Assembly: GCA_026936335.1 (NCBI GenBank) | Contig: JAPMXV010000015.1 | Location: 248,001 to 312,000 of the forward strand | Length of the DNA stretch: 64,000 bases | Direction: 5' to 3' | Source: Mantamonas sphyraenae STR306 | Taxonomy: Eukaryota > Protista > CRuMs | Shown here: piece by piece, positions 1-64,000 of the stretch | How the letters are laid out: the number at the start of each line of letters is the position of its first letter | How positions within the stretch are numbered: the stretch's first letter is position 1 | Program-made: the position numbers and the translations under genes | Notes under the pieces: model-generated | The model's input: only the letters and a program-made list of their open reading frames with translations | The model's database searches: none | What the model was told of the DNA's origin: nothing

Positions 1-1000
1 AAGGGCGTTGGAGGGCGGTGGCGGGCAACTGCGTCAGCTGGATCTGCAGTGGCTGCGTTTGAACAGCGTGTTGCAGAGAAGGTTTCGGGAGAGTGGAGAA
101 TCGATGATGTTGGGATTGTGTGAGGCGTTGCAGGGACACACGCAGCTGGAGATGGTTGGATTGGGCATGGAGTTGGATACGAAGGAGGCAACAGCGCTGG
201 CGACGGCGTTGGAAGGGATGAAGGGTCTGAGAGAGGTGTGCTTGCCGCATGGAAGCACATCGGATGAAGGAATGATTGCAGTGGCGGATGTGCTGCGTGT
301 GCATCCGACAGTGGTGCAGGTGACGTTGGGATCGTACTTGAAGGAACGAGTGAGCGATGAGGTGGGTGATGCACTGTTGAGGATGGTAGAAGAGAATGAG
401 AGGTTGGTAGAGGCAATTGGACCTTGGGCAAAGAGAGATGTGAACATGGAGGTGCGGGAGAAAGTGTTGAAGGCAGTGGAAGGACGTGTGCGGCTGCAGC
501 GAATTGGGGGATATGGGGATGGTTTTGAAGCAGCGTTTCGGAAGAAGAAGAACAGTGCACAGAGATTGGTGAAGGCGGAGAGTGTGGATGCGGTGCGGGA
601 GGAGCTGGAGAGGGGATTGTGGGTGAACACGCGTGTGTTACGGGGATGGGAAGAAGGGGAGTGGGTGGTGGAGAATGTGTTGGTGAAGGGGAATGTGGAG
701 GTGTGGGAGGTGTTGGAGGAGTATGGGTTGCGGGAGGAGTTGACAGAGTGGGAGAAGGAGCAATGTGGGGAGATTGTGAGGGAGAAGGGTGTGTGGAGGA
801 AGGAATGGCATTGGGTGATGGGTGAGGAGGTGGATGAGAGGATAGAGGTGGCACTGGTGATGAACATGGAGGAGAGAGATGTGATGTTTGAGGCAGGTGG
901 GATGGAGGGGTATGTGGAAGAGACGGGGTGGGAGGGATGGGTGACACTGCCGGATGAGGTGATGGAGAGAGTGGTGAAGTGGTTGGGGGAGGGGTCATGA
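1..1000 (+). CDS. LRR (RNI-like)-ankyrin-like-C-terminal F-box-like family protein, 5' part outside window
   Basis: Near-identical to 1788-2784 (period ~1787 bp). LRR motifs (LRQLDLQWL, LREVCL) and the family tail WVTLPDEVMERVVKWL; stop TGA at 998-1000. Confidence 0.8.
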   Translation, partial: RALEGGGGQLRQLDLQWLRLNSVLQRRFRESGESMMLGLCEALQGHTQLEMVGLGMELDTKEATALATALEGMKGLREVCLPHGSTSDEGMIAVADVLRVHPTVVQVTLGSYLKERVSDEVGDALLRMVEENERLVEAIGPWAKRDVNMEVREKVLKAVEGRVRLQRIGGYGDGFEAAFRKKKNSAQRLVKAESVDAVREELERGLWVNTRVLRGWEEGEWVVENVLVKGNVEVWEVLEEYGLREELTEWEKEQCGEIVREKGVWRKEWHWVMGEEVDERIEVALVMNMEERDVMFEAGGMEGYVEETGWEGWVTLPDEVMERVVKWLGEGS

Positions 1001-1032
1001 TTGTGATGGTTGGCGATGTGTGCACCAACAAA

Positions 1033-2784
1033 ATGGCTCTTCTTCCCCGGGAGCCGACCGCTCTACAGCGAGCGTTGGAAGGCAGTGTGGAGGATGTGCG
1101 AGAGGAATTGATGAAGAATGAACTTCAGGTGAATGTGAAATGGACCAATGTCTCAGAGGACGAGCTGGCCAAGCTGCAGGAAGCGTGCGAGGGGGTGGAA
1201 GTGCGAGCGTTGTCGCTGAACTGTGGCAAAGTGCCGATGGGGTCTGTGGGGGCATTTCTGGAAGGGTGCATGGCACAGCAGAGGCACTTGCAGGTGTTGA
1301 AGTTGTACCAACTGGCCCAGGGAGAAGGCGAGGGCCAGGATGGACCGGCAAAGTTGTTCCAAGCGCTGGAGTTGGTGGGAGGGGCGCTTCGTGAGTTGAT
1401 AGTGAAGCGGTCACTGGATGGATGGAGGATGCGATCGTGGACTTCGTGGAGGAACGTATTGATTTATGCGGTGGCCAATGGGTGCCCGATGCTGGAGGAG
1501 TTGCGGCTGGACGAATGCCTGAGTGGGGACGACCTTGGACGGGTGCTGCACTCTTGCACGAGGCTGAAAGGGTTGCGCCTGACAAGGTTCGGATTGGAGA
1601 GTGAGGGGGAGACGCTGGAGATGGCACGGCTGATCGGGGAGAGCAGGTTGCGTGTGGCGAAGCTTTCCTTGCAGAAATCGTGGTCAAACCTTGGCACCAT
1701 TGTTGGGGCGATGCTTGGATGTGGGACACTGAGGGAATTGGTTCTCAATGGCACTTTGACGGATGAAGAATCAGTGAAAGGGCTGGGAAGGGCGTTGGAG
1801 GGCGGTGGCGGGCAACTGCGTCAGCTGGATCTGCAGTGGCTGCGTTTGAACAGCGTGTTGCAGAGAAGGTTTCGGGAGAGCGGAGAATCGATGATGTTGG
1901 GGTTGTGTGAGGCGTTGCAGGGACACACGCAGCTGGAGACGGTTGGATTGGGCATGGAGTTGGATACGAAGGAGGCAACAGCGCTGGCGACGGCATTGGA
2001 AGGGATGAAGGGTCTGCGAGAGGTGTGTTTACCGCATGGAAGCACATCAGATGAAGGAATGATTGCAGTGGCGGATGTGCTGCGTGTGCATCCGACAGTG
2101 GTGCAGGTGACGTTGGGATCGTACTTGAAGGAACGAGTAAGCGATGAGGTGGGTGATGCGCTGTTGAGGATGGTAGGAGAGAATGAGAGGTTGGTAGAGG
2201 CAATTGGACCTTGGGCAAAGAGAGATGTGAACATGGAGGTGCGGGAGAAAGTGTTGAAGGCAGTGGAAGGACGTGTGCGGCTGCAGCGAATTGGGGGATA
2301 TGGGGATGGTTTTGAAGCAGCGTTTCGGAAGAAGAAGAACAGTGCAAAGAGGTTGGTGAAGGCGGAGAGTGTGGAGAGTGTGCGGGAGGAATTGGAGAGG
2401 GGATTGTGGGTGAACACACGTGTGTTACGGGGATGGGAAGAAGGGGAGTGGGTGGTGGAGAATGTGTTGTTGAAGGGGAATGTGGAGGTGTGGGAGGTGT
2501 TGGAGGAGTATGGGTTGCGGGAGGAGTTGACAGAGTGGGAGAAGGAGCAATGTGGGGAGATTGTGAGGGAGAAGGGTGTGTGGAGGAAGGAGTGGCATTG
2601 GGTGATGGGTGAGGAGGTGGATGAGAGGATAGAGGTGGCACTGGTGATGAACATGGAGGAGAGAGATGTGATGTTTGAGGCGGGTGGGATGGAGGGGTAT
2701 GTGGAAGAGACGGGGTGGGAGGGATGGGTGACACTGCCGGATGAGGTGATGGAGAGAGTGGTGAAGTGGTTGGCGATGGAGTAG
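1033..2784 (+). CDS. LRR-ankyrin-like-F-box-like family protein
   Basis: LxxLxL repeats (LQVLKL, LEELRL, LKGLRL, LRELVL) and conserved tail. Likely start caacaaaATG at 1033; in-frame ATGs also at 997 (ATGA overlap with upstream stop) and 1006. Confidence 0.8.
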   Translation: MALLPREPTALQRALEGSVEDVREELMKNELQVNVKWTNVSEDELAKLQEACEGVEVRALSLNCGKVPMGSVGAFLEGCMAQQRHLQVLKLYQLAQGEGEGQDGPAKLFQALELVGGALRELIVKRSLDGWRMRSWTSWRNVLIYAVANGCPMLEELRLDECLSGDDLGRVLHSCTRLKGLRLTRFGLESEGETLEMARLIGESRLRVAKLSLQKSWSNLGTIVGAMLGCGTLRELVLNGTLTDEESVKGLGRALEGGGGQLRQLDLQWLRLNSVLQRRFRESGESMMLGLCEALQGHTQLETVGLGMELDTKEATALATALEGMKGLREVCLPHGSTSDEGMIAVADVLRVHPTVVQVTLGSYLKERVSDEVGDALLRMVGENERLVEAIGPWAKRDVNMEVREKVLKAVEGRVRLQRIGGYGDGFEAAFRKKKNSAKRLVKAESVESVREELERGLWVNTRVLRGWEEGEWVVENVLLKGNVEVWEVLEEYGLREELTEWEKEQCGEIVREKGVWRKEWHWVMGEEVDERIEVALVMNMEERDVMFEAGGMEGYVEETGWEGWVTLPDEVMERVVKWLAME

Positions 2785-2830
2785 GGTTGGGTGATGACGC
2801 TGGGGGAGACAATGAAACATTTGAGTCACA

Positions 2831-4564
2831 ATGCTTTCGTCCTCGTCTTTGCTGACATCGGCTCTTCAAACGGCGCTGAAGAAGGGTGTGGAGGAGACAC
2901 GTGCTGTGATTGTGCAGAACGAGGGCTTGGTGCTCCTGGACGGGAAGGGGGGGAGTGATGAGGAGATGGCGGTGCTGCAAAATGCGTGTGAGGGCGTCGC
3001 TGTTCGAGAAGTGACGCTTGAGTGCCGCTCGCTGCACATGGACACCATCACAGAGTTCATATCGTCGCTGCTGACGAAACAAACCCACCTGGAAAAGTTG
3101 CACTTGCAGATGGTGTCTTTGCGTGGTGATTCCGAGCAACGTGAACGCGAGAAGGAGGCTCTCGTGGACGCCTTTGCTTGTGGCTCGCCGTCGCTTCGCT
3201 CGCTGCACGTTAAATACTGGGTGTACACCAAACACAATGCGTCATGGAAGTCGATATGTGAGGTGGTGGGGAGCGGGTTCCCAGCTCTGCAGGAGCTGTT
3301 GCTGGACGAGGTTCCGACGGCAGCCGGGCTTGGTGTGGTGCTGCAGGCATGCTCGCAGTTGAGGGTGTTGGAACAATCGAATGTGGGAGAGATTGAGGAC
3401 AGCGAAGCACAGGCATTGGCGGCACAGATCGCGCAGAGCCGGCTTCAGAATGTCTCACTCGAGGTTTCCGGCACGGTGTGCCGCACAGGCAGCTTTCTGG
3501 GCACCATTACCACGTGCAAGACGCTAAGAGAGCTCACATTGAGTCAATATGGACCTTCAGGGTCTTTTCTGGAGTCGTTGGCGGCGTCTTTGGCTGCAAT
3601 CGGCCCGCAACTGCGCCGCTTGGATCTGAGCCGAGTCGTGAACTCTTCACTTGTCGGAATGTCGGAGCAGGAGGCGCAACCGCACTTGGTGAGCCTGTGT
3701 GAAGTGTTGCGGGGCCACACAATGTTGGACACTCTGCGACTTGGGTTGGCGTTTGCGATGGAAGCGAGTGTGGTGCTGGCCGAGGCGCTGGCCGAGATGG
3801 TGGAGCTCAGGGAGTTGCGTGTTCCACGTGGATCATCATGCGGGGAGGACATGATTGTGCTTGCGGATGCAGTACGTGTGCATCCGAGGCTGCAGCGTGT
3901 GACACTGGGTGTGCGGCTGACGTCAACTGACTCCACGGAGTTGGAAGACGCACTTGTGAGGATGGTCTTGGAGAACGAAGGATTGATGGAGGTTGTGGGG
4001 CCCTGGGGATCGTTGATGCCGAATCGCCACATTCGACCTCGCGTGCTGGAGGCTGCGCACGGTCATGTTCGCTTGCAGCGGATTGATCCATATGGTAGCA
4101 AGGAACAGATGTTTCAGAAGCGTGTGGAGTGTGCACAGAGGTTGGTGAAGGCGGAGAGTGTGGAGAGTGTGCGGGAGGAGCTGGAGAGGGGCTTGGGAGT
4201 GACCACGCGGATGGCAGGCAGGGGTGGAGGGGAATGGGTGGTGGAGAATGTGTTGGTGAAGGGGAATGTGGAGGTGTGGGAGGTGTTGGAGGAGTATGGG
4301 TTGAGGGGGGAGTTGACAGAGTGGGAGAAGGAGCAATGTGGGGAGATTGTGAGGGAGAAGGGTGTGTGGAGGAAGGAGTGGCATTGGGTGATGGGTGAGG
4401 AGGTGGATGAGAGGATAGAGGTGGCACTGGTGATGAACATGGAGGAGAGAGATGTGATGTTTGAGGCAGGTGGGATGGAGGGGTACGAATCGACTGGGGA
4501 GTGGTGGACACTGCCGGATGAGGTGATGGACAGGGTGGTGAAGTGGTTGGGGGAGGGGTCATGA
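2831..4564 (+). CDS. LRR-ankyrin-like-F-box-like family protein (divergent LRR body)
   Basis: 577-aa ORF with RNI-like LRRs and a family tail ending WWTLPDEVMDRVVKWL. Confidence 0.8.
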   Translation: MLSSSSLLTSALQTALKKGVEETRAVIVQNEGLVLLDGKGGSDEEMAVLQNACEGVAVREVTLECRSLHMDTITEFISSLLTKQTHLEKLHLQMVSLRGDSEQREREKEALVDAFACGSPSLRSLHVKYWVYTKHNASWKSICEVVGSGFPALQELLLDEVPTAAGLGVVLQACSQLRVLEQSNVGEIEDSEAQALAAQIAQSRLQNVSLEVSGTVCRTGSFLGTITTCKTLRELTLSQYGPSGSFLESLAASLAAIGPQLRRLDLSRVVNSSLVGMSEQEAQPHLVSLCEVLRGHTMLDTLRLGLAFAMEASVVLAEALAEMVELRELRVPRGSSCGEDMIVLADAVRVHPRLQRVTLGVRLTSTDSTELEDALVRMVLENEGLMEVVGPWGSLMPNRHIRPRVLEAAHGHVRLQRIDPYGSKEQMFQKRVECAQRLVKAESVESVREELERGLGVTTRMAGRGGGEWVVENVLVKGNVEVWEVLEEYGLRGELTEWEKEQCGEIVREKGVWRKEWHWVMGEEVDERIEVALVMNMEERDVMFEAGGMEGYESTGEWWTLPDEVMDRVVKWLGEGS

Positions 4565-4640
4565 TGGATCGAGTGACCCCAAGATGGCATTGCAATGCAT
4601 TGTGGAACGCGATCTGCACGTAGGAATGCCATCGGCAAAC

Positions 4641-6971
4641 TCATTCTGAAAGCAAGGGCGCACGCATCCATCTCATCCTCACCTTGCCCGTGGATCCCCG
4701 AGGTCGTCTCCCTCCGTTCCTGATCCACCTGAACCCTGCCTGTACACTCTTTGACCCCAGTGCCACCACCAGTGCCACCCCGACACACACTGTCATGACA
4801 ATCACACCAAGCGCCACAATCTCCACTGTGTTTGTGTCAAAGCGCGCCTTGTTCAGCGTCACAGATGTGCCCGAGACAAACACCGTCAGCAGTGTGTAGA
4901 GACTCAAAGTCTCCATTTTGTTGTCCAACGGACGACAAAACGGCTGCAGCCGTCCATGCACCCAAATCGACAGCACCAGCGTCAGAAAAAGGACAATGAA
5001 GAACGCGATCTGCGAGTAGAACGGGACGGCCGTCACCAGCACCGTCACCACCACACGACGCAAAATCACAACCAGCTCGTACCACATCCTTTCGGGTTTG
5101 TAGGACCTGTAAAGGAATCCAAACGCAGTCTGTGCCCATGGCTCCTCCGTTGCGCCGCGACGCCACACATACACCAGCGCAGCGGCATCCAATACAGGCA
5201 CACATATGCCCACCAGCACCAACAGCACCCACGAAACCCCTTGTACATCTCTCAGTGTCCCATCCAACTTGCCCCCCTTGCACACGATGAACGGGTATTA
5301 ATACTGGTTCAGGAACCACCACCGCGTCTCCCCACGAATTCCCGTGGCCGCATCTGTGCACATGAGGAAACTCAGTGCTTGCAAAAGGATGGGTCCATAC
5401 GCAATGTGCACTGCAAACAGTGCCACCCCAATGATTTTGTGCTTCAATGCCACCCCGTCGTCGTCTGTGCCCGAGTGCTCGAACAGCAGACCCTCCGAGT
5501 CATTGCCCTCCTCATTGTGCTCTCCTCCATCGCCAGTGCGTCCACGTCCCTTTCTGTACACATCCCAAAGCTTCGATGCAATTGCTCCGACAAGAAGCAG
5601 CGGCAAGACGACAGTCGTGCTCGCGGCAAACTCACCACTCCATCGCTCTGTGAATCCGGCTGGTGCTTCAAACAGACACTGCACAGACGACAGCGAAAGA
5701 TTCACCGACGACGCCACATGGTTCAGCCCCTGCATGATCTGTCCCAGCACCCCTCCCACCGACACCGAGTCATGCACCCCTTCGACACGATGCAACGCAC
5801 TTGTCAGAGAGATGGACGACTTTTCGATCGTGGCCAGAATTTGCCAGAAGAACAGTGTCACCTTGAGTGTGGCACTGTCCCCTCCATGATGCAGCTTCTG
5901 TCGGATGACCACAATGACAAACATGAAGCCAAACACCGCGTACAGCACAATGCCCAACACCACTTCCACAGGGGAGGGGCACTGCAAACACACACGTGCA
6001 CTCTTGTAGTAGCCCGATGCACACTCGCTGCACAGGCGAGACCCACTCTGGTAGCCAGGGGCACACTCCTCGCCTTGTGTCCTCCCGCTGTTGTCCTGTT
6101 GCAGCGTTGGACACGCCGCCGCCACAGGACACGGCAGAATTGCCAGTGATGAGTGAGTAGTATTGGGCGCTTCTACCACACGGCAGCCTCGGATGCTGCC
6201 TGCCGTGCATCGACACAGGCTAAACGCCTCCGGACAAGCCAGGCATTGCTGTTGGTGACCAAAGAATTGGGCGGCACACGTGCACTGCTCAATCCAGTTG
6301 ATTGGGTCGTAGAAGAAGAGCAGATGCTGCCCATCCGCTCGTTCCACTGTTGCGCACGTCACGTTGCCAAATTGGTTCTGATTGCTCGGGGACGCCACCA
6401 GGAAGCTGACTTCTCCTCCATGAAGTGATGTTGACGTGTTGCGCAGGTCCACATACCACAATGAGCGACTGGAACGCATGGCGGCGGAGAAATGGCCACC
6501 AATCTGGGTGTTGTGGATGTCCAAGCGCTGCAGGTTGTCCAGATCTCGCCAAGCCGACATGGAGCCGCTGAGGCTTGTGTTGTACAGTTGCAGAGTCTCG
6601 ATGGATGGGAAATGCAAGAAAGAAACGTCGCCGGTGGCCCAAAAGTTGTTGGAGAGATCGAGGAGACGGAGGTTGGGCAGGAGTAGCCGTTCGAATGGAG
6701 TGAATTCCAGTTGGTTGCTGGCCAGATGGATGTTGACCAGACCTTTCGGGAGGGAAGACATGAATAGGGCCGATTGGAGGGCATTGTTGTCCAGCCGTAG
6801 TGTGGTGAGGGTGACCGGGAGCTCCGGCAATTCCGTGATTGCGTTGTAGGACAGGTCGAGTGTGGTGAGCTTCAGTTGGTCACGCTGCTCGCAGTTGGCG
6901 TTTACACCTCCTAGCATCAGTGTAAGGAGTACAACAACGGACAAGACACCTGCAACGATGCCCCTGGCCAT
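4641..6971 (-). pseudogene. Signal peptide-LRR-Cys-rich-7TM receptor-like gene interrupted by an in-frame TAA
   Basis: Signal peptide MARGIVAGVLSVVVLL, extracellular LRRs (LDLSYNAITELP), Cys-rich linker (CAPGYQSGSRLCSECASGY) and TM helices with FGFLYRSYKPERMWYELV. ORFs 5298-7031 and 4641-5285 share one frame, separated by NQY*YPFIVC. Confidence 0.75.
5296..5303. other. Putative DNA-transposon excision footprint TA-TTAA-TA
   Basis: GTATTAATAC equals a GTAC target plus 6 extra nt. The TT and AA match the terminal dinucleotides of the element at 16235-21605. Confidence 0.55.
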
Positions 6972-7235
6972 TGTTCCCACCAATTGCTTGTGTGGTCCAG
7001 CGGAACACAAGACGCCCGCATCCGCATCCAAGGGGTTGCGTGTGGTGGGTGCAAATACCAGATGAGAGTGATGGAGAGGGTGGTACCGTGGCTGGTGATG
7101 GCTGATGGTGGCTGGTGATGGGGTGGAAGGGCTCCATCAGAACCGACGGCGCGACGACGCACTGATTGATGCATTGTTGATGGCAGCGTGGGGAGGGATG
7201 TAGCTGCTTGGATGCAAGACAAAGGTTCATTGAAG

Positions 7236-10200
7236 TCACCATCTCGTTCTTCCCCTCCAGACACGTTTCAACAACTTGTTTCGCTCCTCCTTGCGTCGCT
7301 CCTCCTCGCGACGTCGCTCCTCTGCCGTCTGTGTGGGGCTGCCTGCCAGACAAGCCAGTCGCTTGTTCCACTGATGGCGGTACTTGCCGAAGCATGCGTG
7401 GTTCTTGCCGCCCACCACGTTCTCCTTGCCAATCGCCTTGTAGTAGTCGTAGTACGCGAGCATCGCCTTCTTGAACAACCCTGCTGTTTGCGAGTTGTAC
7501 ACCACGGCACTTGTCACCTCCTTTCGACCCACATACCCTGTAAGCAAGCATGCCAGTCGTTGCACCTCTGTCTTGCCGTTGACATGACAGTGATGGTTGC
7601 GTGATGGAGTGTGCTTGCTGATTTGCATCAGCTGGTTGAACACCATACCATGGGTTTGGCGCACTGTTGCGACTGCCCTTTCCTCGCGACGTCGCTCCTC
7701 TGCCGTCTGTGTGGGGCTGCCTGCCAGACACGCCAGTCGCTTGTTCCACTGATGGCGGTACTTGCCGAAGCATGCGTGGTTCTTGCTGCCCACCACGTTC
7801 TCCTTGCCAATCGCCTTGTAGTAGTCGTAGTACACGTGCATCACATGCTTGAACATCTTTGCTGTTCGCGAGTTGTACACTACGGCACTCGTCACCCGCT
7901 TTCGACCCACATACCCTGTAAGCAAGCATGCCAGTCGTTGCACCTCTGTCTTGCCGTTGACATGACAGTGATGGTTGCGTGATGGAGTGTGCTTGCTGAT
8001 GCGCTTCAGCTGGTTGAACACCGTGCCATGGGTTTGGCGCACTGTTGCGAGTGCCTTTTCCATCTTCTTGCGTCGCTCCTCCTCACGTCGCTCCTCTGCC
8101 GTCTGTGTGGGGCTGCCTGCCAGACAAGCCAGTCGCTTGTTCCACTGATGGCGGTACTTGCCGAAGCATGCGTGGTTCTTGCCGCCCACCACGTTCTCCT
8201 TGCCAATCGCCTTGTAGTAGTCGTAGTACGCGAGCATTGCCTTCTTGAACAACCCTGCTGTTTGCGAGTTGTATACCACGGCACTTGTCACCTCCTTTCG
8301 ACCCACATACCCTGTAAGCAAGCATGCCAGCCGTTGCACCTCTGTCTTGCCGTTGACATGACAGTGATGGTTGCGTGATGGAGTGTGCTTGCTGATTTGC
8401 ATCAGCTGGTTGAACACCGTGTCATGGATCTGGCGCACTGTTGCGAGTGCCTTTTCCATCTTCTTGCGTCGCTCCTCCTCACGTCGCTCCTCTGCCGTCT
8501 GTGTGGGGCTGCCTGCCAGACACGCCAGTCGCTTGTTCCACTGATGATGGTACTTGCCGAAGCATGCGTGGTTCTTGCCGCCCACCACGTTCTCCTTGCC
8601 AATCGCCTTGTAGTAGTCGTAGTACGCGAGCATTGCCTTCTTGAACAACCCTGCTGTTTGCGAGTTGTATACCACGGCACTTGTCACCTCCTTTCGACCC
8701 ACATACCCTGTAAGCAAGCATGCCAGTCGTTGCACCTCTGTCTTGCCGTTGACATGACAGTGATGGTTGCGTGATGGAGTGTGCTTGCTGATGCGCTTCA
8801 GCTGGTTGAACACCGTGCCATGGATCTGGCGCACTGTTGCACGTGCCTTTTCCATCTTGCCTTGCCGTTTGGGATCCGACATCTTCTCCGCCGAGTACTT
8901 GCAACACTTGAACTTTGTGATGTCATTCATCGTGCCGCTCGCAACCTTTCGGTAGATCGCATTGAGCCCGAAACCAGAGGGACATGCGTACAATCCCTGC
9001 GATTGCATGTGGCGACTGAGTACCTTGCATTCGTCCTTGTAGACCCCAAGAGTACACTTGACCTTGCGGATACCAACAAGAGCGTTGCTGTTGCCTCGGA
9101 CAAATCCGGAAATGCTGTAGCCAGCGGGGCAACTTGACCAACCCTGCTTGGACAAGGTCTTGGTCCAGTCCGCCTCTACCGTTTGCACGTTGAGCTTGTT
9201 TCTTGTGCAGCAGTCTGCCCACTCGAGACCCTGAAGCTTGCCGGTTGAGCTCCGGAACAGAGAGTGCACAGCATACCCACGAGGACACTCCGACACTCCA
9301 GCACGGTCCATCGACAAGGCCCAGTTGCCACGTTTGCAGGTCACCGGCGCGGTGCTCTGTGCTTCCGATGGTGCTCGGTCTTGGAGCTCGCAACATTTGA
9401 ATTGGTCCACGGCGGAAAGGCCGTCGTTCTTGCCGTTGGAGCCGCGGCGGATTGCTTTCAGCCCGTACCCCGCAGGACATGAGAACGTCCCCTTCCGAGT
9501 GAAGCTGACCTCGATGTTCTTGCACTTGTTCTCGTTCAGTCCATCCACGCACCGGAGCCCGGTCATGCATCGAAGAGTGCTGCACCAGCCTACGCGTTTG
9601 AACCCAGCGATGCCGTACCCTGGGAGTGAGCATCCGTAGAATCCCTTCGTAGCAAAGGAGCCAGTGAGACTGTACTCGTTGCGCTTCGAGTGAACAGAGC
9701 AACAACTCGCCCCTTCCAAACACTCCAGGGTGTTGCACGCACTGCGCGTAAGGCCGGACACAATGGATCGTGCCTTACACCTTGACAAGCCTCCACGGTC
9801 AAAACTTGCCGCCCAGTTGCTGTTGTAGCACTTGAACGCTCCACGCGCCCAAGCGTCGCGGTTTTGCTTCTCCCGCGCTGTTGGTGATGGCACAACCAGA
9901 ACACCATCCACTTTGTGGACTCCTTGTTGACGTGCAATGTGAAGCATGTGATTCACCTCGTTCCAGTACTTGTCCAATGCTTTTCGAGTGTCCACCAACA
10001 TCGTGCGGATCATGTCGCGCATCCGGGTGCGGCGAGCTTCGCTGATGTGCAACGTCTTCAGGCGCATCAGATCGGCAATTGCCACACCACGAATGCGTTG
10101 AGCCTTGCGTGCGTCCTTGCGCAGTTCCAGCATCTTTGGCGTGCTGAACATGGCCTTGAGCTTGGCTTTGGCATCGCGGCTGCCTTTGTCAGAAGCCCGC

Positions 10201-13200
10201 TTGATGTTCACAGATGCAAATGCCTTGAGGCTTTCGCGCTCGTCTTGTTCCTGGTCAACAAACCCGGAAAGACTGTTGGTGTGTTCCACGGCTTTGGTTT
10301 CCGCGGCCTGGGCACTCGCGATGTGATGCTTCATCATCGGCTGGTGGATTCTCAGCGCATTTTCCAGGTGAGCCCTTCCTTTCTTGGCGTTGTCTTTGAT
10401 GATCTTCTCATTCGCGCGGGCAAGGTTAAACTGTTCTTGATACTTTGACTTGTACAAATCCACCTTTGCCTTTTGGGCAGCCACACTGGCAGACGCAGTG
10501 GCAAGTCGCTGTTTGGTGTCCGCGAAAGCTTTTTCGTAATCGGACTTGGGCATGAGCTGCAGATCAATGATGCGCAGTTGCGTGGCGAGAGTGAGAGCCT
10601 GTTGCCGCAATTGATTCCGATGGATGAAAAGGAACATGGCCAACATCTTGTCTTCGCCTCGAGTCTTGGCAAAGGAAGCACGGAGGCCAGCAACAAAAGC
10701 ATTCCTTCGGGCAGCAAAAAGCTGCTTGCGGACCTTGAAGCGTCGATATTTCAACGCCCATGACCCGACTGCTCGAAGCACACGCTGGTCACTTCTGTCC
10801 ATCCATGATTTGTACTTGTACGAGTCATACTTTGGTTCCTTGCCTTGTCGTCCAGAGGCTTCGTAGTGAATTTCACGATTGGCAACCCCACCGCCAAACT
10901 GCTTCACATCAAAGTCGCATCCGGTGTCCTTTTCAATGCGAGTCCATCGGATGCCCACATTCTTCACCATACTGTCGACGGAGAAGAGACGGTTGCTGTC
11001 CAGGACCTGTTGCGTCCTCTCCGCCTGGGCGTCCAGGACCATCTCGTCGTCCAAGTCTTCCACTGAATCGTCCGTGGGCAACAACATCATGTCTTCCACC
11101 AATTGCGCATCGTCGTTGGCAGCATGCAGCATGTCGTGCATGGCCATGGCGCCCATCGTCTGCGGGGACGCCCAGCCCAGCACATCGTTGCTGTCGCGAA
11201 GCACAGGCATCATGGCAAGCAAGTCTGTTGGGATCATTTCCACCAAGCTGGGATCGGTGTGTCTGTTGACGTTGTTGTCGAGCAGGTCGGTTTCTTGCGC
11301 CGCCCGAGTGGTGACCTTGGCACGCTGGGTGGTGGCTTCGTTTTTGAGTCGCTGAAGCTGCTCACTGGTGGGCATGGGAAACTCCACTTCGTACAGTTTG
11401 TGTTTGTACTCAAGCAATTGCACGGATTCGTCGAGCACCGGTGTCCCGAGCACCTCGATTTCAACGCCAAACTTGGGGCGAAACCCTGCACTGATGGTGA
11501 GGGTGTTGCTCGCGGCCACTCCCTGGTTTTGTTCTTTCTCGTGCTCCTCGGGCTCGTTCAGCTTGATCACGTTGTTGTCGACGGACATACACGACGCAAC
11601 GCCTTGCGGCTGGAACTCGGCGACCACAAAGAACTCCATGGCAAAGTGTGGGCCGCTCACATCGTACAAACGAAACTTGAGCACAGGGCGCACGATGAAC
11701 TCCAGTTCGATGCCACCACAGGGTCGGAAGCCGTGTGGTGGCTTCAACGCGGGTGTGAGCTTCAGCGTCTGCACGGGCTTCAGCTGCACCTTTGTGCCCT
11801 TGAATGTGCCCTCAGCACCGATCGCAATGTTGCCGTTGATGGTTGCACCGAGTTTAAACTGGACGCCCGCTTTCATGGTGAAAGAGACGCCGACGTCGAG
11901 GTCGCCACGTGTGAACACCACCACGGTGACCGGACCGATCTGCACCTGGAACGTGTTGAACAGTTTGGTCAACACGGTCTTTTCGCGAGTCCAGTTCAGC
12001 GTACCCGTGACCTGGGCAAAGGCATCGACGTTGCCGTCGAGCTTGGCACCGACAGTGAACTTGCATCGCTTCAACTTGAACTTCTCCAGGCGGAGAGTCA
12101 GCGTGAAGGTCGGGGAGATCTCTGCCTTGCCTTCGAGGACTCGGATGATGAACTCCACAGACACGGTCACCTTGCCCTTGCCCTTGGTTTCGTCTCCCTT
12201 GTCCTTTTCTGCAATGGTGCCGGAGAAATCTTGTTCTTTGACCTCATACCCGACGCCGGGCAACGTTTCGTCCACGTTGAGCTCCGCCGTGCCTCCGTTC
12301 AGCATGTCAAGAGCAAACTTGGCCATTTGACCAGCAACCCGAACTGCAGTTGCGACGACCTCGCCTACCTGTTTCGCCACCTTGGCTACCACCTTGGCTG
12401 TTGCCTTGACCGCAGCCACGGCCGTTTTGGCCATTTCCTTGGCCTTGTTGATGTACTCGGAGGCCATGTTTTTGACCTTGTTGAGCACATTTTGTGTCAA
12501 ACGCACGGCTTGACTGACCAGATTGGTCATACTCTGCGCCAGACTGTTGATTGCGTTGCCAACCTTGTCGACCAAATGCTGGAATGAGTTCTTGACCGCG
12601 TTCCAGGCATTCTTCAACTGGTCGGAAAGCTCGTTGAAGCCCTGAGAGACGGTGCGAACGACACTGCTGATACCCTTCTTGGCTCTTCTCCATGTACGTC
12701 GGAACCACCCACGATCTTGATCGTGGACGTCGACCAGTGCTTCGTTGTCTTGGGGGTCCTCGGGTTCGTCTTCCAAATCTTCGTCCAAATCTTCGTCAAA
12801 ATCGTCGTCATCGCGCACATCGCTTTCTTGCTCTGAAGTCGGAAACTCATCTTCCAGCTCGTCATCCTTGCCGTCTTCGTCCGAGGATGATTGAAAAGCC
12901 GAGACGATGTCGAAATCGCTGGCGTCCACGTCGACTCCTTGGATGCGTGCCTCGGCGACACCTTGGGCCATCAAGCGCGCAGCGTCCAGCACGTACTCGC
13001 GGTGCTTGTTGAAGAACTGGCGAGCAGTTCCCGTCAGCTTGGCGCCGTACTCATCAGCCAGCGCACGCAGCTTGTGGCTGCTGGGGTCGACGTTTGCGAT
13101 CTGCTGCGCTGCCTCCGACACTCGTTTCAGGGCTTCGTGTGCAGATTGATCGTGCGCGTTTGCAGTTGCCACGTAGGTGTGGTCGTGCACCATGTCACGA

Positions 13201-14261
13201 AGCAGCTGCTGCTGCTCGTAGTTGCGTGCTGCCTTGCTGCGATCGCGCACAATGCCAGTCTGCACGTCCTTGATCAGATCAGACACGTCCGTGATCTCTA
13301 CGTGAGTGGTGGCTTCTTCCAGTGCGTCTTCCAGGTCGGCGTTGGCCACTCGCAGATGGTACGGCATGTCCTGTTTGTTGCAAGTCAGCTGCATACCCTT
13401 CTGCCATGGTTGAGCGCCATGGGGATGTTGCACGGCGGTGATCTTGTAGATGCCCGTGGCAATGGAAAACACAGAGCCAACCTCGATGTGTTGGCTGTGC
13501 GCCTGCATGAATTCACACGTGGCGCTGAAAACGCCGTCGCGCGCGTCGCCACCTTCCGGCAGCAGACCCTGTCGCACGAGATCCTCCATGGAACCAGCGT
13601 GCTTCATGAACGTGTACTCGTCCATGTCTTCCACCAAGCCGTTGGCCTGGTGGAATGGCATGTCTCCATCGACGTCGCTGACGTCTTCGTTTGGCGCCAC
13701 GTCAAACTCGTACTCGCCCGATGGGTTGGCATGTGCACGCTGCATGTGCTCCCCCATATGCTTCCCAATCATACTCAGAGTGCCTGAGGGAGAGAGAGCA
13801 TTCACGGGTTTCGCCACACGAGCCAGATGCTCGTGCAAGGGCGAAACGATCTGGAAGAACGCCGCATGTGGGACAACCTTTCCACGCACAAAGGTGCGCA
13901 CAAGCGATGTGCCCTGCAGCGACGCATGCACGGGGTGCTCTCTGAACACCCGATGCGTTGCGTCGGACACTGAGCCGTCGTCGAAGCCGGTGTTCTTCCG
14001 ATAGAGTTCCAGCGAAAAAAAGTCCTCTTCCGAAATTTTCTCGGGGTCCAGTACCACAGCTGGACCTGCGTTGGTCAGGGTGCCCTTCTGAAAGCGTGCA
14101 CGGAGATCCTTCTGAGATGATGGGGTGTCTAGTTGGGTGTCAGGAGCGTTGCGATTCGAGCGATGGACGCCAGGAGGGCCAATTGTCGGGAGAAATGTCC
14201 AGACGCGAATTTTGGATGGGAAAGTGCTGAATTGGTCACTCACATGGAACACCTGGTCCAC
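7236..14261 (-). CDS. Very large (~2340 aa) multidomain protein: acidic/amphipathic helical region, long beta-rich domain, coiled coil, Cys-rich repeats, 4x ~132-aa C-terminal repeat; 5' end uncertain
   Basis: Uninterrupted 7-kb ORF. Cys-rich repeats resemble NWxxSxDRxGxSxC...GLxRS...CC; tandem repeats lie at 7270-8870. The track start is GTG, so the true start is unresolved. Confidence 0.75.
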   Translation of the reverse strand: MDQVFHVSDQFSTFPSKIRVWTFLPTIGPPGVHRSNRNAPDTQLDTPSSQKDLRARFQKGTLTNAGPAVVLDPEKISEEDFFSLELYRKNTGFDDGSVSDATHRVFREHPVHASLQGTSLVRTFVRGKVVPHAAFFQIVSPLHEHLARVAKPVNALSPSGTLSMIGKHMGEHMQRAHANPSGEYEFDVAPNEDVSDVDGDMPFHQANGLVEDMDEYTFMKHAGSMEDLVRQGLLPEGGDARDGVFSATCEFMQAHSQHIEVGSVFSIATGIYKITAVQHPHGAQPWQKGMQLTCNKQDMPYHLRVANADLEDALEEATTHVEITDVSDLIKDVQTGIVRDRSKAARNYEQQQLLRDMVHDHTYVATANAHDQSAHEALKRVSEAAQQIANVDPSSHKLRALADEYGAKLTGTARQFFNKHREYVLDAARLMAQGVAEARIQGVDVDASDFDIVSAFQSSSDEDGKDDELEDEFPTSEQESDVRDDDDFDEDLDEDLEDEPEDPQDNEALVDVHDQDRGWFRRTWRRAKKGISSVVRTVSQGFNELSDQLKNAWNAVKNSFQHLVDKVGNAINSLAQSMTNLVSQAVRLTQNVLNKVKNMASEYINKAKEMAKTAVAAVKATAKVVAKVAKQVGEVVATAVRVAGQMAKFALDMLNGGTAELNVDETLPGVGYEVKEQDFSGTIAEKDKGDETKGKGKVTVSVEFIIRVLEGKAEISPTFTLTLRLEKFKLKRCKFTVGAKLDGNVDAFAQVTGTLNWTREKTVLTKLFNTFQVQIGPVTVVVFTRGDLDVGVSFTMKAGVQFKLGATINGNIAIGAEGTFKGTKVQLKPVQTLKLTPALKPPHGFRPCGGIELEFIVRPVLKFRLYDVSGPHFAMEFFVVAEFQPQGVASCMSVDNNVIKLNEPEEHEKEQNQGVAASNTLTISAGFRPKFGVEIEVLGTPVLDESVQLLEYKHKLYEVEFPMPTSEQLQRLKNEATTQRAKVTTRAAQETDLLDNNVNRHTDPSLVEMIPTDLLAMMPVLRDSNDVLGWASPQTMGAMAMHDMLHAANDDAQLVEDMMLLPTDDSVEDLDDEMVLDAQAERTQQVLDSNRLFSVDSMVKNVGIRWTRIEKDTGCDFDVKQFGGGVANREIHYEASGRQGKEPKYDSYKYKSWMDRSDQRVLRAVGSWALKYRRFKVRKQLFAARRNAFVAGLRASFAKTRGEDKMLAMFLFIHRNQLRQQALTLATQLRIIDLQLMPKSDYEKAFADTKQRLATASASVAAQKAKVDLYKSKYQEQFNLARANEKIIKDNAKKGRAHLENALRIHQPMMKHHIASAQAAETKAVEHTNSLSGFVDQEQDERESLKAFASVNIKRASDKGSRDAKAKLKAMFSTPKMLELRKDARKAQRIRGVAIADLMRLKTLHISEARRTRMRDMIRTMLVDTRKALDKYWNEVNHMLHIARQQGVHKVDGVLVVPSPTAREKQNRDAWARGAFKCYNSNWAASFDRGGLSRCKARSIVSGLTRSACNTLECLEGASCCSVHSKRNEYSLTGSFATKGFYGCSLPGYGIAGFKRVGWCSTLRCMTGLRCVDGLNENKCKNIEVSFTRKGTFSCPAGYGLKAIRRGSNGKNDGLSAVDQFKCCELQDRAPSEAQSTAPVTCKRGNWALSMDRAGVSECPRGYAVHSLFRSSTGKLQGLEWADCCTRNKLNVQTVEADWTKTLSKQGWSSCPAGYSISGFVRGNSNALVGIRKVKCTLGVYKDECKVLSRHMQSQGLYACPSGFGLNAIYRKVASGTMNDITKFKCCKYSAEKMSDPKRQGKMEKARATVRQIHGTVFNQLKRISKHTPSRNHHCHVNGKTEVQRLACLLTGYVGRKEVTSAVVYNSQTAGLFKKAMLAYYDYYKAIGKENVVGGKNHACFGKYHHQWNKRLACLAGSPTQTAEERREEERRKKMEKALATVRQIHDTVFNQLMQISKHTPSRNHHCHVNGKTEVQRLACLLTGYVGRKEVTSAVVYNSQTAGLFKKAMLAYYDYYKAIGKENVVGGKNHACFGKYRHQWNKRLACLAGSPTQTAEERREEERRKKMEKALATVRQTHGTVFNQLKRISKHTPSRNHHCHVNGKTEVQRLACLLTGYVGRKRVTSAVVYNSRTAKMFKHVMHVYYDYYKAIGKENVVGSKNHACFGKYRHQWNKRLACLAGSPTQTAEERRREERAVATVRQTHGMVFNQLMQISKHTPSRNHHCHVNGKTEVQRLACLLTGYVGRKEVTSAVVYNSQTAGLFKKAMLAYYDYYKAIGKENVVGGKNHACFGKYRHQWNKRLACLAGSPTQTAEERRREEERRKEERNKLLKRVWRGRTRW
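7270..8870. repeat. Coding tandem repeat, 4 units of 378-396 bp
   Basis: The unit ...QRLACLLTGYVGRKEVTSAVVYNSQTAGLFKKAMLAYYDYYKAIGKENVVGGKNHACFGKY... recurs with periods 378, 396 and 396 bp. Confidence 0.95.
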
Positions 14262-14689
14262 CAGCGGAGGTTGAAGTCACTGCACTGACGCCCGGGATAA
14301 GGGATGGCCATACTGTCCGGATGTCAGCATTTGAAGTTTGAAATGGCCCATTGTCTGCGTGGCGACTTTTCCCTCTCGGTGAAAAAGGCCGTCCCGCGCA
14401 TTTTCTCGTGTCTCGCGTGCATGACAACCCAGAGTCTACTCACAAATGAACAAAGTCATACACACGATATAGAACCGTGAATGGGGGGGATTCATCACTG
14501 CTGTTGCAAACTGGCTACACTTGGTTGATGAACCCGTTTCGATGGGGCTGGCAGCGCATCGCGATTGCATGCTGCTCGGACGCGGCTATTCGCGGTTTCA
14601 TTGTCAATGGATTGGTGCTCACTGACGCCGGATCGTGCGCCACGTGTGACACGGGACGGGGTGTCATCAGGTGAGCCAGTTTGCATTGG

Positions 14690-14990
14690 GAGAACGGTGT
14701 GGACGGGTGGCACAGCAGCGCGTGGTGTTGACGATGGGCTCTCCGCGCAACAGCGACAGGCTTCTGCACTGGGGTGGGCCAGGAGATGCACCAGAGGGGT
14801 GGCAAGGAGGAAATGTGAGGAATTGAAGGGGGGGGGGGGTGGAGGAAGCAATGGAATTGGGTGATGGGTCTGAGGAGGTGCAGGATAGAGGTGGCACTGG
14901 GTGAACAAATCGACAGGGGAATGGTGGACACTGCCGGACGAGGTGATGGACAGGGTGATGCGATGGCTGGTGATGAGTGAGTGATGAGTG
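14690..14990 (+). pseudogene. Degenerate 3' remnant of an LRR-Ank-F-box family gene
   Basis: Frameshifted matches to the family tail (aggatagaggtggcactgg; tggtggacactgccggacgaggtgatggacagggtgatgcgatggctg = WWTLPDEVMDRVMRWL). Confidence 0.6.
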
Positions 14991-16423
14991 ATGAGTGAGT
15001 GATGCCCTGGGGCAGACAATGGAATGTTCGGGTTTGCAACACGCACGAAAACAGGTCTGCTGCGGGCATTGGAAGATGGAGTGGATGATGTGCGTGCATT
15101 CCTTGAAAAGCAACATGGTGCCGTGAGAGTGTGTTGGACAAACGTCACCAAAGAGCAACTGCAGACCATCCAAGAAGCGAGCAAAGGGTTGGAGGTGGAC
15201 GAACTCGAGCTGTGGGGCAAAAACGTGGAACTTTGCACGTTGATTGATTTCCTCACGTGCTTTTTTGCCAATCACAACGATGTCAAGGTGTTGCAGTTGA
15301 CGGACATGCAGTGGGGAGGAGGGAAAGCGGAAGACGAGCAGGCCCTCTTTCAAATGCTCGCCGCAATCGGCGGCTCACTGCGTGTGCTCACTGTGAACTT
15401 CAAGACGATTGCTGGTCAACGGGTCACAGTGTGGGAGGGACTGTTTGACGCCGTGGCCGCTGCTTGCCCCGCTCTGGAAGAGCTGGAAGTCGACAAATTC
15501 ACCCTTGACGCGTCACTGGGTCGCATGCTGCAAGCATGCACACGGTTACGAGCGTTGACACTTGGGAAAACAACAGATGGCAAGGATGATGAGGTGTCAC
15601 ACGAGCTGGGGGAAATGATATCGGCGAGTTCCCTGCGTTCGCTCACGGCATCGTGCCCCGTGACAAACATGGCAGGCATCCTGGCCTGTCCAACCCTGCG
15701 CGAGTTGACCCTAACATCCTTGGTGGCATCTGAAGACGAAGTGGCGGTGTTGGCAGAGGCATTGGAGGGCGGGGGGTCGCAGTTGCGTGTACTGGATTTG
15801 TCCGGCGTGCACGCGACCGCCAAGCTAGTTCTGCAAGCAGGAGCAAAGTTGGACCACGATGGACGCTCAGCGATGATGATGCTGGATGTGTGCAACGCGT
15901 TGCGAGGTCACACACAGTTGGACACACTTGGACTGGGGCTGCCTGTGGACGCAGAAGAGAGCTCGGTGTTGGCAGAAGCGATCACAGGCATGAAGGAGCT
16001 GCGAGAGTGTCGGCTTCCAATGGGAAGCACATCAACTGAAGGGTTGGGCCCGCTGGCCAATGCAATGCGAGTGCACCCGACGCTGGAGCGGGTCAATTGC
16101 GGTTCCATGGTTGTGGCAAACATGTCCATCGAGGTCAGCGACGCACTGTTGGGGATGGTGAGCGAGAACACGCGGCTGCAGTTTGTACTGGGGCCGTGGG
16201 TGCGTTCGCATGCCAACGAGTTTTTGCGCACGTATTGTGAACGTCAGCGCTCTGTGCACAGCGAAAATTTCAAACAAACTCCACACCAGAAGCCATCACA
16301 AACAGTCACATGCCCACGTCGGGAAAGCGGAGATCAGCATGCTACGGGCAGACCTCGCCACTGTTATGATCTTGTCACGTGGACGTCAAAAGCTGCCTGC
16401 TGCGCGGAGTCGCATCAAACACA

Positions 16424-17029
16424 ATGTCATCATCCAGCAGCCAAGATGACGCCGTAGATGGCATTGTTGAATCCATCTTAGGGCAGCAGGACGTCCTTGC
16501 TGCCAGATCGGTTCGTGTGGACGACTTACCGCCCAGCGTGCTACAGGTTGTTGCTGCGTTCGATGGTGACGCACAAGCGGTTGTCGAGGTTACGATGGAC
16601 GCCACTACCCAAACAAACAAGGTGTGGCGCCCCAGCAAGGCAGTGCTGCTCAAACACATGCGCAAAATGGCTGGAGAGGAGACTGGCGACCTGCCGAGTA
16701 CCGAGCATACCGAGCAAGCGTCTCCGAGCCATTCATTGAACGCCCCTGCCCTGGCAAGCAGGATTTCCGAGGTTGTCGACCCCGGAGGAGACATGGTGGT
16801 GGTCTCCGTGGATGGTGGTGTCCTGTGTAAGGGTTCAGCGACTGGCTGGCGCCATAACACAACGGGCAAACTGACGCCGCTGCACTTTTTCCGCCCCTCC
16901 ATCCACAGACAAGAGTATTTGGCTGCACGCAAACCTGGAGGAGAAAACACAAGAGCAAGTGCGCACGCACATCAAGGCCAAGGCCGACAAAGTCGCATGC
17001 GAGTTGACCGCGTTGCAAACGGAACTTGA
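16424..17029 (+). CDS. Probable N-terminal part of the Fanzor ORF (frameshifted) or a separate small ORF
   Basis: The ATG at 16424 (MSSSSSQDDAVDG) opens an ORF overlapping the long ORF, whose frame is open from ~16875 without an early ATG. A single-base shift at 16875-16960 would fuse them. Confidence 0.5.
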   Translation: MSSSSSQDDAVDGIVESILGQQDVLAARSVRVDDLPPSVLQVVAAFDGDAQAVVEVTMDATTQTNKVWRPSKAVLLKHMRKMAGEETGDLPSTEHTEQASPSHSLNAPALASRISEVVDPGGDMVVVSVDGGVLCKGSATGWRHNTTGKLTPLHFFRPSIHRQEYLAARKPGGENTRASAHAHQGQGRQSRMRVDRVANGT

Positions 17030-20000
17030 AGCGCAAGGTGTCAATGGCGCCGTGATGCTGTTCTTGGATCACCACGCTGCCCCCGAAGACTTTGCAGGCA
17101 TGCAAACCCACTTCAAGGACAAGGTGCATGTTCAGGATCTGTTGAGGCATATGAGCCGCTCCGCATCAAGCAAGAAGCCGCCCAGCTATGAGGTACGTGG
17201 AATTTTGCCCATGTTCTCTCATTTCCCTCGCTCACACCCATCCTCCACCCAGGACATGCTGTGGCAATGCAGGTCGTACCTGACGTATGGCTACTTGCAC
17301 GAGTACCTTTCTCAGTCCATCCAGGAGCACGACTGGGAGGCAACGGAGCCGGCGACCACTGGAGTGTTTTTGTCGCCAGCACCCAAAGAGCTGGACTCTT
17401 TGGAAGCCGAGCAGGCTATGTCTGAATTCTTCTCCGCTCGTTATGGCCATTATCAACACGTATTTGTCCATACCGACTCTGATGTGGCTCGCTTGGCGCC
17501 AGACATCGCAAAGTCATTTTGGAGCGTGCATCCCACAGCACCGCAAAGGGCATACGAGGTGACCCAGTTGACCAGATACAAGCTCAACACCTTCGCTCTG
17601 CTCACCGGGAAGCGCGACGGTATTCCCTTGCGCAACCCTCTCCTGGCGAGGTACTCCAATCTCCTATCCAAGGCGTGCGGCGTTGCGGGCACACAGCTTA
17701 TCGTACCGACGGGCTTCGAGCCCCCGAGCACAGGCAACGATCTCTCTGTCGTTCACATCGACTCTCTCAAGCAGCTGATCGAACACGTGTCGAAGTCATT
17801 CACGGTGAGGGAGAGCAAGCTGCTTGCCGACTACAAAGGCTTGACTGCAGCATCGAAGCGACTGCTCGAGTATGATCTGTATGACAGTGCAGTGTACATG
17901 GACTCTCCTTGGGTGAGTGTGCTTTGCAAGCAACGGAAGAGCGAGCGACTCCAAAACCAAACACTCAAGCCCAACGCCGCCCATTTGAAGGGTGTGTATC
18001 AGCTGATGGTGGAACAAAGCAAGGGCGACAAGGGTGCCATGGTCCGGGCTTTTGTGTCCTTCTTCACGCAGAGCCTGCGGAAAGAGTCGACCGCTCATCT
18101 GATCGATTCCTGGGCAACGTTCTCCAACGCTAAGCGCCAACTGACCTACGTAATCGTCCGACAAGCCTTCTCTGTCGTTGTGGATGAGAGTGGGAATGTG
18201 TTGGATGTTGTGATCGTCGATGGCGAGGAGCCCAAGCGTTTTCACGGGGTCAGTGGGCTGGATACAAGGAACCACAGGAAGACTGGGAGGGCACGGAAGA
18301 CACTGATGGTGTTGAACAACGCGTATGATGTGCTTCTGGATCTGGAAGATGCACACATCGATGCCCAGGACGCAGGCGGTGGTGTCGAGTTTGTGGTGGG
18401 AGACACGCCTCAAGGCGACAACCGCTCTCCCACGCACACATGCACCGTGCTTGGGGACGCCCAAGGGGTCGCAGAGGAGGCCAGGCACCTGTTGGAGCGT
18501 CTCAAAGCTTCAGTAAGCCTGCAAGTGAGGATTACGATCAAGTCGACCCGGCTGACGCACGTTTGCGTGATGGAACTTGAGTGCGGCGACGACGTCGTTT
18601 CAAGCGCCTTTTGCGATAGCATGGCCAACTACTGGGACACAGTCGACGCTGACCTCATTGAACAGGCCCTGTTGCTCCGCGACAAGATGTACACAGCCAC
18701 GTTGGACAAGGCCACGCGCAAGCGGCTCAAAGCAAACGCACGTGGCCATGGCCTGCTACCTCTGTACCACTCGCTGTTGTACAGAAAGCAGCGTCGCATG
18801 AGCGCCAGCGAGAAGCGCGAGGAGGGTCTGCGAACCCTTGAAGCAGACACGCTTGCATTGTTTGCCCGCCGCCTTTCCAAAATCGGCTCCAAAGACGTGC
18901 TCGCTGCCTTTGCAGAGGTCGGTGCATTGGACACAAAGACGGCACCGGATCACCTGTGTGGTCTGGTGGACTCGGACGTCTCCATCATCCCTCTGAAGGC
19001 CGATGTCGCCAGCAGCAAGGGCGCTGAATGGTCGGAAGAGACGAAGGGCGTTGTTGCGGAGCTTTCGGCTGCGACACACGCGTTTGCGAGTGCAACACTG
19101 GTGATGTTGAACGCATTTGTGCGTCTTCTTCCTTATCTCCTGCAGGACGCCATTCGCTCTGTTCCAAAGAAGCGTTCATCACGAGCTGGAGTCGCAGGAT
19201 CTGGAGTGCAGGTCGATTCTCCGCTGTGGACTCTGCAATTGGGCAAGCTGACGAGAGGTGTTGCGAACGCGCTGGCACAGAGCCACGATGGCCAGGTGTT
19301 GGTGCTTGACGTGCAGGCCGCAGGACGTGCAGCAGGGTGGAGTTCAAACGAGAACTGGTCGTTCAAGAAGATTCCGTCTGCGATCCATTTTGTGGATGAC
19401 CCCGCCGCTGCTGGTTGTGTGTTGTTGGTGGAAGCCTTGGACGAGAACACCAAGCGCGGTTTGGCTGCAGTCGGCAAACACGGAGAGAGCTGTGTGCAGG
19501 GCATGAAGGTGCTTGTCGAGCATGCAGCGCGTGGATGCGCGCTTCAGGCCCTATTGCCAGGAGCAGTCACTTGCTTGGATGTGGAGGCAGCGAGCCAGGT
19601 GATTGCAGACCACCTCAACGACAACGACAAGAAAACCACAAAGCCAAGGTCGGCAGCTATGGTGCGCAAGCGTCTGAAGGATCTGCGTGTGACGCAGATT
19701 TTTGAGTCCGACGGCTCCCCAGTTGTTTCCTCCGCCTCCGCCTCATCGTCCTCATCCTCATCCTCATCCTCATCCTCATCCTCATCCTCATCCTCATCCT
19801 CATCCTCATCCTCATCCTCATCCTCATCCTCATCCTCATCCTCAGCCACAGGCACATCTGATGGAGCCGCGGCAGATTCCGACACCGAGGCAGATGCAGA
19901 CACCGAGGCTCCGACAGTGGCAGCCCTGCAGGCGTTGAAGACAATTCGCTTCACCGCCGACCATCTGTATGCGGATGGCGACGTGAAAGACCTTGTGCAT

Positions 20001-21470
20001 GCTCAGAAAAATTTGAAAGAAGATGAAGAGCTGCGGAACCTGCCACGACAGGTCAACGCAGAGGCGCAGGTCATGTACACGCCGACAGACTACTGGAACA
20101 TCCTCCGCACATGGAAGAGCACCGGAAATGCCACCGTGGACAGGCTTCAGGCATGGGCAACCCAATGCAAACAGCTTGCGGATCTCAACCAGATTGTCCA
20201 GGAAGAGGAGGACACGCTGTGTGCCAACATCGACTACTTGCAAAAGCTTGTTGAGGCATGGTTATCATGTAACAGCCTCGCTCAGCCTCATGCTAGGACA
20301 ACAGCACCACCCCTGATGTCACTCATCTTCACGCCGGATTTGCTTTCTGCGTCTCCCAGCCAGCTGTCTGGCTATTGGGGCAGTGCTGCGCGACACATGG
20401 GCACGTGGAAGTACTGCCGTCACAAGCAGGCACCGTTGTTGTCCCTCCTGAGCCTGGTGGAACCGTACCTGGATTCCAAGGTACGCGGCAGCTTTTTCTT
20501 TGACGAGCTCTTCGAGCCCTCGCAACGCAGCATCGCGTACCTGCTGCCATTTCTGGAAAAGTCGCACAACGCCGCTGTCATCCTGACAGCATCTGTGCGC
20601 GTGCTGGGACGGAAACGAACGGGACGCCTGCTGCGTCTTTGCGGCCACAGCGCCGTACACGTGACTGAGATCCTCAACACACTTCCCCGGGAGCAGGCAT
20701 TTGCTCCAAAGGGAGCGCTGTTTGAGAGACAGGTGCTGTTCCGCAAGACCCCAAAGGCATGGCTGAACGATGCGGTGATGTTGATCCTTGACGGCGGTAA
20801 AACCAAGAACCATGCAGCGCTCTTTGCCCCTTCTGCTGAGCCCGAGTTCCGACGAGGTTCACGTGTGTACGGCACGCTCGTGCGCGTGTCCACTACCTCG
20901 TACAGGGGAGAGTTGGTGCAACGACGTGGGCACAAGCGCACAAGCGACGAACACACGCCAGCATCCAAGGCTCAATCAGCTCGCTGCAAGAATGCGCAGG
21001 CTCAGCGATGCTACACGGCGGCAAAGTCATATGCAAAGACGTTGCACAGGAAGCATGTGCTGACGGTGGCGGGGCCACAAACCTGGACGGGAGGCAACTT
21101 CACCTCCTGGACCTCGAAGCTTGCATTGCACACCCTGGTGCTCATTGTTTCCGAGTACAACACCACGAAGAACCACTCACGGTGCCATGGAGAAGTTCAG
21201 TACTGCCATGCCTTGGGCAGCACGAAGAAATCGATGGGACGCTGGGTTGGTTGCAAAGAGTGTTGCGCTCAACACGGGTGTCGCAGTGCCACGGCAGGGG
21301 CACGTGCAGCGGTTCAGGCGTGTGCAGGGGCCCACAGCATGCGAGTCATCAATCGAGATGTCAACGCTCTGCTCAATATCGCGATCTTGGCCGTGTGCCT
21401 CCTCACGCAAGGAAGACGACCAGCTGGCCTGCAGCGAATCCACAAGGACGACGACGACAACGACAACTGA
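16959..21470 (+). CDS. Fanzor (eukaryotic TnpB-like RNA-guided RuvC endonuclease) with very long N-terminal extension
   Basis: RuvC-I LILDGG (D at 20790), shifted RuvC-II VLIVSEYNTTK (E at 21153), zinc finger HSRC...CKEC, and RuvC-III INRDVNALLNI (D at 21357), all within the last ~230 aa. Confidence 0.85.
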   Translation: MRTHIKAKADKVACELTALQTELEAQGVNGAVMLFLDHHAAPEDFAGMQTHFKDKVHVQDLLRHMSRSASSKKPPSYEVRGILPMFSHFPRSHPSSTQDMLWQCRSYLTYGYLHEYLSQSIQEHDWEATEPATTGVFLSPAPKELDSLEAEQAMSEFFSARYGHYQHVFVHTDSDVARLAPDIAKSFWSVHPTAPQRAYEVTQLTRYKLNTFALLTGKRDGIPLRNPLLARYSNLLSKACGVAGTQLIVPTGFEPPSTGNDLSVVHIDSLKQLIEHVSKSFTVRESKLLADYKGLTAASKRLLEYDLYDSAVYMDSPWVSVLCKQRKSERLQNQTLKPNAAHLKGVYQLMVEQSKGDKGAMVRAFVSFFTQSLRKESTAHLIDSWATFSNAKRQLTYVIVRQAFSVVVDESGNVLDVVIVDGEEPKRFHGVSGLDTRNHRKTGRARKTLMVLNNAYDVLLDLEDAHIDAQDAGGGVEFVVGDTPQGDNRSPTHTCTVLGDAQGVAEEARHLLERLKASVSLQVRITIKSTRLTHVCVMELECGDDVVSSAFCDSMANYWDTVDADLIEQALLLRDKMYTATLDKATRKRLKANARGHGLLPLYHSLLYRKQRRMSASEKREEGLRTLEADTLALFARRLSKIGSKDVLAAFAEVGALDTKTAPDHLCGLVDSDVSIIPLKADVASSKGAEWSEETKGVVAELSAATHAFASATLVMLNAFVRLLPYLLQDAIRSVPKKRSSRAGVAGSGVQVDSPLWTLQLGKLTRGVANALAQSHDGQVLVLDVQAAGRAAGWSSNENWSFKKIPSAIHFVDDPAAAGCVLLVEALDENTKRGLAAVGKHGESCVQGMKVLVEHAARGCALQALLPGAVTCLDVEAASQVIADHLNDNDKKTTKPRSAAMVRKRLKDLRVTQIFESDGSPVVSSASASSSSSSSSSSSSSSSSSSSSSSSSSSSSSSSSSSATGTSDGAAADSDTEADADTEAPTVAALQALKTIRFTADHLYADGDVKDLVHAQKNLKEDEELRNLPRQVNAEAQVMYTPTDYWNILRTWKSTGNATVDRLQAWATQCKQLADLNQIVQEEEDTLCANIDYLQKLVEAWLSCNSLAQPHARTTAPPLMSLIFTPDLLSASPSQLSGYWGSAARHMGTWKYCRHKQAPLLSLLSLVEPYLDSKVRGSFFFDELFEPSQRSIAYLLPFLEKSHNAAVILTASVRVLGRKRTGRLLRLCGHSAVHVTEILNTLPREQAFAPKGALFERQVLFRKTPKAWLNDAVMLILDGGKTKNHAALFAPSAEPEFRRGSRVYGTLVRVSTTSYRGELVQRRGHKRTSDEHTPASKAQSARCKNAQAQRCYTAAKSYAKTLHRKHVLTVAGPQTWTGGNFTSWTSKLALHTLVLIVSEYNTTKNHSRCHGEVQYCHALGSTKKSMGRWVGCKECCAQHGCRSATAGARAAVQACAGAHSMRVINRDVNALLNIAILAVCLLTQGRRPAGLQRIHKDDDDNDN
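19743..19843 (+). repeat. (TCATCC)n hexanucleotide repeat encoding poly-Ser inside the Fanzor ORF
   Basis: Directly visible; the reading frame is preserved. Confidence 0.95.
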
Positions 21471-21625
21471 CCATCATCGACAACGACTGGTACTTATCTA
21501 GGACCGGCGTAATACGCTAACGCTGCCACAGGAATCACGTTTCTAGGAGAGCGAGTTTTTTCTTGACTTTGTGGGAACGTGTGCACAGCGCGCAGCGCAC
21601 AGCAATACGTTGAGCGAGAGGCAAG
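21471..21625 (+). ncRNA. Candidate omegaRNA: scaffold to the element right end plus a guide from the flank (~21606-21625)
   Basis: 135 nt lie between the Fanzor stop and the right end. There is a hairpin GCGT-AAT-ACGC near 21507-21517 and a long G:U-rich stem-loop at 21536-21581 (cacgtttctaggag...ctttgtgggaacgtg). The position matches TnpB/Fanzor omegaRNAs; boundaries are inferred. Confidence 0.55.
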
Positions 21626-22107
21626 GAGGTGCGATTGCAGAGCATGGCTCAGTGGGAACAGAGAGCACGCACAGAGGTTGGTAAAGGCGGAGAGTGTGGA
21701 GGTGGTGCGCGAGGAGCTAGAGAGGGGCCTGGGAGTGAACACGCGGATGGTGGGAGCGCGGCAAAGGGAATGGGTGGTGGAGAATGTGTTGGTGAAGGGC
21801 GACTTTGATATCTGGGAGGTGTTGGAGGAGTATGGGTTGAGGGAGGAGTTGACAGAGTGGGAGAGGGAGCAATGTGGGGACGTGGTGAGCCAGAGGGGTG
21901 TGTGGAGGAAGGAATGGCATTGGTTGATGGGTGAGGAGGTGGATGAGAGGATAGAGGTGGCACTGGTGATGAATGGGGAGGAGAGAGATGTGATGTTTGA
22001 GGCAGGTGGGATGGAGGGGTATGTGGAAGAGACAGGGTGGGAGGGATGGGTGACACTGCCGGATGAGGTGATGGAAAGGGTGGTGCGTTGGGTCGCCCAC
22101 ACGAAGC

Positions 22108-23823
22108 ATGTTTGAGGAGGAAAATGTACTCGCATGTGTGGACAACGAGGACAAAGAGGGCCTGGAGCAGCTTCTGTTGACCAGTGGCGGCCTTTGGATG
22201 GAAGACATTGATCTGGAAGGCCCCAGGATGCAGGTTCTTGCGGAGCTTGCACGCGGGTTGCCGTGTGTGGGGCTGGTGGCATTCAGCAGCGTGACCTTCG
22301 ACGACGACGTGTCGTGGTATGCTGGGTTGGAATCCTTGTTGATGGATGCGCCAGAGGCGTGCATGTTGGTCATGCAGAACATGGGTAGTGAATCGCTTTC
22401 AAATGAGGCGGCGCTTTCCCTGGCACACGCTCTGCAACACGGCAAACACCAACTGTCGATCGTGGATTTCTCCAGTACGATGTCAATCGATGATGCAGCA
22501 TTTGGGCACATGGCCAACGCACTGACAACGTGGCCCTCGTGGCAGCTGGAGAGCCTGGAGCTCGGTGGAACGGACATCTCGGACGAGAGTGTGCCTGCAC
22601 TGAAGCAGGTGATTGCCCATTCGACGCATCTGCACTCATTGGATGTGTCTCGCACCAACTTGTCTCTGACGGGACTGGAGAAGCTGGGCAAAGCGATGGG
22701 TGGCTCCGGGTCGCTGCGGAAAGTGACGGTGGGCCGGCAGCACATGCGCAGGGTGGATGGTGAGCCAACGATGGGCGCTGTGGTGGATCGCATGTTGGGA
22801 GGGGTCGCTGTGCGAGAGGTGCAACTGTGTGGGATGTTGGACAGGGTGGCGGAGAAGGACCTTGCGCGTGCGTTGCTGGATCGGGGTGAGCATCTCCACA
22901 TGCTGAAAATGGACAAGATGCAGCTGGAAAGGGCAGAGAGTGAGGAGAAAGGGATGGATTTGATGGATGCGGTGGTGCAGATGCCCCATCTGGACACATT
23001 GCATGTGGATGCGATTCGTATGTCAAACACGGCGCTGGAGAGGCTTGCCAGTGGGTTGAACGAGGGCATGCGAGAACTGCGTGAGCTGGAGGTGCTGAAC
23101 GCGAGTCAGGTGGGGATGTGTGCGATTTGTTTTGCGGTTGCCACGCATCCGGGTCTGATTGGGTTTACGATTGCAGGGGCGACAATGCAAATAGCCGACG
23201 ATGTGGAACGGGCACTGGAGCACATGGTGAGCACGAACAAGCGACTGCAGTACGTTGCAGGGCCGTCTCTGGTGAATCCGAATGATAAAATGCGGATGGA
23301 GGAAGTGCTGCGCGGAAGCAAGACCATGCTCAGGGCGAACCTCGGCGTGGGGAGAACAACTGAGTTTGCACACAATGTGTCACGGTGCAACGACCTGTTT
23401 GAGGCCATGAAGGTGGAGGACCTGGAAGGGATGCGGGAGATCCTGGACAGCGGTGTGTGGGTGAACACGTTGATGGGGCACCTGTCAACAAATTCACTGA
23501 GCCAGTCAACAATACGTCATGGCAAAACAGAAGCGTGGAGGGTGTTGGAGGAGTATGGGTTGCGGGAGGAGTTGAACGAGCGGGAGCGGGAGCGATGCGA
23601 AGCTGTGGCACTGCAGACGAGGAGATGGGACCCGGCGTGGCATTGGGTGATGCGTGAGGAGGTGGATGAGACGATAGAGGTGGCACTGGTGATGAACATG
23701 GAGGAGAGAGATGTGATGTTTGAGGCGGGTGGGATGGAGGGGTACGAATCGACTGGGGAGTGGTGGACACTGCCGGACGAGGTGATGGAGAGGGTGTTGA
23801 GGTGGCTGGCGGTGGGATCGTGA
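22108..23823 (+). CDS. LRR-ankyrin-like-F-box-like family protein
   Basis: RNI-like LRRs (LESLELGGTDISDESVPAL), an ankyrin-like segment (MREILDSGVWVN) and the family tail. ATG overlaps the upstream ORF by 8 nt. Confidence 0.8.
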   Translation: MFEEENVLACVDNEDKEGLEQLLLTSGGLWMEDIDLEGPRMQVLAELARGLPCVGLVAFSSVTFDDDVSWYAGLESLLMDAPEACMLVMQNMGSESLSNEAALSLAHALQHGKHQLSIVDFSSTMSIDDAAFGHMANALTTWPSWQLESLELGGTDISDESVPALKQVIAHSTHLHSLDVSRTNLSLTGLEKLGKAMGGSGSLRKVTVGRQHMRRVDGEPTMGAVVDRMLGGVAVREVQLCGMLDRVAEKDLARALLDRGEHLHMLKMDKMQLERAESEEKGMDLMDAVVQMPHLDTLHVDAIRMSNTALERLASGLNEGMRELRELEVLNASQVGMCAICFAVATHPGLIGFTIAGATMQIADDVERALEHMVSTNKRLQYVAGPSLVNPNDKMRMEEVLRGSKTMLRANLGVGRTTEFAHNVSRCNDLFEAMKVEDLEGMREILDSGVWVNTLMGHLSTNSLSQSTIRHGKTEAWRVLEEYGLREELNERERERCEAVALQTRRWDPAWHWVMREEVDETIEVALVMNMEERDVMFEAGGMEGYESTGEWWTLPDEVMERVLRWLAVGS

Positions 23824-23849
23824 TGGTTGGCGATGTGTGCACCAACAAA

Positions 23850-25592
23850 ATGGCTCTTCTTCCCCGGGTGCCGACCGCTCTACAGCGAGCGTTGGAAGGC
23901 AGTGTGGAGGATGTGCGAGAGGAATTGATGAAGACTGTATTTCAGGTGAATGTGAAATGGACCAATGTCTCAGAGGACGAGCTGGCCAAGCTGCAGGAAG
24001 CGTGCGAGGGAGTGGAAGTGCGAGCGTTGTCGCTGAACTGTGGCAAAGTGCCGATGGGGTCTGTGGGGGCATTTCTGGAGGGGTGCATGGCACAGCAGAG
24101 GCACTTGCAGGTGTTGAAGTTGTACCAATTGGCCCAGGGAGAAGGAGAGGGCCAGGATGGACCGGCAAAGTTGTTCCAAGCGCTGGAGCTGGTGGGAGGG
24201 GCGCTTCGTGAGTTGATAGTGAAGCGGTCACTGGATGGATGGAGAATGCGATCGAGGAATTCGTGGAAGAACGCATTGATTTATGCGGTGGCCAATGGGT
24301 GCCCGATGCTGGAGGACTTGCGGCTGGACGAATGCCTGAGTGCGGAGGACCTTGGACGGGTGCTGCACTCTTGCACGAGGCTGAAAGTGTTGCGCCTGAC
24401 AAGGTTCGGATTGGAGAGTGAGGAGGAGACGCTGGAGATGGCACGGCTGATCGGGGAGAGCAGGTTGCGTGTGGTGAAGCTTTCCTTGCAGAAATCGTGG
24501 TCAAACCTTGGCACCATCGTCGGGGCGATGCTTGGATGTGGGACACTGAGGGAATTGGTTCTCAATGGCACTTTGACGGAAGAAGAAGCAGTGAAAGGGC
24601 TGGGAAGGGCGATGGAGGGTGGTGGTGGGCAACTGCGTCAGCTGGATATCCACAGGCTGCGTTTGAACAGCGTGTTGCAGAGAAGGTTTCGGGAGAGGGG
24701 AGAATCGATGATGTTGGGATTGTGTGAGGCGTTGCAGGGACACACGCAGCTGGAGATGGTTGGATTGGGCATGGAGTTGGATACAAAGGAGGCAACAGCG
24801 CTGGCGACGGCGTTGGAAGGGATGAAGGGTCTGCGAGAGGTGTGCTTACCGCATGGAAGCACATCGGATGAAGGAATGATTGCAGTGGCGGATGTGCTGC
24901 GTGTGCATCCGACAGTGGTGCAGGTGACGTTGGGATCGTACCTTGAGGAGCGAGTGAGCGATGAGGTGGGTGATGCACTGTTGAGGATGGTAGGAGAGAA
25001 TGAGAGCTTGTTAGAGGCAATTGGACCTTGGGAGGCAAGGGATGTGAACATGGAGGTGCAGGAGAAAGTGTTGAAGGCAGTGGAAGGGCACGTGCGGCTG
25101 CAGCGAATTGGGGGATTTTGGTATGGTGTTGATGCGGCGTTTGCAAAGCAAAAGAACAGTGCAAAGAGATTGGTGAAGGCGGAGAGTGTGGATGCGGTGC
25201 GGGAGGAATTGGAGAGGGGATTGTGGGTGAACACGCGTGTGTTACGGGGATTGGAAGAAGGGGAGTGGGTGGTGGAGAATGTGTTGGTGAAAGGGGATGT
25301 GGAGGTGTGGGAGGTGCTTGAGGAGTATGGGTTGCGGGAGGAGTTGACAGAGTGGGAAAAGGAGCAATGTGGGGAGATTGTGAGGGAGAGGGGTGTGTGG
25401 AGGAAGGAGTGGCATTGGTTGATGGGTGAGGAGGTGGATGAGAGGATAGAGGTGGCACTGGTGATGAACATGGAGGAGAGAGATGTGATGTTTGAGGCAG
25501 GTGGGATGGAGGGGTACGAATCGACTGGAGAGTGGTGGACACTGCCGGATGAGGTGATGGACAGGGTGGTATGGTGGCTGGGGATGGAGTAG
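23850..25592 (+). CDS. LRR-ankyrin-like-F-box-like family protein, close paralog of 1033-2784
   Basis: Highly similar to 1033-2784 but with the GYESTGEWWT tail variant. An in-frame ATG at 23823 overlaps the upstream stop (TGATG). Confidence 0.8.
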   Translation: MALLPRVPTALQRALEGSVEDVREELMKTVFQVNVKWTNVSEDELAKLQEACEGVEVRALSLNCGKVPMGSVGAFLEGCMAQQRHLQVLKLYQLAQGEGEGQDGPAKLFQALELVGGALRELIVKRSLDGWRMRSRNSWKNALIYAVANGCPMLEDLRLDECLSAEDLGRVLHSCTRLKVLRLTRFGLESEEETLEMARLIGESRLRVVKLSLQKSWSNLGTIVGAMLGCGTLRELVLNGTLTEEEAVKGLGRAMEGGGGQLRQLDIHRLRLNSVLQRRFRERGESMMLGLCEALQGHTQLEMVGLGMELDTKEATALATALEGMKGLREVCLPHGSTSDEGMIAVADVLRVHPTVVQVTLGSYLEERVSDEVGDALLRMVGENESLLEAIGPWEARDVNMEVQEKVLKAVEGHVRLQRIGGFWYGVDAAFAKQKNSAKRLVKAESVDAVREELERGLWVNTRVLRGLEEGEWVVENVLVKGDVEVWEVLEEYGLREELTEWEKEQCGEIVRERGVWRKEWHWLMGEEVDERIEVALVMNMEERDVMFEAGGMEGYESTGEWWTLPDEVMDRVVWWLGME

Positions 25593-25626
25593 GGTTGGGT
25601 GATGGTGCGATAGCGGACGCAAATCA

Positions 25627-25794
25627 AGCGTCGATCAAGCGATCGAAGTCGCACTCGTGATCAACAACAGCGAACGCGACCTCCTCTTTGATGCAGGCGA
25701 CATGCAATTGTACACACCCACTGCACTGTGGATTACCATTCCCGATGAGATCCTGCACCGCATCATCCGTCACCTCACCTCACTCCAACAATGA
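25627..25794 (+). pseudogene. Orphan C-terminal tail of the family (no start codon)
   Basis: Translates as SVDQAIEVALVINNSERDLLFDAGDMQLYTPTALWITIPDEILHRIIRHLTSLQQ*, with an in-frame stop upstream at 25600-25602. Confidence 0.75.
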
Positions 25795-25815
25795 ACCCAA
25801 CCAAAACCTCACCCA

Positions 25816-27579
25816 ATGGATGACGACTCCGAACCCGCCGTCCTCGCCCTAGCTCGCTCAGGGGACACTGAGAAAGTGCGCAAGCACTTCTCCATGCACG
25901 GTGGCATCATTCTTGACCACACACACTTGTCAACCGAGGACCTGGACATCCTGGCAACCGCGTGCTCCGACGACGATTCCTCCCTCCGCCGTCTCGAACT
26001 CATCCGCATCACCACAGACACCACCTCATCCCTGTTTACATTCCTGGCTCGCATCATTGCCGGCGCACCCAAGCTTCACACCATCCACCTGGACGTGGAG
26101 GCCCACTTGAACGTTGAGGACGACGACGAAACACAGGAGTGTCTCGAACGCCTTGTCACCGCGTTGCAACAACACCCCACGGGCATCCTCCAGTTCTCTG
26201 TCTTTAATTCGGCCATGTTGACCCCGGATGTGTTTGACGGGCTCGTCACAGGCCTGACCACAGCCAACCACTGTGCGTTGGAAGAGCTCCAGCTCCAACT
26301 GGTGCCACTGGGAGACAAGAGCGTGCCTGCACTCGTCACCCTCCTTCAGAGCATGCCGTACCTGGCTTCTCTTACCATGAGCTCGTGTGGCCTTACGCTG
26401 GGAGGCAAGGTGGAGCTGGCAGAGGCAATCGGCAAACACTGCCCTCGCCTGAGCAAACTCATCTGGTCACTGGACCACGAGCGGCATCCAAATGACAAAC
26501 ACTTGGTTGAAGACGGCACAAAGAGGGTGCTCCAGGCCATCCTGCAGGCACCCAGACTCATCAACCTCGACGTTTCCGACATCCCGCACACCGTCCACGA
26601 CGAGTCTCTTGTTTCTGAGGCACTGGCACAGCACGGACACAACCTGCGCCTTTTGTGTCTGCGTTCCTTGAGGGGAAGGGTTGCCAGGACAAGGTCGAGG
26701 GACACTGGCAACATGCTGGTGAAGGCACTCCCGCACCTGACCAAACTGCACACGTTGCACCTCAACGGCAAACCATGGACGTTCAATGCATCTCTTGCGC
26801 TGTGTGATGCACTCCAACACATGTCCGAGCTGCGTGTGCTCTCATGTCCTCGAATCGTCCACCCGGACACACGCATCACCCTCGCAGACGCCATACGCAC
26901 ACATCCGGCCCTGCGCGACGTCTCCACCGAGTGGCTGGACGTCGACTCGTGGGAAGCCGACGTTGCAGACGCTGTCAATCGCATGCTCTCTGAAAACACT
27001 CGCCTGCAAGCCCTGCCGCTGGGCAGAAAGTGCCCTCCAAGAAACCCCAAACTGCAATCCTTGGTCGACTCCATCCACAGTGTCAATCTGCAAACCCTTT
27101 TCAACTACCCACAACCCAAAGTGATCAAGGACAATGTCAACCGCGTGCACGCGCTGTTCAGCGCACTCGCAAAGGGAGACATCGACGCCATGCGTGCCAT
27201 CCTCGACAAAGGCGTCTCGGTGAACGTCATGCGAGGCAGCCACAGGTCTCTCTTTGAGGCTGCCATCATGCGCAACCAGGAACAGGCATGGCTCCTGCTG
27301 GAAGAGCACGGCCTTCGCGACGAGCTCACATCCTTTGAGCGGGAACAATGCCTGCACAGAATGCAGACGCAGGGCAGGTGGAACCCCGTGTGGCATTGGT
27401 TGCTCGATGACGACGTGGACGAGAGGATAGAGGTGGCACTGGTCATGAACGGGATTGAGAGAGATGTGATGTTTGAGGCGGGTGGGATGGAGGAATACGA
27501 ATCGACTGGAGAATGGTGGACACTGCCAGACGAGGTTATGGACAGGGTGTTGAAGTGGTTGGGCAATGGACAATCATGA
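25816..27579 (+). CDS. LRR-ankyrin-F-box-like family protein
   Basis: LRRs, an ankyrin repeat (LFSALAKGDIDAMRAILDKGVSVN) and the family tail. Confidence 0.8.
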   Translation: MDDDSEPAVLALARSGDTEKVRKHFSMHGGIILDHTHLSTEDLDILATACSDDDSSLRRLELIRITTDTTSSLFTFLARIIAGAPKLHTIHLDVEAHLNVEDDDETQECLERLVTALQQHPTGILQFSVFNSAMLTPDVFDGLVTGLTTANHCALEELQLQLVPLGDKSVPALVTLLQSMPYLASLTMSSCGLTLGGKVELAEAIGKHCPRLSKLIWSLDHERHPNDKHLVEDGTKRVLQAILQAPRLINLDVSDIPHTVHDESLVSEALAQHGHNLRLLCLRSLRGRVARTRSRDTGNMLVKALPHLTKLHTLHLNGKPWTFNASLALCDALQHMSELRVLSCPRIVHPDTRITLADAIRTHPALRDVSTEWLDVDSWEADVADAVNRMLSENTRLQALPLGRKCPPRNPKLQSLVDSIHSVNLQTLFNYPQPKVIKDNVNRVHALFSALAKGDIDAMRAILDKGVSVNVMRGSHRSLFEAAIMRNQEQAWLLLEEHGLRDELTSFEREQCLHRMQTQGRWNPVWHWLLDDDVDERIEVALVMNGIERDVMFEAGGMEEYESTGEWWTLPDEVMDRVLKWLGNGQS

Positions 27580-29306
27580 TGGCCGCGATGGATGCACCAA
27601 CCCAATGGATGGCCATGAGTGACTCCCTCGCAACACTGTTTGCTGCGGGCGATGACAACGACCTTGTGCAATACATCCAATCTGTACAGGAGCTCCACGT
27701 GAGCGATCGATGCACTGCTTTCGACCTTCAGCGGCTTGCAGCCGCCTGTGAAAATTCCGGCCTCACATCCCTCACCCTCGCCGACCCCAACACCGTCATC
27801 TTCAGCTCATCCAAACACATGCAAGCCGTGGAATGCCTCCTTGCCGGCCTTCCCCATCTGCAACACCTCGTCCTTCAGGACATCGACACGCTTGCAGATG
27901 GGTTTTCCGACTTGCTGGCACGTGGGCTCCACTCAGGCCCCGTCCACACCCTGTGCACCGTGGACATTGCCGGTTCTGGTGAAGGAGTTGGCCGTCACAT
28001 CCAATGTGCACCCCTCGCGTCGTTCTGGTCTGCATTGGGTGCCTGCACACAGCTGCAGAGCGTGTCTGCGCGATGGCTGGTCATCGACGTCGACTCTGCT
28101 CAGGGCATGGCGCACATGGTCCAATCATGCCCACGGTTGACTCGGCTGGACATTCTTCAGTGCAGAGTGGACGACGAGGAAGCCACACAGGTGCTCGGTT
28201 TGGGTCTTCAGAAGGCCTGTGCACTCACCAGCCTCTCCATCCCGGCACAGTTTCCAGCAGACACCCTGCTTCAATCCACTGCCATCAGGGAACTGCACGT
28301 GTCGGGACAGATCAAGGGAGATGAACCGTTCGAGCAGCTGTGTGACGCGCTTGGTGAATTCGGCCACCAGCTGGAGCTGCTGGACACACACGGCATCGAA
28401 TCCATCCGCCGTGTTTGGGGCACACCATTCCTCACCCGTCCGGTGGCCATGCCTTTGTGCAACGTCCTCTCATCGCTGACCAACCTCTGTGAGCTGCACA
28501 TGCAGGGGATGTTCTTCAACGAGCCCCACAGCAGCGTGTTTGCAGGTGCCCTGCCCCTCTTGCCTCATCTGCGCGTGTTGAAGGTGTGCAGCAAGGAAGA
28601 GTGGAAGGAGGACTTTGATCTCATTGCCGATGCCGTTCGTGTGCATCCCTCCATCCGCTCCCTCACCATCCTCGTTTCCCAATTCAGCGACAGTCTGGCC
28701 AACATGCTGCTGGAGAACAGTCGCCTCGAAGAAGTGTATGGTCTGTGGGACGCCCAAACCTTGCGTCGCTTGTCTGTGTTTGCCCAAGGCACCCGTCGTC
28801 TCCGAATCCTCGGCAGCAACGATGCCGAAAGCAAGACGTTCCTGCACATTGCTGCAAATCGCAAACGCATCCACGACATGCTCGAGGCCATTGCCAACGA
28901 TGACACCACACACGTGTCTGCCCTTCTCGACGATGGCCTCCACGTCTCGTCGACATTTGAAAACATGACGCTGCTTCACTGGACGATTCGACACGGGGCT
29001 GTCGCCGTCGCCCACCTCCTCCACAAACACAACGTCCGACAACACACCAACAGCCTGGAACGACGGCAATGTGCCAACGAAATCCGTGCGCAAGGGGCAT
29101 GGCAGCCTTTGTTGCACTGGTGCATGGATGACACAGCGGATTCCCGCATCGAAACAGTCCTTGCCATCAACACCCATGAACGCGACCTGCTCTTTGACGC
29201 AGGCGACATGGAACACTACACACCCTCTGCACTGTGGACCACCATGCCCGAAGAAGTTCTCCTGCGCATCCTCGCCTTCACGCAAATGAATCCAACTGCG
29301 CTGTAG
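27576..29306 (+). CDS. LRR-ankyrin-F-box-like family protein
   Basis: LRRs, a clear ankyrin repeat (TLLHWTIRHGAVAVAHLLH) and the tail WTTMPEEVLLRILAF. ATGATG overlaps the upstream stop. Confidence 0.8.
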   Translation: MMAAMDAPTQWMAMSDSLATLFAAGDDNDLVQYIQSVQELHVSDRCTAFDLQRLAAACENSGLTSLTLADPNTVIFSSSKHMQAVECLLAGLPHLQHLVLQDIDTLADGFSDLLARGLHSGPVHTLCTVDIAGSGEGVGRHIQCAPLASFWSALGACTQLQSVSARWLVIDVDSAQGMAHMVQSCPRLTRLDILQCRVDDEEATQVLGLGLQKACALTSLSIPAQFPADTLLQSTAIRELHVSGQIKGDEPFEQLCDALGEFGHQLELLDTHGIESIRRVWGTPFLTRPVAMPLCNVLSSLTNLCELHMQGMFFNEPHSSVFAGALPLLPHLRVLKVCSKEEWKEDFDLIADAVRVHPSIRSLTILVSQFSDSLANMLLENSRLEEVYGLWDAQTLRRLSVFAQGTRRLRILGSNDAESKTFLHIAANRKRIHDMLEAIANDDTTHVSALLDDGLHVSSTFENMTLLHWTIRHGAVAVAHLLHKHNVRQHTNSLERRQCANEIRAQGAWQPLLHWCMDDTADSRIETVLAINTHERDLLFDAGDMEHYTPSALWTTMPEEVLLRILAFTQMNPTAL

Positions 29307-29319
29307 CACTCGTGGTGTT

Positions 29320-30381
29320 TCATGCCTTGCCATCCACACACAAAACCTCCATGCGATCGCCATCCAACGCAAGCACTTGCAACCCGCCACGCCATTCCAC
29401 CTGCGTGTCCGCCTGCTTGTCCTGTACACGCACCACCAGACCAAACCATCCGCTGCGTGTGCAGGTGAACCTGGACTTGAACTGCACCGCAGGCACCGCA
29501 ACAGCGCCAGCGCCACCCCCACCTCCTTCTGCACTGTTGTCGTCCAACGTGCTGGCCACACTCGATTCCACCGGCGATGCCTGTGCCACACCCTGTTCGT
29601 CGACAAACAGGAGCTGGTGCGACGCCCCAATGGCCGACGAGTCACCCAATGTCAACCCAGTGACGGTGGTGACTGCAAAGAACGACTGGCCTACCACAGC
29701 CACAGGGGCAGCCTTGTGCATACACTCTTCGTCATGATACAGGGCAACACACACCTGCAGCGCATCCGAGTCTGCGTTGAACAGCACCTGCAACTCGCCA
29801 CTGCATTCGCTCTTGTCCACCTTGTCCGTCACCACCACCTTGAGCACATACGCGTCCGACGGGAGCTCCTTGGGCAGCGTCAGGCTAGCACTCACCGGAA
29901 TCTGCCGCCCACCAAACACAAGCACACTCTGCACGCTACGTGCCGTCTTGAAGTACGAGTTGCCCTCCTGGTCCAACAGGCTCACCTCCACATACACATC
30001 CACCTGTCCCAACGCATTCACAGTCGCATTCTCCACCACAAACCTGGCCCCCCACCGCGTGTCAGGAAACCTCAAGGCCCCCCTCTCTCTCTCTCCCGTT
30101 CCGCTTGCCTTTCCACCCACCCACCCATCCCCCACTCCCCTCCCCCCACCCCACCCCCTAACCCCGTCTCCCACTCACCGCAATCCAATGTCTCCCGGGC
30201 CCACTGCCTTTTGCAACCCCTTCTTCCACCCAAACTGCGCCCCTGTGCCCTCGCCCAGTTCAAGTTGCACCACCCTGAATTCTTCCTCTTCCTCTTCCTC
30301 CTCACCCTCCATTTCGCTCTGTGTCGTCTCCGACTCCTCTGCGTTGCTCTCTGTCTCGCTCAGTCCGCTGGCACTCGACAT
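29320..30381 (-). CDS. Hypothetical protein with acidic N-terminus and beta-sandwich-like domains; intron 30178-30044
   Basis: A GTGAGT donor, CTGAC branch-like site and CAG acceptor join DIGLR to FVVEN in frame. Confidence 0.55.
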
Positions 30382-30476
30382 CTGCCCTTTGTGCCCTGGT
30401 GGTCGAACGATGCAATGGATGCCCTGGCGCCGCCAAGCTCCTTTCGCTTTCCTCGTCCCGCTTTTCGCCCCTCAGA

Positions 30477-33400
30477 ATGAGTGCCAAGGATCGCATTGAG
30501 CGAAATACCATTTGTACGTTGTTCCCATGGATGTGTTCCCTCCCCCCTTACCAATACCCTCCACCCGTGGGTTCCCCACCCACCATTCCTGCTGCCAGCC
30601 TGACAAATCCCAACCGTCAACTCACCCGTCTTCCTCACCCCCCCCTCCCCCCCATTTCCCATCCACAACCCCCCACAACCCCCCACCCGACACACTCCCC
30701 CCCACCCCACCCTCAACCCTACTCCCTCCCTCTATCCACCGTTGCCCGGGTGGCCCACGTCCACTGGCACAGCGCTGAAGGAGCAAGAGTTCTACAGCAA
30801 CATGGCCAAGAACGCGGACATCTCCCACCCGATGGCGTTCAAGATGCTGGACCTGTGGCACGACTATGACTCACAGTTTGTACACAAGGCAGACTCTGCC
30901 ACCACACAGCAGGCTTTGGAGTACATTGGCAAGCTCACCGAGGTGTTGGAGGAGAACTACACGCGCAAACCCGCGGACGACACTGCCTCATCCACAGACC
31001 CCTCCTCAACGTCCTCCTCCTCCACAGGCCTCTCCACCATCGATGAATCCTCCTCCTCCTCAGCTAATTCCAAGGACGACAAGAAGAAACGGGGCTTGTT
31101 TTCAGGCAAGAAAAAGGGAGACAAGTACGCTTTTGCCAATGCTTTGCTTGTGCCAACCCCACCCTTCCCCCCCCTGCTCCTTGCTCACCCACACTCACTC
31201 ACCTGGTATTACCCGTCTCAGATCACCGGCGGAAGCAATGATGGCATCCACGCCGACGCTGACCAACACCATCGAGGTGATTGACGTGGAGGCACAGATC
31301 CGCCTGCGGGAGATCTTGCTGATGACGTTGGGCACGCTGATCCACATCCACCCGTCGCAAATCGACACGTCAGTGCTGCAGGCAGTGACCACACTTGTGT
31401 CCAAGATGCCGGACAGTATGATGGGAGAGGCGTACCAAAAGGTGTTGTGTGATTGGCGGGTGTGGATATACACCTCCAGCAAGGTGCAAGACGCACTCAT
31501 CGACCACCTGTGCAGCGATCCCGACCATGTGGTTCACATGACCGTACGCACCGTCCTCCGCAACGTCTGCCTGTGCTTCTGGGACACCGTGCAGGAGTAC
31601 AGCCTGGGTGAAACCGTGCCTGCATCCTTGTCAAAGAAGAAGGACAAGGACAACGACGCCGCCGCCGCCCATCTGACCGATGCCACACGGCCCGACGCCA
31701 AAGAGACGGCCCGTTTGCGTGAGCGTCTGTTTGCCCTACTGGAGTATGTGTTGGAACATGGCAACAGCAAGGGTCGCCTGACGGTGGACCACATCCACGC
31801 CTTTCTGGACTTTCTCAACACATGCACCGACCCAGTCTCCCTGCAGGCTGTGTTGGATCGCTTTGCTGCCCTGGTGGCTGCGGCCGAGGAGGGGCCCCAT
31901 GCGAAAACGGTGCATCTCGACGTCTTCCACAACCTCTGGTGGCTGCAGGGCGTGGACACCCTTACGCGTCTGTTGCAACCGCAGCACAGTGACGATCTGG
32001 TGTACAGTGCCGTTTGTATGCTCATCAAGGTGTACCACGTGCAGGTGGGTGGTGGTGGTGGTGGTGGTGGCGGTGACCCTGCCGCCGTCCTTGCTGAGCT
32101 CTTTCAGGACCTCCAGTACTACCTGTACCAACGACCCTTTGACATGCGCATCTACAACGCCCTCATGTGCTGGGTGTGTGACGACTGGCATGCGTTGCGT
32201 ACGCAAAAGCCCGGGGCGGCACAGATGGACCTCACGGGACGTCCCCTGACACACATGTACCCGATTGCCGGTGTGTTGGAAACGGTGGCTGTGGTCACCG
32301 CCATCGACGACGACAACGCACAAATCAACGGCAACATGATCGACAGCCTGACCGAATTGCTGGCCGCCGATGTGGCCAACTGTGTACAGTGGGTACGGAT
32401 GCCCAACAGTGCCGCCTGTCTGGTGAAAGTGGTCATTTGTGGGTACCCTCGTCTCACGGATCCCATTGTGCAGAGCACCCTGAAACTGATCGACACCCTG
32501 GTGTGCCAGCTGTTTGAACACACCTACGCCGCCCATCGGCACCTGCGTGCCGTTCTCGACGCCTTCCTCGTGGTGGAAGAAGCCTACGGTCAGGATTTGT
32601 ACTACGACACTGTGGTGCGTGCCATCCTGACCAACCTCTGCCTCTCCCTGGCCTCACGAGCTGCCCACGCCGACGACAAGGACCTCCTCGTGCTCAACCT
32701 CCTTCCCCTGTCCGACATCGTCGAGGAGTATCTCTTCTACCGCACCGAACTCGTGTGGGAGAACCAGGACATGGAGGAACCCGAACACACCGGCCCGGGC
32801 GAACACGGCGTCACCACCCTCCTCGTGCCCCGCCGCGACGAACACGGCAAGTGGATGGATCTGCAACTGGCCGACGCCTGGCTGGAACTTGTCCTGGAGG
32901 CAAACGTGCCCCTGGACATCGATGCCCATTCGGAGCAGCGAGGCATGGCAGGCCTGCGCGGCGATGGCGTTGTTGCCACCGGCGGCAGCGGCAGCGCCAG
33001 CGGCACCGCAGATGCCACAGGGACAGGGACCATGGAACGCAGCAGGCACGAGTGGATGTACAGGCGACCAGGAGGCTTCCTGCGTGTGTTTCTGCGAGTT
33101 CTCATGGCCCTGGTGTACGAAACCGAGGACGAAAAGGCCATGAAGAGGTATGTGGTGCAAGTCAAGGCACTGTACGACCACCTGAGTGGACATGCCACCA
33201 ACGTCCTCAGCATGCTTGCCCAACGCACCGCACACACCGTCGTCGACTTTTACGCAGAGGGCCTCGCCAACGAAGACCAGGCCATTGCCAACATGAGCAC
33301 AGGCTACCTCCTTGGCTGTCTCTACGACTGTCTCGTCGATCGCACCCTCACCCTGGCTGGCGACGACAATGGGAAGTCTGTGGGCACACCAGCTGCCTCT

Positions 33401-33980
33401 GCCTCTGCCTCCTCCTCCTCCTCATCATCATCATCATCATCATCGTCATCGGATGACAAAGAAACCCCTGCTGTGTTGCCCATGGTGGAACTGCCCAGCA
33501 CCATGCCCAAGATCCTCATTGGATTGTTTGGGGCATTCAAGCGGATGCTGGAACAGGACAAGGACATGCAGGCCCTCGAGCCCGAGCTGGGCAAGCTGGA
33601 CAGCATGGAACTGAAGCCACTCATGGAAGACCTGGATGTGCGCATGCAGACCAATGCAGGCCTCACAAACTACCTCACCGGGTGCAGGGATGTCCTCGAC
33701 TATGAGTTTGAGGTGGTCTTTGGCTCTCTGGTGGTGCGACAGACCCTCAACACCATCAAGGAACATCGTCACAAAGGCGATGACAAGCATGCCGCCTCTC
33801 AACACCAGCAGCAGCAGCAGCAGCAGCAGCCCTCTTCATCCTCCAACCCTACCGTTGATGATGACACAAAGGGCAAAGGCAAGTCCACCACAGAAGAACC
33901 ACCAACATCCTCCCTCCTCCTCCTCCTCCTCCTCCTCCTCCTCATCCTCGTCAGCAGTCCCATCCATTGTGGTAGAATGA
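30477..33980 (+). CDS. Neurobeachin/BEACH-family-like alpha-solenoid protein without a visible BEACH/WD40; introns ~30514-30772 and 31125-31221
   Basis: Motifs LCDWRVWIYTSSKVQ and WMDLQLA...RPGGFLRVFLR recall BEACH-protein solenoid regions. Splice sites join in frame; the 3' end is inferred via a frameshift in a (CCT)n tract. Confidence 0.5.
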
Positions 33981-34070
33981 ACGACATGCGCATCCCCCCA
34001 CCCACACCCCCCCAACCAAACAAACAAACCACCCTCTCCCTCTCACTCACTCATTCACAGCCCGCACCAA

Positions 34071-35106
34071 ATGCTGGAATCCTTGTTTATCATCAACGTG
34101 CAGGGCGACGTGGTGATTGAAAAACACTGGCGTGAGGTGACATCGCGTGTGGTGTGCGACTACTTTGTCAACGAGCTTGCCAAGTGTTCGTCCTGCAACG
34201 AACTGCTGCCCTGTCATTGTGACCCCCAAGTACTACCTCATCAACACATACCTTGCCAAGGAGAACCTGTTCTACGTGGGCGTCGTCAAGACGGAAACCC
34301 CGCCCCTGCTGGTCATTGAGTTTCTCAACCGCGTCGTCGACATCTTCCGCGACTACTTTGACAACGACGTCAGCGAAGACTCCCTCAAGGACAACTTCTC
34401 CACCATCTACCAACTCCTGGATGAGATGATGGACAACGGATTCCCCTTCACCACAGAGGGCAACGTCCTCAAGGAGATGATCCTCCCGCCCTCCTTCTTT
34501 GGCAAGTGGAGCAACTTTGTCACAGGTATGTGCCCCACCACACACCACCACCACCACACACACATATGCACCTGCTACCCTTTCTCCCTCGTAGACACTA
34601 CACGCACCCTTGCCGAACCCTCTCTGCCCACCGCCGCCGGCCATCCACGCTCACCCCCCGCCCCCGAAAATCCCCTCTCAGGCAACTCCAACGTCTCCGA
34701 ATCGCTGCCCAGCGGCTCTCTCAGCAACATTCCCTGGCGCAAGTCGGGTGTCAAGTACGCCAGCAACGAAATCTATGTCGACATGGTCGAGGAGATCGAC
34801 TGCATCGTCAACAGGTGCGTGTGCAAAAAGACCTTGCGTCCGGCCTCTTTGTTCTTCATTTCCCGTCCGCTTGCCCAAACCCACCCCACCCCTCCCTCCC
34901 TCTGACCCCGCTTGCTGACACCATCCACATCCCCAATTGGTTGGTTTGACCTCTCCATTGCACACACTGTGCACAGCAACAACATGCAGATCTCAGCCGA
35001 GGTGTCGGGGGAGATCCGTGTCAACTGTAAATTGAGTGGCATGCCCGACCTGCTCATGACCTTTCAGAACCCAAAGCTGCTGGGTAAGTTGACCCCCCCT
35101 CCCTCC

Positions 35107-35137
<31 letters not shown>

Positions 35138-35819
35138 CCAAACTCCCTTCCCATCCCTGTGTGCCGCTTTGCCCTGTCTCCACTTCCCTTCTCTCTCTCA
35201 CACACACACACACGTCTCTCACCACCCCTCAGACGACTGCTCGTTCCACCCGTGCGTTCGCTACAGCAACTACGAACAGAACCGAGTGTTGTCCTTTGTG
35301 CCTCCGGATGGCAACTTCAAGCTGATGGACTACCGGGTGACACAGAGCAGCGTGAGCCTGCCGATCATGGTTCGTCCGGTGATCCAATTCAGCAACGACA
35401 GCCGCGGTGGCAAGTTGGAAATCTCGGTGGGATTCAAGGACATCAAGTTTGGGGGCAGCAACAAGAAGAGCAAGGGGTTGGAGGACGTGGCACTCACCAT
35501 CCCCTTCCCCAAGGTGGTCAGCTCCGTCAATGCCAGCGTGACCCAAGGCTCCCTGCTCTTTGACGAAAAGAGCAAACTGCTCACATGGAACATTGGCAAG
35601 ATCAAAGGCAAGTCGCCTGTGCTGTCGGGCCACATCCCACTCGTGGCAAACGCAGAGATTCCAGAGAGCACCCCTGCCATCAGTGTCTACTTCAAGCTCA
35701 GCTCCTACGCAGCCTCGGGGCTCAAGATCAACCGTCTCGACGTCACCAACCAATCCTACAACACCTTCAAGGGTGTCCGCTCCGTCACCATGGCAGGCAA
35801 CTTCCAGGTGCGTACGTGA
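34071..35819 (+). CDS. AP3M: AP-3 complex mu subunit, 3 introns, one apparent frameshift near 34210
   Basis: MLESLFIINVQGDVVIEKHWR, LLDEMMDNGFPFTTE, IPWRKSGVKY, CKLSGMPDL, SFHPCVR...LSFVPPDGNF, FKGVRSVTMAGNFQVRT. Confidence 0.92.
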
Positions 35820-35820
35820 T

Positions 35821-35858
<38 letters not shown>

Positions 35859-35937
35859 CAAAACATTCATCATTCTTTCTGGTCTTCCCTCCAATTGCCC
35901 CTCCTCTCCCCTTCCCCCCTTCCGCCCGTTTTGTTCC

Positions 35938-36798
35938 TCACAGTTCCTCAATGACAATGGACACAAGGGTGGCATTGCCACCGACGTGCTGGAGGGCACG
36001 GTCGGCCTGCAGGCGGTCGATAAAGTAATTCTCGCAGCGTCCACGACACATGGGGTGCACCTCCATGGCGGTGTTGCGTTGGTCAAACGTGGCCTCCCGT
36101 GCCACACAGATGGCATCGGCCCCCTTCCACGGCACCATCTCCTCGCAGGGACACACAAACGAGTGGCACCTGGGGTGTGCCACACACGCCTCCACCGCCC
36201 GGTTCCGTCGATACGAACACTGCTGCTCGATGCGATTGCCCGTCTCACTGTCCACACAATGATCCGCACCGCAGTGCGACACAGGCGCAGGGTCGATGCA
36301 GTACCGTGCGTCGTGGGGAATCACCCGAAACGAAATGGCGCTGTCCCCACGCATCAACTTGGCGTACACGGTGCCCTCCTTGTTTTCCCTCGTCTCCCCC
36401 TGTGCCCCATTGTGCAGTGTGTCTGTTTCCCCTTCCCCCTGTCCTTCCTCTTGCTTTCCGGCCCCCTGGGTCGTTCCGTCCCCGTCGCCTCCACTTGCCC
36501 CTCCTCCGCTTCCTCCGCCCACGCCATCCCCTCCTGCCCCAGGCCCTCTCGACTCTCCTCCTTCTGCCTGCCCATCTGCATCTGTGGGCAGTGCCTCATC
36601 GTGCAGTTTCATGCTCATGCACTTTTTCAACACAACCTCCTCGTGTTGCAACTCGGCCTCCAGCCTACGCAACTCCTCCTGCCTTTCCCGTCGCTCACGT
36701 GCCACCACGTCAATCTGTCCCTGCAGACGCCACGAGTACAGACCCGTTATTAACAACAGGGCCAACATAGCCCCCGTCCAGACCCCATTCCCCTGCAT
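35938..36798 (-). CDS. Hypothetical single-pass membrane/secreted protein with coiled coil and Cys-rich C-terminus
   Basis: N-terminal hydrophobic helix (AMLALLLITGLYSW), coiled coil and a Cys-rich end. Confidence 0.55.
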   Translation of the reverse strand: MQGNGVWTGAMLALLLITGLYSWRLQGQIDVVARERRERQEELRRLEAELQHEEVVLKKCMSMKLHDEALPTDADGQAEGGESRGPGAGGDGVGGGSGGGASGGDGDGTTQGAGKQEEGQGEGETDTLHNGAQGETRENKEGTVYAKLMRGDSAISFRVIPHDARYCIDPAPVSHCGADHCVDSETGNRIEQQCSYRRNRAVEACVAHPRCHSFVCPCEEMVPWKGADAICVAREATFDQRNTAMEVHPMCRGRCENYFIDRLQADRALQHVGGNATLVSIVIEEL

Positions 36799-36895
36799 GC
36801 AACAACGTGTGCCAGCACACTTTTTTTGCTTTTCTTGTTTTTGTTGGTTTGGCTTGCTTCTTGCCGCTTCCCATCGTGGCTTGGCACACTCTCCT

Positions 36896-39882
36896 TCACA
36901 CACTTCCAAATGACCCATCCACACTCTCGGACCGTTTCGACCTGCCTCCTCCCATCTCGTCATCCGACGATTCGCTTTCGCTTTCGCTGTCCATGGTGCC
37001 CTTCTTCATCACCCGCTTCAACAACGAGGCCGACCCCTTGATGCGACCACTGCCACCCGACAGACTGCTCCCACTTCCACTGCGTGCACCTCGACTCGAT
37101 CCATCTGTTGCACCACCACCAGCACCACCACTGCGTCCTGACGACGACTCATTCACCCCCGCCCTCCTGGGTTCCGGTGTGTTGCCCCTCTCCTCCAGAA
37201 AGTCCTCCCCTCGCCATTCCTCCTTGCGCACACTCTCCCGTTCCACCAGTTCGTCCACGTCTGCATACCGAATGGTAACATCGCCATCCTCGTCGTCCTC
37301 CTCGTCGTCGTCTCCTCTTCGTCATTGTCTCCCACATCATCATCATCATCCTCCTCCTCCTCATCCTCTTCTCCCCCGTCCTGCCCATCGTCCTTCCCAT
37401 TCCCATCCTCTCCTCCTTCCTGCTTCTTCTTGTTCTTGCTGGCTGCACTTGCCCTGCGACTCTTCTTCGACGAAGCACCACCACCACCACCACCACTGCC
37501 ACCGTCGCCTCCTGTCCCTCCTCCTGGCCCCTCCATGGTCACCACTGTGCTCTGGCGTTTGTACTCCTCGTACGTCAGATCCGGTGTCAGGAACCACAGC
37601 AGCTCGTCGTCCAGACACAGGGCCGGATGCTGCACCACCCCCTGCAGAAAGTGTTCCAACCCTGCCATGCGCTTGTCGAGAAAGGTGGAACGGAACCGAC
37701 CGATGGCCTTCTTCGGTGGCATGGGCGGCAATTCGATGTTGGGATGCTTCTTGGCCAGCTTCTTGGCCAGCTTGTGGAACTCGCTGTATCGTCGTCGCAC
37801 AAGGATGCGTGAGCCCTGGTACTTGGCCAGTGCCGTTGTGCCCACCACCAGGAACGTGGTGAAATCCCCATTCACGCTCTGGTGTCGCATCGGCTCCGTC
37901 ACCTTCAGATACGGAAACAGTTTCGCCACGGCAAACTCATCCTCGCCATCACCAACAGCCCCACCAGCCGGCACACCCACCAATCCATCCCCAGAGGATG
38001 AGGAGGATGATGAAGAGGAGGAGGAGGAGGAGGAGGAGGAGGATGCCCTCGTGGCCTGCACCTGCTCCAAACGACTCTCATTGGCCAACTTGTTGACCGC
38101 AATGGCATCACGCAGAGTGGCAATCCACTCGCACAGTTCCGCCTCGTCCTTGCAGCTCACCGGGTACAGTGTGTCGTCGCCTGTGCGGATGATGAACACG
38201 TTCTCCTTGCCCCCATACTTGCCCGCATACACCACACTCGTGTCTGCATTCAACGAGATCTGGCCCTTGTTGTCGATTTGTTCGTCGTTTGTGTAATAAA
38301 ATAGGGTGAAGCCCCAGGTGCTGTCCTGCAGGCTGAACCAGCGTGTCTTCCAATTCTTGATGAAGTGTCCCTGCTTCACCAGCAGACCATCCTTCACCAC
38401 CTTTCCCCTGTCATCCACTCGCTTCCCCCCAAGGTCGCTGCTCTGTCGAATCTCTGCCCGTTGCAACTGATGCCAGCTGCTCTCCAGCTTCAGAAAGTCC
38501 TCAAACTCGTGCACAAACGCAACCTGCCGCTTCGTCTGGATGCTGTGTGGTCGTCGGCTGCGGATCAATTGCACCACCTCGTCTGCGTCCATCTCTTCCT
38601 GGGTGTGAAGCAACAGGCATCCAATCAACAGTCCCGTCCGTCCCAGGCCCGCGTGGCAGTGAATGGCAATCTGTGCGTGTCCGCAATGATGAGATATGCG
38701 TGTCAGCTCCAGGACGGGTACACACACACACACACACACACACACACCCCTTTGTGTCATCATCCCACTTACCTTCTTCCCGTCATCCAGATAGGGTGTC
38801 AACAGCTTGCAGATGCGCAGAATGTGTTCGTAGTTGGGCACGCCAAAGTCCTCCCAGCCAAGATGGTAAAAGTCCACTGCCCTCCCGTGTCAGCCAACAC
38901 ACACACACACACACACACACACATATTGCATGCCACTGCCCACCACCCACCCACCCACCCACCACAAATGTTCCTCACCAAACACTCACCTCCATGATCC
39001 GAAAACTCTTCGGGCTTGTAGCTGAAGCCCGAGTCGTTGTGAATCCCGTCGCCGCAATACGGGTGTTCGCCAAGCTCCTGCAGGTTCACAATGCACCCTA
39101 TGTTGTGTCTGTGTACGTTTCAAAAGACCACCCCACACCCCACAATGCCATAGCCCATGTGCAACCGCCCACGTGTCAGTCAGGATGCACGACGCAAAGG
39201 TCAAAGGCATGCGCCGCCGCCGTCCCCCTTTGCCCCTCCTGCTTCCCGCTTTTCTTCGTTGGCCCGCCTCCACGCACACACACGCACACTGCAGATCCCA
39301 TGTGGACACCACCCGTCCACACACATACACACGCATGCGTACGTGCCACCACCATCCCCTCCTTGTCTCCCTGTGTCCTTCAAACCTACTCTTGGAACTG
39401 GGAGATGATATCAAACTCGCGGATGAGCCTTGACGACGGCCGCTGCGTCGCCAGGATGTTGTCTGTGATCCAATTGGAAAACATGCCTGTGTCCATTGTC
39501 ACCGGGACAGGTCAATGGCAAGGGGACCTCGCGTGTCAGCAAGGTGATGTATGCAAACGGGCCGGAGGAAAAGACGACACAGCCCCGCAGACGGGCCAAG
39601 CTGCTGGCAGGACACTCGCAGTCTCGGCTGATTGACAATGCGTGACACCCACACACACACACATCTCTCTCTCATTCTCTCTCTCTCTGTCTCTCGTTGC
39701 TTACCTGTGATTGCGTTCTTCTCGTACCGAGAGTGGTCCTCCCATTTGCAACTCTTCCCTCCACAGAACACACACACTCCTGCAGACATCTTGGACAGCC
39801 GTCGAGTCGATCCCTCCAGTTTCTCGCCGTCCACCGACTGCGCCGAATTGTGGCGCTCCAGCTTCGCAGGGGACGACGACAT
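36896..39882 (-). CDS. PTPDC1-like tyrosine/dual-specificity phosphatase fused to PH and PX domains, multi-exon
   Basis: CVFCGGKSCKWED, SNWITDNILATQRPS, NLQELGEHPYCG, active site HCHAGLGRTG, PH (KQGHFIKNWKTRWF) and PX (VRRRYSEFHKL...PPMPPK...RMAGLEHFL). Frameshift in the low-complexity tail. Confidence 0.8.
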
Positions 39883-40296
39883 GAGTTGGAACAGGTCCCG
39901 CAAGCTGCGTTGCACAATTCCACTGTGACGTGACCGCGCCTTGGGACAATGAGAGTCTTGCCATGTGCTGTGGGGTGGTGGTGGGAAAGCATTTGCTGAC
40001 AACCCTGTCTGCCTGAGTCATGCTCCGTTCTCCGCGGTGGCACCCAACTCGGTTCTTTCTTTTCCGATGGCCAACGTATGTTGTGGCCGCCCACGTGTCT
40101 CTCCACTGCCCACTGCCCTCCTCTTTCTGCGCTTCTCTTTCTCTCTGTCTCTGCCTCTCTGTGTGTACGTGCCTCCTGACACCCAACGACACTGCTACAG
40201 GCAACCTTCCACTTTGCCTACGAGCAGGCGCTCCCAGGCGGAATCGATAGGACAGACCTACGCCACAAACGCAATGTGCCTATCCAACTCATCAAC

Positions 40297-41188
40297 ATGG
40301 ATGGCTCGGTGAGTGTATTCCCACTGTCTCCATCGTCCTCAAGCGGTGTTCCTCTTCATAACTCCGCCCTGCTCACAGCGCGTCCCCCTTCCTTCCCCCA
40401 AACCCCAACACCCGCCATCAGGTTCAACTGGGCAACACCCCAGGCACACGCAATGGCATTGACGATCTCGATGCATACGAAGGTGAGTGGCTTCCCTTGC
40501 TTTGTGACGGGGAGGCGTTTGAAACACATCCACTCACACCGCCCATCTTCTTTCTTCTTCTTTCGGACTCAAAGACGACCACCACCAGCCCGAAAAGATC
40601 CTTATATTCAGCCAGCCCCGAGGTGAGTGAGTGGGATCCACCTCCTCGTCGAGTGTGGTGTGCCCTTGGCCCTGGCAGGAAGCAAAGGTCCCTGTCGTCG
40701 CGCGTTTTCCCTCGACGAAACGGCTGACACGAGCGGTGTACCTCGCCATGCCCGCAGTGCTTACCATGCACGAGAGCGAAGTGAACACACGCACACGCAC
40801 CTTCTACTTTTTGCTTGTGCTCAACATCATCACCAGCACCTACCAGTTTGTGTGGGCTCTCAATCTCTTTGGCGTGGCTGGACTCTTTTACGGCACCAAT
40901 CCGCTCGACGGTGGCGTGGGAGCTGCCCAGAACAGCTACGTGGGCTACGTCGTCTACCTTGCTACCCTCCTTGTCTTCCTCTGTGGCTTGGTGGGCATCC
41001 GCTTTTTCAACAGACGCTACGTGGCTCTCTTCCTCGTTGGTCTCGTCGGTCTCATTGTCCTCCAGCTCACGCGCATCACCGCCATCCGCGACATCATTGC
41101 CGTTATCTTCCTCGCGGCCCAGTGGTCTTTCACACGTGGCATCCATCAAGACATCTCCTCGACGTGGGTCACAGCAAACGCACGCTGA
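40297..41188 (+). CDS. Hypothetical multi-pass membrane protein, several short 5' exons
   Basis: GTGAGT donors near 40309, 40483 and 40623; the last exon encodes ~4 hydrophobic helices. Confidence 0.5.
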
Positions 41189-41274
41189 ATGCCTGCTCTG
41201 CGCACTGTGTGTCTCCTTCTGCTCCATTCTGCGACTCCGTCTCCCTCCCTCGCTCCATCCCTCTGTCTCCCTCT

Positions 41275-43974
41275 CTACTTGATGGCTGCCAACGCCGCCG
41301 CCCGCATGGCTTCGTAATCGTCGTCGTCGTCGTCGTCGTAGTACGACTTTTTCACGGGTTTCCTCTCGTTGGAACGCGGCGTCTGACCCGAGCCGCTTCC
41401 CGCATGGGCCCTGCCGATGTTGGGACTCGATGTGGGCGACGAGTTGTTGCTCGCCAGACTCGATGACGAACGACCACGTTGCAACTGCTGCGCAAGGTTG
41501 TTGTTCCCTCCGCTGCCTCCTGAACTCCCGCCTGCGCTGCCGCTTGTGCTGCTACCACCTGTGCTGCCACTACCGACACCGCCGCTGCTGCTGCTACTGC
41601 TGCTGCCGCTGCTGTTCCCAGCGCCCATGTCCGACGTGTCGACGCCATCGAAGCCGGTCACCATGTTGGCTTCGCTTTCGTCCACGTCTTCGCCCACCTT
41701 GCCTCCCGAGCTCACCAGCATTTCTGCAATGGAGTTGTGCTTCTTCTTCCACGCGTAGTTCAGCGGCGTCTGGTTCTTGTTGTCTGTGATGTTGAGCAGC
41801 GCTCCTTCGTCCAGCAGCTGCTCCACCAGATTCTCAAAACCCATCAACGACGCGTAGTGCAGCGGCGTCATGCCCTTTTTGTCCTTTGCGTTCAGGTCGG
41901 CGCCGTGCACAAGCATCAGGAACAGAAGACGCTGGTCGCCACTGTGGCATGCAATGTGCAACGGTTGCATCTGCACCGACCCCGACGGCTGGTTCACCTC
42001 ACTGTGGTGGTTGAGCAGGTATGCCGCCATGCGGTCGTTGCCCTTGCTCACCGCAATGTGCAGCGGTGTCATGCCCTTGTCGTTCACGCTGTTCACGTTT
42101 GCTCCCTCCTCGACCAGAAACACCGCGTAGCGGTAGAAAAAGTCTTCGTTCACGTGCTCCAACGCAAGATGCAACATGCTCAACCCGGTCACGGTCGTCG
42201 CCAGCGGGTCCGCTCCACATTCGGTCAGCAGCGTCACACACACCTCGTTGCCTGACTCCAACGCACAGTGCAACGGTGTCAAGCCGATGGCGTTGCGTGC
42301 GTCCAGCTTGGCCCCGGCCAGGATCAGCACCCTGCAGATCTGGTCGTCCCCCTGCCGTGCCGCCACGTGCATCGCTGTGTTTCCGTCCAGGTTGCGTGCA
42401 TCCACACGTGCCCTGTTGCGAAGCAGGATGGTCACCATGTCCACCAGTCCGCCTTGACATGCCTTGTGCAAAGCCGTGTTCCCGCTTGTGTCGCGTTTGT
42501 TTGGCCGTGCCCCCATTGCCAGCAGCATGTCTGTGATCCGCTCTGCCCCGGACACCACCGCGTTGTGCAACGCTGTGCATCCGTTCTCGTCCTTGATGTC
42601 CAACTCTGCTCCAGCGGCCAGCAGCGCCTCCACAACCGCGTCGTGTTGCGACCGAGCCGCAAAGTGCAACGGTGTGTGACCCTGTGTCGAGATGGCATTC
42701 ACCTCTGCACCGTGTTCAATCAACACCTCTGCCAGACGACCAAACCCAGAGCGACTGGCCAGATGCAATGGCGTCTCTTCGTTCTGGTTCAGCGCGTTCA
42801 CGTTGCCTCCGCGTTCCAGCAGCAACAAGGCCACATTCTCGTGTCCCTTGTCGCAGCACGCGTGCATGGGTGTCAACTTTTCCACTTCTACGTTTGGATC
42901 CGTGCCCTTGTCCAGAAAGTCCCGCACCTCGTCCTCTTTGCCCTGTCGAGCACACCACCAGATGGTGTCTCGCCCGTACTTGGCACTCTTCACCATCTTT
43001 CCTTGGTTCTTCACCATCTTGATTGCTGTCATCCACGAGTTCATGTCCGCCTCGTTGTCTGCCACAATCTCATAGTCTCGGCCACGCGTCACAATCGTAA
43101 AGTTAAATTCGTTGCTCTTGCCCCCCGTCTGCGTCACGGACGTGATGTCACGCACCATCACATACCCCAGCGGCTTCTCGTCCTCTGGCTTGTCAAAGTA
43201 CAACAGGTAGTTCTGGTTGAGCACAAACCATCGTCGCTTCCACGACTTGAATCGGTTGCCTTGTTTTTTCAGCCAGCCCTCCTTCTCCTTCTTTCCGTGC
43301 GTCGGATCCGTCTACGGGTGGCCACATCAAACAACCTCGCCTGCGTCAGCCACATGCCACTCTCATTCCCCACACTCTCTGCCTCCTTGCCGCGCCCCAC
43401 ACCTCTACAAGGGCCGCAAACCGGGCGCAAACGTACGGAATGGACGCGCTTGCTCAACACCAGCTTCACAGTGCGCTCGATGGCCGTCATCCAGTCGTTC
43501 AAGTCCTTCTCGTTGTCTGCGATCAGGGTCCACACGCGGCCCGGCGTCACCAGTTGGAAGCACAAAGGCGACACATACGGATCCACAGCAACCTGAAGAA
43601 GCACGGGGGTGCAAGGGCCGGCGAAAATTCGGGAAGAGGGCCGTGTCAGGATCTGTACCAAAAACGGCTCTATGCGTCGCTGCATCGCATCTCCCGCTCT
43701 CCCTTTCCTACCTTTTGGATCTCCTTGAGTGGTACCTCGCCCAGCTCTTTGCCCATCTGTGGCGAGGGCGTGTGGCGACGGCAGCGTTAGCAGGGGAAGC
43801 GGTGGGTGATTCGAGCGCTCGAAAACGCAGGCGCCAACCAAGACATACCGGCTTGTCGTAGTACTTGAGGCTGTCCTCACGAAGCACCATGTAGCGCTTC
43901 TTCCAGCCCTTCCACTTGGCGCCGGCTTGTTTGGACACAAAGCCCTTCATGACGACATTGTCTGTGGACGACAT
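41275..43974 (-). CDS. PH-PH-ankyrin repeat protein, multi-exon
   Basis: Two PH domains (KGWKKRYMVL; KSWKRRWFVL...W) followed by ~12 ankyrin repeats (TPLHLA, TPLHFA, TALHNA...). Confidence 0.88.
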
Positions 43975-44055
43975 GGCGGCGGGTGGGAGGAGAGTTTGGC
44001 GCAACGAGCGCCGGGAGGAGCACTCGATCGGTTTTCGTCAGCAAGAGGTCACGCC

Positions 44056-47000
44056 ATGTCACGGGCGTACACACAGGGTCAGCAAAGTCAAGGACAGGGG
44101 GCGAAGGAGGGCGGGATTGTGGTGCCGAAGCAGTATGCGTGGGTGGAAACGTGGATTCTGAACGATCAGGAAGTGCAGCTGTACTGCGGGGACTTTGTAC
44201 AAGCCACGGGCAGTTGGGACGCAAAGATGTCTGGACAGCAGGCAGCACAGTTTTTGCAGAGCACAGGGGTGCCTGCACAGGTGCTTGGTCACATTTGGTA
44301 AGTGGCAGAGGCGCCAGAGGGAAAAGTGGGGTGGCGCAGCAGGAAAAGGGACGCGCGCAGAGAACGCTCGCCATTGCGTGAATGTTGGCAGGGTTAGGAA
44401 ACGAGAGAGGGCTCCAAGCGGCAGGGCGTGGATGGCATACAGGAGAGTGGGTGTCATGGCTTGCTAACAGCCAGCGATGGGACACACAGGGAACTCAGTG
44501 ACGTGGATCAGGACGGAGCAATGACGGTGGGGGAGTTTTGTCTGGCGTTTCACATGCTCAACCGTTACCGATTCAAGGGAGAGGTGCCACCGAACCAGCT
44601 GCCAGCAAACTGGGCTCCACCCATGCCAGAGACAACGTGGGAGGTGAGCGAAAACGACAAAAAGCGATACGAGGGGATGTACCGAGAGTGGTACCAACAT
44701 GCGGGCCAGGGACACGTGGAGTACGGCCTGTTTCCGGGACAAGCAGCCATGCAATATTTCAGTCAGTTTGGAGTGAATCAGATGTGGCTGGGACAAATTT
44801 GGCATCTGTGCGATCGGGATCAGAACGGCGTGCTCGATGCGGACGAATTTGTGCTTGCGATGAAGTTGGTGGAGGTCGCACTCGCTGGGGTGGCGCCACC
44901 GGAGGAGCTCCCGTCCGGGTGGGTTGTGGAGAAAGAAGCAAAAGAGAAGCGCAAGAAAGCGGACCATGATTTCGGAGGACTGGCGGCAGAGATGGCCGGC
45001 GAGGTGTTTGGGGAGCACAATGTGAAGGGAACCAAGTTTGATAGGGAGAGATATAACAAGGGACAGAGTGGATGGGAGAAACCAGGCGGGAAAAAGGATG
45101 AGAAAGGGCAGGTGAGGAAGCAGGGAACTGGCGATGGCTGGGGACAAGGAAACATCCAGCAGCAGCAGCAGCAACGTGGAGGGATGCAGCAGCAGTTTAC
45201 TGGAGATGGTTGGGGACAAGGGAACAACCAGCAGCAGCAGCAACGTGGAGGGATGCAGCAGCAGTTTACTGGAGATGGTTGGGGACAAGGGAACAACCAG
45301 CAGCAACAACGTGGAGGGATGCAGCAGCAGTTTACTGGAGATGGTTGGGGACAAGGAAACAACCAGCAGCAGCAGCAGCAACGTGGAGGGATGCAGCAGC
45401 AGTTTACTGGAGATGGTTGGGGACAAGGAAACAACCAGCAGCAGCAGCAACGTGGAGGGATGCAGCAGCAGTTTACTGGAGATGGTTGGGGACAAGGAAC
45501 AACAACCAGCAGCAGCAGCAACGTGGAGGGATGCAGCAGCAGTTTACTGGAGATGGTTGGGGACAAGGGAACAACCAGCAACAGCAGCAACGTGGAGGGT
45601 TGCAGCAGCAGTTTACTGGAGATGGTTGGGGACAAGGGAACAACCAGCAGCAACAACGTGGAGGGATGCAGCAGCAGTTTACTGGAGATGGTTGGGGACA
45701 AGGGAACAACCAGCAGCAGCAGCAACGTGGAGGGATGCAGCAGCAGTTTACTGGAGATGGTTGGGGACAAGGGAACAACCAGCAGCAGCAGCAGCAACGT
45801 GGCGGGATGCAGCAGCAGTTTACTGGAGATGGTTGGGGACAAGGGAACAACCAGCAGCAGCAGCAGCAACGTGGAGGGATGCAGCAGCAGTTTACTGGAG
45901 ATGGTTGGGGACAAGGGAACAACCAGCAGCAGCAGCAGCAACGTGGAGGGTTGCAGCAGCAGTTTACTGGAGATGGTTGGGGACAAGGGAACAACCAGCA
46001 GCAGCAGCAACGTGGCGGGATGCAGCAGCAGTTTACTGGAGATGGTTGGGGACAAGGGAACAACCAGCAGCAGCAGCAACGTGGAGGGATGCAGCAGCAG
46101 TTTACTGGAGATGGTTGGGGACAAGGGAACAACCAGCAGCAGCAGCAACGTGGAGGGTTGCAGCAGCAGTTTACTGGAGATGGTTGGGGACAAGGGAACA
46201 ACCAGCAGCAGCAGCAACGTGGAGGGATGCAGCAGCAGTTTACTGGAGACGGTTGGGGACAAGGGAACAACCAGCAACAGCAGCAACCGCAGCAGAACAC
46301 TTCCCAAAACAGCTTTGGGGGTGGATTTGATGGTGGTTTTGATGCGTTCGGGTCGAACAACAACGAGCAGCAGCAACCGCAGCAGCAGAACACTTCACAA
46401 AGCAGCTTTGGGGGTGGGTTCGATGGTGGATTTGACGGTGGCTTTGATGCATTCGGGTCGAACAACGACGAGCAGCAGCAACCGCAGCAGCAGCAGAACA
46501 CTTCACAAAGCAGCTTTGGGGGTGGATTTGATGGTGGCTTTGATGCGTTCGGGTCGAACAACAACGAGCAACAGCAGCAGCAGCAGCAGAAGGCATCCCA
46601 GAGCTCCTTCGACGGTGGCTTTGATGCATTCGGGTCTAACAACAACGAGCAGCAGCAACCGCAGCAGCAGAAGGCATCTCAGAGCTCCTTCGATGGTGGC
46701 TTTGATGCGTTCGGTTCGAACAACAACGAGCAGCAGCAGCAACAGCAGCAGAAGGCATCCCAAAGCTCGTTTGACGGGGGCTTTGATGCATTCGGGTCGA
46801 ACAACAACGAGCAACCGCAACCGCAGCAGCAGAAGGCATCTCAGAGCTCGTTTGACGGTGGCTTTGATGCGTTCGGTTCGAACAACAACGAGCAGCAGCA
46901 CCGCAACAGCAGAAGGCATCTCAGAGCTCGTTTGACGGTGGCTTTGATGCGTTCGGTTCGAACAACAACGAGCAGCAGCAACCGCAGCAGCAGCAGCAGA

Positions 47001-49431
47001 ACACTTCACAAAGCAGCTTTGGGGGTGGGTTCGATGGTGGATTTGATGGTGGTTTTGATGCGTTCGGTTCGAACAACAACGAGCAGCAGCAGCAACAGCA
47101 GCAGAAGGCATCCCAAAGCTCGTTTGACGGGGGCTTTGATGCATTCGGGTCGAACAACAACGAGCAACCGCAACCGCAGCAGCAGAAGGCATCCCAAAGC
47201 TCGTTTGACGGTGGCTTTGATGCGTTCGGTTCGAACAACAACGAGCAGCAGCAACCGCAGCAGCAGAAGGCATCCCAAAGCTCGTTTGACGGTGGCTTTG
47301 ATGCATTCGGGTCGAACAACAACGAGCAGCAGCAACCGCAGCAGCAGAAGGCATCTCAGAGCTCGTTTGACGGTGGCTTTGATGCGTTCGGTTCGAACAA
47401 CAGCGAGCAGCAGCAACCACAGCAGCAGAAGGCATCCCAAAGCTTGTTTGACGGGGGCTTTGATGCATTCGGGTCGAACAACAACGAGCAGCAGCAACCG
47501 CAGCAGCAGAAGGCATCCCAGAGCTCCTTCGATGGTGGCTTTGATGCATTCGGTTCGAACAACAACGAGCAGCAGCAACCGCAGCAGCAGAAGGCATCTC
47601 AGAGCTCGTTCGATGGTGGCTTTGATGCATTCGGGTCGAACAACAACGAGCAGCAGCAACCGCAGCAGCAGAAGGCATCTCAGAGCTCGTTCGATGGTGG
47701 CTTTGATGCATTCGGTTCGAACAACAACGAGCAGCAGCAACCGCAGCAGCAGAAGGCATCTCAGAGCTCGTTCGATGGTGGCTTTGATGCGTTCGGTCTA
47801 GCAACAACGAGCAGCAGCAACCGCAGCAGCAGAAGGCATCTCAGAGCTCGTTCGATGGTGGCTTTGATGCATTCGGGTCTAGCAACAACGAGCAGCAGCA
47901 GCAGCAGCAGAAGGCATCCCAGAGCTCGTTCGATGGTGGCTTTGATGCATTCGGTCTAGCAACAACGAGCAGCAGCAACCGCAGCAGCAGAAGGCATCTC
48001 AGAGCTCGTTTGACGGTGGCTTTGATGCGTTCGGTTCGAACAACAACGAGCAGCAGCAACCGCAGCAGCAGAAGGCATCTCAGAGCTCGTTCGATGGTGG
48101 CTTTGATGCATTCGGGTCGAACAACAACGAGCAGCAGCAGCAGCAGCAGAAGGCATCCCAGAGCTCCTTCGATGGTGGCTTTGATGCATTCGGTTCGAAC
48201 AACAACGAGCAGCAGCAGCCAGCAGCAGCAGAAGGCATCTCAGAGCTCGTTTGAGGTGGCTTTGATGCAACACTTCGAACAACAGCGAGCAGCAGCAACC
48301 ACAGCAGCAGAAGGCATTTGAAGCTCGTTTGACGGTGGCTTTGATGCGTTCGGTTCGAGCAACAACGACGCAGCAGCAGCAACCGCAGCAGCAGAAGGCA
48401 TCCCAGAGCTCCTTCGATGGTGGCTTTGATGCATTCGGTCTAACAACAACGAGCAGCAGCAGCCGCAGCAGCAGAAGGCATCTCAGAGCTCGTTCGATGG
48501 TGGCTTTGATGCGTTCGGTTCGAACAACAACGAGCAGCAGCAGCAACAGCAGCAGAAGGCATCCCAAAGCTCGTTTGACGGGGGCTTTGATGCGTTCGGG
48601 TCGAACAACAACGAGCAGCAGCAACCGCAGCAGCAGAAGGCATCCCAAAGCTCCTTCGATGGTGGTTTTGATGCGTTCGGGTCGAACAACAACGAGCAAC
48701 CGCAACCGCAGCAGCAGAAGGCATCTCAGAGCTCCTTCGACGGTGGCTTTGATGCGTTCGGTTCTAGCAACAACGAGCAGCAGCAGCAACAGCAGCAGAA
48801 GGCATCTCAGAGCTCCTTTGATGGTGGCTTTGATGCATTCGGGTCTAGCAACAACGAGCAGCAGCAACCGCAGCAGCAGAAGGCATCTCAGAGCTCCTTC
48901 GATGGTGGTTTTGATGCATTCGGGTCTAGCAACAACGAGCAGCAGCAACCGCAGCAGCAGAAGGCATCTCAGAGCTCCTTCGACGGTGGCTTTGATGCAT
49001 TCGGGTCGAGCAACAACGAGCAGCAGCAACAGCAGCAGCAGAAGGCATCTCAAAGCTCGTTTGACGGGGGCTTTGATGCATTCGGGTCGAACAACCAGCA
49101 GACGTCGTCGAAACAAGCCAACGTCAATCCCTCAACCACGAGCAAATCACCTGCGTCCTTCAAACACGGGACGGACACACCGCTCACGAACAGGAGCCAG
49201 GAAGCGAAGAAGGATGCTTCATTTGACCCTTTCGCTACCTCGACGTCGTCGACGATGTCCTCAGCCAGCGCCAAGTCCGCCGCGCCGTTCAATCCTTTTG
49301 GAGCGCCAACCCCTCCCAAAGCATCTACCGCATCCTCGGACAGCGAACCCTTCAATCCATTCGCAAACAGCGCGCCCGCAAAGCAAGCTAAGCCCCAGCC
49401 TGCATCAGCCCCGTTCAACCCCTTTGCCTGA
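44056..49431 (+). CDS. EH-domain endocytic scaffold (Pan1/Eps15/intersectin-like) with long repeat region; frameshifts within the repeats
   Basis: Two EH domains (LGHIW|ELSDVDQDGAMTVGEFCLAFH; LGQIWHLCDRDQNGVLDADEFVLAM), an intron at ~44298-44489, and C-terminal DPF/NPF motifs ending PFNPFA*. Confidence 0.8.
45120..46280 (+). repeat. Coding tandem repeat, ~16 x 66-72 bp (RGG[M/L]QQQFTGDGWGQGNNQn)
   Basis: Directly visible; units vary mainly in CAG number. Confidence 0.95.
46280..49100 (+). repeat. Coding tandem repeat, ~30+ x ~81 bp (SNNNEQQQPQQQKASQSSFDGGFDAFG)
   Basis: Directly visible; several indels shift the frame. Confidence 0.95.
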
Positions 49432-49512
49432 AAGGTACCTGTAGAACACCCGTCTTTTTTGATTCAAACCATATTACATACACAGACCCCACAACACACA
49501 TTTTCGGTTCAA

Positions 49513-50610
49513 TCAAAATTTACTCACCGACAGACCACCGACCAATGTCCCGTCAGATGAATCATTCCAGCTGATGGTCGATGCGATTCGATCGCTGCTG
49601 CTTGTTGTATATCCAACTGCGAGGCTCGGAGTGCGATGGGCCCAGTGCACATGGATGACATCGTCCTCTGAGGCCGCGTCGACAACAATCAGCCCAGCGT
49701 TTGCGCCGCTCGTGTCCAGTGCCTGTTCAACGGCCTGGCTACCATGTACAGCCAGGCATGTACGCAATGCCAGCTGTGCACGCATGATATCCTCGCCCGT
49801 GCCTGTACACGACACCCCAACTCCGTTTTCTGCCCACACTCCCGCTCCGGGAAAGCCGGCCTCTCCCACACGCCCGCTTTGCTTCAGCCACAAGCCCCCC
49901 GACGAAACTGCTGCCGCTACACGTCCCTCGGAGTCCACACAAACAGCACCCACCGTGTCGTGATCTCCATGAAGCGTGTTGCTTGTCTCGCCCTCCTTCT
50001 CACCACCCAACCTACTACTTGTGCTACTGCTGGAGCTGCTGCTCTCTACACGTTGGCGTTTGGTGGCCTGGGCTCTGTCTTTGTCCCTTGCGTCCTCGTT
50101 GCCCTCCTCTTCCTCCTCCAACTTGCGCTTGTACTGCATCCACCGCACCTTTTGCTGAGCGGTGACGAGCGACGTTTGAGCAACCACACTTCCCTGTGCC
50201 ATCCTGTCCTTGGACGCCCACTGCAGCGCCGCTTCCCCTGCCATCATGATGGGTGGCACCAATTGCCTGTGTGGTGGGTTGCGCTGAGCCTCCAGCAACG
50301 CAGCCACCAGTTCGGTTGGGTTCTGAATGTTGGGTACCGCTCCCACAGCTGCCATTTCACACGATGGAGCCAACATGAGAGCAGCATCCACTTCCACGTG
50401 TCCCTCCATGGTCAGATTGCTTCCCACTCCTGCGTTTGTGCTTGGATCATCTTCCAACACACGCATGGCCACCCGTACAATCCCCTCGGGCGTTGCCTCC
50501 CCACCCAATGCCTGAGCTGCCTTACATGCTTTCTTCATGACCTGTACATGTGCCTTGCCCTCCTGTTCTCCATGTCTACCTGCACCTGTGTGCACCACCA
50601 GCACCCACAT
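49513..50610 (-). CDS. TASP1: Threonine aspartase 1 (taspase-1, Ntn-hydrolase)
   Basis: VHTGAG, LEDDPSTNAGVGSNLT, autocleavage site D/TVGAVCVD, SSGGLWLKQSGRVG, TGTGE. Confidence 0.88.
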   Translation of the reverse strand: MWVLVVHTGAGRHGEQEGKAHVQVMKKACKAAQALGGEATPEGIVRVAMRVLEDDPSTNAGVGSNLTMEGHVEVDAALMLAPSCEMAAVGAVPNIQNPTELVAALLEAQRNPPHRQLVPPIMMAGEAALQWASKDRMAQGSVVAQTSLVTAQQKVRWMQYKRKLEEEEEGNEDARDKDRAQATKRQRVESSSSSSSTSSRLGGEKEGETSNTLHGDHDTVGAVCVDSEGRVAAAVSSGGLWLKQSGRVGEAGFPGAGVWAENGVGVSCTGTGEDIMRAQLALRTCLAVHGSQAVEQALDTSGANAGLIVVDAASEDDVIHVHWAHRTPSLAVGYTTSSSDRIASTISWNDSSDGTLVGGLSVSKF

Positions 50611-50754
50611 CGGAACCAAACCAGCAACCTTGTCTCGCCGATCGCTGCGCACCGCACCATCCACCCACACCCACACCCACACCCACAGGTGTGTTCCCTG
50701 TTCCCTGCTCGCTCTCCACCAATCCGTGTGCTTGAACACCATCCCCGTCTTCCT

Positions 50755-51865
50755 TCATTCATTTGCTTCCTCCAATGCATCCTGCACCATCATCTCGCCT
50801 GTCGTGCTCAGCTGTACACAGATCTCCCTAGCAAACGAGGCAATCGTTTGATCGGTCATCATGGCCGGGTTGATCCCGGTCTGCTTCAGTTCCGTCAGCA
50901 GTTCCGCAATCAGCGTCTCTGCCGTCCTTCCTGCCAGCAGCACACCCTTGCTCCCATCCTCACTTCCCTCCTTTCCCAGTTGTTGTTGTTGTTGTTGTGC
51001 CTCCTTTGCCTTGGCCGCCTTCTTCTCCTCCAGTTCCTCCAAGAACGACTTGAGCTGATCCAACAGCTTCTTTGCCGTGGGCCTTCGCCGTGCCTGCTTC
51101 TGCAGACACGCCTGCATGATGGCCACCAGCTCCTCCCCGGCCATCTCCGAATCATACTCCAGCGGTGGAAACTCGGCCTCGCTCTCCTTGATCATGGCAA
51201 TCTGTGCATACATGTTGGTGTGCTCAAACGGCTTCCTGCCGTACACCATCTCGTACAGGATGCAGCCCAACGACCAGATGTCTGTGCTCATGCGCAGCTT
51301 CTCCTTCTCAAACGCCTCTGGGGACATGTAGGAAATGGTGCCTGTGCACTGTTCCTGGATCACCGACGTCTTGTCGTCCATGATCTGCTTGCTGATGCCA
51401 AAGTCAATCAGCTTCAGGGTGCGTCCCACATACACAAAGTTGGCCGGCTTCAGATCCCTATGGATGATGCTCTCCTCATGGATGGTGCCACTGCCTCCAG
51501 CATGGCCTGCCACACCGCAAAGATCGTCTCTACATCCTTGATGCTGTTGTCCTCCACGTCCCGCCTTCGCTTCAGCTCCGTGCGCAGGTCGTCGCCACCC
51601 AGCTCCAGTACCATGTACAGGAATCCGTCCTGCTTCTCCTCGCAGTCCACAAGTTGGATGATGTTGGCACACCCACGCAGCTTGTGCAGCGTGTCGATTT
51701 CCTCCTTCAAGGCACTCACGTCGCTGTCCTTCAGTTGCACCTTTTTCAGGGCATAATCCACCCCGTCGGCTCCACGTGCACGGTACACCATGCTGGAACC
51801 CCCCTTGCCAATCTTGGCTTGCAGTTCGTACTCCTCCCCATTCACTGTCAAGCGAGGACGTCGTT

Positions 51866-51896
<31 letters not shown>

Positions 51897-52197
51897 TCGA
51901 ACTGACGAAGACGTTGTGTTCACACTGGTGTTGCTGGTGTTGCTGCTGGAGTGCATGTCCTCCACACTCTTGCTGCGTCCCATGGGTCCACCAACACCAC
52001 CCCGTCGGTGCTCATGATGGCTGCTCCCCTGGCTCCCATGGCTGCTCTCGCTTCCACCACTGTCCCTTCGTGTCGTGCTCTTGTCCCCTTCCTGGTCCTC
52101 TCCGTCCTCCTCTGCATCCATCCTCTTCCTTTGACGTTGCTTTTCGTGTTCATCACTCCTGCGCTTGGGCCGTCCTGCCAGTTTGGATGTGGCTCTG

Positions 52198-52237
<40 letters not shown>

Positions 52238-53214
52238 ACATGGATCCAATCCCTGCCACTTGCCCTTGCTGTTCGTATCCCTCTGTCGTCGTCGTCACCT
52301 TCCTGTTTGCCATCCTCGCTGCCGTTGCCGTTGTCGTGGTGGTGGTGGTGGTGGTATGTCCCATGTCCATCTCCTCCACCTGTTGCTTCAACTCCTCTGT
52401 TCGTGCTTTGCGTCGTTCCATCCTCTTCCTCTCCTCCTCCTCCTTCTGTGTCCGTTCCACCTCCTCCAATTTGCGTTCGCTCTCAGAGGTGGTTGCCCGC
52501 GTTGCCTTGGTCAATGACAACCCCGTCAACCTCATCCTGTTGCGTGTCTTTCGTGACCCTCGCTTCCCATTCACAGAGTCTGGCACATCTTTGGGAAGGT
52601 GCACCTTGTCCATCGTTCGCGAGCGTGCCTTTTCCGTCTTTCCCGTCGTATGGAACCCCGTTGCCTTGGCCAATGCCTCGTGCTCTTGTGCACTCCTGCG
52701 TGAGCTGGCCTTGGCTGCAGAGAGCGGTCCAAACCGGCGCATCGTTTCCTTCAGGCTGCTTTCCTCGTCGTCGGCCTCCCCCCCATTCTTCGTCTCGTCT
52801 GCGCTTCCGCCAAATACCTGTGTGTGGCCCGGTATCGTCATGTATGGAACCACCGAAGCATAAGAACATGGTGTCGTGCCCACGTGTGTGCGTATGCAGC
52901 AGGTTTGAAGAGTGTGCATGAGTGTGTTTGTGTGTCAGCGACTTGACGGGTGGCAGAGATGAACTTTTTGACCGTTTGCGGGAATTGGCGCCAGAAGAGC
53001 GAAAACTCACCTTTGCTCCTTTGATGGGGGTTTTGTAATCCATGTTGTCACTGCCGAGTCGCATGTTGTTCCTGTTGGCCAGTTGGGACACACCTGCGTG
53101 TGCATACCTCCTCTCGAATCCCGCAAGCGGGGTTTTTGCCTCGCGTGCCACTCGCGATGTTGCTGCTGACGGCGTCAGCAGATTCTCCTGGTCTTGGCTC
53201 GCTACGTATGCCAT
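50755..53214 (-). CDS. Mps1/TTK-like protein kinase; intron 53010-52818; apparent frameshift near 51487
   Basis: VNGEEYELQAKIGKGGSSMVY, WQAMLEAV, HRDLKPANFVYVGRTLKLIDFGIS, GTISYMSPE, DIWSLGCILYEMVYGRKPF, all characteristic of the Mps1 family. Confidence 0.8.
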
Positions 53215-53240
53215 GTTGTCGTCAAAGATGAATGGTGCAA

Positions 53241-53273
<33 letters not shown>

Positions 53274-53692
53274 CTGTGTGTGTATGAAGAGTTCGTGGTG
53301 TGTGTCTGCACGGACGACGACGATTTGGCTTGGCGACTGTAGCGCTGCCGCAGGCAGAGGCAATCAATTCCTCGCGCAACACAGTGTACGTGTTTGCTTC
53401 TGTGTTCTTCTCTCTCTCCCTCTCTCTCTCTCTGTGATTGTGTGTGTGTGCTTCGTCCATGTTTGTTCCCTTCGAGACAACAGCTTTGCAACATCAAAAC
53501 AAGCTTGCAAGTGTCGCCCTTGAATCGTGCTCCCTGCGTGTGCCCCTGTCCATATCTCTTCTTTATGCCACATGTGTCTTTTGTATGTATGCTTTTCCGA
53601 TGCAGGTCTACCATCACTGGATGACAGTCCCAATGCCCTGTGTTTCCCCGCCACCTGTCCAGAAGCTCACTCCGAGATCAGACGCTTTTCGA

Positions 53693-56600
53693 ATGGGCGT
53701 TACCGGGAGCACGCGTGTGCTGTGGACACTGTGTGCGTTTCTGTGCGTGTGCACATGCAGTATGGGTGCGTGGACATGGCAGGAGAGCAGCTATGGAGTG
53801 TACCTGGACGATGCGGGGCGGGATGTTGCGCTTGCAAGCGACGGAACGTCGTTTCTTGCGGGAGTAACGCGCAGTGCGTTTCCAGGGAACACCAACATGG
53901 GTGGCGCGGACGCATACGTGATGCGTGTATCAGCCGATGGTACACGGGAATGGGTGCGTCAGTGGGGCAGCAGCCAGGACGAGACGGTGGAAGGAGTGGC
54001 GTTGTGTGGCGATGGAAGCGTGTTTGTGGTCATGACAGCCCTGGGGCCTGTGGATGGCCAGAGTTTTCTGGGTCAGGATGACATTGTGCTTACCAAATGG
54101 TATGGCAACGGCACAAAGGCATGGACATTGCAGTTTGGATCCAACAATCGGGATTTGGCTCGTGGCGTTGCCTGCGGTCACGTCAGCTATGACGCCTACG
54201 TGTGTGGAGAGTCCTCTGGGTCTCCGTTCACCGGAGCCGGTGGCGGTGGGGCTACCAACGGAGCCGACGGCTTTGTGACTCGAGTCTCACCTGAAGGTTC
54301 GGTGGTGTGGACCATGATGGTGGTGGGCGCCGACGCAGACACGGCCAACGCCGTGGCTGTGGACAGCACAGATACAAATGTGTACGTGGGAGGCCAGAGC
54401 AAGAACCAGAAGATCGATGATTTCACAGGATCATACGCAGGGGGCTCCTACGACGGATGGGTGGCGGCGTACGGGACGACCTTGGGCACATTCCAGTGGG
54501 GCCACATGGTGGGTTCTTCAGGGGATGACATGGTGCATGGGGTTACCGTGCCAGCGAGTGGAGGGGTGGTTGGGTGTGGGACAACGAGTGGGACGATTGG
54601 GACACCAAGCAACGCTGGGAACACGGATGCGTTTGTGACCAGGTACAACCAGACTGGGGTGCAGTGGCAACGGATGCTGGGATCGACACAAACGGACGAA
54701 GGACACGCATGTGTGGCGTCGGGAGTGGTTGTGTATGTGGCAGGCGACACAAGCGGATCGATGGGAGGACAGACGCAGGGCACAGGCACAGATGCATTTG
54801 TGAGCAAAGTGAGTGTGGTGGACGGAACACCTCAATGGACACGGCAGGTTGCTGTGTTTGGAACTGCGACTGGTTTGGGCATCGATGCCAATCTGGGACA
54901 AGTTGTTCTGGCAGGGAAGCAATCGCGCACACGGCCGTCACCAAACGACTTTCTGTGGGACGGGTATGTGCGCATGTGGTACAGCAATGGTACTCTGGGT
55001 TGGGAAGCCTCTGTGGGTCAGACTGAAGGGTACATGGACGACCGAGCACAGGCAGTGACAGTAGCCGCAGATGCAGGCGTGGTGCTTGGGGTTGGATATG
55101 CGGTGGGAGGCATGCCAACCACAGGGGCAGCGTCCAGCAAGGCCAACCCATGGGTCAGTTGGTTGCACCCTGACACGGGCATGCTGACACGAGCCGAAGA
55201 GGACGAAACCATCGACGCCCGGTCGTGGCTCCATGTGGGCATGCAGAGTGCTGACTATATGGTGCTGGCTGGAGAAGGTGGGTTCATTTGGGTGGGAGGC
55301 CAGGTCGATGGCACGCCAACAACCAATGTGGTGGTCAAACGAGTGCGTGTGAGCACGGGACTGATGGCATCGATCACCTCTCGACCGCTCGGGGCACTCG
55401 TTTCTGTCAACGGGGCGTGGTACACACAGAGCACAAATAAGGTCTACTTTGTGGGGTCGGCACCGAACACGCCGCCATTGCAGAGCCAAACCATGCTCGG
55501 GGGTTCCGATGGATTTGTGACGTCGTTCAACGTGGGCACAGAGTCCATTGAATGGACGCGCATCACCGGCTCTGCACAGGATGACTCTGCCGTGGCGGTG
55601 ACTGCGTCTTCGGATGGCGAGGCGGTGTTTGTTGTGGCAATGTCAAACGCAGGCGCTGGGACGGTGCATGGACAACCGACGGTGGGTGGATTTGACCCAT
55701 TTGTGGTGCGCTACCACAGCAACGGAACACGTGCGTGGGTGCGTCTGTGGGGAACCGCAGTCAACGACATACCCGGGGCAGTTGCACTGTCACCGGATGG
55801 CACACGTTTGTTCGTCGGAGGGAGAACAAGCGGAGTGATTGGCGACGAAGGAGGAATCAACGCAGGCGGGGATGACGCATGGGTGAGCATGTTGTGGGCA
55901 TCCAATGGGACATTGGCATGGACGCACCAGTACGGGTCGTCGGGAAGCGACAACGTGAATTCCATGTGGGCGACAGCACGTGGTGTGTTTGTGGCAGGCA
56001 CGACCGGGAACAGCATGCACGGGGCAACGCATCAGGGCCTGAACGATGTGTTTGTGCTCTTTGTGGCCAGGAACGCGTGAATGGACACGGCAGTGGGGTA
56101 CGGGCGCAAGTGACACGACCACAGGAGTGGCACTGGGCAACCGAGGCAACCTGGTGGTGAGTGGATACTCACGGGGTGTGTTCAACACCTCTCGCAATCT
56201 GGGCGGCACAGAGTCTTCGTTTGTGTCGTCGGTAGCGGTGCAGTGTGCGCCGGGAAGCGAATCAGCAGGGCAGGGGATGGGCCAGGACGATGTGGCGTGT
56301 GCGCAGTGTGTGGCAGGCAAGGCGAGCCTGGCATACGGGGAGGAGTGCCAAGCATGTGGCAAGGGCACGTACACAGGCACAGGAGGGCAGAGTGCATGCT
56401 CGGCGTGTGACGCAGGTACGTTTAACAATGTGACTGGGAGCACAGGGTGCACAGGATGTGGCATCGGCACATACAGTCCTTCAGGAGCGAGTGCGTGTGT
56501 GGACTGCCCCATGGGCTCGTTTGGCAACAGCAGTGCGTTGGGTGCATGTCTTTTGTGCCCACCCAACACGTACAACAACCAAACGGGCCAGACAAGTGAG

Positions 56601-59600
56601 ACCGCGTGTCTTGCTTGTCCTGCAAATGTGTCGAGTCTCGCGGGAAGTTCGTCGTGTGGCACGTGTCTCCATGGCTCAGTGACGAGGCCAGACAACAGCA
56701 CTGTGTGTGTGGAGTGTCCTTGGGTGGTGTGGCAAAACGGCGAGATGCCGCTTGTGCCACAGGGTTTGCTGGGTGTGCTGGGCTACTTTGAGCTGAACAG
56801 CACCGTGCCACCCGCCAACATGAGTGAGTCGGCACAAGTGACGCCTGGGATGGCGTACGATGGACGATGGCTGCAAACGACACTTGTGCCTGGGCCCATG
56901 GGCACGCGCAAGAGTCTGCCGCTGGCCAATTCGACGTGTGTGATTGACATTGCGTGGCAAGTGTACACACAGACGCAAGTGTGGCCAAATGTGGGCAATG
57001 GCACAGCAGGAGTGCGTGTGACCGTGTTGGGATCACGCCTGGAGAACCGCGGGGGTTTGCAGTGCCACGTGGGCACACAACAGGCTGTGGTGGTGTGGAT
57101 CAACACCACACAGGTGGACTGCGTATTGCCTGCGTTGACTGAAGGCACATACGAGGTGCGCCTGACAATGGATGGGGGCAAGACGTTTGCCAAAGGCAGT
57201 TGGTACCGCGTGGCAGTCGATGCGCGTGTGGACCAGCTCTTGCCTTCGCAGGTGCCTGTGTTGACACCCATCAATGCGACGCTGATCGGCTCTGGCTTTG
57301 TGGACACAGGAAGTCGCATGCGCGTGCGTGTAGGCACACGAGTGGTACCCCATCGCCTCGTGTCCTCTCAGGAGCTGATTGTGGTGCTTCCTTCCTTGTT
57401 TCAGAGTCGATACAAACTGCAGGTGACGTTCAACGACGGTGCAGACTGGCTGGCACCACCCACAAACTTGCGTGTGTTTGCACCCGAGGCAAGCGACCTG
57501 TTGCCGAGGGAGTTGCCTGAAGCAAAGGCCACTTCCCTGGTCATCCGTGGCTCGGGCTTTGTGGAGGTGTCCCGCCTGCTGGTGCGTATCGGGAGCAATC
57601 CCGTCATCGTGTTGCAAGGACAGCGCATGAGCGACACAGCCATCAATGTGACCACACCTGCGTTGAGCGAAGGCACGTACACGGTGGAGGTGAGCAACAA
57701 CAACGGCACATCCTTCACGGCACTCGTGGGTCAGACCCTGCGTGTGTACGCAGCTGGATCGTTCAACCGCACCGTGCCCAGTGCGACACCGGTGACAGGT
57801 GGGACATCGATGCGTTTGATGGGTGTGATTCCCAGTGTGCAGGATGTGCCACGAGTGCAGCTGCGAGACACGAATGGATGGGTCAGTGCAGGTGTGGCAG
57901 GGACACGGACAAGCACGGAACAGGTGACTGTGACGACACCCGCATACGGTGGCAACCTGGCACGACCTGTCACTGTGTCTGTGTGGTTTGCCAACAACGG
58001 ACAGGACTATGTGGACACGGGTCTGAGTGTGACAATCTACGACGCACCACAGGTGTTGGATGTGGCACCGCGTGCGAAGCAAAGCAGTGCATCCGTGGAA
58101 GTGACGATTACCGGAAGTGGGTTTGTGGACACGGGCAGCAGTGCGGTGGCTGTGCTGGGCAGCCCTGGGGCACAGGTTGTGTTTGCAGGAACGGTGTGTC
58201 GAGCACGCAGATGACGTTTGTGTCTGGGCTGTCGCATGCAGTGGGAACATACCCTGTGGGTGTGTCGCTGGATGGAGGACAGACAGTGAGTGGGGGTGCC
58301 GGTACAGCGGCAGTGACGTTCACAGTGACACCCGAGACGATTGCGTGTCCGCAAAACAGCGAAGCTGGCATTGGAGCGACGTCTGTGCAAGACTGTGTGT
58401 GCAAACCACTGTTCTTTTCGCCGACAGGAAATGGCGGTGTGGCGTGTGTGGCATGTCCAGCGAACGGCGTGTGTGCGGGCGGATTGAGTGCACCTGTGGC
58501 AGCCAACGGGTTCTACAGCACGGGCACAGGGAACCAGTACCAGTTTACGCGTTGTGCGGTTGCGAGTGCATGTGTGCTGTCGGGCAACGGGACAGTGTGT
58601 GCGACAGGGTACGAGGGCCTGTTGTGTGGCCAGTGTCAGAGTGGGTTCTTCCGTCTGGGAGACCGATGCCAAGCGTGCTCCGACGACCAACACTTCACTC
58701 TGGTGCTGTTTGTGGCCTTGTTTGTCGTGTACCTGTGGTTTGTGAAGCGACAGGTGAGGCAAACGAGCCGTGGCGTCATCACACTGGCCATCACGCACCT
58801 GCAGGTGATGGCAACGTTTGCAGAGTTTCGTCTGTCGTGGCCGGCAGAGGCGCAGGAGATCCTGGAAGTGTTTTCACTGAGCAACCTGAGTGTAGACACA
58901 CTTGCGCCTGAGTGTACGGTGACGAGTGTGTGGACGTACGAACACCGGTTCTGGATGACGATGGCGATGCCTGTGGTGGTGACGATTGGGCTGTTGTTGC
59001 GTGTGCTGCTGCAGGCCGGACACCACCGGTTTGTGGAGTCTGTGCGTGGAGAGATGTACTCTCGGTACCAATGGCTGGTGGGATTCCCGGATGCAACACG
59101 GAACAAGGTTGTGTATGCGCTGGATCTGCTGCGGTACAATGTGTTTTCGTCGCTGCTGACAGAGAGTGACCCTGTGGACGAGGAGACGTGGAGGCACGTG
59201 ATCAACGAGGCATTGTTCTCGTTGGGACTGCTGTACATCACACTCTGTGGACGTGTGCTGGAGGTGTTTGATTGCACACGGCTGGCCAACGGGCTGTCTG
59301 TGTTGGATGCACTGCCGACGGAGCAGTGCTGGGGCGGAGCAGGGACGATGCATGGACGACTGGTGCCAGCAGGGATTGTGTTTGGGGTGGTGTATGTGGT
59401 GGGGATCCCGCTGGCGTTCCTTGTGATCACGCTGAGTGGACGGGATGTGGAGAAGCGGCACGACGAGTCGTTCTCTGAGCGGTTCTCGTCGATCTACAAC
59501 AAGTACGACGAGCGGTTCTTCTGGTTTGAGGCTGTGGTGCTGTTGCGAAAGGTGGGGATTGTGTGTGTGCGGATCTTTGCGACGACGTTGCCTGCTGTGC

Positions 59601-60304
59601 AAGGGGTGGGAGGGATGATTGTGCTGGGTGCAGCGACACTGGTGCAGTATGCGTACAAACCGTACCGCACCAGGGCACAGAACTGGCTCGAAAGTGTCAT
59701 GTTTGCTCAGTCACAGGTGATTCTGGGATTGGGTGTGCTGTTCCACAGCGAATCGCTGGTCAACCCGCTGATCAACGAAGCCTGGGAGGTGATGGCAGTC
59801 GGAGCTGTGTACTCTGTGCTGGTTGTGTTTGCACTGTTCTTTGTGCGTGACATCTACATCACGGTGGCAGACAAACGATTGGCGGCGCAGCAGGATGGGG
59901 CAGCACAATTGCTGTACCAAGACTTTCTGCGCCGTATTCACCGCTACGTGCGACCAGATTACCATCCACAGGTGGAAAAGATTGCTGTGCGAGAGCTGAA
60001 GGAGGCGGACATGCATGCCATGATGCGTGCGATGGACACAATGAGCAAAAGCAGCGAATCAAACACGACCAGCTTGGAGATGCAGGCGCTGCACCAAGCT
60101 TGTGTGCAAGTGGTGAAACCCAACCGAGTGCGAGTTGTGTTTGCCAAGCTTGCGGACAACACAGGCGTGTCTGAGAACAGAGAGGCCATGCGTGCCCTGA
60201 TTCTGGCTCTTGCGGACGGCGTGGTGGACTACAGAGCTGTGAAATCGGCGCAAGAGGAGAACAAAGCGGCAGGAGTGGATGCCATCGAACTGAAGGAAAT
60301 GTAG
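53693..60304 (+). CDS. Large surface receptor-like protein: signal peptide, SBBP-type beta-propellers, Cys-rich (ephrin-receptor-like) repeats, IPT/TIG domains, 7TM; frameshifts near 56070 and 58196
   Basis: Propeller repeats (DAFVxxYxxxGTxxWxRQxGS), CxxCxxGTY repeats, IPT strands and TM helices. The frameshift at 58196 corresponds to a G present in the inverted copy. Confidence 0.75.
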
Positions 60305-62955
60305 GGATTATGGTAAGTACTGGTACACTGTCTGCATCATCAATAGGCGCCATTGCCTGTCTTGACGCCGAGGCGGGTGATGAACTGCTTGGCGACGAGC
60401 TGGTCGTCGTCACAGAGCTCCTGGTTGAGGGCATAGGCGACCCATTGTGTAGCCACCGAAGGCTCAAAGGTGGCCACAATGGGATGATGGGTGGCGTCGA
60501 TGGCAGCCTCGGAGGGGCGCATGTCCTTGCGTCGGAGGACAGAAACGGCTTTCATGATGCGGTTGCGCTCGTCTTGGTCGAGATGTGCATCCGCATGCTT
60601 CTGCAGCTGGTCGTAATGGTCTGCACGGATAATGGTGGAGACATTCTCGAGGAACATGGCCATGTCGCTGTTGGACTGTTCACGGTTGTACGCGAGACGC
60701 GTGTCGTTTACGTACACGGCGATATCGCGGAGGAAGAACACACCGCAGACGGCAAACACGGAAAGGGTCAGGTAGAAGGCGATGCTGTTCCACAGGGAGA
60801 CGAGGCCTCCGTTTGTGAAGGAGCTGGTGTAGAAGAGGAGACCCATGGCGAGGAGAAGCAGCGACTGAACAAACATGACACTTTCGAGCCAGTTCTGTGC
60901 CCTGGTGCGGTACGGTTTGTACGCATACTGCACCAGTGTCGCTGCACCCAGCACAATCATCCCTCCCACCCCTTGCACAGCAGGCAACGTCGTCGCAAAG
61001 ATCCGCACACACACAATCCCCACCTTTCGCAACAGCACCACAGCTTCAAACCAGAAGAACCGCTCGTCGTACTTGTTGTAGATCGACGAGAACCGCTCAG
61101 AGAACGACTCGTCGTGTCGCTTCTCCACATCCCGTCCACTCAGCGTGATCACAAGGAACGCCAGCGGGATCCCCACCACATACACCACCCCAAACACAAT
61201 CCCTGCTGGCACCAGCCGTCCATGCATCGTCCCTGCTCCGCCCCAGCACTGCTCCGTCGGCAGTGCATCCAACACAGACAGCCCGTTGGCCAGCCGTGTG
61301 CAATCAAACACCTCCAGCACACGTCCACAGAGTGTGATGTACAGCAGCCCCAACGAGAACAATGCCTCGTTGATCACGTGCCTCCACGTCTCCTCGTCCA
61401 CAGGGTCACTCTCTGTCAGCAGCGACGAAAACACATTGTACCGCAGCAGATCCAGCGCATACACAACCTTGTTCCGTGTTGCATCCGGGAATCCCACCAG
61501 CCATTGGTACCGAGAGTACATCTCTCCACGCACAGACTCCACAAACCGGTGGTGCCCGGCCTGCAGCAGCACACGCAACAACAGCCCAACCGTCACCACC
61601 ACAGGCATCGCCATCGTCATCCAGAACCGGTGTTCGTACGTCCACACACTCGTCACCGTACACTCAGGCGCAAGTGTGTCCACACTCAGGTTGCTCAGTG
61701 AAAACACTTCCAGGATCTCCTGCGCCTCTGCCGGCCACGACAGACGAAACTCTGCAAACGTTGCCATCACCTGCAGGTGCGTGATGGCCAGTGTGATGAC
61801 GCCACGGCTCGTTTGTCTCACCTGTCGCTTCACAAACCACAGGTACACGACAAACAAGCCCACAAACAGCACCAGAGTGAAGTGTTGGTCGTCGGAGCAC
61901 GCTTGGCACCGGTCTCCCAGACGGAAGTACCCACTCTGACACTGGCCACACAACAGACCCTCGTACCCTGTCGCACACAGTGTCCCGTTGCCCGACAGCA
62001 CACATGCACTCGCAACCGCACAACGCGTAAACTGGTACTGGTTCCCTGTGCCCGTGCTGTAGAACCCGTTGGCTGCCACAGGTGCACTCAATCCGCCCGC
62101 ACACACGCCGTTCGGTGGACATGCCACACACGCCACACCGCCATTTCCAGTCGGCGAAAAGAACAGTGGTTTGCACACACAGTCTTGCACAGACGTCGCT
62201 CCAATGCCAGCTTCGCTGTTCTGCGGACACGCAATCGTCTCGGGTGTCACTGTGAACGTCACTGCCGCTGTACCCGCACCCCCACTCACTGTCTGTCCTC
62301 CATCCAGCGACACACCCACAGGGTATGTTCCCACTGCATGCGACAGCCCAGACACAAACGTCATCCGCGTGCTCGACACCACCGTTCCTGCAAACACAAC
62401 CTGTGCCCCAGGGCTGCCCAGCACAGCCACCGCACTGCTGCCCGTGTCCACAAACCCACTTCCGGTAATCGTCACTTCCACGGATGCACTGCTTCGTTTC
62501 GCAAGCGGTGCCACATTCACCACCTGTGGTGCGTCGTAGATTGTCACACTCAGACCCGTGTCCACATAGTCCTGTCCGTTGTTGGCAAACCACACAGACA
62601 CAGTGACAGGTCGTGCCAGGTTGCCACCGTATGCGGGTGTCGTCACAGTCACCTGTTCCGTGCTTGTCCGTGTCCCTGCCACACCTGCACTGACCCATCC
62701 ATTCGTGTCTCGCAGCTGCACTCGTGGCACATCCTGCACACTGGGAATCACACCCATCAACCGCATCGATGTCCCACCTGTCACCGGTGTCGCACTGGGC
62801 AACGTGCGGTTGAACGATCCAGCTGCGTACACACGCAGGGTCTGACCCACGAGTGCCGTGAAGGATGTGCCGTTGTTGTTGCTCACCTCCACCGTGTACG
62901 TGCCTTCGCTCAACGCAGGTGTGGTCACATTGATGGCTGTGTCGCTCATGCGCTG
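57621..62955. repeat. Inverted repeat: arms 57621-59712 and 60863-62955, 1.15-kb spacer
   Basis: The arms are near-identical reverse complements from QRMSDTAINV to NWLESVMF. Confidence 0.93.
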
Positions 62956-64000
62956 CGCCTGTAGAATGGCCGTTCCAATGCGCACGACAGGGAGGGAGAA
63001 GCCAACAAAGCCCGCGCCAGAAAGGACGATGGCGGTGGGTGTGTTGGAAGGGATGGCGTTGGGGGAGAAGCTCTCGGTCTTGGGGTCGATGATGTCCACC
63101 GAGAGTTGGGTGTCTTGAAAGTCGACGCCGTTCAGGGCGAGGGAGATGGGCAAGGTGCCCGGGGTGGAGACGGGTGCCAGCTGAAAGGTGAGGGTTGTGG
63201 GAGAGACGTAGGTGGCAGGCATGGTGATGGTACCAATGGACACAGTGGCCGAGGTGAGGTTGGCAAACCCTGTGCCTGTGAGGGTGACGGGGAAGCTGGT
63301 CAAGGTAGGGCCACGTGTGGGGTTGATTCCCGTCAAGGATGCGTTGTAGAAGGTAAAGGAAGCCACCTGCGTCCAGCTGTGCAGTGGAATGAAGCGGATG
63401 CGAACATCCACAGTGACAGGAAGACCCGTGAGTGCTGTTGCGACTGGGGTGGTGAGTTGGATGCGAGAAGAAGAGAGCAGGAATCCGGGTGTCCATGCAG
63501 ACGTCCATCCTTGGGACGGATAGCCAAACTCCACCTCAATGGAGGCTGGGCGGATGGGGTCAAAGGTGCCTCGGAGCTCCAGGGAACGGCCGTTTGCAAT
63601 GGGACCCGAGGCGGGCCACACTTGAGTGATGATTGGCTTGGCAATACGGCGCAGGGTGGCGCGGCCGTGGAAGGTGCGTCCGTTGTCGTTGGAGATTGAG
63701 TAGGCAGCGTCTGTGCCGGCGGGCACCTCGGCAGAGAGGACCACTCCGTTGGAGACGAGAGAGAGGACATCGTTGCCCACACGGACTCGGATGCGATCGG
63801 CATGTGGGTAGATGTCGGTCAGAAAGGGCACAAGGTATATGGTGTCACCTGGGGCCACTATCTCAGCCAGGGCGGGCGGATCGAGGACAATGGCCTGGGG
63901 AATGGTGATGGTGGCGCCATGCAAGTTGACCACAAGTGTGTTTGTGCCCATGGTTGCGTTGACTGGGTCGATGTGAAGGTTGGGGCCAGCCACAGAGTGT
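60340..64000 (-). CDS. IPT/TIG-Cys-rich-7TM receptor-like paralog, 5' end outside window
   Basis: ORF of more than 1200 aa with IPT domains and the same 7TM region as the convergent gene. Confidence 0.8.
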   Translation of the reverse strand, partial: HSVAGPNLHIDPVNATMGTNTLVVNLHGATITIPQAIVLDPPALAEIVAPGDTIYLVPFLTDIYPHADRIRVRVGNDVLSLVSNGVVLSAEVPAGTDAAYSISNDNGRTFHGRATLRRIAKPIITQVWPASGPIANGRSLELRGTFDPIRPASIEVEFGYPSQGWTSAWTPGFLLSSSRIQLTTPVATALTGLPVTVDVRIRFIPLHSWTQVASFTFYNASLTGINPTRGPTLTSFPVTLTGTGFANLTSATVSIGTITMPATYVSPTTLTFQLAPVSTPGTLPISLALNGVDFQDTQLSVDIIDPKTESFSPNAIPSNTPTAIVLSGAGFVGFSLPVVRIGTAILQAQRMSDTAINVTTPALSEGTYTVEVSNNNGTSFTALVGQTLRVYAAGSFNRTLPSATPVTGGTSMRLMGVIPSVQDVPRVQLRDTNGWVSAGVAGTRTSTEQVTVTTPAYGGNLARPVTVSVWFANNGQDYVDTGLSVTIYDAPQVVNVAPLAKRSSASVEVTITGSGFVDTGSSAVAVLGSPGAQVVFAGTVVSSTRMTFVSGLSHAVGTYPVGVSLDGGQTVSGGAGTAAVTFTVTPETIACPQNSEAGIGATSVQDCVCKPLFFSPTGNGGVACVACPPNGVCAGGLSAPVAANGFYSTGTGNQYQFTRCAVASACVLSGNGTLCATGYEGLLCGQCQSGYFRLGDRCQACSDDQHFTLVLFVGLFVVYLWFVKRQVRQTSRGVITLAITHLQVMATFAEFRLSWPAEAQEILEVFSLSNLSVDTLAPECTVTSVWTYEHRFWMTMAMPVVVTVGLLLRVLLQAGHHRFVESVRGEMYSRYQWLVGFPDATRNKVVYALDLLRYNVFSSLLTESDPVDEETWRHVINEALFSLGLLYITLCGRVLEVFDCTRLANGLSVLDALPTEQCWGGAGTMHGRLVPAGIVFGVVYVVGIPLAFLVITLSGRDVEKRHDESFSERFSSIYNKYDERFFWFEAVVLLRKVGIVCVRIFATTLPAVQGVGGMIVLGAATLVQYAYKPYRTRAQNWLESVMFVQSLLLLAMGLLFYTSSFTNGGLVSLWNSIAFYLTLSVFAVCGVFFLRDIAVYVNDTRLAYNREQSNSDMAMFLENVSTIIRADHYDQLQKHADAHLDQDERNRIMKAVSVLRRKDMRPSEAAIDATHHPIVATFEPSVATQWVAYALNQELCDDDQLVAKQFITRLGVKTGNGAY

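Follow-up and report, generated by a model that had tools for sequence, protein, structure and literature searches.

The locus examined here raises two questions: what makes its nuclease so large, and how the transposon that carries it moves and persists. Fanzors are eukaryotic cousins of CRISPR-Cas12, RNA-guided DNA cutters, and those known to us are single-nuclease proteins of 500-800 aa. In Mantamonas sphyraenae STR306 (contig JAPMXV010000015.1, positions 248,001 to 312,000; 64,000 nucleotides, hereafter the window, numbered from its first letter), a mobile element encodes a Fanzor-like protein far beyond this range.

Results

The element, its ends and its host gene

15024-16234, + strand: 5′ portion of the split host gene, up to and including the TA target; LRR-like family with tandem paralogs
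16233-16234, + strand: left TA target-site duplication (TSD); candidate core of a putative TAM
16235-16261, + strand: imperfect TIR at the left; 20/27 positions agree with the left terminus of an autonomous DD34E Tc1/IS630 family
21579-21605, + strand: right imperfect TIR, ending CAA; its segment TGTGCACAGC also occurs, in the same register, at the right end of the autonomous family
21606-21607, + strand: right TA target-site duplication
21608-22115, + strand: 3′ part of the host gene

The insert (16235-21605; 5371 bp, TTG...CAA) lies between TA dinucleotides at 16233-16234 and 21606-21607, and its imperfect TIRs agree with each other at 17/27 positions, with a best core of 14 nt at 93%. Removal of the insert and one TA leaves a 572-aa open reading frame that shares 48% identity over 589 columns with the adjoining paralog at 23850 (E 3e-153). 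A first-pass annotation of this DNA had proposed both the TA-bounded insert and the rebuilt host gene; the ends and the sister copies agree with the former, and the paralog bears out the latter. It had also called the insertion recent, which is plausible because the host frame is intact and the TSD perfect, although the nearest sister copy is only 96.5% identical to the window element.

The search for further copies that the first-pass annotation suggested found five elsewhere in the genome. All five share the right end CAA, but the exact left end is present in only three (TSDs TA, TA and TG), while two diverged copies begin CAG and CTG, each with TA at both ends. Over the four exact-end copies the duplication is TA in three and TG in one. 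A TA duplication together with TIRs marks members of the Tc1/IS630-mariner group, and the element has both. No DD34E/D transposase was found inside the insert, and the element is therefore taken to be non-autonomous.

A candidate transposase in trans

The initial observation that the element has no recognisable transposase is correct for the insert itself, but the absence is no puzzle, because the same genome contains an autonomous DD34E Tc1/IS630 family whose ends match. This family comprises an element of 8,986 bp whose DD34E open reading frame is intact (PF13358, E 5e-27); it ends in TTG...CAA, is flanked by TG/TA duplications, and has ten left-end matches in the genome. The 20/27 left-end match of the window element is the sole one of its kind among 127,946 window positions; the right-end match of 16/27 is not significant alone, since 36 window positions reach the same score. 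Besides this family the genome contains at least 24 related Fanzor loci, and in 5/24 a DD34E-type transposase lies 5.3-6.3 kb upstream. Judged from these ends, the autonomous family probably mobilises the window element in trans.

A predicted spliced gene for a giant protein

16424-16826, + strand: predicted exon 1, ending in the FEN-like strand-1 Asp motif VSVDGG (16802-16819)
16827-16908, + strand: predicted intron 1, 82 nt, GT-AG, phase 1; position and phase identical in four families
16909-17192, + strand: predicted exon 2, with the FEN-like strand-2 Asp motif FLDHH (17061-17075)
17193-17252, + strand: predicted intron 2, 60 nt, GT-AG, phase 0; in frame in the window copy
17253-21470, + strand: predicted exon 3, 1,405 codons and stop; FEN-like I region, middle and Fanzor nuclease lobe

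With two predicted introns, the gene would encode a protein of ~1,634 aa, a length obtained as the arithmetic sum over predicted exons examined exon by exon. The giant size claimed at first (1,500-1,680 aa) is thus retained, but the two introns had been missed. Both predicted introns are conserved across families, and intron 2 shifts the frame in one sister and in three further families. The middle of exon 3 contributes ~900 aa, including a poly-Ser tract, between the FEN-like I region and the Fanzor lobe.

The C-terminal Fanzor lobe

20781-21365, + strand: Fanzor RuvC triad, D(GG), E(alt), zinc finger HxxC/CxxC, RD

The motifs begin at 20781 (LILDGG), 21147 (VSEYNT), 21174 (HxxC), 21252 (CxxC) and 21354 (RDVN), and a 14-row alignment of the 20 loci shows no variation at D, E or RD. 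The complete D-E-D triad reported at first pass was confirmed, and the Foldseek comparison with TnpB/Fanzor structures that it had proposed recovered the RuvC fold of TnpB, Fanzor and Cas12, with SpuFz 8gkh (Fanzor1; E 6e-4) and 9ceu as best matches. In a second structure comparison (VIA) the leading 26 rows were all Cas12, TnpB or Fanzor (Z 14.3-8.4), and a family profile compared with PDB sequences matched the mimivirus Fanzor2 9b0l (E 2.4e-4). The same profile matched 325 proteins, with PF07282 in most of the long ones scanned, while single-sequence searches of the PDB and of a 5.8-billion-protein set gave no match. As to subtype, Foldseek favours SpuFz/PpFz, the PDB sequence match is a Fanzor2, and the quick tree was built without named references.

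Fanzors place the catalytic Glu (Ealt) six residues ahead of the zinc finger (PMC10711439), and the window protein has this ExxxxxxHxxC spacing, with His as first zinc ligand. The RuvC fold with a split D-E-D triad and the location of a eukaryotic gene inside a transposon are likewise Fanzor features, and both are present here. The Fanzor-type order of D, E, zinc finger and RD stands as first described, except that RuvC-I reads DGG and not the usual DPG. DPG at RuvC-I is near-exclusive to Fanzors; among 14 other aligned loci it occurs in 11, the other three having DTG. We read DGG as a family-specific change and the protein as a Fanzor variant, not a typical member. The RuvC region has a dN/dS of 0.08-0.12 (against the two most diverged sisters), and the C-terminal lobe is almost certainly a Fanzor.

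A probable N-terminal FEN1/XPG-like domain

17403-17621, + strand: FEN1/XPG-like I-region motifs EAEQ (17403), HTDSD (17469) and GKRDG (17607, H2TH/H3TH Asp)

The FEN-like PIN pattern consists of an Asp after each of S1, S2 and S4 and another ahead of H5, a pair of acidic residues preceding H4, and an H2TH/H3TH Asp (PMC5499597). Seven acidic positions of the window protein, placed by alignment and not by structure, agree with it. Among families that are ~20% identical, the N-terminal alignment retains five invariant columns, three of them Asp, and some families have A-D-D or S-A-D-D where others have E-A-E. With a dN/dS of 0.14-0.17 in the I region (against the two most diverged sisters), the FEN-like region is, by this measure, under purifying selection. 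Direct searches with the window copy gave less: no match in Pfam with the FEN-like part or in an ESM Atlas feature search with the N-terminus, a poor AlphaFold model (pLDDT 45) with a weak Exo1 match over the H2TH region (Z 3.9, rank 34), and an exon-2 profile test, one row of which was out of frame, that was not significant. In the giant Fanzor of the autonomous family (C14) most FEN acidic residues, judged by eye, have apparently been lost, and the domain may therefore be dispensable.

Two unrelated metagenomic contigs, P0035 and L038, carry the same FEN-like/Fanzor pairing in a form clearer than the window copy (tblastn E 2.8e-26). Their I-region profile matched host FEN1/XPG/EXO1-type genes (probability 90.5, E 1.3e-6), and a Mantamonas-only profile matched theirs in register, scoring 20.3-23.2 against shuffled maxima of 15.9-17.8 in a comparison made without shared rows. 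A profile including P0035 gave weak support, its five matches including the 5′ exonucleases of Pol I and FenA (E 0.2-0.3), and in the ESM Atlas the N-terminus of P0035 is similar to PF02739 clusters (0.94). A 99% hhalign match was discarded because P0035 was present in both alignments. No TIR was found around L038, and scans of viral and metagenome contigs found no further fusions. All seven acidic motifs are present in the N-terminal third of the window protein, which very probably contains a FEN1/XPG-like 5′ nuclease domain, with moderate statistical support for the window copy itself. The excess length is, as far as sequence can tell, partly this nuclease domain, split by the two introns.

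A candidate omegaRNA

21471-21607, + strand: candidate omegaRNA scaffold (3′ UTR, right TIR, TSD); structured, z -2.5

The candidate scaffold starts right at the stop codon, within the predicted mRNA. The 3′ end of the element is structured in three copies (z -1.9 to -3.2; compensatory pairs 2/33), and an Rfam search with the candidate gave no match. By extension from PMC10711439, the guide would be the first 15-20 nt of the 3′ part of the host gene, from 21608.

Discussion

We favour, at about an even chance, a non-autonomous Tc1/IS630-mariner-type transposon whose one spliced gene joins a FEN1/XPG-like domain to a Fanzor1-type RuvC/zinc-finger nuclease and serves restorative homing (modelled in PMC13565253) via resection. 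A DD34E transposase would move the element in trans into TA or TG; a right-end transcript running into the flank would act as omegaRNA and direct the Fanzor to the unoccupied site next to the TA; the RuvC nuclease would cut that site, and the FEN-like domain would trim or resect the 5′ ends. Homologous repair from the sister chromatid or, the host genome being diploid (PMC10492846), the homolog would then copy the element back. The resection role is a credible proposal that falls slightly short of even, and the lowered indel rates of engineered exonuclease-MmeFz2 fusions (PMC12923547) count against the favoured reading. More tentatively, the fusions may represent an undescribed class of eukaryotic RNA-guided effectors that spans several lineages: a single protein would cut and resect, steer repair to homologous recombination and so drive its own transposon.

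The FEN/PIN-like domain might instead act on RNA, freeing or maturing the 5′ end of the omegaRNA from the long mRNA, or removing R-loop RNA. The PIN-like superfamily contains RNases, including the mRNA-degrading herpesvirus vhs of the XPG_I cluster (PMC5499597), and the candidate scaffold begins inside the mRNA; however, the domain retains the H2TH/H3TH Asp motif of structure-specific DNA 5′ nucleases, and ordinary 600-800-aa Fanzors function without such a domain (PMC10711439, PMC11423790), so that we consider an RNA role unlikely. The domain could also be a DNA-binding module, non-catalytic or accessory, or its motifs could resemble those of FEN by chance in a merely oversized Fanzor; such a reading would suit the weak direct statistics for the window copy, the eroded motifs of the C14 family and the replacement of E-A-E in some families. 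The Asp columns that stay invariant across such diverged families, the clearer signatures of the independent fusions and the low dN/dS argue against this reading, which we judge rather unlikely. It is very improbable that the giant protein is itself the transposase, its RuvC and FEN nucleases excising and inserting the element, possibly under RNA guidance: it is the sole gene in a family of six dispersed copies with intact frames, but the 2-bp TA/TG duplications and TIRs match the intact DD34E family, five related loci have their own DDE transposase, and mariners that carry a Fanzor but no transposase, with TA TSDs, have been described (PMC3627910). Least credible of all is a RuvC domain that is catalytically dead or not RNA-guided, in a passenger or regulator, for although the window family lacks the DPG fingerprint, it retains the complete catalytic triad and the zinc ligands, RuvC dN/dS is low, most other aligned loci have DPG, and the structured 3′ end is conserved.

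If true, a natural, selected 5′ nuclease fusion would be a new architecture for RNA-guided enzymes. In the literature searched, which left out most subscription papers, we found no description of a Fanzor with an XPG, FEN1/PIN or natural exonuclease fusion and no mention of Fanzors in Mantamonas. The locus makes testable the question of why cut-and-paste DDE transposons keep a Fanzor (PMC13565253): with the element's ends and target and both active sites defined, along with a candidate guide and a candidate trans-acting transposase, single point mutants can be used to assay homing and the choice of repair. Should the domain resect after the cut, the protein would offer a natural model for editors biased to homologous repair.

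Compared with Fanzor1 proteins (SpuFz1, GtFz1, PpFz1), which are also its best Foldseek matches, the window protein has the same RuvC D-Ealt-zinc finger-RD order, lies in a eukaryotic TIR transposon and has a candidate omegaRNA that overlaps the right TIR and TSD, but it is predicted to measure ~1,634 aa against their 600-700, up to ~800 (PMC11423790, PMC10711439), has DGG instead of DPG, and bears the N-terminal FEN-like domain. The element resembles the Fanzor1-bearing Tc1/mariner elements PGv-1, PUl-1 and the transposase-less PUl-4 (PMC3627910) in its TA TSD, its TIRs and the presence of autonomous beside non-autonomous forms, and differs from them in TTG...CAA ends with degenerate outer bases, in tolerating a TG target and in carrying a giant two-domain protein. 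With the FEN1/XPG/EXO1 and Pol I 5′-3′ exonuclease family (FEN-like PIN) the N-terminal domain shares seven acidic motifs in the expected order and the H2TH/H3TH Asp, whereas it is too diverged for Pfam and is fused to a candidate RNA-guided nuclease. The combination of exonuclease and RuvC nuclease in one chain recalls the engineered fusions of T5 exonuclease or TREX to MmeFz2 (PMC12923547) and of T5Exo-Cas12j (bioRxiv 10.1101/2025.09.16.676532); unlike these man-made proteins, the window fusion is natural, multi-copy and, by its dN/dS, under purifying selection.

Results

Excision of the element places it within a real host gene. The insert is bounded by TA as the first-pass annotation had claimed, with TA/TTG at 16233-16237 and CAA/TA at 21603-21607 of the window, and because removal of 16235-21605 together with one TA restores an ORF of 572 aa with 48% identity to the paralog next to it, the empty site is genuine. 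The interrupted gene is one of at least eight divergent LRR-like genes, each of approximately 570-600 aa, that are arranged in tandem (window 1-4564 and 15024-29306) and have a W-rich C-terminal motif in common. Also in the window is a 2,341-aa ORF (7236-14261, minus strand) that contains Cys-rich repeats and, at the C-terminus, several almost identical units of approximately 100 aa, and for which a Pfam search gave weak matches only, all below cut-off.

Five sister copies are present in the genome, at approximately 97, 95 (internally deleted), 92, 81 and 70% identity. The expectation that other copies would end at the same boundaries held for the CAA right end in all five and for the left end in three (target duplications TA, TA and TG); it failed on the left of the two diverged copies, which begin TA/CAG and TA/CTG. 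The internally deleted sister (L004/L007, C35:264234-267774) lacks element positions 173-2018, FEN-like domain included, carries a TG duplication and retains an intact RuvC frame. At the 3′ ends of other families (stretches L014-L027), CTG, CAG or GAA precedes the target dinucleotide, and a shared GCGCGCTG-like octamer lies exactly 15 nt from the end; it is possibly a transposase-binding motif, the outer bases being degenerate.

The M. sphyraenae genome is diploid, with mostly single-exon genes (PMC10492846). Splicing of the giant gene is predicted from two introns common to the same four families, a phase-1 GT-AG intron that directly follows a D-x-G motif and a phase-0 intron downstream of the second exon; this second intron keeps the frame in the window copy and is frame-shifting in one sister copy.

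Predicted exons of the giant gene, from intron comparison across families
16424-16826, plus strand, first predicted exon
16909-17192, plus strand, second predicted exon
17253-21470, plus strand, third predicted exon

The giant size proposed earlier is upheld at 1,634 codons, a figure that is the sum of predicted exons, which were analysed one by one. A protein search found 24 giant Fanzor loci in approximately eight diverged families, with open frames of 1,437-2,087 aa at 22 of them; this count is a minimum, since the search overlooked the Fanzor of the C14/C17 element described below. dN/dS against the two most diverged sisters is 0.14-0.17 in the FEN I region, 0.20-0.32 in the middle region and 0.08-0.12 in RuvC, one dS value being close to saturation, and the whole protein is under purifying selection. 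The middle region, approximately 900 aa, should contain REC and WED.

The RuvC triad and zinc finger read by the first-pass annotation are conserved across 20 aligned loci (RuvC-I Asp, the Glu directly before the zinc finger, the zinc ligands and RD), and the fold was recovered in a model of the last 570 aa that is confident over the RuvC core, with SpuFz as the best Foldseek match and only Cas12, TnpB or Fanzor in the top 26 rows of the VIA structure search. The Fanzor-family profile matched mimivirus Fanzor2 in the PDB (9b0l, E 2.4e-4) and 325 entries of the protein library, just five with E <1e-10. Outside the genome, the long protein most closely related to the Mantamonas RuvC lobe is P0002 of the library, with 927 aa (E 2e-12). 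With regard to the Fanzor fingerprints Ealt and DPG (PMC10711439), the element's protein has Ealt, and its family carries DGG at the position of DPG, which is found in 11 of 14 other loci; assignment to Fanzor1 rather than Fanzor2 is tentatively favoured.

The N-terminal part of the window protein is very probably a FEN-like nuclease domain. From 5′ to 3′ its exons encode VSVD, FLDH, EAEQ, HTDSD and GKRD, an order that is, as read from sequence, the arrangement of acidic residues that PMC5499597 describes for FEN-like PIN nucleases, and three of the five invariant columns of the N-terminal alignment are FEN-motif aspartates. The pairing recurs on two public contigs that are unrelated: in P0035 (1,224 aa, run SRR7244345), where FEN-like and Fanzor parts share one ORF, and in metagenomic contig L038 (ERZ26871208), where XPG-like exons lie immediately upstream of Fanzor P0010 and may be spliced to it. 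These exons match the P0035 N-terminus (tblastn E 2.8e-26), and the sole PDB match of the L038 I-exon is archaeal FEN-1 (E 0.06). A profile of P0035 and L038 matched the host's FEN1/XPG/EXO1-type genes (probability 90.5, E 1.3e-6). A profile built from Mantamonas alone aligned to it with motifs in register, weakly (E 0.005-0.015) and ahead of all 60 shuffles per test, and fell below significance directly against those host genes. ESM features place the P0035 N-terminus next to PF02739 and viral clusters. The structure model of the window N-terminus is poor, its sole relevant match being human Exo1 over the H2TH region (Z 3.9). In a quick tree P0035 and P0010 form a group (SH-aLRT 96) that is separate from the Mantamonas sequences. 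Public contigs showing the FEN-like and Fanzor arrangement are L038 (5532-9682) and L032.

Nineteen DDE_3 matches occur in the genome; five of them share the orientation of a giant Fanzor locus and precede it by 5.3-6.3 kb. The best candidate for mobilising the element in trans is a separate DD34E Tc1/IS630 family with 10 left-end matches in the genome. Its copy at G000:C14:82330-91315 (L041, L045, L047) is autonomous: it measures 8,986 bp, begins with TTG and finishes with CAA, is flanked by a TG duplication and encodes an intact DD34E transposase. A second copy has a TA duplication. The family's left end agrees with that of the element at 20/27 positions, unique among 127,946 window positions; its right end has a 10-mer in common with the element, in register, which on its own is not significant. 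The family's own Fanzor has an open frame of approximately 2,000 aa with DPG, E and RD present and an internal tandem repeat, and by inspection its FEN-like acidic motifs look eroded. C17:156473-165117 is also an autonomous DD34E Tc1/IS630 element of this 9-kb family with a Fanzor. Two other DD34E transposase genes have long palindromes nearby, perfect or near-perfect, of 38 and 51 nt (L043:2722-2759 and L044:814-864).

The 137-nt stretch that starts at the stop codon and includes the TSD has a more stable predicted fold than its shuffled versions (z -2.5; -1.9 and -3.2 in sister copies), with a long stem common to the copies and little covariation. Because Fanzor1 omegaRNAs include the TIR and TSD and reach approximately 15 nt into the flank (PMC10711439), this region is by analogy a candidate omegaRNA scaffold. 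The upstream flanks of six copies end in CGTA, CATA, GATA, AGTG, GTTA and TTTA. These endings suggest a TAM that is short and ends in TA.

Discussion

For prokaryotic TnpB, restorative homing is supported by experiments, and it has been proposed for Fanzors (PMC13565253). The most likely mechanism for the present element, judging from its sequence, is one in which a transposase would excise it, the Fanzor RNP would cut the vacated site again, and resection of the 5′ ends would fall to the FEN-like domain, leading homologous repair to copy the element back. Two real alternatives bear on the last step: that the FEN-like domain works in RNA processing instead of DNA resection, or that it is non-catalytic.

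Tc1/mariner elements that carry Fanzors are already known, some with a transposase and others lacking one (PMC3627910). The literature searched holds no description of a Fanzor of such size or of a natural fusion of a Fanzor to a 5′ nuclease, and the giant Fanzor with this predicted fusion is so far a computational finding.

Follow-up and report, generated by a model that had tools for sequence, protein, structure and literature searches.

A giant, probably spliced Fanzor of Mantamonas sphyraenae whose N-terminal extension resembles a FEN1/XPG-type 5′ nuclease

Introduction

Fanzors cut DNA under RNA guidance and are relatives of CRISPR-Cas12. Those described are compact proteins of about 600 aa (PMC10530073). 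Within a 64,000-nucleotide stretch of the Mantamonas sphyraenae STR306 genome (contig JAPMXV010000015.1, positions 248,001 to 312,000 of the forward strand; hereafter the window), a preliminary description noticed a Fanzor preceded by more than 900 aa, or by about 1,100 aa if an upstream ORF were joined, and proposed that this front part was an extra functional module, such as a transposase or recombinase, fused through a poly-Ser linker. The locus raises the question of whether this front part really belongs to the Fanzor, what it resembles, and what it might do for the element that carries it. M. sphyraenae, a deep-branching protist, is a diploid in which most genes have a single exon (PMC10492846), and our genome searches covered its 25,061,354 bases in 78 contigs.

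Results

A predicted three-exon gene of 1,634 aa

On the plus strand, the ORF that holds the Fanzor (16959–21470) encodes 1,503 aa from a GTG codon, or 1,531 aa from stop to stop, and is preceded and overlapped by an ORF starting at the ATG at 16424. When the copies of this gene in the genome were compared, the length of the first interval between conserved coding blocks was 82 nt in the window versus 104 nt in copy L005, and that of the second was 68 nt in L005 (where the unspliced frame is broken) and 69 nt in L006. Because these lengths vary by frame-breaking amounts while exon 2 remains constant, the apparent frameshift is best read as an intron, and a genuine frameshift between both ORFs was rejected since introns account for all five full-length copies. 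We infer a gene of three exons and 1,634 aa, in which the upstream ORF is joined in frame via an 82-nt GT–AG intron (Table 1). Spliced models of the five full-length copies (70–97% nt identity) were free of stops and predicted proteins of 1,629–1,643 aa. This joined model was used for length, dN/dS and motif spacing, and either single exons or natural read-through frames served as queries for searches and fold prediction.

The predicted protein consists of approximately 1,055 aa ahead of the Ser run, the poly-Ser tract itself, and then approximately 540 aa (541) with RuvC-like motifs, in agreement with the sizes given in the preliminary description for the case that the upstream ORF is joined. 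Its reading of the Ser run as the linker of a fusion fared less well. The tract is specific to this family: in the portions covered, sister families either have no low-complexity tract or have one whose distance from RuvC differs. Because its position is not common to other families we rejected it as a proven fusion junction. Moreover, a weak profile match (probability 80) indicated that in some families a homologous segment may precede the Ser-rich tract, hinting that the domain boundary of the extension may differ from the Ser run.

Table 1. Positions of the gene, its predicted domains and the element ends in the window
Feature	Coordinates	Strand	Basis or remark
Host LRR gene, 5′ part	15024..16232	+	3′ part continues at 21608
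Left target-site duplication TA	16233..16234	+	Same dinucleotide at both sides in 6/6 copies
Left imperfect terminal inverted repeat, 25 bp, with inner CTGTGCAC core	16235..16259	+	Copy alignment
5′ non-coding stretch, conserved, probably holding promoter and end sequences	16260..16423	+	Kept down to the 70% copy and in L004
Exon 1, 134 codons + 1 nt, ending with D130 (16811–16813)	16424..16826	+	ATG conserved in 5 copies
Predicted intron 1, 82 nt, GTAAG...CTGAC...CACAG	16827..16908	+	Ends conserved, interior diverged with frame-breaking indels
FEN1/XPG-like (PIN) 5′ nuclease domain (putative), residues ~122–360, over three exons	16787..17645	+	Order and spacing of motifs
Exon 2, 284 nt, carrying D188	16909..17192	+	Same length in all five full-length copies
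Predicted intron 2, 60 nt, in frame in the window copy	17193..17252	+	GT/AG conserved
Exon 3, 1,405 codons + stop	17253..21470	+	Open in all full-length copies
Middle region without family match, residues ~361–1,059 (~700 aa)	17646..19742	+	dN/dS 0.17–0.43
Poly-Ser tract, residues 1060–1093	19743..19844	+	Pure Ser run; length differs by whole codons between copies
Fanzor/TnpB-type body, RuvC triad and variant Cys/His zinc-finger region	19845..21470	+	Motifs, profile, AF2 model
Candidate omega-RNA, comprising 3′ UTR, right inverted repeat and a flank-derived guide	21471..21625	+	Placed by analogy with SpuFz1 (PMC10432273)
Right imperfect terminal inverted repeat	21581..21605	+	Copy alignment
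Right target-site duplication TA	21606..21607	+	Copy alignment

The gene lies in a mobile element with mariner-type ends

Alignment of six copies placed the ends of a 5,371-bp mobile element at 16235 and 21605 (+), interrupting an LRR gene of the host. Removal of the element together with one TA restored the host frame, yielding a 572-aa LRR ORF that is 50% identical over residues 2–567 to the paralog at window position 979. Besides the window copy, the genome carries five others, which are 97, 95 (internally deleted), 92, 81 and 70% identical to it in nt sequence. The duplicated dinucleotide is TA in five of the six copies and TG at both sides in L004, and TA duplication and terminal inverted repeats are both as in IS630/Tc1/mariner elements. 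Fanzors in TA-duplicating mariner-type elements (PMC3627910) and IS630-linked TnpBs (PMC10691335) are known from earlier work. Among the right flanks (L001–L006; n = 6), a C adjoins the duplication in all six and CA in five, and the six left flanks have nothing in common but the duplicated dinucleotide, with no TAM visible there. This flank bias sits to the right of the element, opposite the usual TAM side.

Copy L004 (C35:264233–267777), flanked by the TG duplication, has lost exons 1 and 2 and the PIN-like domain through an internal deletion, and constitutes a natural PIN-less variant that retains the first 175 bp at its left side as well as an open frame of 1,175 aa including RuvC. Identity between L003 and L001 is ~95% in the front part and 76% after the Ser run, where L003 resembles L005; such patchy identity along the gene (L001 versus L002, L003 and L005) suggests recombination or conversion between copies. 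The surrounding single-exon LRR genes form a tandem array (window 15024–29306 and 8–4564), in which the C-terminal tail is near-constant and stop and start codons overlap. Another conspicuous ORF (window 7236–14261, minus strand; 2,341 aa) contains Cys-rich repeats with a recently quadruplicated unit of ~132 aa, and revealed no Pfam match above the cut-off.

The 135 nt past the stop codon, together with the flank, might form an omega-RNA. This candidate displays conserved stems, with two-sided change in 2 pairs and a fold z of –1.75, and yielded no match in Rfam. An omega-RNA at the left end was rejected because no fold signal was present, and the 5′ non-coding region showed no significant fold on either strand. 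In a related locus with a broken frame of 433 aa (L032), a tandem duplication of ~185 nt lies 3′ of the stop codon, possibly as a repeat of the omega-RNA.

The C-terminal part is predicted to adopt a Cas12/TnpB/Fanzor-type RuvC fold

The RuvC triad is intact, with D1409 (20790), E1530 (21153) and D1598 (21357), and these residues are invariant in 16 divergent loci. The Fanzor/TnpB motif D-X(125,275)-[TS][TS]-XX-zinc finger-X(5,50)-RD could be traced via E1530-x-x-T-T and R-D1598, its D, E, T, R and D being invariant across the 16 loci and the first finger cysteine often being His. A profile of the C-terminal part matched the mimivirus Fanzor2 chain of PDB 9b0l (E 2.8e-5), and a Foldseek search with the AF2 model ranked SpuFz first, albeit weakly (E 0.013). 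Structural alignment of this model gave VIA Z values of 14.1 for CasPhi3, 9.0 for TnpB, 8.2 for GtFz and 8.1 for ApmFz2, and the modelled fold of this part is of the Cas12/TnpB/Fanzor RuvC type, in agreement with the Fanzor originally noticed after the Ser run. The model reached a pTM of 0.33 and displayed no clear WED barrel; AF2 was confident on a helical block immediately before the Ser run. Compared with the 81% and 70% copies, dN/dS was 0.08–0.18 across the Fanzor body and 0.08–0.10 in RuvC. No alignable outside homolog of the giant Fanzor was found in protein searches or among viral and metagenome contigs, and its genomic context (terminal inverted repeats, TA, mariner) is Fanzor1-like.

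Sister giant Fanzors lie beside a separate transposase gene

A direct search with the C-terminal part revealed 24 related loci in the genome, and a profile search approximately 37, mostly situated in open frames of 1,300–2,250 aa and falling into families that are just 17–45% identical. These giant Fanzor loci represent at least eight divergent families, at least four of which show signs of a second nuclease domain. Of the 17 full matches to DDE_3 (IS630/Tc1/mariner) in the genome, nine share the strand of a giant Fanzor and lie 2–10 kb upstream of it, and the six copies of the window family have none. The absence of a DDE gene from the window family and its presence by nine sister Fanzors suggest that the window element is non-autonomous, with mobilisation in trans as the simplest reading. 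Because a separate DDE_3 transposase accompanies sister giant Fanzors, the extension is probably not a transposase. The earlier idea that it couples targeting to insertion likewise found no support, given the TA duplications, the inverted ends and these separate genes. The right ends of the families have a common CG-rich subterminal signature, mostly followed by TA.

Probable autonomous elements combining DDE_3 with a giant Fanzor are found on C44 (two), C2, C11 (two), C57, C59, C43 and C46. Elsewhere in the window (5296–5303), the sequence TA-TT-AA-TA, which occurs a single time within the 64 kb (with 0 expected), introduces an in-frame stop codon into a receptor-like gene (LRR and multi-pass membrane, minus strand), and it looks like an excision footprint of the window element family.

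The N-terminal extension is under purifying selection and carries FEN1/XPG-like motifs

Every segment of the extension displayed a dN/dS of 0.17–0.43 against the 81% and 70% copies, pointing to purifying selection, and exon 1 gave 0.29–0.40 against the diverged copies. The start of exon 3 matched two loci of a family that is ~17% identical in the C-terminal part (E 1e-11 and 6e-5), 3.5 kb upstream of RuvC and in frames long enough for both, and the region conserved with the 17%-identical families begins at the central PIN-like motif. The extra module of the preliminary description is conserved, lies in the same frame as the Fanzor and is probably functional; its proposed identity as a transposase or recombinase was not upheld, and the one part of it that could be recognised is FEN1/XPG-like.

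As had been remarked, no family could be recognised: the extension matched none in Pfam, NCBIfam or PHROGs, no homologs were found among 5.8 billion and 1.84 billion proteins, and neither a search of the N-terminus against PDB sequences nor phage tblastn yielded a match. AF2 modelling of the N-terminal 641 aa followed by three fold searches likewise gave none. A match to MyrA was rejected as weak and far below the cut-off.

Within residues 126–351 of the spliced model, seven acidic residues nevertheless follow the order of the FEN1/XPG active site (D130, D188, E280, E282, D304, D306 and D351; 7/7), with a spacing of 58/92/2/22/2/45 versus medians of 53/72/2/19/2/59 in reference proteins. All seven are invariant, against 43% of acidic residues overall (p about 0.003). 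A motif pattern that fits approximately half of the reference FEN1 proteins occurred in all five spliced models and in 1 of 20,000 shuffles, a figure that is optimistic because the pattern was widened after inspection of the sequence. Genome-wide, the E-x-[DE]...D-x-D pattern gave 20 matches versus 3 for a control, including three host XPG genes, five copies of the window family and four loci that belong to two further families of giant Fanzors. At three of these four loci the motif is in frame with RuvC and precedes the match on the RuvC side by 1,216–1,739 codons. On the basis of coordinates and short matches to the motif, the central motif is thus in frame in two sister families, while in a third the region is matched by sequence. 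Further PIN-like motifs (E-A-D-T...D-S-D) for which no RuvC was detected lie at C29:78937, C29:98555 and C69:265093, one of them 7 kb downstream of a DDE_3 gene (C29:71522), and possibly belong to more divergent families.

The named ESM neighbours of the extension all belonged to the PIN clan (XRN_N, DDX60 PIN, Pox G5 and XPG_N), at values of 0.84–0.85 that count as a lead (<0.9). The XPG_N and XPG_I HMMs matched none of the giant ORFs, and the host's own XPG family members are intact elsewhere. With hhalign, the motifs aligned in register with archaeal and viral FEN1 at a score of 12, which is not significant relative to shuffles (mean 13), and comparison with bacterial and phage 5′ nucleases gave no result. 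AF2 modelling of the PIN part from five close sequences remained below a pLDDT of 50 and lacked the exon 1 strand. On balance, we are fairly confident that the extension harbours a FEN/XPG-like domain, and because neither XPG profile matched we file it as FEN/XPG-like and not as a family member.

The middle region gave no match to any family, homolog, ESM atlas entry or fold, and probably serves as a scaffold or in nucleic-acid binding, partly as an enlarged REC.

Discussion

Judged by its sequence, the window gene looks like a giant Fanzor of approximately 2.5 times the usual size, the extra front part of which resembles a FEN1/XPG-type 5′ nuclease and not a transposase. Such a protein may not only cleave its target but also trim the resulting ends, allowing the element to be copied back in. 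In the sequence of events that we envisage, a separate DDE transposase supplied by sister elements would act in trans on the inverted ends and TA target to move the element, and the right-end omega-RNA would, as in SpuFz1, take its guide from the flank. The RuvC domain would then cut the empty site, either after excision or on the homologous chromosome, and the FEN1/XPG-like domain would remove 5′ flaps or resect 5′ ends. The trimmed ends, being 3′ single strands, might disfavour end joining and promote homologous repair with the element-bearing copy as template, which would restore the element or spread it by homing. We consider the chances roughly even that this reading, of a non-autonomous IS630/Tc1/mariner-type transposon with one spliced two-nuclease Fanzor that makes a guided cut and then trims 5′ ends for homing, is correct. 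More tentatively, the protein could be an RNA-guided ‘cut and resect’ enzyme, in which one polypeptide breaks DNA and processes the 5′ ends, thereby forcing homologous repair and homing into the empty allele, and the founder of a modular giant Fanzor lineage with many divergent families in one genome.

With the same architecture, the PIN-like domain could instead act on RNA or RNA:DNA, either trimming the 5′ end of the omega-RNA from the mRNA or resolving the R-loop for turnover. XRN_N and DDX60 PIN are indeed among the ESM neighbours, RNA primers are substrates of FEN-like enzymes such as T4 RNase H (database annotation), and the candidate omega-RNA sits in the 3′ end of the mRNA and would need release. 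However, small Fanzors function without such a domain (PMC10432273) and the motifs, among them an H3TH-like G..D element, are laid out more as in FEN1/XPG; we regard this as unlikely. Accretion in the manner of Cas12a, which would make most of the extension an enlarged REC/WED and its acidic motifs a relic or a coincidence, is improbable, since none of the seven acidic residues varies (p about 0.003, given that 43% of acidic residues are invariant), other families also show the motif in frame, and the conserved exon 1 supplies the first Asp. This is so even though the PIN profile and structure tests were not significant, the poly-Ser tract is not a shared boundary, AF2 was confident on the helical block directly before it, and a REC insertion of ~900 aa is known in Cas12a (PMC10432273). 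The separation of the two domains by ~700 aa and a Ser tract would suit captured cargo with a role of its own (e.g. in repairing the excision site), which would be either fused but mechanistically uncoupled or produced separately, but at least three very divergent families have the PIN motif and RuvC within a single open frame, which makes such cargo quite improbable. Finally, a divergent transposase or recombinase mediating RNA-guided insertion is very improbable, because the TA duplication, the inverted ends and the TA-TT-AA-TA footprint are in keeping with Tc1/mariner chemistry, a separate DDE_3 gene is retained beside an equally long Fanzor in sister elements and no DDE or recombinase family matched, despite six window-family copies without a transposase gene, ~700 aa that match no family, and asymmetric insertion sites (C after the right duplication in 6/6).

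Among known systems, Fanzor1 of Spu-1 (SpuFz1 of Spizellomyces punctatus; PMC3627910, PMC10432273) is similar in being a lone Fanzor gene between short inverted repeats, with a TA duplication, no transposase, and an omega-RNA (a candidate one here) between stop codon and right end. It differs in its size of 633 aa, versus 1,634 aa with N-terminal FEN/XPG-like motifs here, and in the TAM of Spu-1, which is CATA to the left of the element, whereas a CA is conserved beyond the right duplication here. Mariner-borne Fanzor1 (PGv-1, PUl-1; PMC3627910) and IS630-linked TnpB (PMC10691335) have a transposase gene beside the nuclease, as do the probable autonomous sister elements in this genome. PGv-1 also carries a second nuclease (GIY-YIG), but as a separate ORF of another family, whereas the putative second nuclease here is fused and PIN-like. 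Like FEN1, XPG, EXO1 and GEN1 (PF00752, PF00867), the extension has seven acidic residues in order and at similar spacing, with hydrophobic strands before the Asp residues; unlike them, it is fused to a Fanzor, and it neither matched their HMMs nor reached significance in profile comparison.

Large Cas12 effectors (Cas12a, b, i, j) share the RuvC fold (Z 10–14) and a similar overall size, but the giant Fanzor is transposon-borne and has no CRISPR array. To our knowledge, no large Cas12 effector has a natural 5′ nuclease domain. Academ transposons present an XPG-like domain in a eukaryotic DNA transposon, alongside the transposase, but differ from the giant Fanzor in lacking an RNA-guided nuclease and in their duplication. 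Among the mostly open-access papers covered by our search, none was found on a Fanzor fused to a 5′ nuclease or on a Fanzor in Mantamonas, and Fanzor survey papers searched by term revealed no natural fusion of this kind.

Fanzor surveys miss giant, spliced and highly diverged members in poorly sampled eukaryotes. The Fanzors described so far have a single nuclease. If the putative second nuclease of the giant Fanzor is active, it would directly show that the purpose of the break is repair steered toward homing, and the protein would be a natural counterpart of the engineered Cas-exonuclease fusions.
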